From the NCBI GenBank assembly GCA_973895155.1, contig OZ316894.1:14275680-14339679 (forward strand): a stretch of 64,000 nucleotides of DNA, in the 5' to 3' direction. This stretch comes from Marsupella aquatica (Eukaryota > Plantae > Marchantiophyta). Below the pieces are notes generated by a model, which did not search any database, had not been told where the DNA came from, and worked only from the letters and a program-made list of their open reading frames with translations. Shown one piece after another: positions 1 to 64,000 of the stretch. The translations under genes and the position numbers were made by a program. Positions within the stretch are counted from its first letter, which is position 1, and every line of letters begins with the position of its first letter.

Positions 1-1224
1 CTCATATATACTTCTGGAGACTTGCCACCCCCGTACCTACTCTGTGCCCCAAATTTTAACCCCCACCTAGATCCCAACCCACGTTTGGGCATGCCATCGT
101 TTGCTATGCCCATAACTTTCTAGTTAGGTGTCCGTAGGTAGAGTGCCTTAGCCCGTTGTGATGGGGCCAACCCATTGCTCATGCCTATGTCCTCAGAACC
201 CATCATCGCTTGGGATGCCCGAGCGGCCAAACCTGGGTCGGGCCGTATCTCGTGCCCCAAGCGTCCGTTGCACATGAAATAAACTCCATTAACCTTGGGC
301 CTAAGAGGAGCTCTCACTCAAGCCCTCAACACTCAAAGTTTATCCTGGGTCCGGACGGTTGACCTTGAGTCCGACCCTTTTCCATGACCTGACCAGCCCT
401 CAGATAGTCTAAGTCCTTATTGTGCATCACCAGCTTAGCGCTTTGCCTTTGCCAGTGCAATGCCCAATTGCCCACAAGAGTTGTGGAACTCGACTGCCTT
501 AGCTCCAGCATTGCTGACTTCAACACCAAGCTCCCTTATGGTCCAGGCCCGGATAGGCCATCCGAGGAGGACTTAGCATAGGGAGACTTGTGGGCAATGG
601 GGCGTGGAACTAGCAAAGGCAAGCCGCTAAATTGGTGACACACACTAAGGACTTAGACTAGCTGAGGGCTGGTTGGGTCAAGGTGAAAGAGGCCAGGCTC
701 AAGGTCAACCATCCGGACCCCCGGACGGACTTTGAGTGTTGAGGGCTTGAGTGATGGCTCCTCTTGGGCCCAAGGTTAATGGAGTTTATTTCATGTGCAA
801 CGGATGCTTGGGGCACGAGATACGACCCAACCCAGGTTTGGCCGCTCAAGCATCCCAAGCGACAATGGGTTTTGAGGACATAGGCATGAGCACTAGGTTG
901 GCCCAATCACAAGGCCAATGGAGTTGACTTCATGGGCAACTGACACTTGGGGTGTGAGTTATGGCCCAATCTGGGTTTGGCCGATCGAAGGGCCCAAGCG
1001 GCAATGAGATCTCAGGGCCTAAGCATGAGCACTAGGTTGGTCTGATCACAACGGGCTAAGGCACTCCACTTGCAGACGCCTAACTAGAAAGTTATGGGCA
1101 TTGCGAGTTCGTGGTGCGCCCAGACATGCGGGTTGGGGTCCAGGTGGGGGGCCAAAATTTGAGGACCAAAGTTTGGGGACAAAAGTTGGTCCAGGGGTGG
1201 CAAGTCTCCAAATGCATATATGAG
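1..1224. repeat. Long imperfect inverted repeat (arms ~1-478 and ~586-1224, right arm with ~140-bp extra segment), probably in the LTR/5' leader of the first Gypsy
   Basis: Segments pair as reverse complements. Examples: ctcatata at 1 with tatatgag at 1217-1224; cacatgaaataaactccattaaccttgggc (271-300) with gcccaaggttaatggagtttatttcatgtg (~768-797); tagtctaagtcctta (~405) with taaggacttagacta (~646). Confidence 0.85.
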
Positions 1225-2917
1225 GGGAGTGGTGTCTCCCTGGGGGCTAAGGGCGAGCCAAAGTCGTGAAACGCGACGATCGCAACACTAAGGGAAAATG
1301 TCAAACGAAAACGGTGATAACCTCCCAATGGGAGGTCTGTTGGGGGAATTTTGGGGTGCGTTGGAAATCTCTTGAGGATCTCAGTTGGGTCTGGGGATGT
1401 CATAGGTTCTCAAGGTTTGCGGGGGCTATCTTGCCCGCTTGCCAAATCCTATCGAAACAGCAGCCAAGTCGCGTTCAATCTCTCAAGAGAGCTTGCATTG
1501 GAGAGGCAAAGCCAAGTAGGCATGGAGGTTGAGTTCCAAGGGCACTTGGCCCCTAGACCATCAATGGGGCGAGAAATAAGAGTTGGTTGCTAGAGTCGGG
1601 GCCACTCTGGTTCCGACGTGTTGGGACAAGCTTGGGACAAGCTTAGGACAAGCTTTAGGACAAGCTACGCTACTTGGGCCATGAGCATGTCTTGGGGCAG
1701 GGTGGTCAGTTGGTGATGGATAGGTACAAGGGCAAACCTGGGCTGCACCCAAGGCAGGAGCTGTTCTGGACAAACAGTGGGTGTTGGTTCTGGTTCCGAC
1801 TTATGGACCTATTGTTGACCTACTTACCAATATCTGTTGAGCTTGAGTTAGGATGCTAGACTTGGGAGATTTAGATCCTGAGGGGTTACTTACCAAGACG
1901 TCTTACCAAGACACTTGGTTGCTTGTGCAGACAATGAGGATCGCTGAGTAGGGGTTGTGTTAAAGAGCGAGTGCAGTTTTGTATGGGAGGGGCCGTCGGA
2001 GGTGCAAGAGGCATCAAGTTGCTTGCTTGAGGTATTCCGTGGAGGCGTTTGGGCACCAGGGGCACTTAGGCGTGGGTGCTGGGATTGGTGAGGGTGTTGG
2101 GTGGCAAGGTCCACCACTTGTGATATGAAAGCGATTGCTGGTATAGACACCGGGCCGAGGTTGTGCTAGGTCGAAATCCAAAAATCTTAACGGATTTTTG
2201 CAGGGACTTAGTGCTTCAACATGCTCGGCAGATTGACTACGGGCAGATTCAGTCGCTGGAGACATGGTGGAGAACACTCAATCAAAGAGTGACAAGAAGG
2301 CTCTTCCCGCCAAAGGAAGAGCACAGGTTCAAGAAGAACAGAAGGAAGACGGGTTGACTGTCCTAGACAAACGCTACAAGTAGGACAACAAGGACATGGT
2401 GGCCAAACCGTCGACCACCACAGAAAATACGTCAAGTGCGAAGCACCATCAACTAAAAAGGAAGGAGGTGACCAACCCTCCAAAGGACGAGTCAAGCAAT
2501 GGCAACACTGACTCAGATGAAAGCGACAACGATTCAAAGGCTGAATCGGAGGGAGAGGGTCAGGACCCAGAAGAGGGATTGATCCTAGCCTCAAGAGGGT
2601 TGGATGGCAAAACCAAAGGATGATGTTGAGCCAGATATCATTGTGGATAATTTGACCAAGCAGAACCAGGGCCATGCAAGTGATGCCACAGCCCCGGGAG
2701 GTCATGGTGCCCGCAAGTTGCGAGGAGTGTCACCAAAATCCACTAGAGAACCTAAGGACAGGTGGCCTGCAAAGGAAATGTGGTTGGAGGACCGTCCTCA
2801 TACAACCCGCAAGGGCCCAGTTGCTGACAACGGTTTGGGTGCATTGACCCAAGACCAACAATTCATTTATAAGCAGCTGGAACACAACAAGGGGCCCAGA
2901 TTAAGTACTTACTTAGT

Positions 2918-5900
2918 TTGGGTAGTCAAAGCATGACGCGTCCCGAGAGGGGAATGGTAGTTGGACGGAGTATGTTCCAAGTGAACCAACTATTGACTCC
3001 TCCAACTTACGACAGGGCCTATGAGCAAAGTGGACAAAAGTTCCTGAGTTGGCTCTCCATGATGGAGATTCATCTCCAAGCGTGCGTTGAGCGGTCCACT
3101 TGGGCTACAGCAAGCGCTCCTTACCTGAAGGACTATGCCTTGACTTGGTACAAGTCTTGGAAGAAGTCATGAGAGGACCCTGGAGAGGACTCCTCCTTGC
3201 CGTTAACTTGGGAAAACCTGGTTGAGGGTCTCCGTGCTCATGTCACCACTAAGTACCCAGAGCGACACGCGCAAAAATGTGTAACAAAAATGAGCTTCAG
3301 GGGTGATATCCAAAAGTTCATCACTTATTACTAGAACCAATTGGCGTGTATCCCGACGGGGCAGGAGACCCTACATACGCAGCTTCATAACTTATAGTGA
3401 AGCTCCCGCCGTTGCTCAGGGAAAAGTTACAGGAAAAGCGTCATGAGTTTAAAACGCTTTCTGACACCTTTGACAAGGCCACTACATTGGTGAATAATCG
3501 GTCAAACTTGGCAAAGGTGGGTGGCAAGGGATCCAAAGGGGAAACTGGGAAAGTAAAAGGTCTTGGGAACAAGCACAAGCAGCCTGAGGGGGCGGGGGCC
3601 AGTGGTTTGGATCCTCAGCCCCCAAATGGAGAAGCAAAGCGCAACCGAAAGACCAACAACTTTAAGAAATGACCTCATCAACGCAAAAAGCAAAGAAACA
3701 GGCGAGCTTGTGGAGCAGAGGCAGGATGAAGGTTTGTGCTACACGTGTGGCGCCATGGGCCATCAAAGTAAGGATTGCCCCACAAAAGGTGGCAAACCGA
3801 GCAGAGATGGGGGGCAGAAGGGGGTTAAGGTAAGTATCGCTCTAACCAAACCCTTAGTAGTTGACGAGGTCCTTGTAGGGGATGTTCCTGCCGGAGAGAA
3901 GGTGTTGTTCCGAGAGAAAGTACCTAAGGTTAAGACAATGGATCCTGACAAGCTGATTTTTGTGAATGTCACTTCCTAATGGTAATCTGGGTGTTGCTTT
4001 GGTGGATATAGGCGCGACCGCCTGCTTCATAAGTGGGCAGACGGCAACATGTGTTGGGGTGGACATGCAAGAGTTGCTACAACCATTAGTGTGCAAGTTT
4101 GCCAACAACACAAAAGGGATATAGTGTCAAGAGTGGTACATAGACTTTGAGTAGAGGTCAGATGCAAACAACAAAATTTTCTTAGTCAGGAGATGTTCTA
4201 CATTCTAGAAGGTTAGCAGTAGACTTTGCTTTGTTGGTAGGTTATCTCAGAAAGCACAATGTTACCTTGAAACCGAAGAATGAGGTGCTCAATTTTCTCG
4301 ATAAGGGTGGTAAGCCCATCGTTGTACACAAAATTACCAAAACTAAAGAAAATTTTCTCAAAGTAAGTAAAGTATCGTGGTTGTCTCCGTGTGTACAGGG
4401 AAGCAATGGTGGAAAGACTTCAAGGGTGGACATGAATGTTTCTTCTTTCATCTCCACCTAGTTAAGGAGGCTACTACACAGCCAAAGGTTAAGTCAGCTA
4501 AGGTCGGGCCCGACTACGGTCAAATTCCTGAAAGTTTAGAGGAATTCAATGATGTGTTCTCGCAAAAGCTACCTAAAGGTTTACCTCCGCGGAGGGAAGT
4601 GGATCACCACGTTGAGTTGGAGCCAGGTTTGGCTCCTTAGGCTAAAGCTCCTTATTGTCTGAACTTGAACAAACAAATGATGTTGAAGATTGTCTTGGAA
4701 GAGTTGATCGACCAATGGTTCATTTGTCCTAGTAAGAGTCCTTACGGGGCGTCCGTGCTGTTTGTGTCCAAAAAGGATGGTACTTTGAGATTGTGCGCAG
4801 ATTATCGAGCCCTCAATAAGCAAATAGTAAAGAACAAGTACCCGTTACCTCATATGGATGACCTCTTTGATTGCCTCTCCGGGGCTAAGAAGTCTTCAAA
4901 GATGGATTTGCAATCTAGATATACCTAGATCCGCATGGCTAAGGGAGACAAATATAAGACCATAATGGGCACAAGGTTAGGATCCTACAAATTTTTGGTT
5001 ATGCCGTTTGGGTTGTGTAATACAGCCGTGACGTTCATGAAAATGATGAATACCATCTTTCATGACTTGTTTGACCAAGGAGTGGTAGTCTTTATTGACG
5101 ACATCCTAATCTACTTGAAAATGTTGGAGGAACATGAGCATTGCTCAGGGAAGTATTCTCTTGCCTTTGTAAGGCTCGTCTCTTTGCTAAACCTAGCAAG
5201 TGCGAATGTGCGATGAACGAGATTTAGGTCCTTGGCCATAACTTTACCCCGGAGGGGATTACACCTAGTTTGGACAAGCTTAAAGAGATCAAAGAATGGG
5301 AACGCCGGTCCAATGTAAGGCAGGTTAGAGCCTTCTTAGGATTTATGGGGTTCTATCGGAGATACATGAAAGACTGTGCAAGGATTGAGAGGCCCCTAAA
5401 CGCGCTAACAATGAAAAACAAAGTGTTTTGTGTGGACACAGGATTGCGAGTTAGCATTCCTATAACTCAAGCAGCTAATGATAACGTCGTCAGTTCTAAA
5501 ATTACCTGAGATGGGGAAGCCGTTCAAGATTTGGACAAACGCAAGTGATTACGCCATTGGCGCCTGTCTTCACCAAGATGGGCGTCCTATGGCCTTTGAG
5601 TCATATAAGTTGGAAAATCATTGGATCACACCAAAAAGGGAATTGTATGCAGTGATCTACGTGTTGAAGAAGTGAGAGATTTACCTTAAGAACGGTCCCA
5701 AAGTGGTAATACACACAGATAGCTTGTCGGCAGGTACTTGAATAGTTCTATGCCTAGGCTGAACGCCCAAGGAAATGCGCTGGCAGATGTTCTTGGCGGA
5801 TTTTGATTTTGAAGTCTGTCACATTCCTGGGAAGACAAACACGACAGTTGATGCGTTATCGCGTAGGGACCATCATTGTGTCAATGGGATCACAATGGCA

Positions 5901-6744
5901 GATGTTCTTGGCGGATTTTGATTTTGAAGTCTGTCACGTTCCTGGGAAGACAAACATGACAGTTGATGCGTTATCGCATAGGGACCATCACTGTGTCAAT
6001 GGGATCACAATGCTTGAATCCGAGTGGCCAAAGGTTCTGGCCAAGGCGTATGGAGATGACAAGTTAGCCAAGGAATGGCAAAGCAATGGGGGTAGCCAAG
6101 GCAAGGTAAGGCACGTTTCATTGGGGTTGGATATTGCGCATAATGTCCAGTTATGGGGATACAAGTAAAGGCGTGTGTACATCCTAGAGTCTCTAAGACT
6201 GGAGGTTCTGCAAAAGTACCACGACTTGACCTGGGGAAGGCATGGCGGACAAGCTGCTGTGTATCGCAGCATGGCGGACAAGCTGCTACGTATTGCAGCA
6301 TGTTGCAAGATGTGTGTTGGCCGGACATGAAGGCATCAGTTTTTTGCCACGTGCAAAGTTTCATGCCAAAAGAATTGAACGGTCTATAGGGAAAAATGAG
6401 AACTTATGCAACCCTTACCAGTAGCCGTGGCTCCATGGGAGTCCATTTCCATGGACTTCATTGTGGGGTTATCTGAGTCCCACGGTAGTAACTCCATCTT
6501 AACAATCGTGGATCGTTTTTCCAAAATGATGTATTTCTTGCCGACTACAAAAATGGTTTTGGCCCGAGAGGTTGTCGGTCTAGTGTTTGACAATGTCTTT
6601 TGACAATGGGGATTGTTGTTGCATATCCTATCCAACCGCAATACCAAGTTCATGGGCCACTTCTAGAGGGCGTTGTTCCGGTTATCCGGAACAGACCTTA
6701 CTAGGGGATCAGCGTATCATCATGAGACTGATGGCCAAATAGAA
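2918..6744 (+). pseudogene. Gypsy-1 gag-pol remnant
   Basis: Gag (YLKDYALTWY), knuckle CYTCGAMGHQSKDCP, protease ALVDIGATACF (~4000), RT ([44 protein letters not shown]), RNase H (TNASDYAIGACL), integrase (PWESISMDFIVGL, IVDRFSKM, SAYHHETDGQIE). Many stops and frameshifts. Confidence 0.92.
5781..6010 (+). repeat. 115-bp direct tandem duplication at the end of Gypsy-1 RNase H
   Basis: tggcagatgttcttggcggattttg...gggatcacaa occurs at 5781-5895 and again at 5896-6010 with a few transitions. Confidence 0.95.
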
Positions 6745-7523
6745 GGGGTATTTACAAAAGACAGGAACCAGGAAACAGTAACAAGAAATAGTTACAACAG
6801 GAGAATTGGAGGTAAAAACCGAAAACATCAAACCAAAAAAAGGATTCCAAACAATCAAAATTAAAGCCCATTAAGTCATTTTCATTAAAACCGTCTCATT
6901 CCGGAGGAAATATCCCGTCGGGTAGTCCGACCCAAATTTGCGATGATTACCAGCGTTGGGCGCTGGTATCAATGAAACGAATGGAAAGGTTGCAGGGTTT
7001 CATAGAAGAAGAAAAGAGTCAACAAAAATCCGAGAAGACAATAGCGGCTGAAAATGAGGCAATTCAAATCAACAGAGGCAGGGTCATACAACAACAAAAT
7101 CCGGATGTCGTTGCTAGCTTAAACCTCAAAATCCCCAAATCCATGTTTAACGCCATCGAAAGGAAAACCAGACATTGGAGATTGAGTCGATCCAAAATTC
7201 ATTTACTTCAAAATGGGCGGAAACATATCACCGAGATTACATGGGCGATGGAAAGCAATGAGTATAAGTAGCGCCCGGTGCTAGCTTAGGTAACGCCATG
7301 GAGAGGAAAATGGGTCTATCCAAAAAGCATTTCCTATCAAAATGGGCAAAAACATATTACCCAGATTACCAAATCCTAACAAAACATTAAGTACTGAAAA
7401 ACGGAGATGGAAAGCATGCAGCTTTAGCAGCGCTCGGCGCTAGCTTAAATATCGCTGCCTAGAAACCTAATCGCCGTAGGGTTGCACTCCAAAATAACCT
7501 AAGCGCCTGCGATTGGAACACCT

Positions 7524-8105
7524 TTAGCTCTGTGATTGACAATCATCATCGACTCCCGCCCTTGCCCGCTTGTAGTTTTTCTTGAATCCTAAACCCCTGA
7601 GCCGAATATAATTGGAAGAGGGAACTCGATGCTCAACATGAGCTTGGCCGGGGCCCGGAAAATTTGCATCAAGGAAGTCAACGCGCCCCAATCGCTCTTG
7701 CACCCGACGTTCAATTGGCTGTTGACCATCAACAGGAACGACTTGATGTAACGAGAACTGATCGTCAAATTCGCGTGGAGTGTGTCGGTTACCAATCCAT
7801 GGAATATTTCTCTCCCAAGGAATAATCGCCTCGTCATAAGGAAGAGAATTATGGTTCTGGAAAGTTGATGTCTCGGTCTCAGTGTCGACACGAACTGATT
7901 TGAAGGAGCTGAAGTGGCTCTCCACCGGTCGAACTTGGGAAGGACTGAAGAAGGCAAGCATCTCGTCCAACAACATTGGTTCCTTCCTCTCCATGTGGTC
8001 GCACCAAGCTTGACAACGTCCACACGCAGGTCGAAAACATCCACACCTTGCCTTAAGGTCCGCACCCAGCTCGACAACGTTCGCACCTTGCCCCAACGTT
8101 CTCAC
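7524..8105 (-). CDS. Hypothetical small ORF X inside M1 (true start uncertain)
   Basis: Uninterrupted 193-codon ORF inside M1, downstream of gene A and preceded by three palindromes (8397-8565). No recognisable domain; no homologue in the other, truncated copies. Confidence 0.35.
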   Translation of the reverse strand: MRTLGQGANVVELGADLKARCGCFRPACGRCQAWCDHMERKEPMLLDEMLAFFSPSQVRPVESHFSSFKSVRVDTETETSTFQNHNSLPYDEAIIPWERNIPWIGNRHTPREFDDQFSLHQVVPVDGQQPIERRVQERLGRVDFLDANFPGPGQAHVEHRVPSSNYIRLRGLGFKKNYKRARAGVDDDCQSQS

Positions 8106-8590
8106 CTTGCCCTAATGTCTGCACCTTTATCGACAACGTCCGCACCTTTATCGACCTTGTGTCTCCAAAAGGTTGACATAGTGACTACCAAAGGACGGTG
8201 ATCGGTGGACACCCGTAACATCCGAGCTTCAACGGGCAGAGGACCGTTGAGTAAACAGTCAAATCGCGACACGATTATTTTGAAATAGTCTCAACTTAAT
8301 TCCGTAACGACAATATACGGATGGCGACAGGATGGCGACAGAACGTATGAACGATATTATGATGTAAAGGTTCGAGGAAAAACGTGCACATTTGGGGAGC
8401 GCCCGACGCTACTAAAGGAAGAGACCAATTTAAACCTTTTATATAAGAAATACATGTATCTCGATAACAGGGCCCGACGCTACTGAAGACAACAAGTGGT
8501 TTTTAGATTTTATTATGAGCATATGAAATGAAATACATGTCTTTTCATAACAGCGCCCGACGCTAGTAAAAGCTGGAAAAGAAAATTACA

Positions 8591-11500
8591 TCAATTATAG
8601 GTTTCTGATTGAGATTCCGATCGAGAGTTGTGTGATCTATTGGTAGAGACTGCTTCGTCATCAACATACTTGCTCTTAGAAACGTCGTCTACATACGGGT
8701 TTCTAACAAAATTTCTGTCAACTCCTCTTCGAAGGCGGAGACCTTTGTTTTCCCAGCAAAGAGTCCTTTGACTATCCTCCTTTCTCACAGCGTTCTCAGC
8801 GTAAGACGGCAAAACAAATGGTTTCTCCGGTGTATCCATTTCAAAACTTGCAACTTTTCTTCTGAGTTGGAAGTGCTTTTTGGTATTCCATTCGGACCTG
8901 GGTAGATAACCAAGTAAGACAACCGATTGAAACATATAATCAATAGCACAAAATGCATGAAGGAGCTGGAAAAGAGAAAGAAGCTTACAAGTTTCAAAAC
9001 ATTACTCGGAAGAGTCATCGCTACCACTCTCGCCAGCAGATTGCTCCTTACCCCCCCATGAGTTGTCCCCCCGTCCACTTCATCAGTTGTCCCCCCACTT
9101 GACTCATCATCAGAGTCAAAATTAAGTACAGACCGGAGCTTGTCCCTCTTTTTCTTTTCCGGTGGTTGAATTGGGGGAGGCAAGGTTTCTACTTCCTTAG
9201 AAGAGAGTAGATTTAAGAACACCTTGGAACCAGTTTCAACAAAATCCTTCTGATTCTCCAGTCCAATTACAAACCTCCCAGAATAGTCTCCGACTACAAA
9301 AGAGCTACCCGAACCAACTGTCCAATCTATGAAAATGTCCCGAGGCCGAGTGATGAGCTCTATCACAGACTGCATGAATCCAACCGACAAACGGGCATTC
9401 CCTGCGAATTCCATCTCAGGTGTTGGATCTATATTGAGAGTACGTGGGAAGCCCAATTAAATTAGTGATGAAGGGATCTTCTGTAACAGACAGAGGTCTA
9501 AACCTCAAGTCCTTGGGTACTTTCCCTTTCTGAGATACTCGGCAAAAGACGTCTAGCCTGAGCGTGAATATCTGCGAGATAAACCAAGAATGATATGTCA
9601 TTCCATGCATTCATACACATCCTTGAGTGTAAAAACAGAGATCACGACTTGGAATTTACCTGCCAGTCAGTCTTCGGCGCGTACATAGGAACTGACATAA
9701 CAACATTGTGTGTGGAGATGCAATGAAACTTCTTCGATTCCTGACATGCGGATATAACCTGAGACATAGGATCGTACTCCCCATTATGCAAAACTGCTAG
9801 CATTCCATCATCTGATAAAAATGGGTCCATTCCACGAAAGAATGATGTTGCCAGTGTGTGGTCGGGGGTATTCCATTTCGGCAATTTTCTGTCTAGCAGC
9901 GATGGTTTCAGACCCGTAGGAAGGTAAATGAATCCTGCGTGTACTCCAAACGATCTTTCCTTCCCCCCACGGACAATTCCCTTGTCTCGATATCCCGACT
10001 TCATGAGGTCCTTTGCCCATTTCTCTACACCATTTACCCAGTCAGGCTTCTCCTCTTTGTTGAACGTTGTGTCATAGAATTCTGAGATGCTAGACTCAAC
10101 CATGCAATGCCTTGAAAGAGTGTTTTTGAGGTCACCAACTTCTCGTTGAACACCCGTTGCAGCCACACTTTCCTGAGCGGAGGATGATCCACCTTCAATT
10201 GCCCTTTTTCGCCTCTTTCTAGTACTGATCGCATCTACTGGAGCAATTGACTTCCCTTTCTCAACAGGTGTAAGTGGGATCAGATGGAGGCCCTGTATTG
10301 GCTTCAGATGCCTCTGGGGTGGCATCTATCTTTGTATCGCCATTGCCGATGGTGTCTGACTTTCTCCCTGCTCAAATGGAAGGCGATGTTAGATTTTGAG
10401 CGCATGGGAAATGCAAAGTATACTAACGCTCGGCGCTGGCCAAACTTTCTCCAAGAGATGGAAGCAAATATATATATTTGTGGAACAAATGGGACAAATG
10501 CAATCTAACATATATTGAAAGGCATAGCAGCGCTAGGCGCTAACCAAAGAACTACAAATTATACTTACATTTTGTCCCGGACCTTGTTGATTCGCTTGGG
10601 ACAGCAGTATCAGCTTTCCCTTTCGCACGAGGCTTCCGGCTTCGGTCAACTTGAACAACTGTGGTCTCACAGTTCATTTGCAATTCTGTTGTGGACTTAT
10701 CTACATCGTCCACTAGTCCCTGCTTCATGTCAGAAACAACATTGACTGGTATCTGGGACTTAGAGAGCTTGTGGAAAGCATCCTTTTCTCGGTGATCAAA
10801 GGGCGAGTCCCATCTGTCTGTATCTAGGTACCATGGATAGTGGGTTCTCTCCCATTCACTTAAAGGTCTCGCTGGGAAAATTCCCTCCGCGGGGTACACA
10901 GAGTACAAATCAGATAAATTGTCACCTTTTGATATTACTGTCCACTTCTGAAAAGCGGCGGGATATGCCCAGAAGTAATCAGGTCTAGTTACTTCCATGT
11001 GGATGTAAAATCGATAGAGGTACCTTTTTGCTCGCTTCTGGTTCTTGAAAGAGTAGTCCTCTTTGTCCGAATACTTCGAAGGCCACATTGTATTAAAAAA
11101 CTTACCCTTCACCAAGTCTCCGTATCTCTTGAAATCATTAGTAACTATATCGATGAGAGCTTCAAAAGATTCACATGCCCAGGCTTGCAAGCGATTCTCG
11201 GGAATGATTTGTTGGACCTCTCTCAAAGCACACTGTAACATCCCCACTGCAATCCCCTCTACATTGTTCCACGTAATCCAGGTATGACACCACTGTTTTA
11301 CTGGATCATCATTGACGCTGTTTGGATGGAAGAATTGCCTTCGGAGCTCAGGATTGCAATGGGCGACAAGCAAAGTACTCCTGAGCTTGGGGTCGAGTGC
11401 GGAAACAGCAGTAAAAAGCTTGGCTCGGTCCATCATACACAAGACGGTATCAGGTTTCTTCTCTCGCTTATTTCTCTCCGTCACAGCATACATTTCAGCG

Positions 11501-12864
11501 CACGTAGACAGAAAGTCCTCAAATTTTGGACTTAACAAAGGAGTGATTTTTGATGTTTTCACTGCCCACTCCTTGGTGGCCTCCTTCATCATTACGGCAT
11601 GTGTTGTGGAAACCTCCTCGGCCGACCAAGGGATACCTAGGGCCGCAGCGGACTCCATGTCAAGCTTGAACTGGTTAGAATATGATTTAATCTTATTCTC
11701 ACATAGAATATAGACAAGAGAATCTTGAGGCATCTTTTTTGTGTACCAAGATCCTTTCCGCGTCTTCAACCTGATCTACTCAAACTTCTTATAATTCGTA
11801 GGGTCGATGAGCTTACTATAGTACTCCAAGTCGTGAATCAAAATCCTCTTGATTTGATTTGCGTCAAGGATCCATGACGGTTCGACCACGGCTTGTCCAA
11901 GCCTGAAGGAAAAGAAAGCAATTAGAAAAACATTTAAGCAGCGTCGGGCGCTCGTAAAACAATTCCTCTCCAAGATATGCTATAAAGAAGAACTTACTGG
12001 TTCATGGTGTGCATCGCTGCTTCAATTTCAATCAGGGAACCCTTGTCCCCATTGAAGATAGTACAGAGCACTCGCGGGTGGTATTTCAGGTTTTCTGGAT
12101 TCTCCTTATTGACAAGCGTCCAGGAGTACAACCGATGGTTCCCGTCAAAAACTGAGAACGCCTTATCCTTCAGAACGAGAAAATCGGGGTCTGCCGCACA
12201 TTCTTCCTCAAACTTTTTGTTTTCGGATATCCATATTGGATCCCAAGTATCACGAATTTCCTGTGTGCAAGTGAGCGTCACACCCTCAGCGTCCGCCGGC
12301 TGAACATAAAACCTCATTCCTATCGACGAATTGTATCCCATACTATGAAAAGAGTCTTTCAACTTGTCAATGGAGGAGCTATCTTTCTGCAAAGTGCAGA
12401 CGACCTCCATGTGCACCAACCGACACAGCGGAATCCTAGGAGGCTCTTTGTTAAACCCTCAGAAATCCTTCCCAAAGAACATGACATGTTTTGAAATAAG
12501 GTCGGTCTCAGAGAACGAGACATCTCCAAATAGCAAATGTGTCAACATTCTCAATCTTTTTTCGCGTCGGCTTCGGAAATGAATTACTTGAGACGGGAAC
12601 AAGCGATGTGCTTGACCTCGTCACTCGACGTGTATACACCAAACCTGAAAATGAAGACTCAGAAGACTTGCAATAGCCACGGTCACAATCCCCAACAACA
12701 CTATACCCCCTCGATGAGGAGGGGACTGCATCCATCGTCTCCCGCGACGAGTGTTGTACGAATGGTCGTACACTACAATTCTCACGATCGAGTACTGAAT
12801 CCCCGTACCAAATTAACGGTTGATGGAGTATTATACCCGATTGATCAGTGCTATCTCCCTCCAT
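8591..12864 (-). pseudogene. Gene A (M1): ParB/Srx-like N-terminal domain, central helical region, beta-class amino-DNA-methyltransferase-like domain, acidic/basic tail; spliced
   Basis: IPLCRLVH…LKDSF…GY…VFDGNHRLYSW (12132-12146); GFIYLPTGL (9912-9926); FLSDDGMLAVLH; VIELITRPRDIFIDWTVGSGSSF…GRFVIGLEN (9301-9327). GT-AG introns at about 11905-11997, 10370-10568 and 9572-9659, at the same positions in M2 and M4. Confidence 0.75.
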
Positions 12865-12990
12865 GTAATCTATTTAAGAGATGTTACGATGAAATTGGGT
12901 ATTACTTATCGTTAAAACAAAGCGACAATCTAAGAACTATGACAAATATTAATGCAAAATCCGCTAAACTGTTTTCGTGATGATCACGCT

Positions 12991-13023
12991 AACCGTAGTT
13001 ACCGTTAAATATTACCGTTGACC
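12991..13023 (-). promoter_or_regulatory. Paired AACGG (MSA/MYB-like) boxes upstream of gene A in M1
   Basis: Minus strand reads GGTCAACGGTAATATTTAACGGTAACTACGGTT. Equivalent pairs occur at 55477-55501 and 63546-63570. Confidence 0.45.
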
Positions 13024-13051
13024 AAACTACTAAAACTTGGTAATGCATTGC

Positions 13052-13441
13052 TAGCGTCGGGCGCTAGTAAAATTTTACCCACATTGGTCATAAAGTTTAA
13101 TGTGTTCAATAGATAGCGCCCGACGCTACCCATTCTCTGGTCTATTCAAGGTTACGTTTTTGGTCCCAGTTTATGTGAAATTTTTTGAAAATGAAGAACT
13201 TTAGGACGTAGGAAGTTTAATTTTGTTCACATTTGGCCCTTAAATATGGTGTACCAATACTAGCGCCCAACGCTAGTACATATATCCCTGAATAGTGCTT
13301 AAATTTGTACGATATTGCATTTTTAGATACAAAAAGTAGACTTATTGGTGTCCACTGTTATGTTAGCGCCCGGCGCTAGTCTAGTGTGTGACTGAATTAA
13401 ATCCTTATAAATCCTGGAATTTTTGGTAGTGCCAGGCGCTG
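13052..13441. repeat. Cluster of five TAGCG-N5-CGCTA palindromes between the divergent genes of M1
   Basis: Copies at 13052, 13114, 13261, 13364 (perfect TAGCGCCCGGCGCTA) and 13427. Confidence 0.9.
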
Positions 13442-13673
13442 CTGAAATCATGTGATTTATCTTGGCCTATATGTGTTCATTTTGACACAATAAATATCCC
13501 TGACACCCGCACTTACCGGGGCAAAAAGGACAAACTCTACATTTATGATTTCAACGGACACAATTCTATGTCGTATTGAAACGAATTTTATAACGGTCAA
13601 TCGTCTTCACGCATTAGTATAAGCATTCCACTTGGGGGGAATTTGCTTTGTTGATTCCTTCATTTTCTCCACA

Positions 13674-16600
13674 ATGTCTCGCTCAATTGTAATTACACGT
13701 GCTTGTACTGGAGACGTCGTCAAGATCCCCGTGCAAGTTTCTGATGCTTACAAGCAAGTTAGTGAAACCTACCTTTGCGGGAGATTTGATTTGAGGATGA
13801 ATGATATTGAGTCCATTCTCCCATAGGAATCGATGAGTGGAGAACTTCAACGGGCTGCGGCATTCAATGTAGATGAGGGAGTACGCTTTTGGCATATGAA
13901 TATCGGGCTTAGTTACACGCTTAATGTCAGACGTGTCGCTCCGGAAACAGCAGTTGGGAACATTCCTGTTGTTGTTGTTGACATATTTGACAGTGAAGAT
14001 GGTGATGTTGCACCCACTCCTCCGTCGCAGTACAAAGTTCCGGTTTCCGCTTTTGTTAAGGATGAGCCGGTGGCTACCTCCGGAGTTGGTCATAAAGTCT
14101 ACCGGAGGAGTGCGATGGACGCCTTACTCAAGGCCATGGGACATAGTGAACTATCAAGATTTATCTCGGCAGGGGACTTCCGGCATAAGCAAGTTCCTTG
14201 TTTTCCAGACAAGTACAACGGAAATGTTGTATTTGAACTGCCTCCCATTGAGGGAACGCTCTCCAAGGGATCTAGACTTCGTGACATGGACCGTGCCAAA
14301 GATTGTTACATTTGGACCAAAAATTTTCCGACAACTGCGAACGTGCATCCAAAGAAACATTGGGAATTTGGTAAGGTTACGTGTACCGGGTTCATCGAGT
14401 GCAGGAACAAGTCCTGTGAGTACTTTCAACGAAAGAAGAGATGCAATGCAAAGGCCTGGCATGGTGCTCCTAAACTCGGTGGCCAGCACGGGGTGGGTTC
14501 GTTGATTGAAGAGGGTGGTGTAGTCTGTCACTATTGTGCGCAGATTCCTTTCTGTGTGAAGTCTCTGCCCTGCTCGCTTGTTTTATATGTACCCTCAAGT
14601 CCTTCTTGATACAGAGACCTCTAGTCACATGTCTCGGCTTGCAGTTCATAGAGGTGAGCATAACCATCCAAGTAGGAAATTTTTTTCGAGGAGCGCTGAG
14701 AAGATAGCTGAGGATTTGATAAGAAAAAATCATGAAGCCAATCCTCCAGCAAAACCGGCTGGTATTTTGAATTCTGCAACCGGTTTGCTCGTGAAAGCTC
14801 TATGCGAAAACGTTGACGACATAGTAGATATTGAAGAAATGGAGATTTGGAAGTCTCTCATGGTATTGTCTACCCCCCAGAAATTTGCATCGCTTTGTCG
14901 AAGAGTTCGAATGGACCAGGCTGGTCGTGGTGAGTTAGATTTCCTAGCTTAGATGCAAAGGTCAAATAACATTTCTTTCCTCCAAAGGTACCTCCTACCG
15001 GGTCAGGGTTGTGTAGCAGATAGGCCCCATATATTCAAAATGATAGTCAACGGTCATGGATCTGGTGTAGATCTTCTCCGACAGATGCAACCCGGCGGAA
15101 GATTGGAAGGAGCTTGGGTGAGTTTTGATGTGATGAAGCGAGTGACAACCGGCTGGTTTACTTTTAGTGTACACGTTTACGATCACAACTTCCGAGCTCT
15201 TTGTACAATCTTCACATGCGAACTAAAAGCTGAAGACACGGAGTCCTCTAAGAAAGCGTGGAGAATTATGATTGAGGTTTGTAAGGAAAATGGGTTACAG
15301 GACGTTGTCATTCAAGGTTTTATGGCTGACAATGCTCAGGCTGGATGGATCGCCGTTTGCAATGTCTTTTTTGGAGGGCACCCAGACCCTAAACGTGAAC
15401 GCTCTGATGCATTTCACTTTTACCAGTCTTTCCATTGACACTCTACAGAAGGAGTTTTGGAGGGTAAGCAACCAGAACATCGGTAACTATGGGAGAAACT
15501 TCGGAATGCTCCAATGTTCGTTGTGGCGTATTGAGTTTCGAGGGAGATCGTGTTGTGGTGGCAAGCGGGAAACTGTCCCAGGAAAGCTGATGATGTTGCA
15601 GAGTTGGATATCTTGGTGGGTTGTTTGATGGCATCAGTGGGGGAATTTCATTCGTGTGGTAAGTTTTCCTTATGCGTTTATTAGTCAAACCTCAGTGTGT
15701 TTATACTAGCGTCAGGCGTTGCTTTGATTTCCACTCAGAAAACCTTCAAACATTACAGAAAACGAAACTTGTACCGATAAACCTTCTTTTATTATCTCCT
15801 ACTCATTGCTAGCACCTGGCACTACTTATACAAAAGAAGTAAATTTTGTCTGGACGGGTTTTATTGCAGAGCAAAAGCGCAGAAGAAGGTGCACTCATTC
15901 CAAATTGTACCGGGTCAGAGTCAAGGCACGCCTCCATGAAAGCATGGGCTACCAAAAAAATGGTGGGTCTCTTTGGAGCATGCAAAGTTGATCAAAATCG
16001 AGCTCTGTCACAAGTTGCGGGTTATAGCGCATATCGGAAGGGACTCAATAGAGGGAAGGGGCCAACTATCTGGGAATTAGCCTTCCGATCCGCAGACCAA
16101 TCTGGTTCACCCAAGTTATTTGAAGAAGCAACCAACATGATTCTTTCCAACGCTGCTGATTTGGATCTGGATAGGAGCTCTCCTCTGAATGGAGATATTG
16201 TCGCAAAGTCGGTTAAGAGGAAGGGACTCGCAACTGGGATTGTCTCGCCACAAGACTCCCATCGGCATGACACCATTCTCATCACTACACCAAATACTCA
16301 AGGGTTCAAATGGAAGAATCTCAACAACACTGCCTTCACTTCCTTTCCCGCAAATGTAATAGATCCCATAGTCGACCTCGGCGGGAGCGACACTTCAACG
16401 AATGGAAGTGATTCCCTCGCGAACACCCTTGAAGCCAGAGGAACAGAAACATCATCGCAACCCCCACTCAGTGCTCCGGCTGTTCTTCAACGTTTGCCGA
16501 CAAAGTCAACTCCTTTGGAAATGGACGTTCCTAGAGGGACCTAGCATTTTCGGCGGACGGTCAAATATGGGGCAGGGCCTTAGTGCAATGGGGCTTTGCA

Positions 16601-17390
16601 TGGAAATTCTAAGAGGGATGAGTGTCGAAATCGTGTCAAAAAAGTCGGGTTCCATTCGGCAGCAGGTGTTGTTGGCATTGTTGTCAGCGGACATTGCATT
16701 TTCAGAGGCACACCCATTGCAAAAATGATATGGTTCTGCCCAAACAAAACATGCCACAAGAGCCGCCCGCGTCGTGGTGTTGAACGCCTTCCTCTTGTGC
16801 CGGATATCTTGCCAGTTGTGAAAGGGACCAACCTGTCACCTGCCAAGGTAGAGTTCCTTGAAGCACAAGGAGTCTTGATGGTCCAAACAGCTGCGACGTC
16901 TCGCGCTGCACCTGTTCCATTCGGCTTGAGAATTAATGTAAACGCATTTCCTGAAATAATCAATTTCGCCGACCCCAATGTACGCCTTCGGACCAGGAAT
17001 GGGAGAAACTCCAGACCTCGATCAAATCTAACTTTGGCTCACAGTACATGAATGGAGTCAGCTCGGAAAGAAGCTATGACTCTGGATGGCGAGTGGGATG
17101 TGGGTATTGGAATTGCATTTGGGAAGCAATTCAAAATCTGGACCCACGAGAACCTTCGATCCCCAAACACGTACTTTGTCCAAATTTGCGTCTTCCCAAC
17201 CTGTCCCTGTGAGGATTTCTTCCATAGTCATTCTCGCGGCAAGCCATATATGCCTTGTAAACATTTGTATTGGGTGTTTATAAATGTCTTCAAGTTTCAT
17301 GTAGAGGAGTCTACCCTATGTAGCCAGCCCATTTTCACAGTTGCGGAAGTCAGACTCGTGCTGGATAGGCAGAACGGGAATGGTTTGTAG
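13674..17390 (+). pseudogene. Gene B (M1): Mutator-like DDE transposase with GCM-like Cys/His domain and C-terminal SWIM finger; one intron 15659-15869
   Basis: FELPP…CTGFIECRNKSC…CHYC…HRGEHNHP; WVSFD (D 15127), GFMADN (D 15328), SDAFH (DxxH 15406-15417), TGSESRH (E 15918); SWIM CPCEDF…PCKH (17202-17264). Several in-frame stops and frameshifts. Confidence 0.85.
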
Positions 17391-18093
17391 AGTAACACGA
17401 CATTCTAGAGACTATCGTTTTTCGTAACGGATACTATGGTTTTTGTCTGTAGTCAACGGATATTACACTTGTTTTTTTCTTGCTTTTGGTTAGCACCTGG
17501 CGCTGGTTCCAAAACATTAATATTGTTAAATTTTGAATTTTATCTGGTTATTGTCATGTTGTTGTCCCTTAACTTCAACTTTTGTCCCTGTTTAAGCTTT
17601 GTTAGCGCCTGGCGCTAGTTTTCACACTCTGTCTAGATCCAATATTGAAAATGCTAGAACCATTCTTCGCCGATCGGTTGTTTAAGCCTATAACTGGATT
17701 TAGGGTGGGTCCCACCATAAATTACTCCATCCCTGCATGGATTTTATTTTTCCTTCTCGTAGGCCGAATTGCGCTTTCTAAACTGGACTGTTCTGAAATG
17801 ATGCTGTATCTAAATAGTAGGGATATTCAATGACGACATTATTCATGTAGAACAGATGGACACTCGGTTTGGAACCTCTCTTTGCAGTTGTGACCACACC
17901 CTTGGCTTATATCTGACCGCCTCACATTTGGCACTAACAAACATTCAACTTGATGATGTGGTGGAAATGACGTTAATTTTTGGGGAACTTAGCCAAAAAG
18001 TACATTTTTACCATAAGACTTTCCTGTTACCAGTTAAGAGTTACCTGATAACAGGAATTTTATTACCTGTTTCCTGTCACCGCTGTTATACCC

Positions 18094-18233
18094 AAATAGA
18101 ATGGATGAATGGTATCGTGGAGGACTACTTGCATCATTTTGTGACGGCCAATCAAAAGGATTGGGCAAAGCACTTAACAATGGCCGAGTTTAGGTATAAC
18201 TTGACCAAGCATTCGGCGACAAGATTTGCACCG
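18094..18233 (+). pseudogene. Continuation of the Gypsy-1 integrase between M1 and M2
   Basis: IEWMNGIVEDYLHHFVTANQKDWAKHLTMAEFRYNLTKHSATRFAP follows directly from …DGQIE at 6744. Confidence 0.9.
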
Positions 18234-18702
18234 AGGCTTTACATCGTGCCAGGAAACAGGAGATTTTTTAACTGATACGAGCAAAAACTTTCCTTGTATC
18301 AGGAAAGTTTTACTGTTATGAGCAATGTTTTTACTCACATCAGGAAAAACATTCATGGAATTGTCATCCTCCTTACTGTCGTGAGCAAAACCAAACAAAA
18401 AAACATTAAAAAATGCCATGAAAAGTGGAGTGCCAAGTCTCTCCAACCACTTATAAGAGTGTTCAAAAAGAAATTTGTATAAAAAACGGGGCACTACCCT
18501 AACCTCAAAAGGCACATTTTGAGCAAAATATGTAAATTATACTAGCGCCAGGCACTACCAATGATCCAACCCTATTTTACAAAACCAAACATTGTCTAAT
18601 ACACTCATTCTAAATAAGTTTCTCTATATGATAATGCCGTTGGAAAATGACAAAGTACTGACCAATTTAACGTAAACTACATAATAGGCACCTATTTAAA
18701 TA

Positions 18703-21700
18703 CTACCCTAAACTTTGTCGTTCTAACAAGAGACGTATTTCTCCAACGGTGAGTATAGGTTGACTCGACAATGTTGATTCTCGTAGGTCCAGTTTGAAAA
18801 CATTCTTATCAATCCAATACAGATGTTTGCAAGGCAAGAAGGGTTTTTGGTGGGCATGACAACGATAGAAATCTTTGCAAGAACAGCACGGGACGCAGCA
18901 AATCTGAACCCAATAGGCAATGACAGAGTGGTGACCAATGTGTGTTTGGATGCAAAATTGTTTGCCCCATCCATTTCCTGTTGCAACATCCCTGGAATAG
19001 ATTATTTTCATTTCTTCTTTCTCAACTGCCTCAATCTTCTTATAGTGCGACTTAGTTAGATGCATTCTCTATAGGCACGTCCTCCCATTTTGAGATAAAC
19101 AGCAAATTGTCAACTGAAGTAGATTGATCCTTTCTGGGAAAACATTGACATCGATTCGGAGATCTAGTCCACTTGGTGCATTTCTTACACGATCACCTTC
19201 ACCTCCGATCGATATTCCGTTGTCCTTCAGAAACTCAACCTCTGCAGCAAAAAGATTTGTAGTCAATGCAACGGGCAAGTGATCACAAGGAGGCGGAACA
19301 TTCACCACACCTTTTCAAGGAAACTGTTGTAACAAACATTATTCGGATAGAACCAGATCAATTCTGGATGTGGTTCCCCTCTGAAAAGTTGCGCTGCCTG
19401 AACTGCAATACCAACAACTCTGTTTGACATCCGGTAGCCTACTTTCTTCAATCGATTTCTACATTCGTCATGATCTCCATGTCCGCCAAGCGATCCATTG
19501 CAAACTGGGCCAGCACCATGCTTCAAAGTTCTCCTAATATGCCATGCTCCAGAAGGAATATTGGACTCCAACACGGACGGGGTTACTTCTTCAATAACAT
19601 GTACTAGGGGCGTGACTGGAGTTGCAGATGACCTCATCTCCATCGGAGGAGGAGGTGTCCGCTCTTCAAGACTATCTAAAACATCGCTCTCTGAAATATT
19701 GACAACTACACTCTCTTGGAAACCTGGTTCAGAAGGAATCGCAAAGAATTTCGTTCTATTGAGATTTCTTTGCTTCAAACCTTGGGTGTTTGGGGTCGTA
19801 ATGAGGATAGTGTCATGCCTGTGGAAGTCTTGCGCAAAGACGTTTCCAGTAATGCCCCTTCCTCTTTACTGATCATGTATTACATCCCCGTTCAAAGGGG
19901 TATTCCTTTCCAAATCGAATTCAGCCGCATTGGAAAGGAAAAGGTTCGAAGCTTCTTCAAACAACCACGGGGAACCCGCTAGATCTGCAGAGCGGAAAGC
20001 CAGCTCAAACACTATTGGACCATTCCCTCTGTTCAATCCTCTCTTGTAAGCCATATAGGCTGCAATTTGAGAGATCGCTTTGTTCTGGTTGGTTTCACAC
20101 CCTTCAAAGACTCCAACCTTCTTCTTCGTTTTCCAGGCAATCATCAATGCATGAGACGACTTGGATCCACCACAAATTGGAATCATTGCCGCTTCTTCTA
20201 CACTCTTGCTCTGCAGAATCCATCAGACAAGGTTAGAAATAGGAGTTGAATAGCGCCAGGCGCTAGCCAATGAACATATAGAAATAATAGCACATGTGAT
20301 CACTTTGAACCTATATGAGTAGTGCCAGGCGCTAACCAATGATTGTTTTGGAATACTTACCAATCAAATAAAATTTCCCCATTGGCGCCATCGAACAACC
20401 CACCAAGAAATCCAACCTTGCAACATTTGTAATTTACCAGGATAATAATTTTTTGCCCTCCACCAAGAATCAATTTCTCTAGAAATACAATATGCCTCGA
20501 TAAATGACTTTGCATTCCGCAACCTATCCCATAGGGCACGATGTTCACCTTGCTTTCCCTCATGAATGCCTTCAACTGAGTGTCTTCAAAATGACTGGAA
20601 GAAGTAAAATGCATCTGATTGCTCATGTTTGGGATCAGGAAGTCCCCCAAAGAACACATTCTTGATAGCATTCCAACCAGCTTGAGCATTGTCCGCCATA
20701 AAACCATGAATGTGGACATCGTGAAGACTATTCTCGTCAGCCACCTCCAACATTAAACGCCAAGCCCTCTCAAGGGATTTTGTATCTTCTGCTCGCAACT
20801 TGCAAGTGAATATCGTGCAAAGTGCACGATAGTTATGGTCATAAACATGCACACTAAACGTAAGCCAATCCTTTAACATTTGGTGCATCACATTGAAACT
20901 TACCCACGCACCCTCAAGAGGCCCTCCGGGCCTCATCTTTCAAAGAAGATCCAGACCGCAGCCTTCACCCTTAGTGGACATCTTGAAAATGTGTGCACTC
21001 TCATCTCGAGACCCTTGTCTTGGCAACAAGAACCTTTGCAGAAATGGGAATGCAATGTTCTTCTGCATGCTTACCAGAAATTCCAATTCACCTCTTCCTT
21101 TCTGGTCTTGACAGATACTTCTGAGAAGGTTCACAAATTTTTGAGGCGTTGAGATGACTTGAAGAGATTCAAAAATCTCTGTCTCTTCTATTGGGATCAT
21201 GTCTTGAACTGATGACTCACACATTGCCTTAAAGAGAGACCCGGTGACGGTGTTCTTCATACCCAATGTAGTTGCACACGGATTCAAAGTCAAACCTTGT
21301 TCCATGTGCATCTTTGCCACTTTCTCCGCCTCTCTTGAAAAAACTTGCTTGCTTGGATGGTTATGATGTCCGATGTGAATGGCAAGCCGTGACATATGCT
21401 TAGCAGACTCGACATCAACTTTGGAAGACGCGTACATGTAGAACATCATGGCTGGATAGGACTCAACACAAAATGGGTGCTCCCAACAATAATGATAGAC
21501 AATCCCACCCTCGGGAATGAGTTGCCTGACTACGTGCGGTCCAGAAATCTTAGGAACTCTTGCCCAAAACTCACATGAATTGTTACGACATTCCAAGGAA
21601 CCCGTGCAAAAGACTTTCCCAAAATCCCACACCTTTTTTGGGAGAACATTTGCGGAAGTCATGACAATCCGAGTCCAATAGTAGCAGTCTTTGCTCCAAT

Positions 21701-22292
21701 CCATGTCCCAAAGGCGTTCACCTTTTGAGCAAACTCCAACAACTGGAGGCAGTTCAAAAACAATATTCCCATTGTACGTGCCACACAAGCTTGATTCTTG
21801 CTCAAATCGGTAATCATTCCTTCGCATGAATCTAGAGATCTCACTCTGGCCTTTTGATTGTAGAATCGTATCAAGAGCACTCCTCCGGTACACAACTGAA
21901 TCGGTCATCCGCCCATCGACCGTCTCCACTTTCACGTTGTTTTGAGGAAGACGAAGCTTTGCCAAATCTTCATCATTGCTACTATCTGAAAGGTCAATCA
22001 AATCGACTTTCAGCTTCCCCTTTGAGGAGGATGGTACCTCAAATTTTCCCAAACTAACGATGTCATACTTCACCCCACCGCACAACCTCCAATACCGAAC
22101 TCCTTCAATGAAATAAACATCAACCAGCACTTCCTCTCCCGAGATAACTATTCTCTGTATGCTTTCCCTAGGAATTCCAAACCTGGTGGCAAGATATTCC
22201 TCAAAAATTTCATCACTTTTCTTAGGAGCAGTGAGAAGGATTGTCACAAGGTCGCCAAGCGGACAGCGAGAAATTACAATTCGTGAATCCAT
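18703..22292 (-). pseudogene. Gene B (M2) transposase; intron ~20211-20360
   Basis: MDSRIVISR…FELPP…HIGHHNHP…GFMADNAQAGW…SDAFY…CSCKDF…PCKHLYW; collinear with M1 gene B. Confidence 0.85.
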
Positions 22293-22488
22293 TGGAAATG
22301 GCAAACAGAAGTGTGAGGCCGCCTCAATTCATTTGTGCTCAACAAAACTGTTACGAATACGACAAAGTGACCTATCAGCAATGATTGCTTGTCATTTTCT
22401 AATGGAATTACACATGTCAGTAAAATCATACCTATCGAGAAAAGCTTATTGATCCATCTTTAAACATAAATTTCAAGGCACACAAATA

Positions 22489-23055
22489 ATAGCGCCTCGC
22501 GCTAAGTAACTGAGATGAAAACTTCAAGCTAATATGCACATAGTAATATATATTTTGTCACGCATCATCTCAAATGACACAATTGTCCAAGTTCCCTTTG
22601 CTAGCGCCAGGCGCTAGCAAATATGTTTCAAGCATATTTGGTCCATAACGGTAACTCCCAATGCTAGCGCCAGGCTCTAATATGTTTCAAGCATATCTGG
22701 TCCATAACAGTAACTCCCAATGCTAGCGCCAGGCGCAAACTAAGGACTACTCAATAATTAACGGTAACTTGAATGGTTATCCGGTTAAAGTTTATTAGCG
22801 CCCGACGCTAGTAAACTATTCAAAAAGAAATGTTATTTTACCAAAGGAATATTATGTTCCGTGTTATATAGATGAGAGGATAATGAGACCATAACGACAT
22901 CTCCCTATGCTAGCGCCAGGCGCTAACTAAACTTTGACTCAATTGTTAAAGGTTCTATATTACTATGATAAACTCCAATTTCTTGAAGGATTATCATGTT
23001 AATGATAGATTGATGGAACCGTCACAACGGACGCCAATGATAGCGCCTGGCGCTA
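22489..23055. repeat. Cluster of seven palindromes in the M2 inter-gene region, including a ~60-bp tandem unit (about 22599-22740)
   Basis: Copies near 22489, 22602, 22665, 22724, 22796, 22911 and 23041, mostly TAGCGCCAGGCGCTA. Confidence 0.9.
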
Positions 23056-26000
23056 TCTAATAACGACTCGCTCTTCAACAGTAACTTCAACTGATATTTT
23101 TGTCGATTCAAGTATAATATTTCTGGAGGTAGTAGGTGAATGGTAACTTAAACGGATACCTTTTTATGCATTGTGAGGTCTACTGGTCAGTCCTAGATTT
23201 AATCAACAGTGCATTTTGCTCCAAGTGTCCAATAGCCCCCGCCTCACATGCCGCTAGAGGTCCAATCGTCGTACATTTAGGGTACTTTGCTTCCTTTGGA
23301 ATTTTTCCTATTGAGGCATATTCTTCTCATTTGCGTTGGTGTCGTTGAGGGCTGCATGTAAGGAGAATCCGCATGATTAAGCGTACAAACTCCCAAACTA
23401 ACTCCCGTACGAAACAAAATTGAACGGGAAAAATCTCCATATCGTAGTTGGGAGAGTATATCGGAATGGGATCTGGGTCGCCAAACCATTCCCAGTCTTA
23501 AGAGTCATCGTATTCCAGTTGTGTTTCGAGTCGAAGAGTAACTCATTCCACAGCGCAGTATCCTCTCAGTCAAGTTGAGCTTCCATGTCCAAAACCAAGG
23601 CGTTTGGAAATGGAACATGTTGGAGAGTTTGCCGTTCAGAATGTCAAAGACATTGGGAAATTGGTGGTTGATGTCATTGAAAAGCACGTGATGTCGTTTG
23701 GAACTGATGCGAATGGGTTACCAAAGGAGCCTTCGAGAATTCCTTTATGTTGTCTCGTTCATATGGAGGTTGTACACACTCTTCAGAGGAACAGTCGATT
23801 GAGAAGCTGAAGGACTCGTTTCGGACATCTAGTTACAATTCATCCATTGACATGAGTTTTTTTGTTCAGCCATCCAACACTGAAGGTGATCCGTAGATTT
23901 GTATAGATGAAATTTGGAGCACTTGGGATCCTATTTGGATCATGGAGAACCAGTTGTTTGAAGCGAAATGTGAATCAAACCCCGCTTTCCACGTCCTCAA
24001 GGACAAAATGTTCTATGTTTTTGATGGAAATCATTGGTTGTTTTCGTGGACTCAAGTCACAAACGAGAGTCCAGAGAATCCTAAGTATCATCCTTGCGTG
24101 CAATGCACAATTTTCAAAGGAGACAAGGCATCAATCATCGAGATTGAGGCAGCGATGCATTGTTAACCAGTGAGTTTTTTTTCACCACTGACTTGTCTTC
24201 CCAAATTTGATTGTTTCCCTCAACAATTTCTCCCTTATTTCAGGTTGTATTGTTAGGTTAGCGCCAGGCGCTATTTCTAATGTCTTGAATTTCACAGGAC
24301 GGGACAGGCAGTGGTAGAGTCTTCTTGGATTTTGGATGCGGACAAAATCAGGAGGATTTTGGCTCATGATCTCGAGTACTACAAACCCATAATTGATGAG
24401 GCAAATTATGCAAAATTCAAGAAGACAAGGAAAGGAACCTGAAAGGGTTTGTGGTTTACAAAGAAGATGCCGATGGAGGCGTTGGTCTACATCTTGTGTG
24501 AAAACAAGATCAAATTGTACTCACAACAATTTCAGGTGATGAAGAACTAGGCGAGCAGTTCCGGCGCACCATGGTCGATCGAAGAGACGAATCTTTGTCA
24601 CAATCAGATGATGAAGGAAGCCACTAAGGAGTGGACCGTGAAAACTCCGAAGCTCACTTCCTTGCTAAGCCCAGAGTTTGAAGATTTCATGGACACTTGC
24701 GCTGAAATGTATTGTCTTATTGATCAACTCAAACGTGAAAAGGTCCTTGAAGCTGTATTCTGCACCATGGATAGAGCTCGCTTGTTCACTGCCAATTCGG
24801 CATTAGATCCAAAATTGCGAAGTACATTGCTTGTTGCGCATTGTACTCCCGAGTTAAGGAAATAGTTTTTCCAACTGCTCGGAGTATCAGACGACCCCGT
24901 GAAGCAGTGGTGCCATACCTGGCATGTTTGGAACACGATTGAGGGGATAGCAACTGCTCTCCTCAAGGCATGTTTGAAGGAGGCTATGGGTTCATGCACC
25001 GAACAACGTCTTACAACACGCGGCGGAGAATTGATTTCCTTTGAGAAGTTGAAGGCTTTGATTTTAGATGATTTTAGAAAGTACGGGGATTCCGTAAGGG
25101 CCAAGTTTTTCAACACTATTTGGGAATCCAAGTACACTAACAAGGAGGAATTGAGTGAAGTGAACCGCAAGAGAGCCAAGAGATATTTGTATTGATATTA
25201 TGTGAAAATGGAGAGGAGTGACCCAACCTATTTCTGGGCTTATCCTAGTGCCTTCCAGAAATGGGCCGTTGTGAATTTGAGGTCCGAAGCGTCTGGAGAC
25301 TTTCTTGGGTACACCATGTACCCACTAGAGGGCAAGTTTCCCCCAAGGAAAATGGCAAAGTGGGAGGTTTTGCATTGTCCGTGGTATCTTGACACAGACA
25401 AGTGGAATTCACCTTTTGATGAGACAAAGAAAGATGCTTTTCACAAGTTATCGAAGAGTTTGGAGCCCATAAACATTTGTCAGAGATGAAGCAGGGAATC
25501 GATGCAGAGATTGATCTCTCGGCGATAGAGCTCGAGCGGATTTGTGAGACGCAAGTCGTCCAAGTTGCAAGGAGCCAAAAACCAAGAGCAAAACCCAAGC
25601 AAGAAACAACCCCAAGTGGATCTCAAAAAGAGACCAAAAAAAGTGAGTCCCTATTTTTGTAGCTTCAAATCTCCGTACTTTTCAATCTTCTATTTGGCTA
25701 GCGCCAGGCGCTGTTATTAATATAACTATTTCTCTAGCAGGATCTCAAAAATCAGATGCGGGGTTGGTGTTGGGTAATGCTATGACTGCAACTCCAGAGC
25801 CTTCTCGTGACAACAATCTTGGGAAGGACGAGGATCCATCAGAGGGGTCGGAGACCCCGGAGGATATGAGTGCTCTGCCAATGGACGCCACAAGCACTAG
25901 GAAGAAGAAGAAACATCGCGTTTCTACTTCCGGTGGGTCTCACAGGGAAACGCTTGCGGCAACTGGTTTACAGAGGAATGTGGGGGGCTTCAAGGGGAAT

Positions 26001-26879
26001 AAATCCAGGCACACATTCGTGGACTCTACCTTGGCAGAGTTCTACGATAGCGTGTTTCAGAGGGAAGAGAAGCCATCTTGGGTTGGTCAGGTAGAGGCAT
26101 GGGGAAAGAATCTTGTGAAATTGGGTTCTCGGTCAAAGGGGGTTATCAGAGGCGGCAAAGTTAGGGCATTTGGTGTCAATGCAGGATTTCTATATTTGCC
26201 TACTGGATTGAGGCCATCACTTTTGGACAAAAAAGTGCCAAAATGGAATGTGCAAGACCACTCTCTTCCTGGGGCTTTCTTTAGCGCAATGGACCCTTTC
26301 CTTCGGACGACAGACTTCTGGCTATTCTTCACACTGAAGAGTATGACCAGATTTTGGAAGTGATATCTGCATGCCAGTAGTCGCAAAAGTTTGACTGTAT
26401 TGCATCATATACAGTTGTCATGGGCTTTCCTATGTACAAACCTAAGTCTAACATTCAGGTAATGAATGACGTCCATTTTGGCCAGCGCCAGGCGCTAATC
26501 TTGTATATCGATATGCATCTCCATATTTTTGTTGCACGACCTTACTATTCTATTGTTTTGTAGATCTTCACGCTGCGGTTGGATATATTCGGTCGGGTTT
26601 TGAGAAAATCAACAATACCGAAAGATCCCAAATTCTGTCCATTGTCACCTTCCGAAGATCCTTCAATTACAAATCTGATAGGACTTCCGTCTTTAAAGTT
26701 GGATCCAATGCTAGAACTTGTGGCTTGTGGAAACGGGCGGCTCACAATTGGTTTTATGCAGTCTGTTATAGAGATCATCTTCTGTCCAGGGGATATTGTG
26801 ATCGACTGGACCTGTTGCTCAGGAAGTTCATTTGTGGTGGGAGACTATTGTGGTAGATTTGTTGTTGGGATGGAAGGGC

Positions 26880-27222
26880 TGTTAGGTATTTACTCAAGGT
26901 CTAGGATTACGATATGTAACCATAGTTAGACTAACCGTAATCAAAGACGTGGTTAGGTTAACTAGAATGCACACTATATGCCAAACGGTGTTTGCTTGGA
27001 TAAGTGAAACTTAGGCTCATTGTTATGTAGCCACTTGAGAAATGAGGAGAGCTTATATTGTGGAGACTTGGTATGGCTGACGGGCTTAGAATTCAGTAAA
27101 GCTCTCTTGTATATTCCCGTGGACGTAGCCTCAAGGAGGTGAACCATGTATCTCTTGTGTCGACTACTTGCACGTTGGATGTGTCATGTGCTTACCGTTG
27201 TGATTGTCGTCTATGCTCTACA
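26880..27222 (+). repeat. Copia-1 5' LTR
   Basis: TGTTAGG…CTCTACA; about 21 differences from the 3' LTR by hand count. Confidence 0.97.
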
Positions 27223-28643
27223 ATTGGTATTAGAGCATGCCTGGGAGGTGACGTGTATTCGTGATGGGATTTCGTGATGGGATTTCGTGACGGGATTTCA
27301 TGATGGTTTTTCCAGCGTTGAGTGTCGGTGGATTTCCTGGAGTTCCATCGCATGGAACTTGGAGTTTATGGGCTCAACGGATAGATCGGGGCAAGGGCTT
27401 TCTAACGGTGTGAAGAAATCGTTGAACGGAGCTTGTGGTGCAGAGAGATCTAAGTTTTTGCCGTTCTGGATTTTGTGAAGAAAGTCGACAACATTCATGT
27501 TCGACGGTTTTTTTGAGGGACCAGAGTTTGTTTTCTCGATGGTGAAAGCTCTACGGCGAAGGAGGCATCGCATGTAGTAGCTCTACTTGTAGATCGGGAC
27601 GAGCTGTTTGTTTTGGTAACTGATTTGTTACCAAGTGAGTACCGTGTGCGACGGGACGAGCAAAAGAAGCATTCTGATTTTTTGACCAGCTATGGAGTCC
27701 TCTTTTGCCTGAGCGGGGTTTCTTGTCGTTGCAATCGACTCGGAGGGAGAAGCGTCAAGTGTTTTGACTCAACGGAGAGATTGAGGCAAGACGATTGTTT
27801 TGAGTCCGGGATTGGCTCTTTGATGCGAAGAGGAAGGCTAAGCAAAATCAATTACCTTGTTGGACTTGGTGACGGCACCAAGTGCAATTCATCAACATTC
27901 GTTGTTGACAAGGTACCATTTTTTTCTCTTTGAAAAACTGATTCGAAATTGGCTATGGCAATTGAGAGACATTTGTCATCTTTACCAATTTTTTTCTCCC
28001 TCGTTATTTCCTCGTTTTGGGTGCTTCTTATATCTATCTTCACCGCCTCGGAGTCTAGTTTCCAAATCTGAAATCAGATCTTGATTTCGTCAAAACCCAA
28101 GTGAGATATCTTGCGTTTGGTGTCGAGGGGTACATTCTGCCGTGTGTATTTTCTGCGCGCACGACTAGATTTCGACGACGAAGGGTGGTAGGGGGTTTTG
28201 GGGGTTCGAGGACACTTGTCAGCCCCTCAATTGCTCTTCCAAAATCCCCACAGGGCCTGTACAAGGGTCATAGAATATTCCAAAAAACCAGAGAGCTATT
28301 TTTTGTCCGTCCATCAAAGATTCCGTCCGCCGAAAGGTAACTTTTTTTGTTCGTCTACGGCAAGTTGCTAGCTATCAGAGTTGGCAACGCGGTGCATAAA
28401 TTGAATTGCATTTCCGACGTCGAGTACTAGTTCACATTTTGGTTATTCCCCGAGGTGGTCAAAATGGGGGAGAATTCCATGTTTTACCCACCCCGACCAA
28501 AAAGTGAATAACTTTTACGTCGAAGTTTGGTTTTGATTTTGGTTTTCAGCATTGGAAAGCTAGGCTCGTGGGCTACATGGCGGTGATAACTTTTGAGTTT
28601 TTTGAGAAGTTGAGAAAAACGTCATTTTTTCTTGATTTCTCAC

Positions 28644-31600
28644 ATGAGTGACTTGGAGGAGGGTTCTATTGAGTCACCGGAGAGAACAGAGAAGGAAGCA
28701 GAAGATCTAGCGGAATTGTGGTCACCGGTATTGCGGCGAGTGACAAGAAAAAGGATGGGAACAATCAAGCTTGGAGGTCCCAAGTTTGAGGTTACGAAAT
28801 ACGATGGCCGCATGGACTACTTGTTGTGGGAGCGACAAGTGAAGGGGGTACTCCGTGCAACCGGGCTTGGGAAATTGCTGAAGGACCAGCCAAATGATGT
28901 CGACAATGATGACTGGCATGACATGCAAGAGCAGGCTGTGAGCACCGTGATGCTCTATCTTCAGCCTAATGTCATCAAGCATGTGGCGGACCATGTCGAT
29001 TGTGCGTCATTGTTTGTCGCGTTGGAGCAAAAGTACCATCAGAAGGAGCTGTCGAATCGGCTCTACACATCTTTGAAGCTGATGAGCTTCAAGATGAAGG
29101 AGGGAAGTGCAAAGATTCAGGACCATATTGATGGTTTCAATGATCTGGTCGTTGATTTGAAAAATCTGGGGGAGGATTTGAGTGATGAGCGGCACGCTCT
29201 TCACTTGCTTAGCTCTTTACCCTCATCATATCAGTCATTGTCACGAGTGCTGCTTCATTGTGATAGGAAGACTATCACTTACAATAAAATTGTAAGTGCT
29301 CTGTTGACTGATGACTTGCAGCAGAAATTGACCATGCCCTCTCAGCCATCATTGTCGTCTGGTGCTGCCTTGAATGTGAATTGTGGGAGGTCATAGAAGC
29401 ATCCAGAGCAGCGCACGAATGGCAGGGGAAGAAGTAAATCTAGGACAACATTTGCTTCAAGGGGGAAGTCCCAGGAGAGAAAGCCAGTATAGTAGTTTGC
29501 TGGAAGTGTCACAAGGTTGGTCACGTTAAGAGGGATTGTAAGGGTACGGCAGCTGAATCTTCATCAGCCAATGTGGCTAGTGCTGATGGAGAAGTTGATT
29601 TACTCAATGATGAGTATGTTTTATGAAGCCAAGAGTATGCCCTGTGCACATCATCTAGGAGAGCGAACGATGTCTGGATTCTTGATTGTGCTTGCTCCTT
29701 TCACATTTGTTACATTTGTGAGTATTTCAGTTCTTACTCTATTTCAAACGGTTCAGTTCTGATGGGAAATTATCACTCCTATCGAGTAGAGGGTATTGGG
29801 TCTGTAAAGATTCAAATGTTTGATGGCATTGTGCGCACAGTGTCCGGAGTCAGGTTTGTACCTAGCATGCGTAAAAATTTGATTTCACTCGGTGTGTTGG
29901 ATTCAAATGGTCATCAATGGAGCGTTATTGATGGTGAACTTCAAGTCAGGTCAAGAGAGACAGTGGTTTTGAAGGGGAGCAGACAGAAGAATTTGTATGT
30001 GTGGCAGGGCAATACTATATGTGGAGAGGCCAATGTAACCAAGTCTCACGAGGAGATGACTCAACTATGGCATTCACGGCTAGGCCACATGAGTGAGAAG
30101 GGTTTGGCTATCTTACGGAAGAATGAACTCATTTTTTATTTGCAATCTTGTAAATTAGAGTTTTGTGAGCACTGCATTCTTGGAAAGCAGCATCATCGTG
30201 CTTTTGGTGTTGGAACTCATCGTTCCAAAACGGTTCTTGAGTACATGCATAGTGACATGTGGGGTCCATCCCCAACTTCCTCACACTCTGGAAAGTTGTA
30301 TTATGTATCATTTATTGACGATTACTCAAGATTTGTGTGGATTTATTTCATGACGCATAAGTCTGATGTCTTGTCCATTTTTAAGAAGTGGAAGGCCAAG
30401 GTGGAGAATCAGACTGGAAACACGGTCAAGTGTTTGGATACAAGGGTGAAGAGTTTGAGGTCAGACAATGGCGGGGAGTACACTTTAGTGGAATTTGAAG
30501 AGTATTGTTCAGAATAGGGGATAACTCGCCATCTCACCACAATTTATACTCCGCAGCAGAATGGTGTCATTGAGAGGCTCAATCAGACACTATTGGAGCG
30601 GTCACGGAGTATGTTGAGCCAATCAGGTTTACCACAGGAATTTTGGGCAAAAGCTGTCAATACCGTAGCTTATTTGGTAAATCTTTCTCCTTCTAGTGCT
30701 ATCAATTTCAAAACGCCATTTGAGATGCGCTATAAGCGGCAAGCAGACTATCATGGCTTGTTAGTTTTTGGAAGTGATGCATATGCTCTCACACCAAAGC
30801 AAAATAGGACCAAGTTGGATCCTACCTCCAAGAAATGTGTTTTTCTTGGGTACCAAAGTGGTGTGAAAGCCTATAGGCTATGGGATCCTATCGCCTGTAA
30901 GCTCGTTGTCAGTAGGGATGTTTTCTTCAATGAATCCAGATTATTGAAGGAGATGGAGAATACTCAGGTCTCCCGTACAGACAAAGGAAAATCTCCTATC
31001 CCGGACTCATTGAGGAAGAGATTGATCATGAAGTGCATGATCGGAGAGAAGGAGGTGCTCCAAGTATGGAGCTGGTTCCTGTGCCAGAGGAACAAGAGGA
31101 GTTTGTTGATGCTGGTGAGCAGCAAGTGGATGTTGTTGAGCTTCAAATTATATCAGTAGACGCAATTCAACCGGAATCATTGGCTAGAAGAACATCTGGT
31201 CGCACTGTACGCGCTCCTCCTAGGTATGGACAGTGGGTTGATTCATCTCAACTGCAAGAGGATGATTTTGTAGCTGATGATGAGCGTGATGCATTAATTT
31301 TGGAAGAAGGGGAACCTTCTTCATTTGATGAGGTAAGTGCTTCAAAGGAGAAGCAAAAGTGGGCTGTAGCAATGCAAACGGAGATGCAGTCACTGAAGGA
31401 CAACAAAACTTGGGAGCTTGTTAAGCTGCCTAAGGGTCAACAAGTGGTGGACAGCAAGTGGATATACAAGTTGAAGGATCAATCTACGGGAGGTGGATCA
31501 AAGGTCTACAAGGCTAGGTTGGTAGCCAAGGGATTCACATGGGAAAAAGGTGTGGATTACAATGAGGTCTTCTCATCAGTTGTTAAGTACTCAACAATGT

Positions 31601-32860
31601 GGCTATTGTGTGTACTTGTTGTAATGTTTGGTCTGTTGCTAGATCAGATGGATGTTGTCACAGCTTTCCTCTATGGCACCTTGGAGGAGGTGATCTTCAT
31701 GAGACAGCCGCTAGGTTTTGTGAAGAGAGGACAAGAGGAACTGGTTTGCAAATTGCTAAAATCCTTGTATGGGTTGAAGCAGTCACCAAGACAGTGGAAC
31801 AAGCGGTTTGACGATTGGATTCGATCACAAGGTTTTCACAAGAGTGTGTTTGACCCTTGTGTATATTTGAAACTGGTGAAAAATGTTGTCTTTGGGTTCA
31901 TTGTTTTAGTACTTTATGTGGATGACATGCTTATTGCGGTCAAGGATAAATCTGAGATTGTTAAGCTCAAGGCACTGCTAAGTGTAGAGTTTAAGATGAA
32001 GGACTTAGGCCAGCTAAGAGGATTTTGGGTATGAAGATCACTAGGGACTTGGAGGCTGGTAAGCTATGGTTGACACAAAGCAGTTATGCAAGGAAGGTAA
32101 TTATCAGGTTCAACATGGGGGATAGTAAGCCAGTAAGTACCCCTTTGGCTGCACACTTCAAATTGTCATCAACTTTTTGTCCCACAGATGCGATAGAGAA
32201 GGGGCTGATGTCAAAGGTTCCTTATGATAAGGCAATGGGAAGTCTCATGTATTTGATGACTTGCACTAGACCTGATCTTGCCATGGCTATGGGCAAGGTG
32301 AGCAGGTACATGTCCAATCCAGGGAAGGTACACTGGGAAGCAGTGAAGTGGATTATCAGGTACTTGAAGGGTACCATGGATCATGGTCTTTTATTTGATG
32401 CAAATGCAAATAATGCAAGATCATTGATTGGCTATGTAGATTCTGACTATGGACAAGATCTGGACCGAAGGAGATCAACAACAGGGTACGTGTTCACACT
32501 TGGCGGTGGATGCATAAGTTGGAGGTCTATTTTACAGAAGTGTATTGCTCAGTCTACTACAGAAGTAGAGTATGTTGCAGTAGCGGAAGCAACGAAGGAA
32601 GAAATTTGGTTGGATAGACTTATCACTGAAATGGGATTGCCACAGGGGAATGTGAAGCTCCATTGTGATAGTCAGAGTGCGCTCCACCTTGTTGTGAACG
32701 AGGTGATGGACAGTAGAGTGAAGCACATAGACGTCAGGTACCATTTTATCTGATAATTTGTTTGAGCTAGTCAAGATAGATGGTAAACTCAACCCAGCTG
32801 ACGCATTTACCAAAGTGATTCCTTTGGAAAGTTTCTCTAGACATCGTGATGTGCTGTAGG
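28644..32860 (+). pseudogene. Copia-1 gag-pol remnant
   Basis: Gag (KYDGRMDYLLWERQVK), integrase (LWHSRLGH, HSDMWGP, LRSDNGGEY), RT ([27 protein letters not shown]), RNase H (GYVDSDY, KHIDVRYHF). Stops and frameshifts present. Confidence 0.95.
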
Positions 32861-33077
32861 TTTTGTAATTGCGTCACAAGTAAGGGTTTTTTCTTAACAT
32901 TCGCTATAAATTACTAATATATGCTCTTCTTCACTCCTAGTAGTAGGCTATGGCTTAGTTCTGGTTTGCTCTAGTTAGAGAGGGGAAACCATGTTGGTTT
33001 TTGTCCAGAACTTCCCGTTGAGGAATCATATAGGTTAGCAGTATTACCCTCCCCTAGACTAGAGTCAAGGGGGAGAT

Positions 33078-33420
33078 TGTTAGGTATTTACTCAAGGTCT
33101 AGGGTTACGACATATAACCATAGTTAGACTAACCGTAGTTGGAGACGTGGTTAGGTTAACTAGGATGCACACTATATGCCAAGCGGTGTTTGCTTGGATA
33201 AGTGGAACTTAGGCTCTTTGTTATGCAGCCACTTGAGAGATGAGGAGAGCTTACATTGTGGAGACTTGGTATGGCCGACGGGCTTAGAATTCAATAAAGC
33301 TCTCTTGTGTGTTCCCGTGGATGTAGCCTCAAGGAGGTGAACCACGTATCTCTTGTGTCGACTACTTGCACGTTGGATGTGTCATGTGCTTACCGTTGCG
33401 ATTGTCGTCTATGCTCTACA
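33078..33420 (+). repeat. Copia-1 3' LTR
   Basis: Direct repeat of 26880-27222, preceded by the PPT and followed by TSD AGGGC. Confidence 0.97.
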
Positions 33421-34400
33421 AGGGCGAACAGAGTTTGTCACGGCTTCAAAGTGTACCTTAGCTGACCTTTTGGAGCCAAAGTCAACTTTGACTCCAGAGA
33501 AGAGATTGTCAAGGAAAGGGAAAGAGAAGTTGGACAGAGTTAGATCAATTTTGAACTTTGATTCCGAAGAGAGCGAGTCGGATGTTGCTGGGGAATCTGA
33601 TGAGGAAGAGGTTCCAGTTGTCAATTTAGGAGACGACGAGGCAGAGAAAACAAATCCCCCGGGATCAAAATATGATTTCGAGGATGAGGAGTCTTCTGAG
33701 TAATGCTCGTAAGCTCACTCCAAATGTACGACTATTTTCAACAACATTGTGGTTAGCGTTTTAGATGAAACTTGTATAAAACCTATCTTAGAAACTCAAA
33801 TTCGTTCTCGTAGGGAATAAAGGAAATCAACTTATTATAGTATTAAGGTCTTTGAGATGTTTAGAAGTCTCTTTCCTTACACAACTACTATATATCACTC
33901 AAAATATTTATGATCAATCGTTTTAATATGAAAACTCTCAGATTATCGCTCCTTCTCAATAGAAGTTTGCTTTTTGTTCTATTCCTAAATTCCTTATACT
34001 CAACAGAGATTGGCTTTACATTAGGGATTTCACTACAATTCTCTAAACTCTAGATTTCAGAACTTTATTCATATTTTTTCATACAAAACCAAAGAAACAT
34101 TTTCTTAAAATGTATTCATTCATTCCAAAGTTTGCAAGAAAGGCACGAGGAAATCATGAATAACAGTGGAATTTGGGTGGTGCATTTTCTCATTTCTGCA
34201 ATTCTTCCTCCTAAGCCCAACCTGACATGAGGAAAAGACTCAAACTAGTCACAAATCGTTTCCAGAGAAAATGACAAGACAATTTTGCCTGGGAGTTCAA
34301 TTATAATACTCCCTCACAAATCAAAAAGATTTGAAAAGGTTGCTAAACTACCTCCAAACTAACTATTAATTGAAGATCTGAAGAGGTGAGTAGTCCCAAC

Positions 34401-37400
34401 TGTCATAAACCATAGTTTACTTTAACCCTAGACTAGAGTAGGTTAACCTTAACCCAATATGTTAACCTCTTAGGACAATATAAGTCCTTGATATAATGGA
34501 AGTGTGTGGAAGATTACAATCATCTACTTTGTTTACAACACGTTATTAGCACGACCGGCTCAATGATTTTTTTTTGCCTAGGCTGCCCCAACAGACATAT
34601 TGGGAGATCATAGTTTTTACATAGAAAATTACCAAGAATGTTACATTTTTGGCACCGGAATCCTATGTAACCGCCTAACTACCCCAAAATTGAGTACAAT
34701 CCCACCTAAAAAGTGATGCTAGTTTACGCAAAAATTGAGCCCGGACATCAGATTGCTATGAGGAAGGCATCCATTAGCAATCTCAATCTTCATTGCCATA
34801 AGGACGGATTTGTCTAATTTTTTTTGTTCCATCCAACTTATTTCATGAAGGAATCCAATGCAGGATTTGGGAATGGCCATTATGCCAAATTAGAAACAAC
34901 AATGCTACGGTGAAATCCCAAAATTGGACTTATAGGTGCTTCGAACCAGCACCTATAACTCCCCGAAGCATATATTTACCAATTGGATAGACCCAAGTAT
35001 TATATATATACACCACCACACCGAGCATTACAATCCCGAGTACAAGCGCAAGAAATATGGCAACATTGGAGAAATTGCATTTTCAGGCCCTTTCAGTAGA
35101 CGGCAGCAACTACCTAACGTGGTCAGTAGATGCAGAAACATATTTTGCATCACTGGAACTCGAAGATACTTTGATAACTGATAATAATCTGACACTACAA
35201 TAGAAGGCTAAGGCCATTTTCTTATTACGCCAACATTTGGCTCCTCCACTCAAAACCCAATATATGAACGAGGTCAACCCACGCCTACTATGGGATAAAT
35301 TAAAATCAAGATTCGACCATATGCGCAAAGTCTGGCTCCCAGAAGCCCGCCGTGATTGGTATAACCTGCGAGTGATGGACTACACATCAATAGCCAGCTA
35401 CAACAGCGCATTATTTAGAATCACATCCCAATTGGAGTTGTGTGGCCATCCGGTCCTTGATGCAGATATGATCGACAAAACACTAAGCACATTCCCAGAA
35501 GCAAATATAGCCCTCAGTACACAGTACAGAAATATGAGATTTACAATCTACTCAGACCTCATTGCACATTTACTGGTAGAAGAGAAGCAGCAGACCGTTG
35601 CCCTGTAGAACGCTAGAAAACAACCTGCAGGATCAGCCCCACCACCACAAAAACTAGAAACAAATTATAATATGAGAAACCAAAGGGGACGAGGCAAATC
35701 AAGAGGCAGAGGCGGATATCAAGACAGAAGCAGGAATCAAAATCCCAGAGGCCGAGGAAACCGTTCTTCATACAACTCACGGGGTCGAGGAGCAAGCGGC
35801 CGAGACAGCAGACGAAACACCCCACCTGATAACATCAGAGAAGATAGGCTGTGTTACCGGTGTGGTAAAATAGGACACATAAAGAAGAACTGCTGGGCAT
35901 CAGACCAAGCAGCTAAACGACATACAGAAGCAAGGGCCCAATTAAAGCAAAATCCAGAAGGCAACTATATGGAGATGGAGGAAGACTTAGCTAACTATCA
36001 GGACCCGGAAGAAACACCTACACAACAACTTGAAGAACAGGAGACCCATATGGTAACACCAGCATCAATACACACCTCATTAGATGACCCCAACCTTGGG
36101 ATAATTGACAGCGGAACATCACATACAATTCTTAAAGACAAGAAGTACTTCCACAGTATCACCCCATCTACACGATCAATGACCACAATTTCGGGTATAA
36201 ACCAGATAGAAGAAGGTAAGGGAGCCGCAACAGTGACATTCCCACAAGGAACAGTTATTGATATTGATGCAGCAATCTTTGCCCCACGAGCTACTCGAAA
36301 TTTGATAAGCTTTCGGGACGTAGTCGCTAATAAATACCAACTGCGAACGGCAAAGACAGATGAAGAGGACACACTACAAATTTTGGAGATTACCAATGAT
36401 GGAACCAATATTAAAGAGACATTACCACTCATACCCCCCGGTCTCTATGCGACTCAAATTACTGTAAATTATTCTACAACTGAATCATTAGAAATAACAC
36501 ACCTATGGCACTACCGACTGGGACACCTAGGAGTAAATATGTACCGGAGAATTATCAAGGACTCCAGAGGAATCCCACAAGGAGTCAACCCATCCACAAT
36601 GAAACAACAATGCTTAGCCTGTTCTCAGGGGAAGCTGATTACAAGACCACCAATACCGAAGACGATCTATGCTATCCCGAATTTTTTGGAACACCTGAAC
36701 GCAGATGTATGTGGGCCAATACACCCACCCAGTGGACCATTTAAGTACTTCTTGGCCATAATTGACTCATCGACTAAATGGTTACAAGTATCCCTCCTTT
36801 CTAGTCGAAACTTAGTCTTTGCACGAATCTTAGCCAATATATTAAAACTTAAAGCACAGTTCCCAGAAAATCCAATCCGGAAACTGAGAGTGGATGGAGC
36901 AGGGGAATTTACCTCCAAAGCATTCGATGATTTCTGCTGGACGGCGGGAATTGACACAGAATACTCAGTTCCCTACGTCCATTTTCAAAACAGAATTGCC
37001 GAATCCGTTATAAAGCGTATCCAAATGATTACTCGACCACTCCTACTGAACTCCAAGTTACCCCTCTTCGCATGGGGACATGTAGTCCTCCACGCCACCA
37101 CATTGTTGAAGTACAGGCCCTCAGCGTTTAATACCAAAACTCCACACCACTTAGCGTTCGGATTACCCCCTGACCTGTCACATCTGCGCGTCTTTGGATG
37201 CAAAGTGATGGTCCCCATCCTTGGGCCAAAGCGCACTAAAATAGGACCTCAAAGACAGGAAGGCATCTACGTTGGCTACGACTCCTCATCCATAATCCGT
37301 TACCTGGAACCGACCACTGCAGACCTATTTAAAGCCAGATACGCAGACTGTCACTTCTATGAAGATTCATTCCCCCAGTTACTTACAGAAAAACCATTGA

Positions 37401-40202
37401 CGAGGGATACACCTCCACAAAGCATAAATTGGAACAGTCGAAACTTACTCAACCAGGACCCGCGAACGAAGCGAGCGGATGAAGAAGTCCGTAGACTACT
37501 ACACCTCCAAGAAATGTTGGACAAGATCCCCGACGCCTTTAATGATGCAGCCAACGTTACAAGATCCCATGTAGAGGCAGCAAACCTACCAGCTCGAGTA
37601 CAACCTGCCACAAAATCAGCAATGGAGACCACGGCAAAGAAAAAAAGAGGTAGGCCACCAGAATCTAGAGACTCCCGACCACGCCAGAGACTCCCTCATC
37701 AGGTACTACCTGAAACCACGATGCATGCTATTACTAATGAACCAGATAGATCTAACGTACCAGATAATGAAGAAATGGCCATTCCATACCAATACACCGG
37801 ACAAATCTATAAAAGACCCAACACTGTCGTTGATGCACAATTTGCCTATCACATAGCTCAGCAAATATCAACTGACACTCCGGACCCCCTAACCATTAAA
37901 GAAGCACAAGCGAGGTCGGATTGGCCACAGTGGCAAGAGGCCATTAACACTGAAATGGATGCATTGATCCGTAGGCATGTCTTTGGCCCATTAAAACAAG
38001 TCCAACCTAACAATGATTACACAGACAGCAAATTCACATTTGTCAGAAAGAGAAATGCCAAAGGAGATGTCATTAGATACCGCGCACGCTTAGTAGCGAA
38101 AGGCTACAGTCAAATCCCGGGAAGGGATTATGATTTGACCTATTCACCTGTTATGGATGTGACTACATTCAGGTATCTTATAGCTTTCTCTCGAAAACAC
38201 CAACTCTGTAATATACTAATGGACGTTGTAACAGCGTACCTATATGGAGTACTAGACTCCGAAATTTTCATGAAAGCCCCAAAAGAACTACTCGCAAGAG
38301 TGACAGAACATGTCCAAGGGAAACATTTCCAGAACTTGAGTAAGGACATGAAGTCGGGAATACGACAGATTACCAGATGAGAAGCTCAAAGGCCTAGTGT
38401 TGAGCAGTGGCAACACAAATAAAGATCCACTCCAACACCCCAGAAAAAGTGGGACTTGACAGCAGGCGTTTGCTGTGCAAGTCCTGAAATCCATCAACGA
38501 GTTAAAACAAAGTGGACGCATCTGGTACCAGAAGTTTAAAACTGAGATGCAAACCCTTGGATTTATCAACAACGATATTGCACCGTGCATATTCATCAAA
38601 CACATCGATACAGAATTTGTCATCCTCGCCCTATACGTCGATGATGTCAACTTATTTGGTACTCCACAACTCTTACGCAAAACTATTAATACAATGAAGA
38701 GTATTTTCGAGATGAAAGAAATTGGAGAGCCGACATACTGCTTAGGACTACAATTTGAATACCTGCAAACTGGCACATTAATTAGTCAATCAACCTATAC
38801 CAAGAAGATCATTCGACAATTTCATATGCACAATGCATATCCTGTGTCCACACCCATGGAGATGCGGTCATTGGACACAGCTAAGGACATGTTCAGGCGA
38901 CGACAGGAGAATGAACCAGCCCTTGACTCGGATAAGCCATACCTATCAGCCATTGGTGCCCTTCTCTACCTGGCAAACAATACAAGACCGGATATCTCCT
39001 TCGCAGTAAGCTTACTGGCACGACACAGTGCACATCCAACTATTCGGCATTGGAACGGCGTGAAAAGGGTATTCAGCTACCTTCAAGGCTCAATAGATAT
39101 GGGCCTTTTCTTCCCAAACGACAACCCAGATGAACTCATCGGTTATGCAGATGCGGGGTACCTCTCTGACCCACAGGACTCGAAGTCACAGACTGGCTAC
39201 GTTTTCCTGCAAGGGAGAACTGCCATATCCTGGAGGAGTACGAAATAGAGCATGACCACAACCTCCTCGAATCACGCAGAAGTCATCTCTCTCTATGAAG
39301 CATGTCGTGAGGCAATATGGCTCCGCAGTATTATCAACTATATCCTGAAACAAACAGGCAAAATGATATTGACCAAACCAACAATTATTTATGAAGACAA
39401 TAAAGCATGCGTCGACCAAATTGTTGCAGGCTACATGAAGACAGATCGGACCAAACATATTGATCCAAAATTCTTTTTTACGCACGAACAGAGTGGAAAC
39501 CAGATCCAGGTGAAGTGGATCCGTTCACAAGACAATTGCGCCGATCTTTTTACGAAGCCCTTACCTGCGGGACCCCATCAACAGCATGTTACCGCCATCG
39601 GAATGTGTCGACTCTCTACCCTGCTTTCCCCCACTGCCGACGCACCCCACCAAGCAGATACTTGAAAAACGAAACGAGGACTTTGGAATTTGGGTTTCGA
39701 CCTTTCCCCCCAACACCTCCCTGTTTACCAAATACCCGACCTAAGCTATACACATATACCTCCGACTTTACACCATTACTTCGATTCAATTAACCGTTCG
39801 GGCATAAGACATTATACTTTTAGACATAGTGAACTACTCTTACTCTAAAGTTACCCTAAATTTTAACATACCTTAGAATTTAACAGGATAATTCATCATA
39901 TAGAACATACATTTTATGGACCACAAATTCTAATGATGGTAGTACTCTTCCTTGAGAAGAAAGCAGCAAGTTTTAATGAGGCTACATCAAAAGTGGATTC
40001 CATTTTACACTAGGGTTAAAAGTGTGGTTACTTGACACCCCGTCCAATTAACCAAGGGGAAGTGTCATAAACCATAGTTTACTTTAACCCTAGACTAGAG
40101 TAGGTTAACCTTAACCCAATATGTTAACCTCTTAGGACTATATAAGTCCTTGATATAATGGAAGTGTGTGGAAGATTACAATCATCTACTTTGTTTACAA
40201 CA
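34401..40202 (+). mobile_element. Copia-2: full-length Bianca-type Ty1/Copia element
   Basis: 140-bp LTRs (34401-34540, 40063-40202) differing at one base, TSD CCAAC, PBS CGTTATTAGCACG (Bianca-type), PPT AAGGGGAAG. Confidence 0.95.
35057..39665 (+). pseudogene. Copia-2 gag-pol polyprotein, with several stops
   Basis: [87 protein letters not shown]. Confidence 0.95.
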
Positions 40203-40559
40203 CCAACTACTTTCCTAAGCTCCTAATGATGGCTAAACTAGTTTAGCTAAGCTAAATTCTATCTAATGAGCTCAATTTAGGAAAAGGGAGAGAAAACGGT
40301 TTAAGAGATGTTGAATCAAAATTCAACTTAAAACGCCAGAGTGATCCTTCAGATGAAAAACAGTTTATTGGTTAAACTGATCTTCTTATGTCCTTCACTC
40401 CTTCATCTTTTCTAAGTGACTTTATTCTGTCACTTAAAATGCTTCAAAAGATTTGAAAAATTTAGGTTTAATACTCCTTTATAATACTTCCACAAAAAGG
40501 CTTTCCACATAATCCCCTCCTTAAATGTGAAGTGACCCCGCGAACAGTAAGTGTCAAAA

Positions 40560-43163
40560 CAATTTTCTTCAGTAAAAATGTTTCAGGTGAAATTGCTAAA
40601 GATGATAACATTTCTTACTCAAAGAAATAAATAGTGAACAGATTGAACTTGAGGACTTCAGGTCCAAATTTGAGCTTGGTTTGACTTGTGAAGAAAGAAT
40701 TAACGAAGTGTTTACAAAAGACAGCAAACAAGAAACATGATTTAATAACAGAAATTGGTAACAAGAAAAAAAACTGGTAACAGGAAAATGGGTGGAAATT
40801 TTTTTTGAAATTTTTTTGATCGACCAGATTTTTTTTGATCGACCAGATTTTTTTGCTAGTGCCCAAAGCTAGCCAAAAATGTTGCATTGTTAATTTTTTT
40901 GGAAATAACATGTTTTTGGAGACATTTTTAAATTGTCATTTTTCCTGGTAAGAGCATATTAAAAACAGGAAAAAAATTATGTTTACCTATTTCCTGTCTC
41001 CGTCGCTATACCCATAATTAACTTGGATGTGATTCAGTGAGGCTTTTCAAGTTTGAATAAACTTAGGGTGAAAACTGTAATGGAAAGAAACACATGGAAT
41101 AGAAATGGCATTGAAGAAAGGTAAAATCTGTATCAAAGAAAGTGAAGTGCAAATAAATCTCCAACAGTGTATAGTGAAGTGATGGACCGAAAGAAATTCT
41201 CCATCAAAATACTTCAAAATTAAAATGAGATCTCTTCTTCACCGTAGCAGAGGAGTAATAAATCCAAGGAAAATGCTCATAATGTCACTCCCACCAGAAT
41301 TGGAAATCATTTCCACTAACTGCACTTAAAACTTGAAAGCTGTCTCCTAGTGTTTTCGCTTCAGTTTCTTTTTCTTTGGAAGCGAAGCTTGATTCACTTC
41401 TTCAGACTCAGTGTCTGGTTTGACTACTTCAATATCCATATGTAAATCAGCCTGTGCTGATAAATCTGTTGTTGGAGTAGTCATGGACCGTAGTAGGGCA
41501 GTGTTAGAAAAATCGTCATAAGCATTAGAAATTGATGATTTTTGTTTAGGAGTAGGTACTCAAAGACAATTTGCATCAACTACTGGTAATGCCTAACCTT
41601 GTTCTGATCAATAGAAACATTGTTTGGAGCAAGAAGAGAAACAAATGGCTGATCCTCTGATGTCATGGCTAGGGTTGGAGCAACACAATTTGATTGTCTA
41701 GCAGCAACCTTCTCGTAGGGAGCAATGCCTTCAACTACATTCGCTTTGTCCTCCCTTGAAACATGAGTTACTCCCTGTGGTACGTCTGATGGGGTACCCT
41801 AGACAAGTGTGAAGGCTGAACATAATTCCAAATGATTCTCAGTGTACTTTTGCAAATCTCCAATCAATTTCAGAATCGTTTCATACTTCTTGTCCAACAA
41901 ATTCTTCTGGTTGGTAATTGCTAAAGCAATTTTTGTCAAGTTCTTGGTATCATTTTTCCATCCTTCAGACGTCAACGCAGCAAGCTGAAGAGTGTCAGTA
42001 ACAGAGAGTGCGATTCCAGCTACAGCAATTGAGGGAGTATGAACCGATTGCTGGATTATTGGTAAGGCTGAGCCGTGGAGCAACTCCTTCAATCGCTTCT
42101 CAAGTTCACGTTTCTCCACTCTCCACTGTTTCCTTTCTTGATCAATTTGCATAGAAGATGAGTATAGGTCTTCGATCTTAGCAAGTAAAGCATCTCCCGA
42201 ACAAGAAAATCTAGTTTATAGCTGATTAATCAAACCAGCATTGATGGAATTAGCTCTGCAAAAATCATCCATATTGCTACAAAATCGCCCTTCCAACGGA
42301 CATAACGAGTCATCCGAATCCAACTGAATGACAAAGATTTCTTGAGGTTTCTTGATTGATGTTGAACCTCGTGGTCGACCCCTCAACACTCGCACATGGG
42401 CTGCCTGAAACTCAGTTTTGACAAGGATCTCTTCAACATCCTCGTCCTCTGTCTCATTGTCTTCATCTTTGGAGGATGGGTCTTCAACGAGGGCTCTGTC
42501 CGCCTCTTCTTTTTCATAGAACTGTAACTCTGCTGTCGAAAGCTTCTTCTCGAACTTGTACAAGGGGAACAACATGGGTGCCACAAACAAATCGATACCA
42601 TCCTTCACCTTCTTGCACCTCAGCTGAAAAGAATCTAAAAAGCACACTAGCCCAATTGATTGGTTTACCTTTGTCATAGGCGGTGACAATCATGGCAACC
42701 AACTTGCCTGCAATTTGTCTGGGCTTATCAAGTGTCAAAATTGGTACAATAAACGAAGGATTGCTCGAAGTGCTGGATCCTTTGCTGAGTTTGGTGTATA
42801 GTCTTCCTTCGCAAACTCAACAAAGAATTGGTCCTCTCAAATATCATGGAACAATTGGGAGGAGGTGAAATCTTCTGCAATCAGGCCTACCAAAGAAATG
42901 CCATAGCAATCCGCCATCGTCTGCTCAGTAATCGTTGTGTAATCCGATTGGGCAGTCACGTTCTTCCCATGTTTATTCCGCAGGCGTATTTTGTCCACCA
43001 TCTTCACATTGTTGATCACCCAAAGAAAGTTGGCTAACAAATTGATGCCCACCTTCTTGTAATTCTCTCGATTACTGGCCATCTCGGATTCAGGAGGCAT
43101 CACGATCGTCTTCTCCTTCGCCATTGTTGCTTGAACTTTGCTTACAATGGGCGTCTTGACCAC
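40560..43163 (-). pseudogene. Extra ORF of Gypsy-2 between integrase and 3' LTR (env-like position; acidic and coiled-coil segments); 3' limit approximate
   Basis: Fragmented same-sense ORFs 42837-43163, 42514-42738, 42216-42689 and 41799-42152 (coiled-coil-like QIDQERKQWRVEKRELEKRLKELL). Confidence 0.55.
40705..41013 (+). mobile_element. 309-bp MITE-like non-autonomous derivative of the M family
   Basis: Left end GAAGTGTTTACAAAAGACAG matches the M1 left end; right end CCTATTTCCTGTCTCCGTCGCTATACCC matches the M1 right end. 9-bp TSD AGAATTAAC/ATAATTAAC (40696-40704, 41014-41022). One central degenerate palindrome at ~40857. Confidence 0.85.
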
Positions 43164-43554
43164 ACCAGACAGCCGATCTTGCTCTTGGCCTCCTTCTGAC
43201 TTGCGTGCTCAATGTTCAGGTCCGCTTTCTCTTCTCACTCTCTGCCACCTGCATTTGCCAATCTTCTTTCAAGAACGATTCGTTATAGCTGGTATGAGGT
43301 ATTCGTTTGCCCTCTGTGTACTCGCTTCCACTACACGTATTCCTCTTTGCCGCCGAATCAAACCGTTTCAAAGTTGAAAAACAATTCAGCCTTCTCTTAA
43401 TCATTTTCCCGTTTTCCCTAAAAGTATGTGGTTGAGAGAGCTCAAAAAATAAATTTTTTAACAATTTTAACCTAAAATGGTTATCTTAACTTATATCATC
43501 ACCTAATCTTTACGAAGCCATCCCCTCCTTATATAAGGGAGTGACCATACGACC

Positions 43555-46500
43555 CTACTCCAATGGCTGAGCCATGTATTTTTTTACTCTATGGCCATTT
43601 ACTCTAGTAACTAATTCTTCTCCATCAGTAGTGGTAAGTTGTAAGCTACCATTAGACCAAACATTCTTAACTACATAGGGACCTCCCCACCTAGTGTGGA
43701 CTTTTCCTGGAAACTTCAAATAACGATTGTCATATAATAAAACTAAATCTCCTGCCTTAATGGTTGTTGGCTTCAACTTCTTATCATAATTCATCTTCCT
43801 ACGTGCTTGTTGAACATGAGTATGTGTGAGTGCATAAAGACGATTTTCCTCCAAGTGTTCTAATTCTGCTAATCTAATTAATTGGCTTTCTTCAGGGGGT
43901 AAACGTTGGTCTTCCAAGACTCTTGCAGTGGGCAAACTGGATTCTATAGGAACAATAGAGTCCATCCCATAAACCACGTAAAAAGGAGTTCTTTTTGTGG
44001 TGATCTTTTGTGCAGTTCTATATGCCCATAGTGCAAATGCTAACTTCATGTCCCAATCACTCTTATATACAGAAACAATTTTTGTGAGGATTTTACAAAT
44101 GATGCCATTAGCTCTCTCCGTCAAACCATTTGCCTTAGGGTTATAGGGAGTAGTTTTGCGGTGCTTGATCAGGTAAGTGGTGGTGAGCAGTTCTATAGTG
44201 CTATTTAGGAAGTGAGTGCCTCTATCACTAACCAACTCTAAGGGACACCCATGATAGTGATAATATTATCAAAAAGAAAAGTGTTGTAACAACTGCATCA
44301 TCGTTCCGTACTACTTCGGCCTCCACCCACTTGGTGGCATAATCGGTTGCCACTATGATGTAGCAATTCCTCCTTCGTTGGGTAACAAGTTGTATGGGAC
44401 CCACAAAATCAATGCCCCATTTTTCAAAGGGAGCAAGGGGCATTATAGGAACTAAGGGCCATCTCCCACTAAGTAAAGGTTTCCCCATGCGTTGACAAGG
44501 GTGACACCCTTGAATGAAGTCAAGTACATCCTTATGCATGGAGGGCCACCAGTAACCCGCATCACAAACTTTGGCCATCGTTGTATTCACAGCAAAATGT
44601 CCACCCGAATCCCCTTCATGCAATGCACTAATCACTCTGGACACCTCATGCATCTCCAAACATCGCTTAAGCTTAAGGCCAGGCATGGCTTTATGTAACA
44701 CACCTTTAATGAGGGTGTAAGGCCCTGCCTTATGTACAAAAACTGCCTGTTGCTCCGCATTCATGTGTTGAGGAGGTCGACCAGTAATGAGAAAAGAAAC
44801 AATCTCAGCATAAAGCGATTGTTCACCCTCCATGTGAAATAACTCCTCATCAGGAAACACATCGGGAATTGCCTCGGTATCACCTTCTCCTTCCAACCGA
44901 GATAAGTAATCAGCATTGACATGACTATTTCCAAGGCGCAACTCCGCTTTAAACCAGAATTCTTGAAGAATTAGAATCCAGCATGCAATTCGGCCTGACA
45001 ACTCTGCCTTATTAAAAAGATACTTAAGAGAGTTATGATCAGTATGAAAAATAGTGTCATAACCAAGGAGGTAGTGACATAATTTTTTGCAAGAAAAAAC
45101 AATGCCCAGAGCTTCACGTTCAGTGGTGAATAATTTTGCTCGACACTATTGAGTTGATGACTGGCAAAGTAAATAGGGTGGTGCTTATCACGCTCATCTT
45201 TCTGACTTAACTCAATCCCTATGCAAAACTTAGAAGTATCCACGAAAACATGAAACTCTTTTGACCAGTTAGGAGGAAGAAGGACTGGAGCTACAGTCAA
45301 TGTATGTTTGAGGGTGAGGAAGGCATTGTCTCGTGCCTCATTCCACTCATAAGGCACATCCTTTTTAAGAAGTTGATTAAGAGGTGTGGCAAGAACAGAA
45401 TAACCCTCAATAAATTGTCTATAATACCCAATATACCCCAAAAACCCCCTTAACTCACGCAAATTAGTGGGCACTTCTAAGGCAAGGATGACTGTAATTT
45501 TATCGTGATCAACAGCAATGCCTCTCTCCAAAATTTTGTGACCCAATAAAATGCCCTTTGTCATCCCGAAGAAACATTTTTCAGGGTGCAAACACAAGCC
45601 AGCCTCACGACACTTAACAAAGGTCTTCCTCAGTTTCTCCAAATGGTCCCTTGCACCACTGAAAACACAAAAATCATCAATAAAAATCTTCAAAAAATCA
45701 TGCAGATAATCCTGAAAAATAACAGTCATTAGCCTTTGAAAAGTTGCTGGGGCATTACACAACCCAAAGGGCATGCGAGAAAATGCATAGGTGCCCCAAT
45801 CAGTTGTGAATGTAGTTTTAGACTATCCAATTTTCTAATAAAAACCTGGTTATAACCCTGAGAACCCGTCTAAAAAACTATACAATTCCTTACCGGCAAC
45901 TTGATCTAGAATCGTATCCGTAAATGGTAAGGGATGAAAGTCCTTTTTAGTGGCCGCATTTAATTTCCTATAATCCTGACATACTCTAATTTTTACTTTC
46001 CCATCCGGTCCTGGTTTTTTAGGAACTATAACTATAGGCGATATCCATTCACTACTTAAGACAGGGTAAATAAAATCAGCCTCTTTTAATTTCTCTAATT
46101 CCATTTTAACCATGAGGGAATACTTGGGATTTAGTCTATATTGATGCTGCCTAATGGGTATAGCACCCTCTACTAAATCTATATGGTGTTCACCTAAAGT
46201 AGGAGAAATTCCTTTTAGATCATGATGACTCCAGGAAAAAATATCTTTATATTCGTATAAAAGATCCTTGTATACTTGTTTGGTAACATCATCCAAATTT
46301 CTCCCTATGTTAAACATTTTATCCTTTTCTAGTTCTAGTTTAGCATATTGATTCTTTTTAACCATACCCTCAGTTATGCTAGCAGATTCTTGAAAATATG
46401 CAAAGCTTTTTCCTAAGGCTACTTCCCCTTCCTTAGGTTTCTGTGATTGCTATTCATCCAAATCCGATTATGGCATCTCGACAATCGGTTTTGGTTTGAA

Positions 46501-46734
46501 AATTACTTTAGGAGGTAACATCGCTTGAGGATTTGGGGCAAGTAGTTCAGACCTTGAGGAAGTACCAACTTTGTCTACTTTCCTCACATGCTCAGCTGGT
46601 ACTACATCTTCATAAGTGTAGACTTCGAGGTGGCGCACGTCCTCCTCAAAGCTGAATTCGTCCTCCTTGAGCTTCATCATCGCATCCACCCATTGCGAAT
46701 CAATTGTAGAGGTACTATTATCGGACGTATAACC
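43555..46734 (-). pseudogene. Gypsy-2 pol remnant (RT, RNase H, integrase)
   Basis: EWISPIVIVPKK, RVCQDYRKLN, MPFGLCNAPATFQR, IFIDDF, FHVFVDTS, PFEKWGIDFVGP, SDRGTHF, RWGGPY. Confidence 0.95.
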
Positions 46735-47636
46735 GGGTATGATAGCCATGACACAAAACAAAAAACAAAAAACCTATTACCAGGAGATATTTTGTTGTTA
46801 ACAGTCAAATTTTACCTGTTACCAGTAAGCATTTCCCTATTACCAGTTTTGCATCAACCATAGCCCTTTGATCCAAATGAAAAACTACGCTAATCACATA
46901 ATTTTGCTTTAGTGAATTAGGTTATAAACAAACAATTATTTAGTGCCATCCGATGGATGAAGAGTACTATCAATCCTCCCTTGACACAACATTTTGTTGT
47001 AGAAGATAACAGAACACGGTATTGGGACTATACCCAATGAAACATTCATTCAAATATCACTATTCGTCTAGGCTAAAGAGTGACCCTTAGGGTGGGACCC
47101 ATCATAGCACAAGTGAAGAGTACTGTCCAAATCAACTCAATCTAAATGAGTTCACTTAAATGGGCCGTGTATCGTCACAAACAAATGACAAAACACCTCC
47201 TAGCGACAACTATATTTTTCAGAATAATTGAATAAACGCGGCTTTAAAGATAAAAGAGAATGATATCAACTTACACATTTTAAATAAAACATGTTGTAAT
47301 GCTTACACTATACGCGTACATAATAAAGCAAGGAACGTAAGATTTCTGGAAGCAGCGCCCGGCGCTAACCAAAAAATTCCGAATAAAACAAGTAAAATAT
47401 TCGTTGGCTAAAGACAAAATAGTGACTATCCGTTATATTGAACGACCTATACGGAAGTTTTGGCCTCTATTATAAGCCATTCAAGTTCAATTCTGCCTCT
47501 CCAAGACAAGCCTGACTTCGCCCACAGTCAAAATTGGTTGGCTACAAAGAGTCGACTCCTCAACCTCAAGTTTGAAAACATTTATGTACACCCAGTATAG
47601 ATGTTTACAAGGCATGTACAACTTGCCACGCGAATG
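46735..47636 (-). mobile_element. M3: terminal fragment of a third M-family copy, inserted in Gypsy-2 pol and interrupted by Copia-3
   Basis: Terminus GGGTATGATAGCCATGACAC at 46735, palindrome at 47353, and the 3' end of gene B. Confidence 0.8.
47487..47636 (-). pseudogene. Gene B (M3) C-terminal SWIM fragment
   Basis: My translation of the minus strand: HSRGKLYMPCKHLYWVYINVFKLEVEESTLCSQPILTVGEVRLVLERQN*, close to the M1 C-terminus. Confidence 0.85.
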
Positions 47637-49433
47637 TGTAGGAAAACCGTCAGCTCCAGACTAGACAGCAATGCGGAACATGAGAGCACTCAATCTCACA
47701 CTACACCAACAAGACACCACGATCATGGAGAAACTCCTGAAGGATCCATAGCTCATGAGATTGAACATGTGAAGAATGAGGGAGAGAATGCTCTCCCTCC
47801 AACCTATACCCCCCAAGGGGAACTAAGATGTGTGGGCCTAAATAAGTGGATCTTATCCTAAACTAACCAAGGGTCAATTAACCCTAGTAAGGCCAAACTA
47901 ACTATAGTCGAGAACTTGAGTAAATTCCTAATAATCTCCACCTTGACTCCAGTTCACACAATGAGGCAGGTGATATACAATATGTAACTAAGTAACATAT
48001 CTACATAGTCTCCAGTTTGGCCCTAACATTAATTATATCTACACAATGACTAAAGCTACTGGTAGGTAAAACTTTGGTAAACATGTCTGCTGCATTCTCC
48101 TCTGAAGCCACCTTCTCCAGAAACATCTGTTTTGTCTCAATCACCTCACGGATGAAGTGATAACGAATATCAATGTGCTTTGTCCTAGCGTGGAACACAC
48201 GGTTCTTTGCTAGATGCAAAGCACTTTGATTGTCACGCAGTAGCACCGGTCTTTCAAGTAAAAGACCCAAATCACTCACCAATCTCCGTAGCCAGATCAG
48301 CTCCTTGGTTGCCTTGCAGGCAGCCATGTACTCAGTCTCAGTAGTAGACAACGCAACACAGGATTGAGTTGTCGACTTCCAGCTGATACAACCTCCACCC
48401 AACATAAACACATAGCCTGTAGTAGACGTCCTGTTATCCAAGTTACCAACATAATCTGAATCTATAAAACCTCCCAACTCTAATGTAGAGTTTGCTTTAC
48501 CGTCAAATAGAATCCCACAATCTAAGGTACCTTTCAGATATTACAAAACCCATTTCACTGCTTCCCAATGAAGTTTACCAGGGTTTGCCATAAATCTACT
48601 CAAAATGCTAACGGCATGGGCAATGTCAGGTCTAGTGCATGTCATTACATACATCAAACTACCCACAACACTATCATAGGGAACCTATTTCATTGCCAGT
48701 CTATCACTCTCACTAGAAGGGCAATCATTCTTTGAGAGTTTAAAAGTGGGAAGCCAATGGAGTACCAACTGGTTTTGCATTCTCCATCCCATACTTGGCA
48801 AGTACTTTCTCTAAATACTGCCTCTAAGACAACCATAATTGCCTCTGCTCCCTATCACGATGAATCTCCATCCCTAGAATCTTCTTGGCCTGACCCAAGT
48901 CCTTCATTGAAAACTCCTTACTCAACATTGCTTTCAGATGGGCAACATCAGACTTATTCTCAGCCAGGATCAGCATGTCATCCATGTATAGTGCCAGCAC
49001 AATGTAACCAAAGCGTGAGTAATTCTCCACCTTCTTCATGTAAATACAACAATCATGTTCACTCCGCGTGAACCCCTGTGATAACATGAAGGAATCAAAA
49101 TAAAAAATCCATTCCAAGGAACATGAAGGAATCAAAATGCTTATTCCATTGTCTGGGACTCTACTTCAATTCGTATAACGAGCGCAAGAGCTGACACACC
49201 AAGTGTCTGGTCTTCTTGTCAATAAAATCTGGAGACTGAGCCATATAAATCCCCACATCAAGCAATCCATGCAGGAAAGTAGTAATTACATCCATTGATC
49301 TAGCTCAAGATCATAGAATGCCACACTTGCAAGTAAAACATGAATAGTAGCGAGTTTGACAACTGGTGAGAAAATCTCTGTGTAGTCCAAGCCCTCCTTT
49401 TGGGTGTACCCTTTGGCCACAAGGCGTGCCTTG
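47637..49433 (-). mobile_element. Copia-3: 3' LTR (47637-47933), PPT and RT/RNase H remnant; cut by M4
   Basis: LTR start resembles the Copia-1 LTR; PPT AAGGTGGAGA; RNase H (GFIDSDY, FHARTKHIDIRYHFIRE). RT breaks off at [10 protein letters not shown] at 49433. Confidence 0.9.
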
Positions 49434-49844
49434 GGGTATAACCACCGTGACAGCAAATAGTAAATAGATTTGCTGTTACGAGCAAAAATTTACTCATACG
49501 AGTAATTCAATTACTCATAGCAGAAAATCTGTTTACTCATACGAGAAACTATTTACTTGTACGAGTTTTATAGGTTATTCAAAGTTGACAAAAAGGGCTC
49601 TATTTTAAACAACAACAGCCATATAAGCGCTCTCTGAAATGCTAACATAATGGGGTCCACCATTCAATGATAAATAACGGGCAATATAGAGGTCATTATA
49701 AGAAGACGCACTTTATTTAACAGTCAATATATTTGCTATATTTAACAGACAACACATATTTTTGGATAAGAAAGTAATGGGTACATCTTCTGCCCGTTAG
49801 AAAAGACAAATGCCACTTAAAGCTGTTGAACGGCACCAAATTGA

Positions 49845-52800
49845 CTACATGTCCGTTCCATTTTGTCGATCAAGCAGGTAACGGACTTCGCCCAATGTCA
49901 GAACTGGTTGATTAGATAGTGTCGAATCGTGAAGACTCAACTTCAACACAGTCTTGAATACCCAATATAGATGTTTGCAAGGCATGTAAGGTTTCCTATA
50001 AATGTGCCTCCGATAGAAATCCTCACAGGAACAGCAAGGAAAATAACAAATTTGCACCCAATAAGAGGCAGCAATCCTCTTATGTTCATGTGTTCTGATA
50101 CAATACTGCTTCCCCCACGCATTCCCACTCGTGACATCTCTCTCGCATACGAGTCTCATTACTTCCATTTCGGATGCTTCGATCTTCTTGTAATGTGTTT
50201 GAGTTAGATTCACTCTCTCCAAGCACTTCCTTCCATTCCTGGAACCACATCTGAAAATTGGGTCCGCTAAATTGATCCTCTCTTGGAACAAATTCACATC
50301 AATGCGCAACTCAGACGAGGATGGCTCCTGACCTTCCCTTACCTCTCCTGTACCAATTAGACCTTGTTCTCTCAAGAATTGGATCTTGCCCTCCTGGAGA
50401 TTGGTCCCTCTCGCAATGGGAAGAACGGGTGGTATATTGGGAATGTTTGAAACACCTCTTCTTGGCCAACTTTTGTGACATTTGTTGTTTGGGCAAAACC
50501 ATATCTGGTCCGGATGAGGTTCTCCTCTAAAAAGTCTACATCCTCTTACAGATATTGCGACAACTCCTTTTGGATTTGGAAACAAAATATTCTCTGAAAT
50601 TTATACCCAACCTTCTTTACTCGATTTTGACATTCGTCGCGGCTTCCTCTCCAACCGAGGGTCCCATTACAAGCTGGACCAGCACCACGTTTTGCAGTTC
50701 GTCGGAGCTACCAAAGACATGGAGCTATGTTAGTTTCCATCGGGAGAAGAGATTCCTCAGGCGCGGCCTCAGCTTGATGTTTGATGAGAGGAACAAAAGA
50801 TCTTGTCGTTCGACATGAGGGTGTCTCAAGGACGACGACCTCCTCAGAATCTTCACTCTTAGTTTGAGACAAATTAACGATGCCACTTCCACCAGCAGAA
50901 GGTGTGGAAGACATCTTCTCGAAGTCTGTGGAATGGAGGTTTCTCCTCTTCAAACCCCTTGTATTTGGTGAAGTCACAAGGATAGTATCATGCCTGTGAG
51001 AGTCTTGTGCCGAGACATTCCCACTTGCATTACCTTTTCGTTTCACCGATCGAGTGATGACGTCTCCATTCAATGGAATAGTTCTTTCCAAATCAAATTC
51101 AGCTGCGTTGGAAAGAAGGAGATTGGTCGCTTCTTCAAATAGACGTGGAGACCATATCATGTCCGCAGATCTGACAGCCAACTCAAAGATAGTGGGTCCA
51201 GTTCCCCGATGTAATCCTCGACCGTGTGCAGTATAAGCTACGATTTGACATACGACTTGGTTTTGGTCAGTTTTGCATCCCTCCATGAGGCCAACCCGCT
51301 TCTTCATTTGCCACGCCTTCATGCCTGCATGCATTGATTCCGAACCAGTACAATCTGGAATCATACCTGCCTCCTCAACATTCTTGCTCTGTCATTGGAA
51401 ACGAATAAATGTATTTAGCAACTACAGTAATTTGCGACAAGTGGAGTTTGTATTTATGCTATATGGACTCTAACTATAAGTAGCGCTATTAAATCTCTTG
51501 CATCAATGCCATGTTCGTAGTTGCAAAAGTCTGCTTGTTCACACTAGCGCTTGGCACTACTATACTGTAACAAGGCATTGGACTCCGAGTACTCATTTTC
51601 CATATTAGCGTCGGGCGCTATTACAAAACATTGGTAATGGACTATCGTGACTATAAGAAAAGACTTACCAGTCTTATGAAGTTTCCCCACTGTCTCCAAC
51701 GGACGACCCACCATGAGAGCCATCCTTGCAACATTCAAAGCTTCCCCTGATGGCAATTTCCAGCTCGCCACCAATCATCGATCTCTCTTGACATACGATA
51801 TGCGTTCAAAAATGTTTTTGCATTACGAAGACCGTCCCACATCTTCTTGTGTTCTTCAAGTTTTCCTTCTGGAACACCTTCGCATGAATGCCGACGAAAT
51901 GACTGATAAAAATGAAATGCATCTGATCGCTCTCGGTCAGGATCAAGTACCCCATTGAAGAAAACATTTTGCACCGCATTCCAACCAGTCTGGGCATTGT
52001 CCGCCATGAATCCTTGAATTTGAATGTTCTTCGGGCCATTTTCACTCGCAACTTCTATCATCAATCGCCATGCTCTCTCTAAGGACTTGGTGTCTTCAGC
52101 CTTTAACTCACAAGTGAAAATTGTACAAAGTGCCCGATAGTGATGATCATATACATGAACACTAAAAGTTAGCCAGTCTGATGTAATTCTATGCATGATG
52201 TCAAAACTCACCCATGACCCCTCTAATGAACACCAGGCTGCATTTTCCAGAGAAGGTCGATCCCAGATCGTTTGCCTTTCACAATCATCTTGAAGATGTG
52301 AGCACTTTCGTCTCGACATCCTTGGCCTGGAAGCAAATACCTATGAAGAAAGGGAAGTGTCACACACTTTTGCATCCGCACCAAATATTCAAGCTCACTT
52401 TTACCTTTCTGGTCTTGCCTCACACTTCGCAAAATAGAAGCAAACTTTTGTGGGGTAGCAACAACCATGAGGGACTCCCATATCTCCTTCTCCTCTTCCG
52501 AAGACATTTCCTCCACGGATTCCTCACAAAGGGCATTGGTTAGAGAGTCTGTAGCCGCATTTTTTATCCCAGCAGGCGTAGCTCGTGGATTAGCCTGGAA
52601 CTCCTTTGCGAGGTGAGTCTTAGCAACCTTTTCAGCCTCTCTCGACCACACCCGACGACTGGGATGGTTGTGAAATCCCATGTGCATAGCCAGCCGGGAC
52701 ATATACGCCAAATCTGTTGAATCCACTTTGGCCGAAGGATACATATAGAACATCATGGCCGGACACGATCTCGTACACATTGAAGGTTCAGAGCAGTGGT

Positions 52801-53658
52801 GACAGACAATACCACCTTGCGGGATGAGTTCTCCAACTCGAAAGGTTCCTGAGAGTTTTGGTGATCTTGCCCAGACTTGGTTGTTCCTAGTCTTTTTGTC
52901 TCTCAAGAATTGGCAGGAATTGTTCCGACATTCAAGAGAACCGGTACATTGAACCTTTCCAAAATCCCACATCTTCTTTGGTAAAATATTCGAAGATGTT
53001 TTGACAATGCGCGTCCAATAATAGCAATCCTTCCCGCGGTCCATGTCCTTCAGTCGTTCCCCTTTTGAATTCACGCAATCAACTGGAGGCAACTCAAACA
53101 CAACATTCCCATTCTATGTCATCGGGAGGCTGGGAACTATCTGATGCGTGAAATCCTTCTCCCTAATGAAACAAGATAACTCGCTATGCCCCTTTGATTT
53201 TAGGATAGTATCCATTGCACTTTGCCGATATACAATTGGAACATCTCGAACCTCCATCTTCACAACCAAGGGATCCATTGGGATCCTTTTTGGGACATCA
53301 AAGGAAAGGGGATAATTTTTCCCCTCGTCTTCCGAAGTGTCAGAGAGATTGACAACATCAACACCACCGGGAATAGAACATGGATCTTGCTATGCTTCAG
53401 AATCTTCCAAAATAAAGACCGCATATACTTTATCCGGATACATCGTCCAAAACCTGAGTCCATCAACGATATCGTAGAAGATGGTATTTGCCTTTGAATC
53501 CTTAGGGAGGAGGGACACAGAGAGAATACACTCTTTTGAAACATCAAATCTTAACCCCAAGATTCATCCAAAACTCTCCTTGACTGAGATTCAGGGGATA
53601 CGATAACCGTGACAACATCCCGCGTGTCCTTGCGTCTAACTACAATTGATCGTCCCAT
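49845..53658 (-). pseudogene. Gene B (M4) transposase; intron ~51389-51668
   Basis: MGRSIVVRRKDT…FELPP…HMGFHNHP…WVSFDIMH…GFMADN…SDAFH…TGSESMH…CSCEDF…PCKH. Confidence 0.87.
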
Positions 53659-54325
53659 ATCAGCGGAAGAGAATATTCGATGTCTCACTTTGCCAATCGG
53701 TTTAAGGCTCGTTTGATGTACGAGGTTAATAATGACAGTATAAATGAACGTTGAATAATGACAAAGAAAGATACGTTAAGCGTTTAGACCATGTAAATCA
53801 ATTGAGTTTTATCGTTATTCAACGGCTGTATTGAACCAACTGATTGGTCAGTAGTTTAATAGCGTCGGGCGCTACTTTTGTGAACGGAGAACAACTTCAC
53901 AATGGAAGCATGACTCTGGACCAAATACAGTACCGCATGGGGAGGAGGAGAGGGAAAACTCAGATCATAATAATAGCGCTTGGCGCTATCATCAAAGCTC
54001 GTACGTTATAACTCTAACAACAGACAGGAAATCCATGACGCGGTCCAAATACGCACGTGTGCATTAAATTTTTCACAATCGAGAGATCTCAAAAATCTAC
54101 CGACGCATCTTGAACGTCTATTGCACAATCGGAAACCATTACATCTGAGATGTCCATTTGGGGTCAGAACGTTCTCTCCTTTATCCCCAAAACCTGGCCA
54201 GCAAGTCTGCCTTCCATCATTTGGAGTTCTTCATTCTCAGAACTTTTTTTGTGCTTCCGCCTTCGGTTTCGTCCGAGAAACTTCTGTTGAGTCTCAATCT
54301 TTCAGAGTTGTTTGTTTAAGTTTCC

Positions 54326-54765
54326 ATGGCTCCACCATAAGCAAAGGGGAAGGCAAAGGTTACATTTTGAAGTGACAACAATGGAGAGGGTGCTGAGGAG
54401 AAGTCTCTCGCGAAGCCTCCAGCTCATTCGACCGTCCCAATCTCGGCAAAGGGGAAAGTGATCACAAAGACATGGGAACTGTATCCGCACCAGATGGTGC
54501 TCCTCAGGCTAAAGCATAAGTTCAACCCTTGGTGCAGAAATCTCGGGTGTCGAAGGCGGAGTTTTCTTCTTTGCACCAGTCACCTGGGCATGACACAAGT
54601 TCTTCTAGTGAAGGCGAGGATACAGACAACGATGTAGGGACCCACGATGACTTGGGGTCCAACGATGACTCCTCTTGCAGTCGGGGTGGGTTTCGCTAGG
54701 GCGTTGGTTCTAGCGATTCCAACGATGATTCGAACGCTTACAAGCCAAGTTGGTGGGAAGATTAA
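54326..54765 (+). pseudogene. Small gene C (M4): basic N-terminus, Ser/Asp-rich tail ending YKPSWWED
   Basis: MAPP…GKAK…TVPISAKGK…SSDSNDDSNAYKPSWWED*; homologous to 62342-62771. Confidence 0.6.
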
Positions 54766-55133
54766 CTTACCCTGGCTACGCATCGATCGTTTGATCCTGC
54801 CACGACCAGTTGTTGCAGTAATGGTAGTAATGGTAGTCAATCTTTTTCCAGCATGGTTGTCTTGGAATCTAGTGGGAGGTTACTCCTCAGTTTTAAAAAA
54901 AATCCTGAAGTGTACACTTGATGTTTCTAGACTTGGTGAAGTAAATCCGATGCCCGTAAATGGAGTTTGAAACTCTTAGACATCCCCTTGATGCATTTTG
55001 CATGAGTCAATTTGTGCTTTTTGATGTTCTGTCTTATGGGAATGAGTCAATGTTTGCACCGAATGTCATTTGGAAGTCTTCAAAATGCTTGTAGTTTCCG
55101 ATGGCGGGGTCTTACCCCTGACACGTTCCATAT

Positions 55134-55501
55134 TAGCGCTCGGTGCTATCATTGGAATGCTCAAAATTATACTTCTGATACCAGTGGAATTCTGAAAATA
55201 TTTGTGGATATGGATGAGTTTGTATTATGCTCTTGTGATGAGTAGCATCGAATCGGATGTCATTTATGATAGCGCCGAGTGCTAATAAACACTTATGGAT
55301 AAAACGGTTCAAATAACGTCCATTTTGTCCCTCAATGTTGGAATTCCATTTGAATTGTGTAAAAACACATATGTGGACAATTTGTTAGCGCTCGGCGCTA
55401 TTGAAATTAGTAGTTTAAATCGGGTAACATGGAGTTGTTTTTGCTAGCGCTTGGCGCTATCAATAAGGCCAAAACAATCAACGGTCATATTTTAACGGTA
55501 A
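55134..55501. promoter_or_regulatory. Four palindromes followed by paired AACGG boxes upstream of gene A in M4
   Basis: Palindromes near 55134, 55270, 55386 and 55445; ATCAACGGTCA (55477) and TTTAACGGTAA (55491). Confidence 0.6.
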
Positions 55502-55776
55502 CATTGAGGATTGTTGGTCACGCGTAACATTGAGGATTGTTGTTCACATAAGACGGTTGCTGGTCCACTGGTAATCTTCCAAGTGTTCGGATCTCTTGGT
55601 ATTACCGTTGAGAAGCACTCTAATGTGCTCGAGACTCCATCTCTTAACCTTCTATGGGGACTTGGCGCTCGTGGGAGATACGTGATTCTCTAGGAGCAGC
55701 CTGTTCGAACGTCACATTCTGTACCTGAGTCTGTTACTCCGTACTGGATCAGGGGCTCTGGGAGAGTTGTACAATA

Positions 55777-58700
55777 GTGTCCGACGTTCTGCTCAACGCC
55801 ATCGCCATCTCTCAGTGGGGTAATACGAGGATGGGAGATATTCATGCCAGTCATTCCGAGTCCTCACAGTCCTCTTTTTCAGGTTCTGTGTACACCCGTT
55901 GCGTGACTCGGTCCGCTGCATCTCATTCACATTTAGACATTGGCTCAACTCTTCCAACCGCGCGATCAAGAAGGAGGAGATCTGAATGGACACGACTGAG
56001 GAAGTTGCTTGGGTTGATTTTGGTGTTGCTGGACTTTCAATGGATGATTACATTTCCAAGCATGTCTTGTCCTTTGGCAAAGATTTCAGAGGATTGGAGA
56101 AGGAGCCTCCACAAATTCCTCTATGTTGATTGATTCATATGGAAGTGGTGCGGACGTTGCAGAAGTAGAGCACCTCCATTGACAAATTGAAGGAGTCATT
56201 CCGGATTTCTGGATACAATTCGCGAATGGGCATGTCATTTTATGTACAGCCAACGAATGCGGATGAGGTTCCACAGATTTGCACTAATGAGATTAGAGCC
56301 TCTTGGGACCCAATCAAGGTTGTCGAGAATGACAAGTTCGAGGAAGAGTGTGACGCTGATCCTGATTTCAAAGTTTTGAAGTACAAGATGTTTTGTGTCT
56401 TTGATGGAAATCACCGTTTGTATTCGTGGTCGATTGTGACAGCTGAGCATCCGGACAACATTAAGTACCACCCTCGTGTGACTTGCATTGTTTTCAATGG
56501 AGATAAAGGTTCCCTCGTGGACCTCGAGGCTGCCATGCACACTGTCAACCAGTAAGTCATTGTTCAGGACAACCTCATTTAATATGACATACTAGTTCAA
56601 GATGGACTTTCGATGTGATATTATCTTTGGTGTTTTACTAGCGCTTGGCGCTGCTAATTTCCATGTAAATTTTGACGTAGGTTGGGACAAGCTGTGGTCA
56701 AGTCGTCTTGGATTCTTGATGCCAACAGAATCTCTCGTCTTTTATCCCATGACCTACAGCACTACAAACCCCTCATTGATGCTACGAGTTATGCAAATTT
56801 TGAAGCCATTCGAAAGAAGACTTGCGAGATGGTACTTATTTCTTAAAGAGAGAAAAGAAGAAAAATCTTGAAGTTTTTACTGTTTAAATGTTTATAATCC
56901 TACTTTAGAGACATCCAATGCAACTTTGAGACAATTAAGGAAGCTTAACTAGAAATCTAAATTTTAGTCGAAAACATTGAGGCTGGTTCAAAATGGCAAA
57001 AACTGGTTCAACCTCCCATTTGGAAGACTTCCCGATGTTCTCAATCCGAGATATTTTTATGAGAGAATGACATCACACCAAAGATCTGAAGAGTAAAACC
57101 ATAAGTTTAGAATAGACTCATAGTCTAACCAAGAGACCAAAAGAGGTTGAACCGGCCAGAACCCGGTTGAACCAGAAACTGAACCGGCTTGAACATACCA
57201 CCCGATAGTAAATTGACCATAACTCTCAAACCGTTTATTGAAATCAAGATTTGTAAAGTGTGTTGGAAAGCTCTTTCTGAGGCAGTTAAGATATATATAA
57301 ATAAGTCTGAAAATTGATTTGAAATGACCCACTTAATATTATGAGATGCAACCAAGAGATATCCGAGATTTCCGGACAAAGAATGTAATGAATATTTTGA
57401 AGCGACACTTCCATATAAGACCTTCAAGATAACTCTGGACCAATAGGAAGTATGATCCATGGCAATGGACCTTAACCAATCAAAATGGTTAACTAAGTAT
57501 GAAAGGATACTATGAAAAGATGTATCCATTCATTTGAAGATGAAGAGATTCCATCATCATTGTGATTACTCTTGCACTCCTACATTTTACCTACACCAAT
57601 GAACCGGATTCTTAAGGGATTTCCGCTCTTGTTTAGGATTCAATAAGGGATTCAATAAGGGATTCCCGCTCTTGTTTGTATGACATATTTTCCCCAATTG
57701 ATACTAGCGCCAAGCGCTATTATGAGAACTAGTTCCGTTGAGTAACGTATCTCTGTCTTTCAGGGGGAAGGAAGTCGGATGCCACCACTGATGTAAAAGA
57801 TGATGCTACTCCTCAGGCCTCTGAAGCTAACACTGGTGTGGAAAATACACCAGATCCGGGAACCCCTGGGGAGAGTGGAAAGGCAATGGTTCCAATGGAT
57901 GCAACAAGTATGAAGAAGAAGAAGAAAGAGAGGAACACTTGATGATAGGCTTGGATCTTCGTCCTGAGATTCAGTTGCGTCTACTGGATTGCAGAGAGAT
58001 GTGGGAATTTCAAACAAAAGTGTACTCGACATTGTTTTGTGGAGTCGAGTGTTACAGAATGTTTTGATTCAATGTTTAACAAGGGAGAAAAGTCGGACTG
58101 GGTTTCTAATATTGAAGGTTGGGGGAAGGACTTGGTGAAGTCTGGGGATCGAGCAAAAGGGGTAGTTAGAGGGGGAAAAGAAAGAGCTTTTGGAGTTGAT
58201 GCTGGTTTCATATATCTTCCAACTGGGTTGAAACCAACACTTGTGGATAGGAAGGTTCCTAAATGGAACCTTCAAGATTATACGATTCCAAGTGCCTTCT
58301 TCAGAACAATGGATCCTTTCCTAGCAGATGATGGATTGCTAGCGATTTTGCACAGGGGCGACTATGACCAAGTTTCCAAAGTCATTGCAGCTTGTCAAGA
58401 TTCATAGAAATTTCAGTGTATCTCGACACACAATGTTGTGATGGGCACTCCAATGTACAGGCCTCGCTCGGATATGCATGTATGTATAGTAGCGACTGGT
58501 GCTATTCCAGAGTTTTTGTTTTGTGTCCTCCTTTGGAGATTCACGGTGACGCTAGTGCCAGGCGCTAGTGTGGCATATCCTCTTCATGCAAGGTTTCCGT
58601 ATTCTTGACGTAGTATCTGATGTTTATTCTGAACAAAACGTTATTCGATGTGCAGATTTTTACGCTCACTCTCAATGTTTTTGGGCGTGTTTCGTCCAAA

Positions 58701-59658
58701 GGTAGGGTCCCGAAGGATCCCAAATTTCAGCCTCTTTCACATACAGAGGATCCTTCGATAACCAATCTCATTGGTTTTCCCGTGCCAAAAAATGATCCTC
58801 TACCGAAGCTTGCATTCGCTGGGAATTCAAGGCTGCCTGTGGGTTTCATGTAGTGAGTTTTAGAATTAATTACCCTCCCTGGGGATATTGTCATGGATTG
58901 GACTGTTGGGGCTGAAAGTACATTTGTTGCTGGAGATCATTGTGGGAGGTTTGTAGTCGGGATTGAAAATCGTAAAGAGTTCCTTGACACTACCACAAAA
59001 GTTTTCTTTGGACTTCTCGAGAACAAAGAGGCCTCCACGTCCACGCCTCCGCACCGGCAGGTGGGGAGTAAGAAGCAGGACAGACTCCGTGCTGTTCTTA
59101 ATTTTGATTCTGACGAGGACAATGATGGAGGCGATGGTACTCAACAGTCCAAAGATGATGGTGCCTCCAAGAAAGTGGTGAACCTCGGGTCTTCTGAATC
59201 TGAGGATAGTGAAGAGTCCTCTGAGTAATGATCTTCAACTTCCCTATTTTTTTTTCTTTTTAAGGGTGAGGTTAGTGTCTCCAAAATTCCACCATTTTCC
59301 CGGATCCGACTAAAGATATCGGATTCAACTTTCTAGGTCTGAGTGGAATCTTTGAAAGCGCTTTCAACTACGGAGGAAAGACGCTAGGAATGCAATAGAA
59401 ACCCCAAAGAAGCCGTTTGTCTTGCCTTCTTATGCAGAAAAGGCGGCTCAAAAAGTAGATTCTGTGAGAATGCTGACTTGGGAAAGCAAAGGCCTGAGGC
59501 TCAAAAGGGGCTTGGATAGGAAGTTTGTGAGGAACCGCTATGTCGATGACATCCTCTCGAGCAAGTATGTAGACGACAAAGTTGAGTCTACTGATAGATC
59601 ACAAAGTAGTGAAGAAGAATCAGAACTAGATATGACTAATTCAAAATCTGATGGCTAG
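55777..59658 (+). pseudogene. Gene A (M4) ParB-MTase-like; central exon largely replaced by foreign sequence (5' start approximate)
   Basis: VFDGNHRLYSW (56403-56417), GVDAGFIYLPTGL, FLADDGLLAILH, PGDIVMDWTVGAESTF…GRFVVGIEN. Last exon …GLDRKFVRNRYVDD matches M1 8591-8935. Confidence 0.8.
56836..57685. other. ~850-bp unrelated AT-rich insertion/replacement inside M4 gene A, possibly an LTR fragment
   Basis: No homology to gene A. Contains GAACCGG repeats and short tandem duplications and ends …TGACA. No TSD seen. Confidence 0.45.
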
Positions 59659-59799
59659 CCAGACTTTAAAACAATAGTTTTTGGATAGAGATATTGGCTA
59701 TTTTACAAAATAGCGCTTGGCGCTATTGTGAGCACATGTAATATTGATGGGTGTTTATAAAGTGAGACCGACTATCCAGATTTTTTTTTGACTATACTT

Positions 59800-61535
59800 T
59801 CCTCAATGAAAAGATTGGAAAAAATGAAAGGCATCTGATCTTTCTCGCTCTGGGTCGGGTACACCGTCAAAGAACACATTTTGAACAACATTCCAACCAG
59901 CCTGAGCATTGTCCGCCATGAATCCCCAAATTGTAGCATCCAATCAACCATTTTCATCGGCAACCTCTAGCATCAAACGCCAGGCTCTCTCCAGAGATTT
60001 TGCATCTTCGGCCTTTAGCTCACAAGTGAATATGGTACAAAGTGCCCGGTAATGATGATCATATACATGGGCACTGAAAGTAAGCCAATTTGCCGTACTT
60101 TGATGCATCACGTCAAAACTTACCCATGAACCCTCTAACGACCCACCAGGTTTCATTCTTCGGAGCAGGTCCAAACCACGCCTGTCACCTTTTACGGTCA
60201 TTTTAAAGATATGAGCACTCTCGTCCCGGCAGCCTTGACAAGGGAGCAAGAACCTATGAAGAAAAGGCAGTCGGATACACTTTTTCATCCTCACAAGAAA
60301 TTCCAGTTCCCCTTTCCCCTTCTGATCTTGGCGGACACTCCTTAACACGGATGCAAACTTCTGAGGAGATGCAACGACCATCAGGGACTCCTAGATTTCC
60401 TTCTCTTCTTTGAGAGAGATTTCTTCAATAGAGGCCTCGCAAAATGTATTTGTTAGTGTCTCAGTCGCAGAGTTTTTTATCCCTGCTGGGGATGCCATGG
60501 GGTTTGCAGTGAATCCCTTCTCCAGATGAGACTTTGCAACCTTTTCTTCCTCCCTCGAAAAGACCCGTCGACTGGGATGATTGTGAAATCCCATATGAAT
60601 AGCAAGTCGCGAAATATGGGCCAAAGACTTTACGTCAACTTTTGTAGATGGATACATGTAGAAGATTAGAGCAAGGCTGCCTCTCAACGCACATCGGAGG
60701 TTCGGAGCAATGGTGACAAACAACTCCACCTTCGGAGATCAATTCCCCAACTTGGAATGGGCCCAAAAGTTTTGGGATTCTTGCCCACATCTCATTATTT
60801 TGAAACCTATTGTCTTTCCACCACGGACAAGCATTATTTCGACATTGCAGCAATCCCGTACACTGGACTTTCCCAAAATCCCACATTTTCTTCGGGAGAA
60901 TATTTGAAGACGTTTTCACAATCCAAGTCCAATAATAACAATCCTTACCGCGATCCATATCTTTCAAACGTTCACCTTTTGCGTTCACACAGTCTACTGG
61001 GGGTAACTCAAAAACCACATTCCCATTGTAAGATGTGGGAAAACTAGGCACTACGTGATGAACAAAATCACTCCCCCTTATAAACCGAGACAATTCACTA
61101 TGACCTTCAGATTTCAAGATTGTATCCATTGCACTCTGCCGGTACATAGTCAAAGGCACGATCTTTTCTCGATCCGCATTAGACTCATTTTTAACCTCGG
61201 ATGGGTAAATTGGAATCTTCTCTCCGAGAGCAGTTGTCGCTTGATTATCATCTCTAGAACTTTCCAAGAGTTTGATGACATTGAGTTCAGCCGCTGTGGG
61301 AGGACGAGTATAGGAGGTCCCAGAATCTCTCAAAACAAAAACCTCATATTCTTTCTGAGCTTCCAGAGTCCAATATCTTTGACCATGAACAACATCGTAG
61401 TAAACTAGAGTCTCCCTCGAACAAACCAACACCAACGAGATCCTCCGAAACACACTTTGATTCAGATGATTTGAGGATGGGAATTGTGATTACATCCCAA
61501 GTGTCCTTCCTTGTGACAACGATATTTTGAGCCAT
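59800..61535 (-). pseudogene. Gene B (M5), truncated just after the DxxH motif
   Basis: MAQNIVVTRKDT…FELPP…HMGFHNHP…WVSFDVMH…GFMADN…SDAFHFFQS. Confidence 0.85.
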
Positions 61536-61710
61536 GGCTTCAAAAGAGGGATATGCCTTTGCCCCGCGCAAAATGAAATATGTTTATCATGAGATTAGAG
61601 TACGAGAAGTAAACGTTGCATTCTCACTATAGAGTCGTTATAGATTTGGACGCACTCCATCAATGACGTTTTGTCGTCTTACCAACGGCAGGATTTGGGT
61701 TCCTAGTTAC

Positions 61711-61854
61711 TAGCGCCTGGCGCTACCTCTAAGTGTAAAACACTCTTGGGTGAGGACTACAAAGGCCAATAATAATAGCGCCTGGCGATACCTCTGGGTG
61801 CGAACATTCTTGGGTGAGGAGTATGAAGGCAATTAATAATAGCGCCTGGCGCTA
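61711..61854. repeat. ~65-bp tandem unit carrying three TAGCGCCTGGCGCTA-type palindromes
   Basis: Palindromes at 61711, 61776 and 61840, with homologous intervening sequence (…cttgggtgagga…aataa). Confidence 0.9.
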
Positions 61855-62341
61855 CCTATTTCAATGGACTTGAAAACATTCAATGGAAAAAAAAGTATGA
61901 TAATGCGATACAATACGCATCATTAAGTTGGCACGCTTGAAGATCTCCATTGGATCTTTGCAAATCCGATCCGCCCGGGTCCCAATGTGTTAGAAAGGAA
62001 GCGTCTCCAAAAGTGATGTCAGAGGGTCCTCTTCGAAGTGGGTACCCGGGACCAAGTGCAAATTCTCCTTATATCTTGTCGTTCTCCTCCGATGTCCTCA
62101 TTGTAGAGCCATTCTTCAACGAGTCCAAGTTGTGGCTCATCTTTTGGGCGCGTGGTTCTTGTTTTCGCTTTCAAGCCCAGTGGTTCTCATACGCTTTTGG
62201 GCCCAGTGGTTCTACTTCGCTTTCGGGCGCGTTCTTGTTCTTGTTCTTGTCCTCATTTCTCATTCTCGTCCTCGTTCGTGCTCTTGTCCTCGTTTGCATT
62301 CTTGTCCTGGCTTCTTGTTCTTGTCCTCGTCCTCACTTTCA

Positions 62342-62771
62342 ATGGCACCTCCATGAGGGAAGGCTAAGGAGGAGGCACTTGTCCCGAGCAACACCGACCG
62401 GGAGTCCCCCGCATCAAATAGCTTACCGCCTCGGCCGAATGCCGGGAGGACGACGGTTCCAATCTCGGGGAAGGGCAAAGCGATATCAAAGACAAAGAAT
62501 GCCCCACCTGCGGGCCATGGTAAAGGATCCAGTCGGCCAAATCCGAGAGGCCCGACTTCTGTTCCCGGCTAGGGATATCGCCCCTGCTTCAGTCGGTTGT
62601 CCTAGAGCCGATACTATCTACACGGATCTCTCCGATACTTCTTCATCCACTGAGAGTGATCCTTCTTCGAGCGGGGACTCATCACCAAGCAGGCGAGGAT
62701 TTGCGTGGTATGGATCAAGCGACTCGAATGATGACTCCGATGCGTACAAGCCAAGTTGGTGGGAAGACTGA
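62342..62771 (+). pseudogene. Small gene C (M5)
   Basis: MAPP*GKAK…TVPISGKGK in one frame and …SSDSNDDSDAYKPSWWED* in another; homologous to 54326-54765. Confidence 0.6.
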
Positions 62772-63082
62772 TTTCCCGTTGTCAGAGCGTTGCGTTCGAG
62801 TGCTGGAGCGACTTGGAGGATCCATCGAGGTTGATAGGATCTGTTTCCCCATGTTTTTTCTAATAGGAAACGCATATCGTTCCTTCATTGTATGTCGGAT
62901 TTCTAGTGTACTGTAACATTTTGTATATGAACGGCAGAGCCATTTGTTTTTACATTGGTGTCACTACTTTTGAATTCAGAATACCAAGGTTTAATTCCCG
63001 ATTCTACTCCCGTGTTTGCATTGTAATTCTGAATGTGAACCATCGATTGTCAGAAACACTCGTTGCCTGTCGATGTTTTTAG

Positions 63083-63570
63083 TAGCGTTCGGCGCTATTA
63101 TGAGAAACAAAGTGTCCTTAACACTGTCATTACATGTCTTATCTTTAAATTGTTTTTGATAGCATTGGGCACTATTAATTAAAGGAATCACAAGTCAGGC
63201 CCGTTAGGAGTTATTTTTTACTTTTATTTGAACAAATTCTGTTCGATTAATGTGCATTTTAATAGCGCCCGGCGTTGTTGTAATTTATTGGAATATTCGT
63301 TGAATGAATGGGTTCATGCATTCATGTTTGTTGCGATTGGACTCCAATTTCATGATTTATTTGAATATTTGCGCCGAGCGCTACTAAAGTTGGCTTGTTG
63401 ACACCTACACAAAATTTGAAAATTTATAGATAGTATTATCGATACTAGTGCCCGTAGCTATTGGAAGACGGCTTTTCAGATACATTTGAAGGTATGTTGT
63501 ATAATAGCGCCTGGCGCTATCTTCAACTACCGACACTGTTGTGGTTCCAACGGTCACTTTCCAACGGTAA
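63083..63570. promoter_or_regulatory. Six palindromes followed by paired MSA-like boxes upstream of gene A in M5
   Basis: Palindromes near 63083, 63160, 63263, 63369, 63446 and 63505; TCCAACGGTCA (63546) and TCCAACGGTAA (63560). Confidence 0.6.
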
Positions 63571-63699
63571 TATTATAGTAGATTGAGGTTCACGAAACCC
63601 TTTTTCCTTTTGTTTGGGATGAAAGTCCAATTGGAGAATGCCATCTGTACTTGCGACCGTTGTAATCAAATGGCTGGGTCCATTTTATTGGTGTCTTAA

Positions 63700-64000
63700 T
63701 ACGAGGTTGAGATCGCTCGTTGGAGATAACTTAGTCCATCTAAGCGCTCAGACCTCGGACTTACAAGTTTGTCAAGTGTGTATGTGCGTCCTTTATTGGT
63801 CCCATACATTTTGAGACTTGATCGTCACAAGAACTGCACGGCGCGTATGACAGTGTCGGATGGTCAAGTCGCTCTCCATGGCAACTTTTGGCTGGGTGAT
63901 ACGAGAATGGGGGAGACTGATGGTGGTCATTCTGAGTCCTCTCAGTCTTTGTTCGCTGGTTCTGTATACACCCGTTGTGTCACTCGATCAACTGCGTCCC
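63700..64000 (+). pseudogene. Gene A (M5) 5' end (start approximate; continues beyond the window)
   Basis: GHSESSQSLFAGSVYTRCVTRSTAS matches M4 HSESSQSSFSGSVYTRCVTRSAAS. Confidence 0.75.

Follow-up and report, generated by a model that had tools for sequence, protein, structure and literature searches.

Accessory genes that combine ParB-like and DNA methyltransferase domains have been described on algal transposons. In the Ectocarpus element Sola1-1_Ec32, a gene for a 1104-aa ParB-like plus N4/N6 methyltransferase protein lies opposite the transposase gene, and self-binding was proposed; the paper cites green and red algal cases as well (PMC12477816). Red-algal Plavaka elements carry accessory genes of the PF01555 and ParB types together with arrays of inverted repeats, and homologs of these genes are reported on Chondrus Mutator, Zisupton and Fanzor elements (10.1101/2025.02.11.637652). 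For the algal cargo, binding and modification of the element have been proposed without a test.

The locus studied here, M1, lies in a 64-kb stretch of DNA (the window). It resembles Sola1-1_Ec32 as a DNA transposon in which a single ParB-like plus N4/N6 methyltransferase gene of about 1100 aa (gene A) is opposite the transposase gene (gene B). The ParB part is weak here, and the likeness is one of described domain layout. In contrast with M1, Sola1-1_Ec32 has a Sola transposase, a 4-bp target-site duplication (TSD), a 282-bp terminal inverted repeat and a brown-algal host. The available text on it describes neither a binding motif nor the loss of catalytic motif seen in the gene A family (PMC12477816). 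Plavaka PAG2/PAG3 also bring a PF01555 methylase and ParB-like domains as cargo, with inverted repeats as proposed ParB sites and Mutator elements among the hosts. The Plavaka domains, however, are on separate genes (methylase plus SET; ParB plus 2OG oxygenase), and the repeats are tandem arrays beside PAG3 rather than palindromes dispersed in introns.

Like VANDAL elements with VANC, M1 pairs a MULE-like transposon and an accessory protein with short motifs that are enriched in its own non-coding DNA and tandemly duplicated (PMC5735166). The VANC site is described as a 9-bp non-palindromic motif in same-orientation arrays, unlike the 15-bp palindrome of M1, and anti-silencing was demonstrated for VANC whereas it is presumed for A (PMC5735166). 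The DUF3723 cargo of Starships is likewise an accessory gene conserved in mobile elements of eukaryotes, although Starships are tyrosine-recombinase elements of fungi (10.1101/2021.12.13.472469). DUF3723 is the nearest named ESM Atlas cluster to the N-terminus of A (0.95). To our knowledge, VANC has no ParB or methyltransferase domain and the Starship DUF3723 cargo no methyltransferase domain.

Beta-class amino-methyltransferase folds are found in eukaryotes in MpDN4MT1 of the liverwort Marchantia (10.1101/2021.02.12.428880) and in rotifer N4CMT (PMC8885841). Unlike A, these are described as host genes with an intact SPPY, shown activity and no ParB domain. Phage fusions such as L083 have the order of A, ParB and then a beta-class methyltransferase, but L083 has an intact DPPY, lacks the 340-aa helical insert, and its ParB domain gave no alignment to that of A.

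The original prediction of a candidate new system without a described family fails because the Sola1-1_Ec32 gene, of the same architecture, and the red-algal Plavaka/Mutator cargo had already been reported (PMC12477816; 10.1101/2025.02.11.637652). What is new is the MULE-like host with its relation to land plants, together with the degenerate active site and a clean candidate site for binding. No bryophyte MULE with gene A or the palindrome was found in the literature searched, which lay outside Repbase, Dfam and subscription journals. The gene A family would extend ParB-methyltransferase cargo to a clade of MULE-like elements that is related to liverwort sequences, and its degenerate motif suggests that enzyme activity is dispensable in this family.

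The element M1 and its copies in the window

The features of M1 are listed below; gene and domain assignments are predicted.

6737-6744, no strand: left TSD, AAATAGAA
6745-18093, no strand: M1, complete but broken MULE-like copy in a Gypsy integrase, delimited by the TSD and contig joins
6745-6780, plus strand: left terminus, short degenerate inverted repeat (GGGGTAT...GACAGGAA)
7269-17617, no strand: 17 palindromes, all non-coding, starting at 7269, 7428, 8397, 8468, 8551, 10424, 10528, 11939, 13052, 13114, 13261, 13364, 13427, 15707, 15810, 17491 and 17603
8591-8898, minus strand: gene A exon 5 (predicted), C-terminal domain of about 100 aa, 67% identical in M4
9006-9571, minus strand: gene A exon 4, frameshifted, encoding the half of the methyltransferase fold that binds SAM, with DWTVGSG as motif I
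9660-10367, minus strand: gene A exon 3, encoding a basic patch (RKRRKR) and the methyltransferase fold's catalytic half, with YLPT as motif IV
10569-11902, minus strand: gene A exon 2, conserved all-helical domain of about 340 aa and no known fold, then a linker; one stop
11998-12864, minus strand: gene A exon 1, frameshifted and with an approximate start, encoding a ParB/DUF3723-like domain that contains DGNHR
12867-13675, no strand: divergent intergenic region with 5 palindromes (13052, 13114, 13261, 13364, 13427)
13676-15659, plus strand: gene B exon 1, broken and with an approximate start, encoding the N-terminal domain rich in Cys and His, the first two of the catalytic Asp residues, and D(2)H
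15871-17393, plus strand: gene B exon 2, broken, with the catalytic Glu in GSESRH and a SWIM-type CxC...CKH at the C-terminus
18060-18093, minus strand: right terminus (GGGTATAAC...GACAGGAAAC on the minus strand)
18094-18101, no strand: right TSD, AAATAGAA

The stretch from 6745 to 18093 is confirmed as one broken copy of a multi-copy DNA transposon. The bounded element of the original prediction, with a TSD and GGG...CCC ends, was borne out by AAATAGAA on both sides, by the flanking Gypsy integrase, which is in frame once M1 is excised in silico, and by contig ends. The termini are short and degenerate (left GGGGTATTTAC.. versus right GGGTATAAC..). Some contigs from public runs join across M1, and 30 of 30 bins of the region were covered in all four runs; the whole unit is therefore a multi-copy repeat with empty sites. 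In each of the four runs, contigs end at 18093 and then enter unlike flanks (8, 6, 4 and 1 contigs), which fixes the right end of M1, indicates that other insertion sites exist and sets the TSD at 8 bp. A TSD of 9-10 bp, allowed by the M1 locus alone, is excluded by these ends. M1 is dead, with stops and frameshifts in both genes.

Past the 3' end of gene A, at 7450-8330, both strands of M1 contain open frames, and a short imperfect repeat is present at 8010-8150. This segment is covered by contigs of related runs, and no counterpart was found in the other window copies or the metagenome loci.

Genes A and B recur in three further copies, with the same divergent layout and 40-75% amino-acid identity:

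18234-33700, minus strand: M2, a diverged copy in inverted orientation that has both B and A and is interrupted by a Copia element (26880-33421)
49434-59658, minus strand: M4, diverged inverted copy, with its terminus at 49434 within a Copia RT and most of A exon 2 missing
59700-64000, minus strand: M5, truncated B, intergenic region with 8 palindromes, and the start of A at the window edge

The predicted recurrence of the layout thus held as to the head-to-head arrangement of A and B in M1, M2, M4 and M5; among these four, M1 alone has a TSD on either side. The far end of M2 was not found in the window. All window copies have stops or frameshifts. A third, low-complexity broken frame lies between B and A on the plus strand in both M4 (54340-54780) and M5 (62340-62771), with a shared AYKPSWWED end; it was not found in M1 or M2.

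Genes A and B

Gene B has one predicted intron, with GT/AG at homologous positions across copies. In M1 it lies opposite the five-exon predicted gene A, in agreement with the proposed pairing of a transposase with a divergently transcribed spliced gene. A profile of the B core yielded 46 relatives, of which the named ones are from Calypogeia fissa and Riccia sorocarpa. Conserved in their alignment are the N-terminal domain rich in Cys and His, an Asp that follows a beta strand, FMAD and C/DxxH, and invariant Cys/His residues precede the catalytic core. D..D, CLFH/DAFH and ESxH motifs were seen by eye in the window copies, and the CxC...CKH finger pattern is present in M1, M2 and M4. This combination of D..D, C/D(2)H, ESxH and CxC...CKH is presumably the MULE transposase pattern.

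Pfam MULE or SWIM domains were not matched in the 26 of 46 B homologs scanned or in the window pieces (rows on A and B pieces with E above 0.01 being taken as chance), and a profile search of PDB sequences with B gave no match. The 8-bp TSD of M1 falls within the MULE range of 8-11 bp (PMC6446971), and the terminal inverted repeats expected of Mutator elements are present in a short degenerate form only. The assignment of B to the MULE transposases is thus favored by motifs and TSD and lacks a Pfam match. On the motif pattern and TSD length the transposon is termed MULE-like. A Sola or CACTA identity is ruled out by TSD length and termini. A midpoint-rooted FastTree of the B core, in which a single locus stood for each long cluster of metagenome loci and eight short loci were added, joins the four window copies to the liverwort proteins with support of 1.0.

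Gene A comprises five predicted exons with about 1250 codons, and its four introns have GT/AG at homologous positions across copies. Its dN is 0.21-0.35 with saturated dS, and constraint on it equals that on the transposase core. Against M2 and M4, pN is 0.18-0.28 and pS 0.77-0.89, similar to the B core, for codons taken from tblastn segments and hence biased to conserved parts. Purifying selection equal to that on the B core rules out Pack-MULE cargo, and the view of gene A as a selected core gene of the transposon, already put forward in the original prediction, is supported by these substitution patterns. An exhaustive search with exon 2 yielded 91 relatives; word-based searches with exons 2 and 3 gave no long homologs. 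Protein P0094 of Riccia, full-length at 1207 aa, matches A from the N-terminal domain through the methyltransferase.

The C-terminal domain of A is, as judged from profiles and a model, a beta-class N4/N6 methyltransferase fold. It matches PF01555 under the Pfam cut-off and M1.HpyAVI by profile (E 6e-6). The top structural matches of a low-confidence model of the C-half (pLDDT 44) were CcrM, M.BceJIV and M1.HpyAVI (E 2e-5 to 1e-3). The order is the permuted beta-class one, with the catalytic half before the SAM-binding half, and the SAM-binding motif I is kept (DWTVGSG, DFAGGWG).

Motif IV is altered. In a global profile alignment, Riccia DLPTG falls on phage DLPYG with a probability of 98.5%. 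YLPTG is present in all three window copies that have exon 3; elsewhere the motif reads DLPT (Riccia P0094), SVGT (Calypogeia), and DVPS and DGPN (two metagenome-locus homologs). The form (D/N/S)PP(Y/F/W) was found in no A homolog examined, and the base-stacking aromatic was absent from all nine (the three window copies, P0094, P0095, P0069, P0051, L076 and L077). The window copies also lack the Asp/Asn/Ser, while Riccia retains Asp. In rotifer N4CMT, the change of SPPY to APPA abolishes activity (PMC8885841). Since the aromatic is missing and this mutation kills the rotifer enzyme, canonical catalysis is unlikely, and A is probably inactive as a canonical methyltransferase. The predicted fold is under selection despite the altered motif.

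The N-terminus of A, with DGNHR, is weakly ParB-like. In the ESM Atlas the ParB_N cluster (0.92, 11% of members) follows that of DUF3723. PHROG ParB-like matches were weak (E 0.004 and 0.13, in two of six ParB-bearing queries), as was a DGQHR domain match (E 0.008, in one of the six). A model of the 901-aa N-half had a pLDDT of 67, with the middle domain above 90. Structure searches with it gave nothing significant and no ParB or HTH match; DndBCDE-DndI at rank 3 (E 1.2) and Noc at rank 42 are at noise level. A profile search of PDB sequences with the ParB alignment of A found no match. Of the predicted ParB plus methyltransferase protein, the beta-class fold stood, while its ParB-like part is suggested weakly by profiles and has no structural match.

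Linkage of A to B was examined in metagenome B loci (the best 80 of 424 matches; 62 distinct). Among these 80, profiles detected ParB-like genes at three distinct loci, divergent upstream of B in L037 and L077 and downstream in L035. In L077 the gene is followed on its strand by a methyltransferase half, the architecture of A, divergent from a distant B. Of the distinct loci among these best 80 of 424, 17 extend over 5 kb upstream of B, and 2 of the 17 have an A-like gene there. They were detected by profiles only, and tblastn of A proteins against the 80 loci gave no match. Loci without A are weak evidence, as the copies are degraded and from another clade; the metagenome loci do not establish that A is universal beside B. 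The Riccia A and B locus tags examined were not adjacent, being at best 38 apart. A second methyltransferase-like half (DGPN) was seen downstream of B and on the same strand in L076 (10804-11172, plus) and L077 (14210-14578, plus), perhaps from a neighboring element.

The palindrome and its candidate readers

The 15-bp palindrome TAGCGCCnGGCGCTA occurs at 47 sites with up to 2 mismatches, whereas none of 30 dinucleotide shuffles had any, the pattern being derived from the same 64-kb window in which it was counted. With up to 3 mismatches, all 52 sites are in non-coding DNA of the elements (36 intergenic or terminal, 16 intronic), with none in 22.5 kb of exon (limits predicted) or in 28.7 kb outside the elements. 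It is present in 11 of 14 introns. The notion of many non-coding palindromes behaving like a cis site is upheld by this distribution. In M1, the sites nearest the termini are about 500 bp inside, and sites are not concentrated at the ends.

Among 68 changes in the palindromes, 66 are one-sided and none is compensatory, and the 1-bp center is fixed. The flanks are no more complementary than shuffled ones and form no extended stem; a purine two bases beyond each arm is conserved and the intervening base is free. The palindrome is conserved although synonymous sites are saturated. One-sided changes without compensation fit a dimeric protein site rather than a hairpin, a role which was rejected. 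C>T/G>A accounts for 43 of the 68 changes, an excess expected from 5mC methylation of the palindromes, at the least once the copies were dead. Tandem duplication enlarged two clusters (22593-22734 and 61708-61857). The palindrome is absent from all 80 metagenome loci (the best 80 of 424 B matches) and is thus taken as clade-specific. Other short motifs are repeated at distant B loci: ATGTTTCAA in L038 (14 times), GTCAAnTTGAC in L056 (5), TTTTGTAAG in L064 (9) and AAGTACCCA in L035 (6).

The favored reading, put forward tentatively, is that A reads the palindrome and protects the element against host silencing without catalysis. The protein would dimerize via its ParB-like domain and recognize the two-fold symmetric site, probably via the helical middle domain. 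The dead methyltransferase fold would act as a SAM/base-binding or protein-interaction module. Occupancy at introns and the divergent promoter would keep the element transcribable, as VANC does for VANDAL, and would shield it from host silencing without DNA methylation. In favor of this reading are the equal constraint on A and the B core, the confinement of the palindromes to element non-coding DNA with one-sided changes, the VANC-like tandem growth of two clusters, the methyltransferase fold with its altered motif IV, and the divergent A-like and ParB-like genes of L077 and L037. It is opposed by the C>T/G>A excess, the lack of an HTH or ParB match for the N-half model, the 2 of 17 distant loci with an upstream A-like gene, the absence of the palindrome from the 80 metagenome loci, the non-adjacent Riccia tags, the SVGT of the Calypogeia homolog, and the fact that a transposase can itself be the sequence-specific activator (10.64898/2026.08.24.746577).

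Somewhat unlikely is that the Cys/His-rich domain at the transposase's N-terminus, or a host factor, binds the palindromes and that A has a role at other places, such as that of a MURB-like partner or of a ParB-type clamp pairing the degenerate ends. The invariant Cys/His residues ahead of the B core would suit such a reader, and the AtMu1 transposase alone is reported to activate cognate copies (10.64898/2026.08.24.746577). MURB binds the N-terminus of MURA (PMC12973397), the ends of M1 are short and degenerate, and many distant B loci, among the best 80 of 424 matches, have no detected A. This reading is opposed by the location of the palindromes in introns and the intergenic region rather than at the ends, and by the recurrence of ParB with inverted repeats on unrelated transposons (10.1101/2025.02.11.637652).

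An unlikely version of the reading in which A binds the palindrome is a rebuilt parS/ParB-like system, in which A would clamp at intronic palindromes and spread, its dead or non-canonical methyltransferase fold barring host 5mC. If this clamp reading is true, the palindrome would give the ParB-methyltransferase transposon accessory proteins their first defined cognate site.

Because the candidate site is sharp, the proposal that such proteins bind and modify their own element becomes testable, in Marchantia or in vitro. If that proposal is true, land plants would have, in addition to VANC, a second and independently built transposon anti-silencing system, which might also serve for site-directed epigenome editing.

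That A is an active, non-canonical N4-cytosine/N6-adenine methyltransferase, marking its own element at the palindromes and blocking or overriding host 5mC, is a doubtful, quite improbable reading. It would account for purifying selection on the whole beta-class fold with motif I and for the Asp retained in Riccia. Active 4mC enzymes are reported in Marchantia, where doubly methylated 4,5mC was not detected (10.1101/2021.02.12.428880), and in rotifers (PMC8885841), and such a reading was proposed for the algal proteins (PMC12477816). Against it are the missing aromatic in every homolog, the further loss of Asp/Asn/Ser in the window copies and the inactive APPA mutant of N4CMT (PMC8885841). With motif IV being YLPT or DLPT in place of (D/N/S)PP(Y/F/W), the earlier suggestion that A marks the element is doubtful, since the catalytic motif is degenerate.

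Palindromes acting as RNA hairpins or cruciforms, or left neutrally by internal duplication without a protein partner, are very improbable: the sites are self-complementary, many changes preserve a G.U pair on one strand and two clusters are tandem duplicates, but compensatory changes and an extended stem are lacking, and the sites are conserved despite saturated synonymous sites and occur in 11 of 14 short introns.

Remnants and neighboring repeats

A remnant of about 300 bp at 40706-41013 retains the two terminal motifs, is flanked by a 9-bp repeat that is almost perfect, and is likely a non-autonomous derivative. The right end of a further copy lies at 46736-47651, with one palindrome and a SWIM fragment 81% identical to M1; it was cut by a Copia element, into which M4 inserted later. 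The element ends at 6745, 18234, 46736 and 49434 are all within LTR-retrotransposon sequence, two of them no more than 140 bp apart in one integrase, for which target bias or local hopping is possible.

Near-complete Copia elements are present at 26880-33421 and 34398-40203, with LTR pairs 94% and 99% identical. The first part of the window (1-1224) is GC-rich (54%), with a long inverted repeat centered near 535 and 910. Element DNA has a CpG o/e of 0.61-0.94, above that of the neighboring retrotransposons (0.31-0.67), a comparison confounded by age and composition.

Follow-up and report, generated by a model that had tools for sequence, protein, structure and literature searches.

The locus raises the question of what a methyltransferase-like domain does once its catalytic motif has been replaced. 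In the window, a stretch of 64,000 nucleotides from the liverwort Marsupella aquatica, the first-pass annotation had described a beta-class domain in three diverged copies (1, 2 and 4) carrying YLPTG in place of DPPY or SPPY, and had read it as either a pseudo-enzyme or an enzyme with altered chemistry. Both the motif and the order of the surrounding motifs were located in the sequence of all three copies. YLPTG lies at 9926-9912 (-) in copy 1, 26193-26207 (+) in copy 2 and 58213-58227 (+) in copy 4, within the common context GV(H/N/D)AGF(I/L)YLPTGL, and MDPF is found at 9830, 26289 and 58309, respectively. The three copies write YLPTG with different synonymous codons. In copy 1, an exon at 9660..10367 (-) encodes the N-half of the domain (the motif IV strand and the L-x-D-x-G segment) together with a Lys/Arg-rich linker; it has one frameshift near 10280-10300 and a 5' boundary placed by eye. 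The C-half (9190..9571, (-)) contains R-x-S-x-GFMQ replacing HPTxKP, the motif I equivalent D-W-T-V-G-S-G, with its D-W segment at 9327, and GRFVIGLE. In each of the three copies, a GT-AG intron interrupts the domain at one and the same codon position (9659-9572, 26459-26563 and 58480-58655); it measures 88 nt in copy 1 (9572..9659, (-)). The C-terminal segment reads PRDIFIDWTVGSGSSF in copy 1, PGDIVIDWTCCSGSSF in copy 2 and PGDIVMDWTVGAESTF in copy 4; the consensus string given previously was a composite of these differing segments, correct in its motif order and not in its exact letters. All three copies are dead pseudogenes: the frame of copy 1 shifts near 9440, a point at which contigs of other copies are 4 bases shorter, copy 2 has a frameshift downstream of MDPF plus a Copia insertion at 26880, and copy 4 is interrupted by stop codons.

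Profile-profile alignment matched the family to the canonical beta-class profile (probability 96.5-97.6%, E 9e-10 to 1e-11), colinearly across 182-203 columns and with motif IV N-terminal to motif I, the permuted order. The register places D-L-x-F-I-(Y/A)-L-P-T-G on D-x-I-I-T-D-P-P-Y-G, which bears out the claim that YLPT occupies the place expected of DPPY; by position and by this alignment, the YLPTG of copy 1 (9912..9926, (-)) is the motif IV equivalent, in register with DPPYG. As a control, [DNS]PP[YFW] was found in 11 of 13 phage and plasmid enzymes. MDPF was rejected as motif I, since its alignment partner is the helix and L-x-x-D-G segment that follow motif IV. The C-half matched PF01555 at columns 165-218 (E 5.7e-4, 20.3 bits against a gathering cut-off of 26.7); window exons scored 11.7-20.8 bits and spliced relatives at most 26.1, all below that cut-off. 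The C-half also matched M1.HpyAVI/DpnA (E 1.1e-4). The N-half exon alone had no matches among PDB sequences, and a word-index protein search for longer relatives returned none of 87 candidates, which is weak evidence. ESM Atlas leads for the N-half scored 0.88-0.89, with PF01555 clusters at ranks 2-3, and the domain of relative P0047 led to a PF01555 cluster (0.93) and to an unnamed cluster (0.96). P0047 had no match in phages. Scans for related loci yielded a single 13-residue match (L002), taken as chance, and no match in viral contigs.

The fold was predicted for the liverwort relative P0009 in place of the broken copies of the window. Its best matches were M.BceJIV (Z 14.4) and CcrM (Z 14.0), and beta-class enzymes ranked first over model residues 119-381 (VIA and Foldseek top rows). 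P0009 is thus modelled with the permuted Rossmann fold of beta-class amino-methyltransferases, its C-half having low confidence (pLDDT <50 at 294-331 and 357-366); the model of a second relative was poorer (mean 56.5). The beta-class order and fold proposed previously are upheld by the colinear profile and the P0009 model, and the non-Rossmann fold that had been named as contrary evidence did not appear. The enzymes compared (M.BceJIV, CcrM, M1.MboII, M.PvuII, M1.HpyAVI and M.RsrI) share the permuted fold with motif IV before motif I, at Z 12.7-14.4 over about 175-206 residues. They differ in that their (D/S)PPY, DPFxGSG and HPTxKP correspond to x-L-P-T, DW(T/S/R/A)xG(E/S)G and R-x-(S/T)-x-GF in the family, whose gene, unlike theirs, has introns and is fused into a long eukaryotic protein. 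Among 12 C-halves, the Asp of D-W was present in all, each Gly in 11 and the downstream Glu in 11 (Asp in the other), while the Phe of D-x-F-x-G-x-G was present in none; Arg substitutes for the Lys of HPTxKP, whose His-Pro is also lost. The SAM-side D-W-x-x-G-x-G and Glu are largely kept.

Motif IV was counted in 43 aligned members, 3 from the window and 40 from databases; 3 further rows had no letters there. None of the 43 has (D/S/N)PP(Y/F), so the motif change is family-wide and not a product of decay. Position 1 is Y in 14 members, A in 14, F in 7, S in 3, C in 3, R in 1 and T in 1; position 4 is T in 33 and N in 5, with Y, F or W in none, and the proline is kept in 41. YLPT occurs in 8 members and ALPT in 14. 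As aligned, the family-conserved form is x-L-P-T, with Tyr as just one state; the Tyr of YLPTG is specific to its lineage and does not represent a new catalytic residue kept by the family. The earlier description of YLPTG as a conserved non-canonical motif was right in that the motif is non-canonical family-wide and wrong in that YLPTG is not invariant. Members with DPPY or SPPY, which would have spoken against it, did not occur in that column. Ser at position 1 was found in three members (SLPT twice, STPT once), none with PPY. One SPPY exists among the database relatives, in P0037, and was rejected as a canonical motif IV, as it lies upstream of the domain and the motif IV column of P0037 reads STPT. 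The database relatives are mostly fragments comprising one exon, which may be pseudogenes too; x-L-P-T-type motifs are common to the 40 at <50% mutual identity. Between the window copies, both halves of the domain gave pN 0.19-0.24 versus pS 0.73-0.83, with saturated synonymous sites and 62-68% protein identity, and the domain is under strong purifying selection. The pN of the ParB-like exon was comparable (0.18-0.22), and that of the transposase blocks was higher (0.26-0.37). The family-wide loss and the saturated synonymous sites support the claim that the motif change is older than the decay of the copies. Conservation of the SAM side and of the motif IV proline is also expected of an active enzyme.

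In copies 1, 2 and 4, the domain is the end of a long intron-containing accessory gene of roughly 1100-1250 codons, as estimated from exon spans. In copy 1, the N-terminal exon (11997..12750, (-), start approximate) has a ParB/sulfiredoxin-like segment, FDGNHRL, which lies upstream of the domain in all three copies. Its matches were weak: phrog_1033 (ParB-like, PHROGs) at E 0.13 for copy 1 and E 0.0064 for copy 4, and TIGR03187 DGQHR (NCBIfam) at E 0.008. No ParB-like match reached the Pfam cut-off or was found in PDB sequences, where the best match was galectin-8 (E 0.04); this was judged chance, as were Anthrax_toxA (E 0.038) and MCR-2 (E 0.006). The N-terminus of the accessory protein is probably ParB-like. 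The middle exon (10568..11900, (-), about 440 codons, boundaries approximate) is 62% identical between copies 1 and 2 over 338 codons; it had no family match, and a word-index protein search yielded none of 1638 candidates, which is weak evidence. The acidic tail and last coding block (8594..9189, (-)) are conserved with 59329-59598.

The accessory gene stands head-to-head with a transposase-like gene in three elements. In element 1, the transposase-like gene, recognised by its motifs, lies at 13827..17390 (+), divergent from the accessory gene. Element 2 (18400..33620) has its transposase-like gene at 18712-22328 (-) and its accessory gene (+) from about 23600, the last exon being split by a Copia retrotransposon (26880-33421) with a 5-bp duplication, AGGGC. 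Element 3 (47340..59750) has its transposase-like gene at 47478-53476 (-) and its accessory gene, copy 4, at about 55800-59600 (+). A partial fourth element (59750..64000) contains the N-half of a transposase-like gene (59806-61489, (-)) and, where the window ends, a stretch matching the beginning of the accessory gene of element 3. The transposase-like gene has a Cys/His zinc cluster, the segment SFD...FMADNAQAGW...DAFH and a C-x-C...C-x-H end, and we take it, by eye and from these motifs, to be probably of the DDE, Mutator-like type; it had no Pfam match (MULE, SWIM and GCM included). Of its blocks, the zinc region at the N-terminus is conserved least (47% identity). Terminal inverted repeats and target duplications of the elements were not found in the window. 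Thousands of variant contigs in other runs lie across both genes, and the host element is probably a multi-copy DNA transposon.

The elements are studded with a 15-bp interrupted palindrome, TAGCGCC-N-GGCGCTA. With up to 2 mismatches allowed in 12 arm positions, 53 sites were found in the window, against 0-3 per run in 20 Markov simulations, and it was the top 6-N-6 arm (40 sites; the next unrelated arm had 4). Nearly all sites are non-coding and within element blocks, and none lies in the 27.1 kb of retrotransposon-rich DNA. Provisional coding blocks make up 65% of element DNA and hold 2 of the 53 sites (binomial P about 1e-19 for <=2 of 50). Element 1 has 15 sites within 8398..17616, all outside coding blocks (8398, 8469, 8552, 10425, 10529, 11940, 13053, 13115, 13262, 13365, 13428, 15708, 15811, 17492 and 17604); element 2 has 13 up to 26880, element 3 has 14 and the partial fourth element has 8. 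Homologous introns carry the palindromes repeatedly, in elements with saturated synonymous sites; among these introns are the transposase-like gene's own intron in three elements (15708/15811, 20252/20321 and 51546/51607) and the intron of the methyltransferase-like domain in copies 2 and 4, though not in copy 1.

The reading that we propose, which we hold to be evenly poised between right and wrong, is that an inactive methylase-like domain forms part of a ParB-like accessory protein that is predicted to bind the element's palindromes and to aid its unsilencing or mobility. The domain itself is likely an inactive beta-class amino-methyltransferase-like module whose catalytic motif was lost across the family. 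It probably performs no N4/N6 methyl transfer, because the D/S/N that would hydrogen-bond to the target amino group is missing, as is an aromatic side chain on which the flipped base could stack; SAM binding may persist, as the family retains the Asp, two Gly and the Glu further downstream. Of the two options left by the first-pass annotation, the pseudo-enzyme is favoured over altered chemistry because position 1 moves freely between Y, A, F, S and C, and Y, F and W are all absent from position 4. The accessory protein would likely be a non-enzymatic DNA binder, as the catalytic residues are missing from all relatives found and its element has palindrome-studded introns. Beta-class enzymes and ParB proteins work as dimers. 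By analogy, we lean slightly towards a dimer on the two-fold site, in which the dead domain would serve as a dimerisation and DNA- or flipped-base-contact module. The accessory protein would recognise the TAGCGCC-N-GGCGCTA sites of its own element and, once docked there, would protect that element and help to keep it unsilenced or able to move. That the outcome would be self-targeted anti-silencing of the VANC kind is plausible by analogy, with the balance tilted somewhat against it. A ParB/parS-like self-recognition, in which a ParB-methylase fusion of bacterial origin, turned pseudo-enzyme, would load at the CG-rich palindromes, use its disarmed methylase pocket to grip or flip cytosines and either shield them from host methylation or read their state, is a doubtful refinement; if true, early-diverging land plants would possess an anti-silencing mechanism that is new.

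The alternative that survives best, though unlikely, is that the domain is dead and the palindromes are docking sites for the zinc domain of the transposase, with the accessory protein as partner, scaffold or decoy. The Cys/His cluster and the palindromes in the transposase-like gene's own intron agree with this, and in the sources consulted Mutator and Spm proteins are described as binding clustered motifs and activating their own copies, maize MURA as binding its accessory protein MURB (PMC12973397) and, in a 2026 preprint, a Mutator transposase as a sequence-specific activator (10.64898/2026.08.24.746577). However, the palindromes are dispersed in the introns of both genes rather than confined near the ends, the 15-bp two-fold site suits a ParB-type dimer, the palindrome is constant across elements while the zinc region is the least conserved block, and red algal elements are described with inverted repeats beside a ParB-like accessory gene (10.1101/2025.02.11.637652).

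Clearly less probable is a SAM-dependent enzyme that remains active with a changed chemistry or substrate (protein, RNA or another base position), in which the L-P turn would provide backbone contacts. The strong purifying selection, the retained D-W (12/12), glycines and G-x-E (each 11/12), the near-constant proline and the Arg replacing Lys are consistent with such an enzyme. KsgA/Erm-type enzymes are active with Leu or Ile at position 2, which is compatible with activity here, but they keep N and Y. Against it, motif IV has lost its two functional side chains, the drift of position 1 (Y, A, F, S, C, R, T) is not what a new catalytic residue would show, and D-P-F-x-G-x-G lacks its Phe and HPTxKP its His-Pro. 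An inactive half of a METTL14/METTL3-like heterodimer, recruiting an active beta-class methylase of the host or element, such as a liverwort 4mC enzyme, to the palindromes, is very improbable. Divided labour in beta-class dimers (PMC10406627), the METTL14-type precedent (PMC4738411) and active TSPPY enzymes in Marchantia (10.1101/2021.02.12.428880) are described; nevertheless, no window element encodes a canonical partner, the single [DNS]PPY in six frames of the window (43521) lies in unrelated DNA, and no canonical member occurs among 42 profile matches. That a formerly canonical enzyme decayed neutrally in dead copies, as the stops, frameshifts or insertion in 3/3 window copies might suggest, is largely refuted and hardly credible, since the three copies share YLPTG through different synonymous codons at saturated pS and the 40 diverged database members share x-L-P-T-type motifs.

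The proposed reading of an inactive, palindrome-binding accessory protein has its nearest counterparts in algal transposons. Sola1-1_Ec32 of Ectocarpus is described with a ParB-like plus N4/N6-methylase accessory gene on the strand opposite the transposase, and comparable proteins are noted for transposons of green and red algae (PMC12477816). As far as its architecture is described, it resembles the present element in being repeated, in its long accessory gene opposite a transposase, of similar size at 1104 aa, in combining a ParB-like N-terminus (weakly supported here) with a PF01555-type domain, and in its proposed action on its own element. It differs in that its domain is predicted to make 4mC or 6mA, whereas motif IV is lost family-wide here, and in its Sola transposase, against a Mutator-like look here; the present family has its named relatives in a land plant, Calypogeia fissa, and comes with a defined palindrome dispersed through the element. 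Plavaka elements of Bostrychia are described with PAG2 (PF01555 + SET) and PAG3 (ParB-like + 2OG oxygenase), and such accessory genes also with giant Mutator elements of Chondrus (10.1101/2025.02.11.637652). These likewise bring methylase and ParB-like domains as DNA-transposon cargo, with inverted repeats near the ParB-like gene; there, as described, the domains are in separate proteins and tandem repeat arrays lie beside PAG3, whereas here one gene has both and single sites are spread across introns and spacers.

The kinship suggested previously with the 4mC enzymes of Marchantia and rotifers was not supported. N4CMT of rotifers (PMC8885841, PMC10406627) and MpDN4MT1 of Marchantia (10.1101/2021.02.12.428880) are reported as active host genes that keep (T)SPPY, whereas here the motif is absent and the gene is transposon cargo; N4CMT is alike in its bacterial-type beta-class fold in a eukaryote (Z 11.6 versus the P0009 model). 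On the published descriptions, the ParB plus methylase accessory gene of algal DNA transposons, absent from the first-pass annotation, is the closer precedent. Mutation of SPPY to APPA is reported to abolish activity (PMC8885841), and inactive methylase domains are known from DIRS1 elements and METTL14, according to PMC4738411. In Arabidopsis VANDAL elements, VANC21-binding motifs are reported in introns, intergenic and terminal regions (PMC5735166); there too, an accessory protein of a DNA transposon goes together with a short motif found mainly in non-coding DNA. The VANC motifs are described as 8-9 nt long, non-palindromic and in same-direction tandem arrays, whereas the sites of the 15-bp palindrome mostly stand alone; the two systems showed no protein family in common, and palindrome binding is predicted here.

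For the algal ParB plus methylase cargo, binding and methylation of the own element was proposed and not assayed in the account given (PMC12477816). The land-plant family retained its methylase under strong selection after loss of the catalytic motif, and therefore methyl transfer may not be the purpose of such proteins. The palindrome is a new observation, and ParB plus methylase accessory genes were already known; no description of the domain family, its motif or the palindrome was found in the literature outside Repbase reports and subscription papers. TAGCGCC-N-GGCGCTA is a precise candidate target site for the accessory protein, making self-recognition and silencing evasion by a giant DNA transposon outside Arabidopsis testable with one protein and one 15-bp oligonucleotide. 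If the reading is true, a protein that shields CG-rich DNA sequence-specifically would make a useful tool for epigenetics. The CpG observed/expected ratio was 0.72 in the elements (palindromes excluded) versus 0.57 in retrotransposons, with overlapping per-block ranges, a weak and indirect hint of lowered methylation. A fall in CpG with distance from the palindromes, from 0.78 to 0.59, was set aside as too weak and confounded.

A six-frame scan returned YLPTG three times, at 9926-9912 on the minus strand (copy 1) and at 26193-26207 and 58213-58227 on the plus strand (copies 2 and 4), as the first-pass annotation had reported. The synonymous codons for the motif differ among the copies. In each, MDPF lies 32 codons past the start of YLPTG, followed by a GT-AG intron at an identical position (88, 105 and 176 nt), and the half of the domain 3' of this intron (the C-half) carries a D-W-x-x-G-x-G segment and GRFV(I/V)G(L/M/I)E. 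As annotated earlier, the C-terminal string is a composite of three slightly differing copies. None of the three copies of the accessory gene, which ends in this domain, is intact. In copy 1 the frame shifts near 9440 and near 10280, positions at which contigs from other copies are shorter by 4 bases and 1 base, and stops lie upstream; copy 2 has a frameshift past MDPF and, in its last methylase exon, a Copia retrotransposon (26880-33421; LTRs 323/344 identical; 5-bp duplication AGGGC); copy 4 carries stops. As its spliceosomal introns and Copia and Gypsy retrotransposons indicate, the window is eukaryotic and plant-like. Between the copies, the domain has a pN of 0.19-0.24 at a pS saturated at 0.73-0.83, with 62-68% protein identity; its constraint equals that of the ParB-like exon and exceeds that of the transposase blocks. 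The low pN at saturated pS shows that the non-canonical domain was long maintained before the window copies died, and YLPTG is common to all three, in agreement with the proposal that the substitution is older than their decay.

The catalytic motif IV, (D/S)PPY in beta-class amino-methyltransferases, was examined against a canonical profile built from 13 methylases of phages and plasmids; [DNS]PP[YFW] is matched by 11 of them. HH-align related the family to this profile with a probability of 96.5-97.6% and placed D-L-x-F-I-x-L-P-T-G on D-x-I-I-T-D-P-P-Y-G, so that Y stands in place of D, L of the first P and T of Y. YLPTG is thus in register on DPPYG, where the annotation had expected a catalytic motif. 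Motif IV was tabulated over 46 rows, 43 of which have letters in these columns; the canonical motif, DPPY or SPPY, whose presence in family members would speak against that claim, was found in 0 of the 43. Position 1 is Y (14), A (14), F (7), S (3), C (3), R (1) or T (1), position 2 is L in 36, position 3 is P in 41, and position 4 is T in 33 and N in 5, with no Y, F or W in any row. Contrary to the earlier claim, the motif is not conserved as such: position 1 varies, and YLPT is one sub-type (8/43), ALPT being commoner (14). Among 12 C-halves, D-W is kept in all, each glycine in 11, G-x-E in 11 and the Phe of DPF in none; the profile alignment gives an Arg-containing segment as the HPTxKP counterpart. 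According to the available text of two studies, active enzymes bond the target amine through the D/S side chain and the carbonyl of the first proline (PMC10406627), and an SPPY-to-APPA change leads to loss of activity (PMC8885841). That position 1 drifts so freely points to a dead site rather than a new catalyst, and, judging from sequence, the YLPTG domain is probably catalytically inactive.

The C-half matches PF01555 (E 5.7e-4, below the cut-off) and M1.HpyAVI (E 1.1e-4), and the N-half exon alone had no match among PDB sequences. When a profile of the three N-halves was searched against 1.84 billion representatives, 42 proteins of 60-453 aa matched at E up to 0.001; four of the 20 looked up were named, all from the liverwort Calypogeia fissa, and P0015 is a fifth relative from this species. 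An AlphaFold2 model of a spliced relative, P0009, had a mean pLDDT of 64.8, with values of about 87-93 for residues 131-290 and below 50 for parts of the C-half; that of another relative, P0047, was poorer (56.5). The best structural matches of the P0009 model were beta-class enzymes, namely M.BceJIV (VIA Z 14.4, rmsd 3.5, 205 aligned), CcrM (14.0), M1.MboII (13.8) and the two comparisons suggested earlier, M.PvuII (13.3) and M.RsrI (12.7). The rotifer N4CMT reached 11.6, MT-A70 proteins 8.9-11.7, and unpermuted methyltransferases did not exceed 6.1. Foldseek gave the same picture (CcrM, E 6e-10; also viral N4/N6 methylases). The predicted beta-class fold is established on a relative, P0009, not on the window's own protein, and together with the C-half matches it upholds the earlier description of the domain as beta-class-like.

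The domain is built on the beta-class fold without the class-defining catalytic motif. Owing to this loss, it should be classed neither as an N4/N6 methyltransferase nor as a 4mC enzyme of the Marchantia or rotifer type, as far as the accessible text describes these (10.1101/2021.02.12.428880); kinship with the latter enzymes, which keep (T)SPPY, is not supported. DAM domains of retrotransposons, which retain the catalytic pocket according to the available part of a 2026 preprint (10.64898/2026.05.21.726589), are a different family. By architecture alone, the accessory gene would group with algal ParB and methylase transposon cargo. In Ectocarpus Sola1-1_Ec32, a 1104-aa ParB-like and N4/N6-methylase gene lies opposite the transposase, and the proposal there is that its product binds the element encoding it and modifies that element (PMC12477816, available portion). 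Red algal Plavaka and Mutator elements have PF01555 and ParB-like accessory genes, the latter adjoined by inverted-repeat arrays (10.1101/2025.02.11.637652, available portion). The literature within reach, which excluded Repbase and subscription papers, held no account of a land-plant family, the motif loss or the palindrome described below.

The accessory gene spans approximately 1100-1250 codons, estimated from exon spans, with the methylase-like domain at its end and an FDGNHRL motif and weak ParB/DGQHR matches in its first exon. Its head-to-head neighbour encodes a DDE-like core together with a zinc cluster, ends in C-x-C...C-x-H and, by its resemblance to Mutator motifs, is a probable transposase gene; the protein (13827-17390 and copies) had no match at all in Pfam, PHROGs or NCBIfam. 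Three copies of the gene pair share 65-70% DNA identity, a fourth element is partial, and a search of the window for terminal repeats of the elements found none. Elements 1 and 3 each have, downstream of the transposase-like gene, a possible terminal motif of 20 nt (17700-17719 and 47087-47106, 90% alike) whose palindromic core is GGTGGG(T/A)CCCA(C/T)C; its relative orientation is opposite in the two elements. Four sequencing runs (two organisms, two studies) contained 39-44% of sampled window words. On 8.3-17.3 kb they yielded 4145, 2118, 54 and 742 contigs, many below 95% identity, and all 30 bins were covered in three of the four runs. This abundance and divergence fits a multi-copy family across both genes; no single contig covers the whole interval.

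The elements share a palindrome, TAGCGCC-N-GGCGCTA. The pattern, picked after the palindrome had been seen, has 93 strand matches versus 0.16 expected; when every 6-base arm with a spacer of 0-4 was counted without bias, its arm ranked first (40 versus 4 for the next unrelated arm). Allowing up to two mismatches, 53 sites lie within 6952-63518 (0-3 in 20 Markov simulations), 15, 13, 14 and 8 in elements 1-4 and the other 3 at 6.9-7.4 kb, whereas 27.1 kb of retrotransposon-rich window DNA has none. Provisional coding blocks, 65% of element DNA, hold 2 of the 53 (P about 1e-19), one of them intronic on inspection. Homologous introns carry sites across the elements, namely the one that follows the ParB-like exon (11940, 24260, 56640), the one that precedes the methylase exon (10425/10529, 25700, 57706) and one in the transposase gene (15708/15811, 20252/20321, 51546/51607); the intron within the domain has the site in copies 2 and 4, not copy 1. 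This distribution parallels that of VANC21 sites, which in VANDAL21 occupy introns as well as intergenic and terminal regions (PMC5735166, available text). Variants are element-biased: GACGCT arms are common in element 1, element 2 has perfect arms and element 3 AGCGCT arms. The palindrome is unreported in the literature examined. Outside sites, CpG observed/expected is 0.72 in elements versus 0.57 in retrotransposons, only a hint, as block ranges overlap (0.63-0.83 versus 0.42-0.67).

Most likely, the accessory protein would act as a dimer that binds the palindrome sequence-specifically. Docked on the element through its ParB-like part and dead methylase fold, it would shield the element or recruit an activity keeping the element expressed or mobile. 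As a whole chain, a predicted palindrome binder with a dead methylase fold that protects or activates its own element is the best reading, held with about as much confidence as doubt. It is possible, if unlikely, that the sites are instead read by the transposase (cf. the available parts of 10.64898/2026.08.24.746577 and PMC12973397). The first-pass annotation had left the choice between a pseudo-enzyme and a methyltransferase of altered chemistry. The absence of canonical motifs and the drift of position 1 favour the former, and the same drift makes altered chemistry rather improbable. Inactive amino-methylase domains are known from DIRS1 retroelements and METTL14 (PMC4738411, accessible sections); the latter is a precedent for an inactive partner of an active methylase, a role we consider quite improbable here. 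Neutral decay of the odd motif is very improbable.

Just outside element 1, the three palindrome sites of 6800-8150 are accompanied by open frames 150-195 codons long and by a tandem repeat of 19-21 nt; this stretch may belong to another element or to the end of element 1. A young Copia-type element (34398-40203) has terminal repeats identical at 142/144 positions, and its open frame of 923 codons encodes integrase and reverse-transcriptase domains. A decayed Gypsy pol (RT, RNase H) lies at 43555-46449, and a Copia fragment (48001-49013) breaks the end of the transposase-like gene of element 3. The interval 1-1224 is a long imperfect inverted repeat, fold-back or MITE-like, with a 139-nt tandem pair and arms that reach about 300 nt and are 74-91% complementary.
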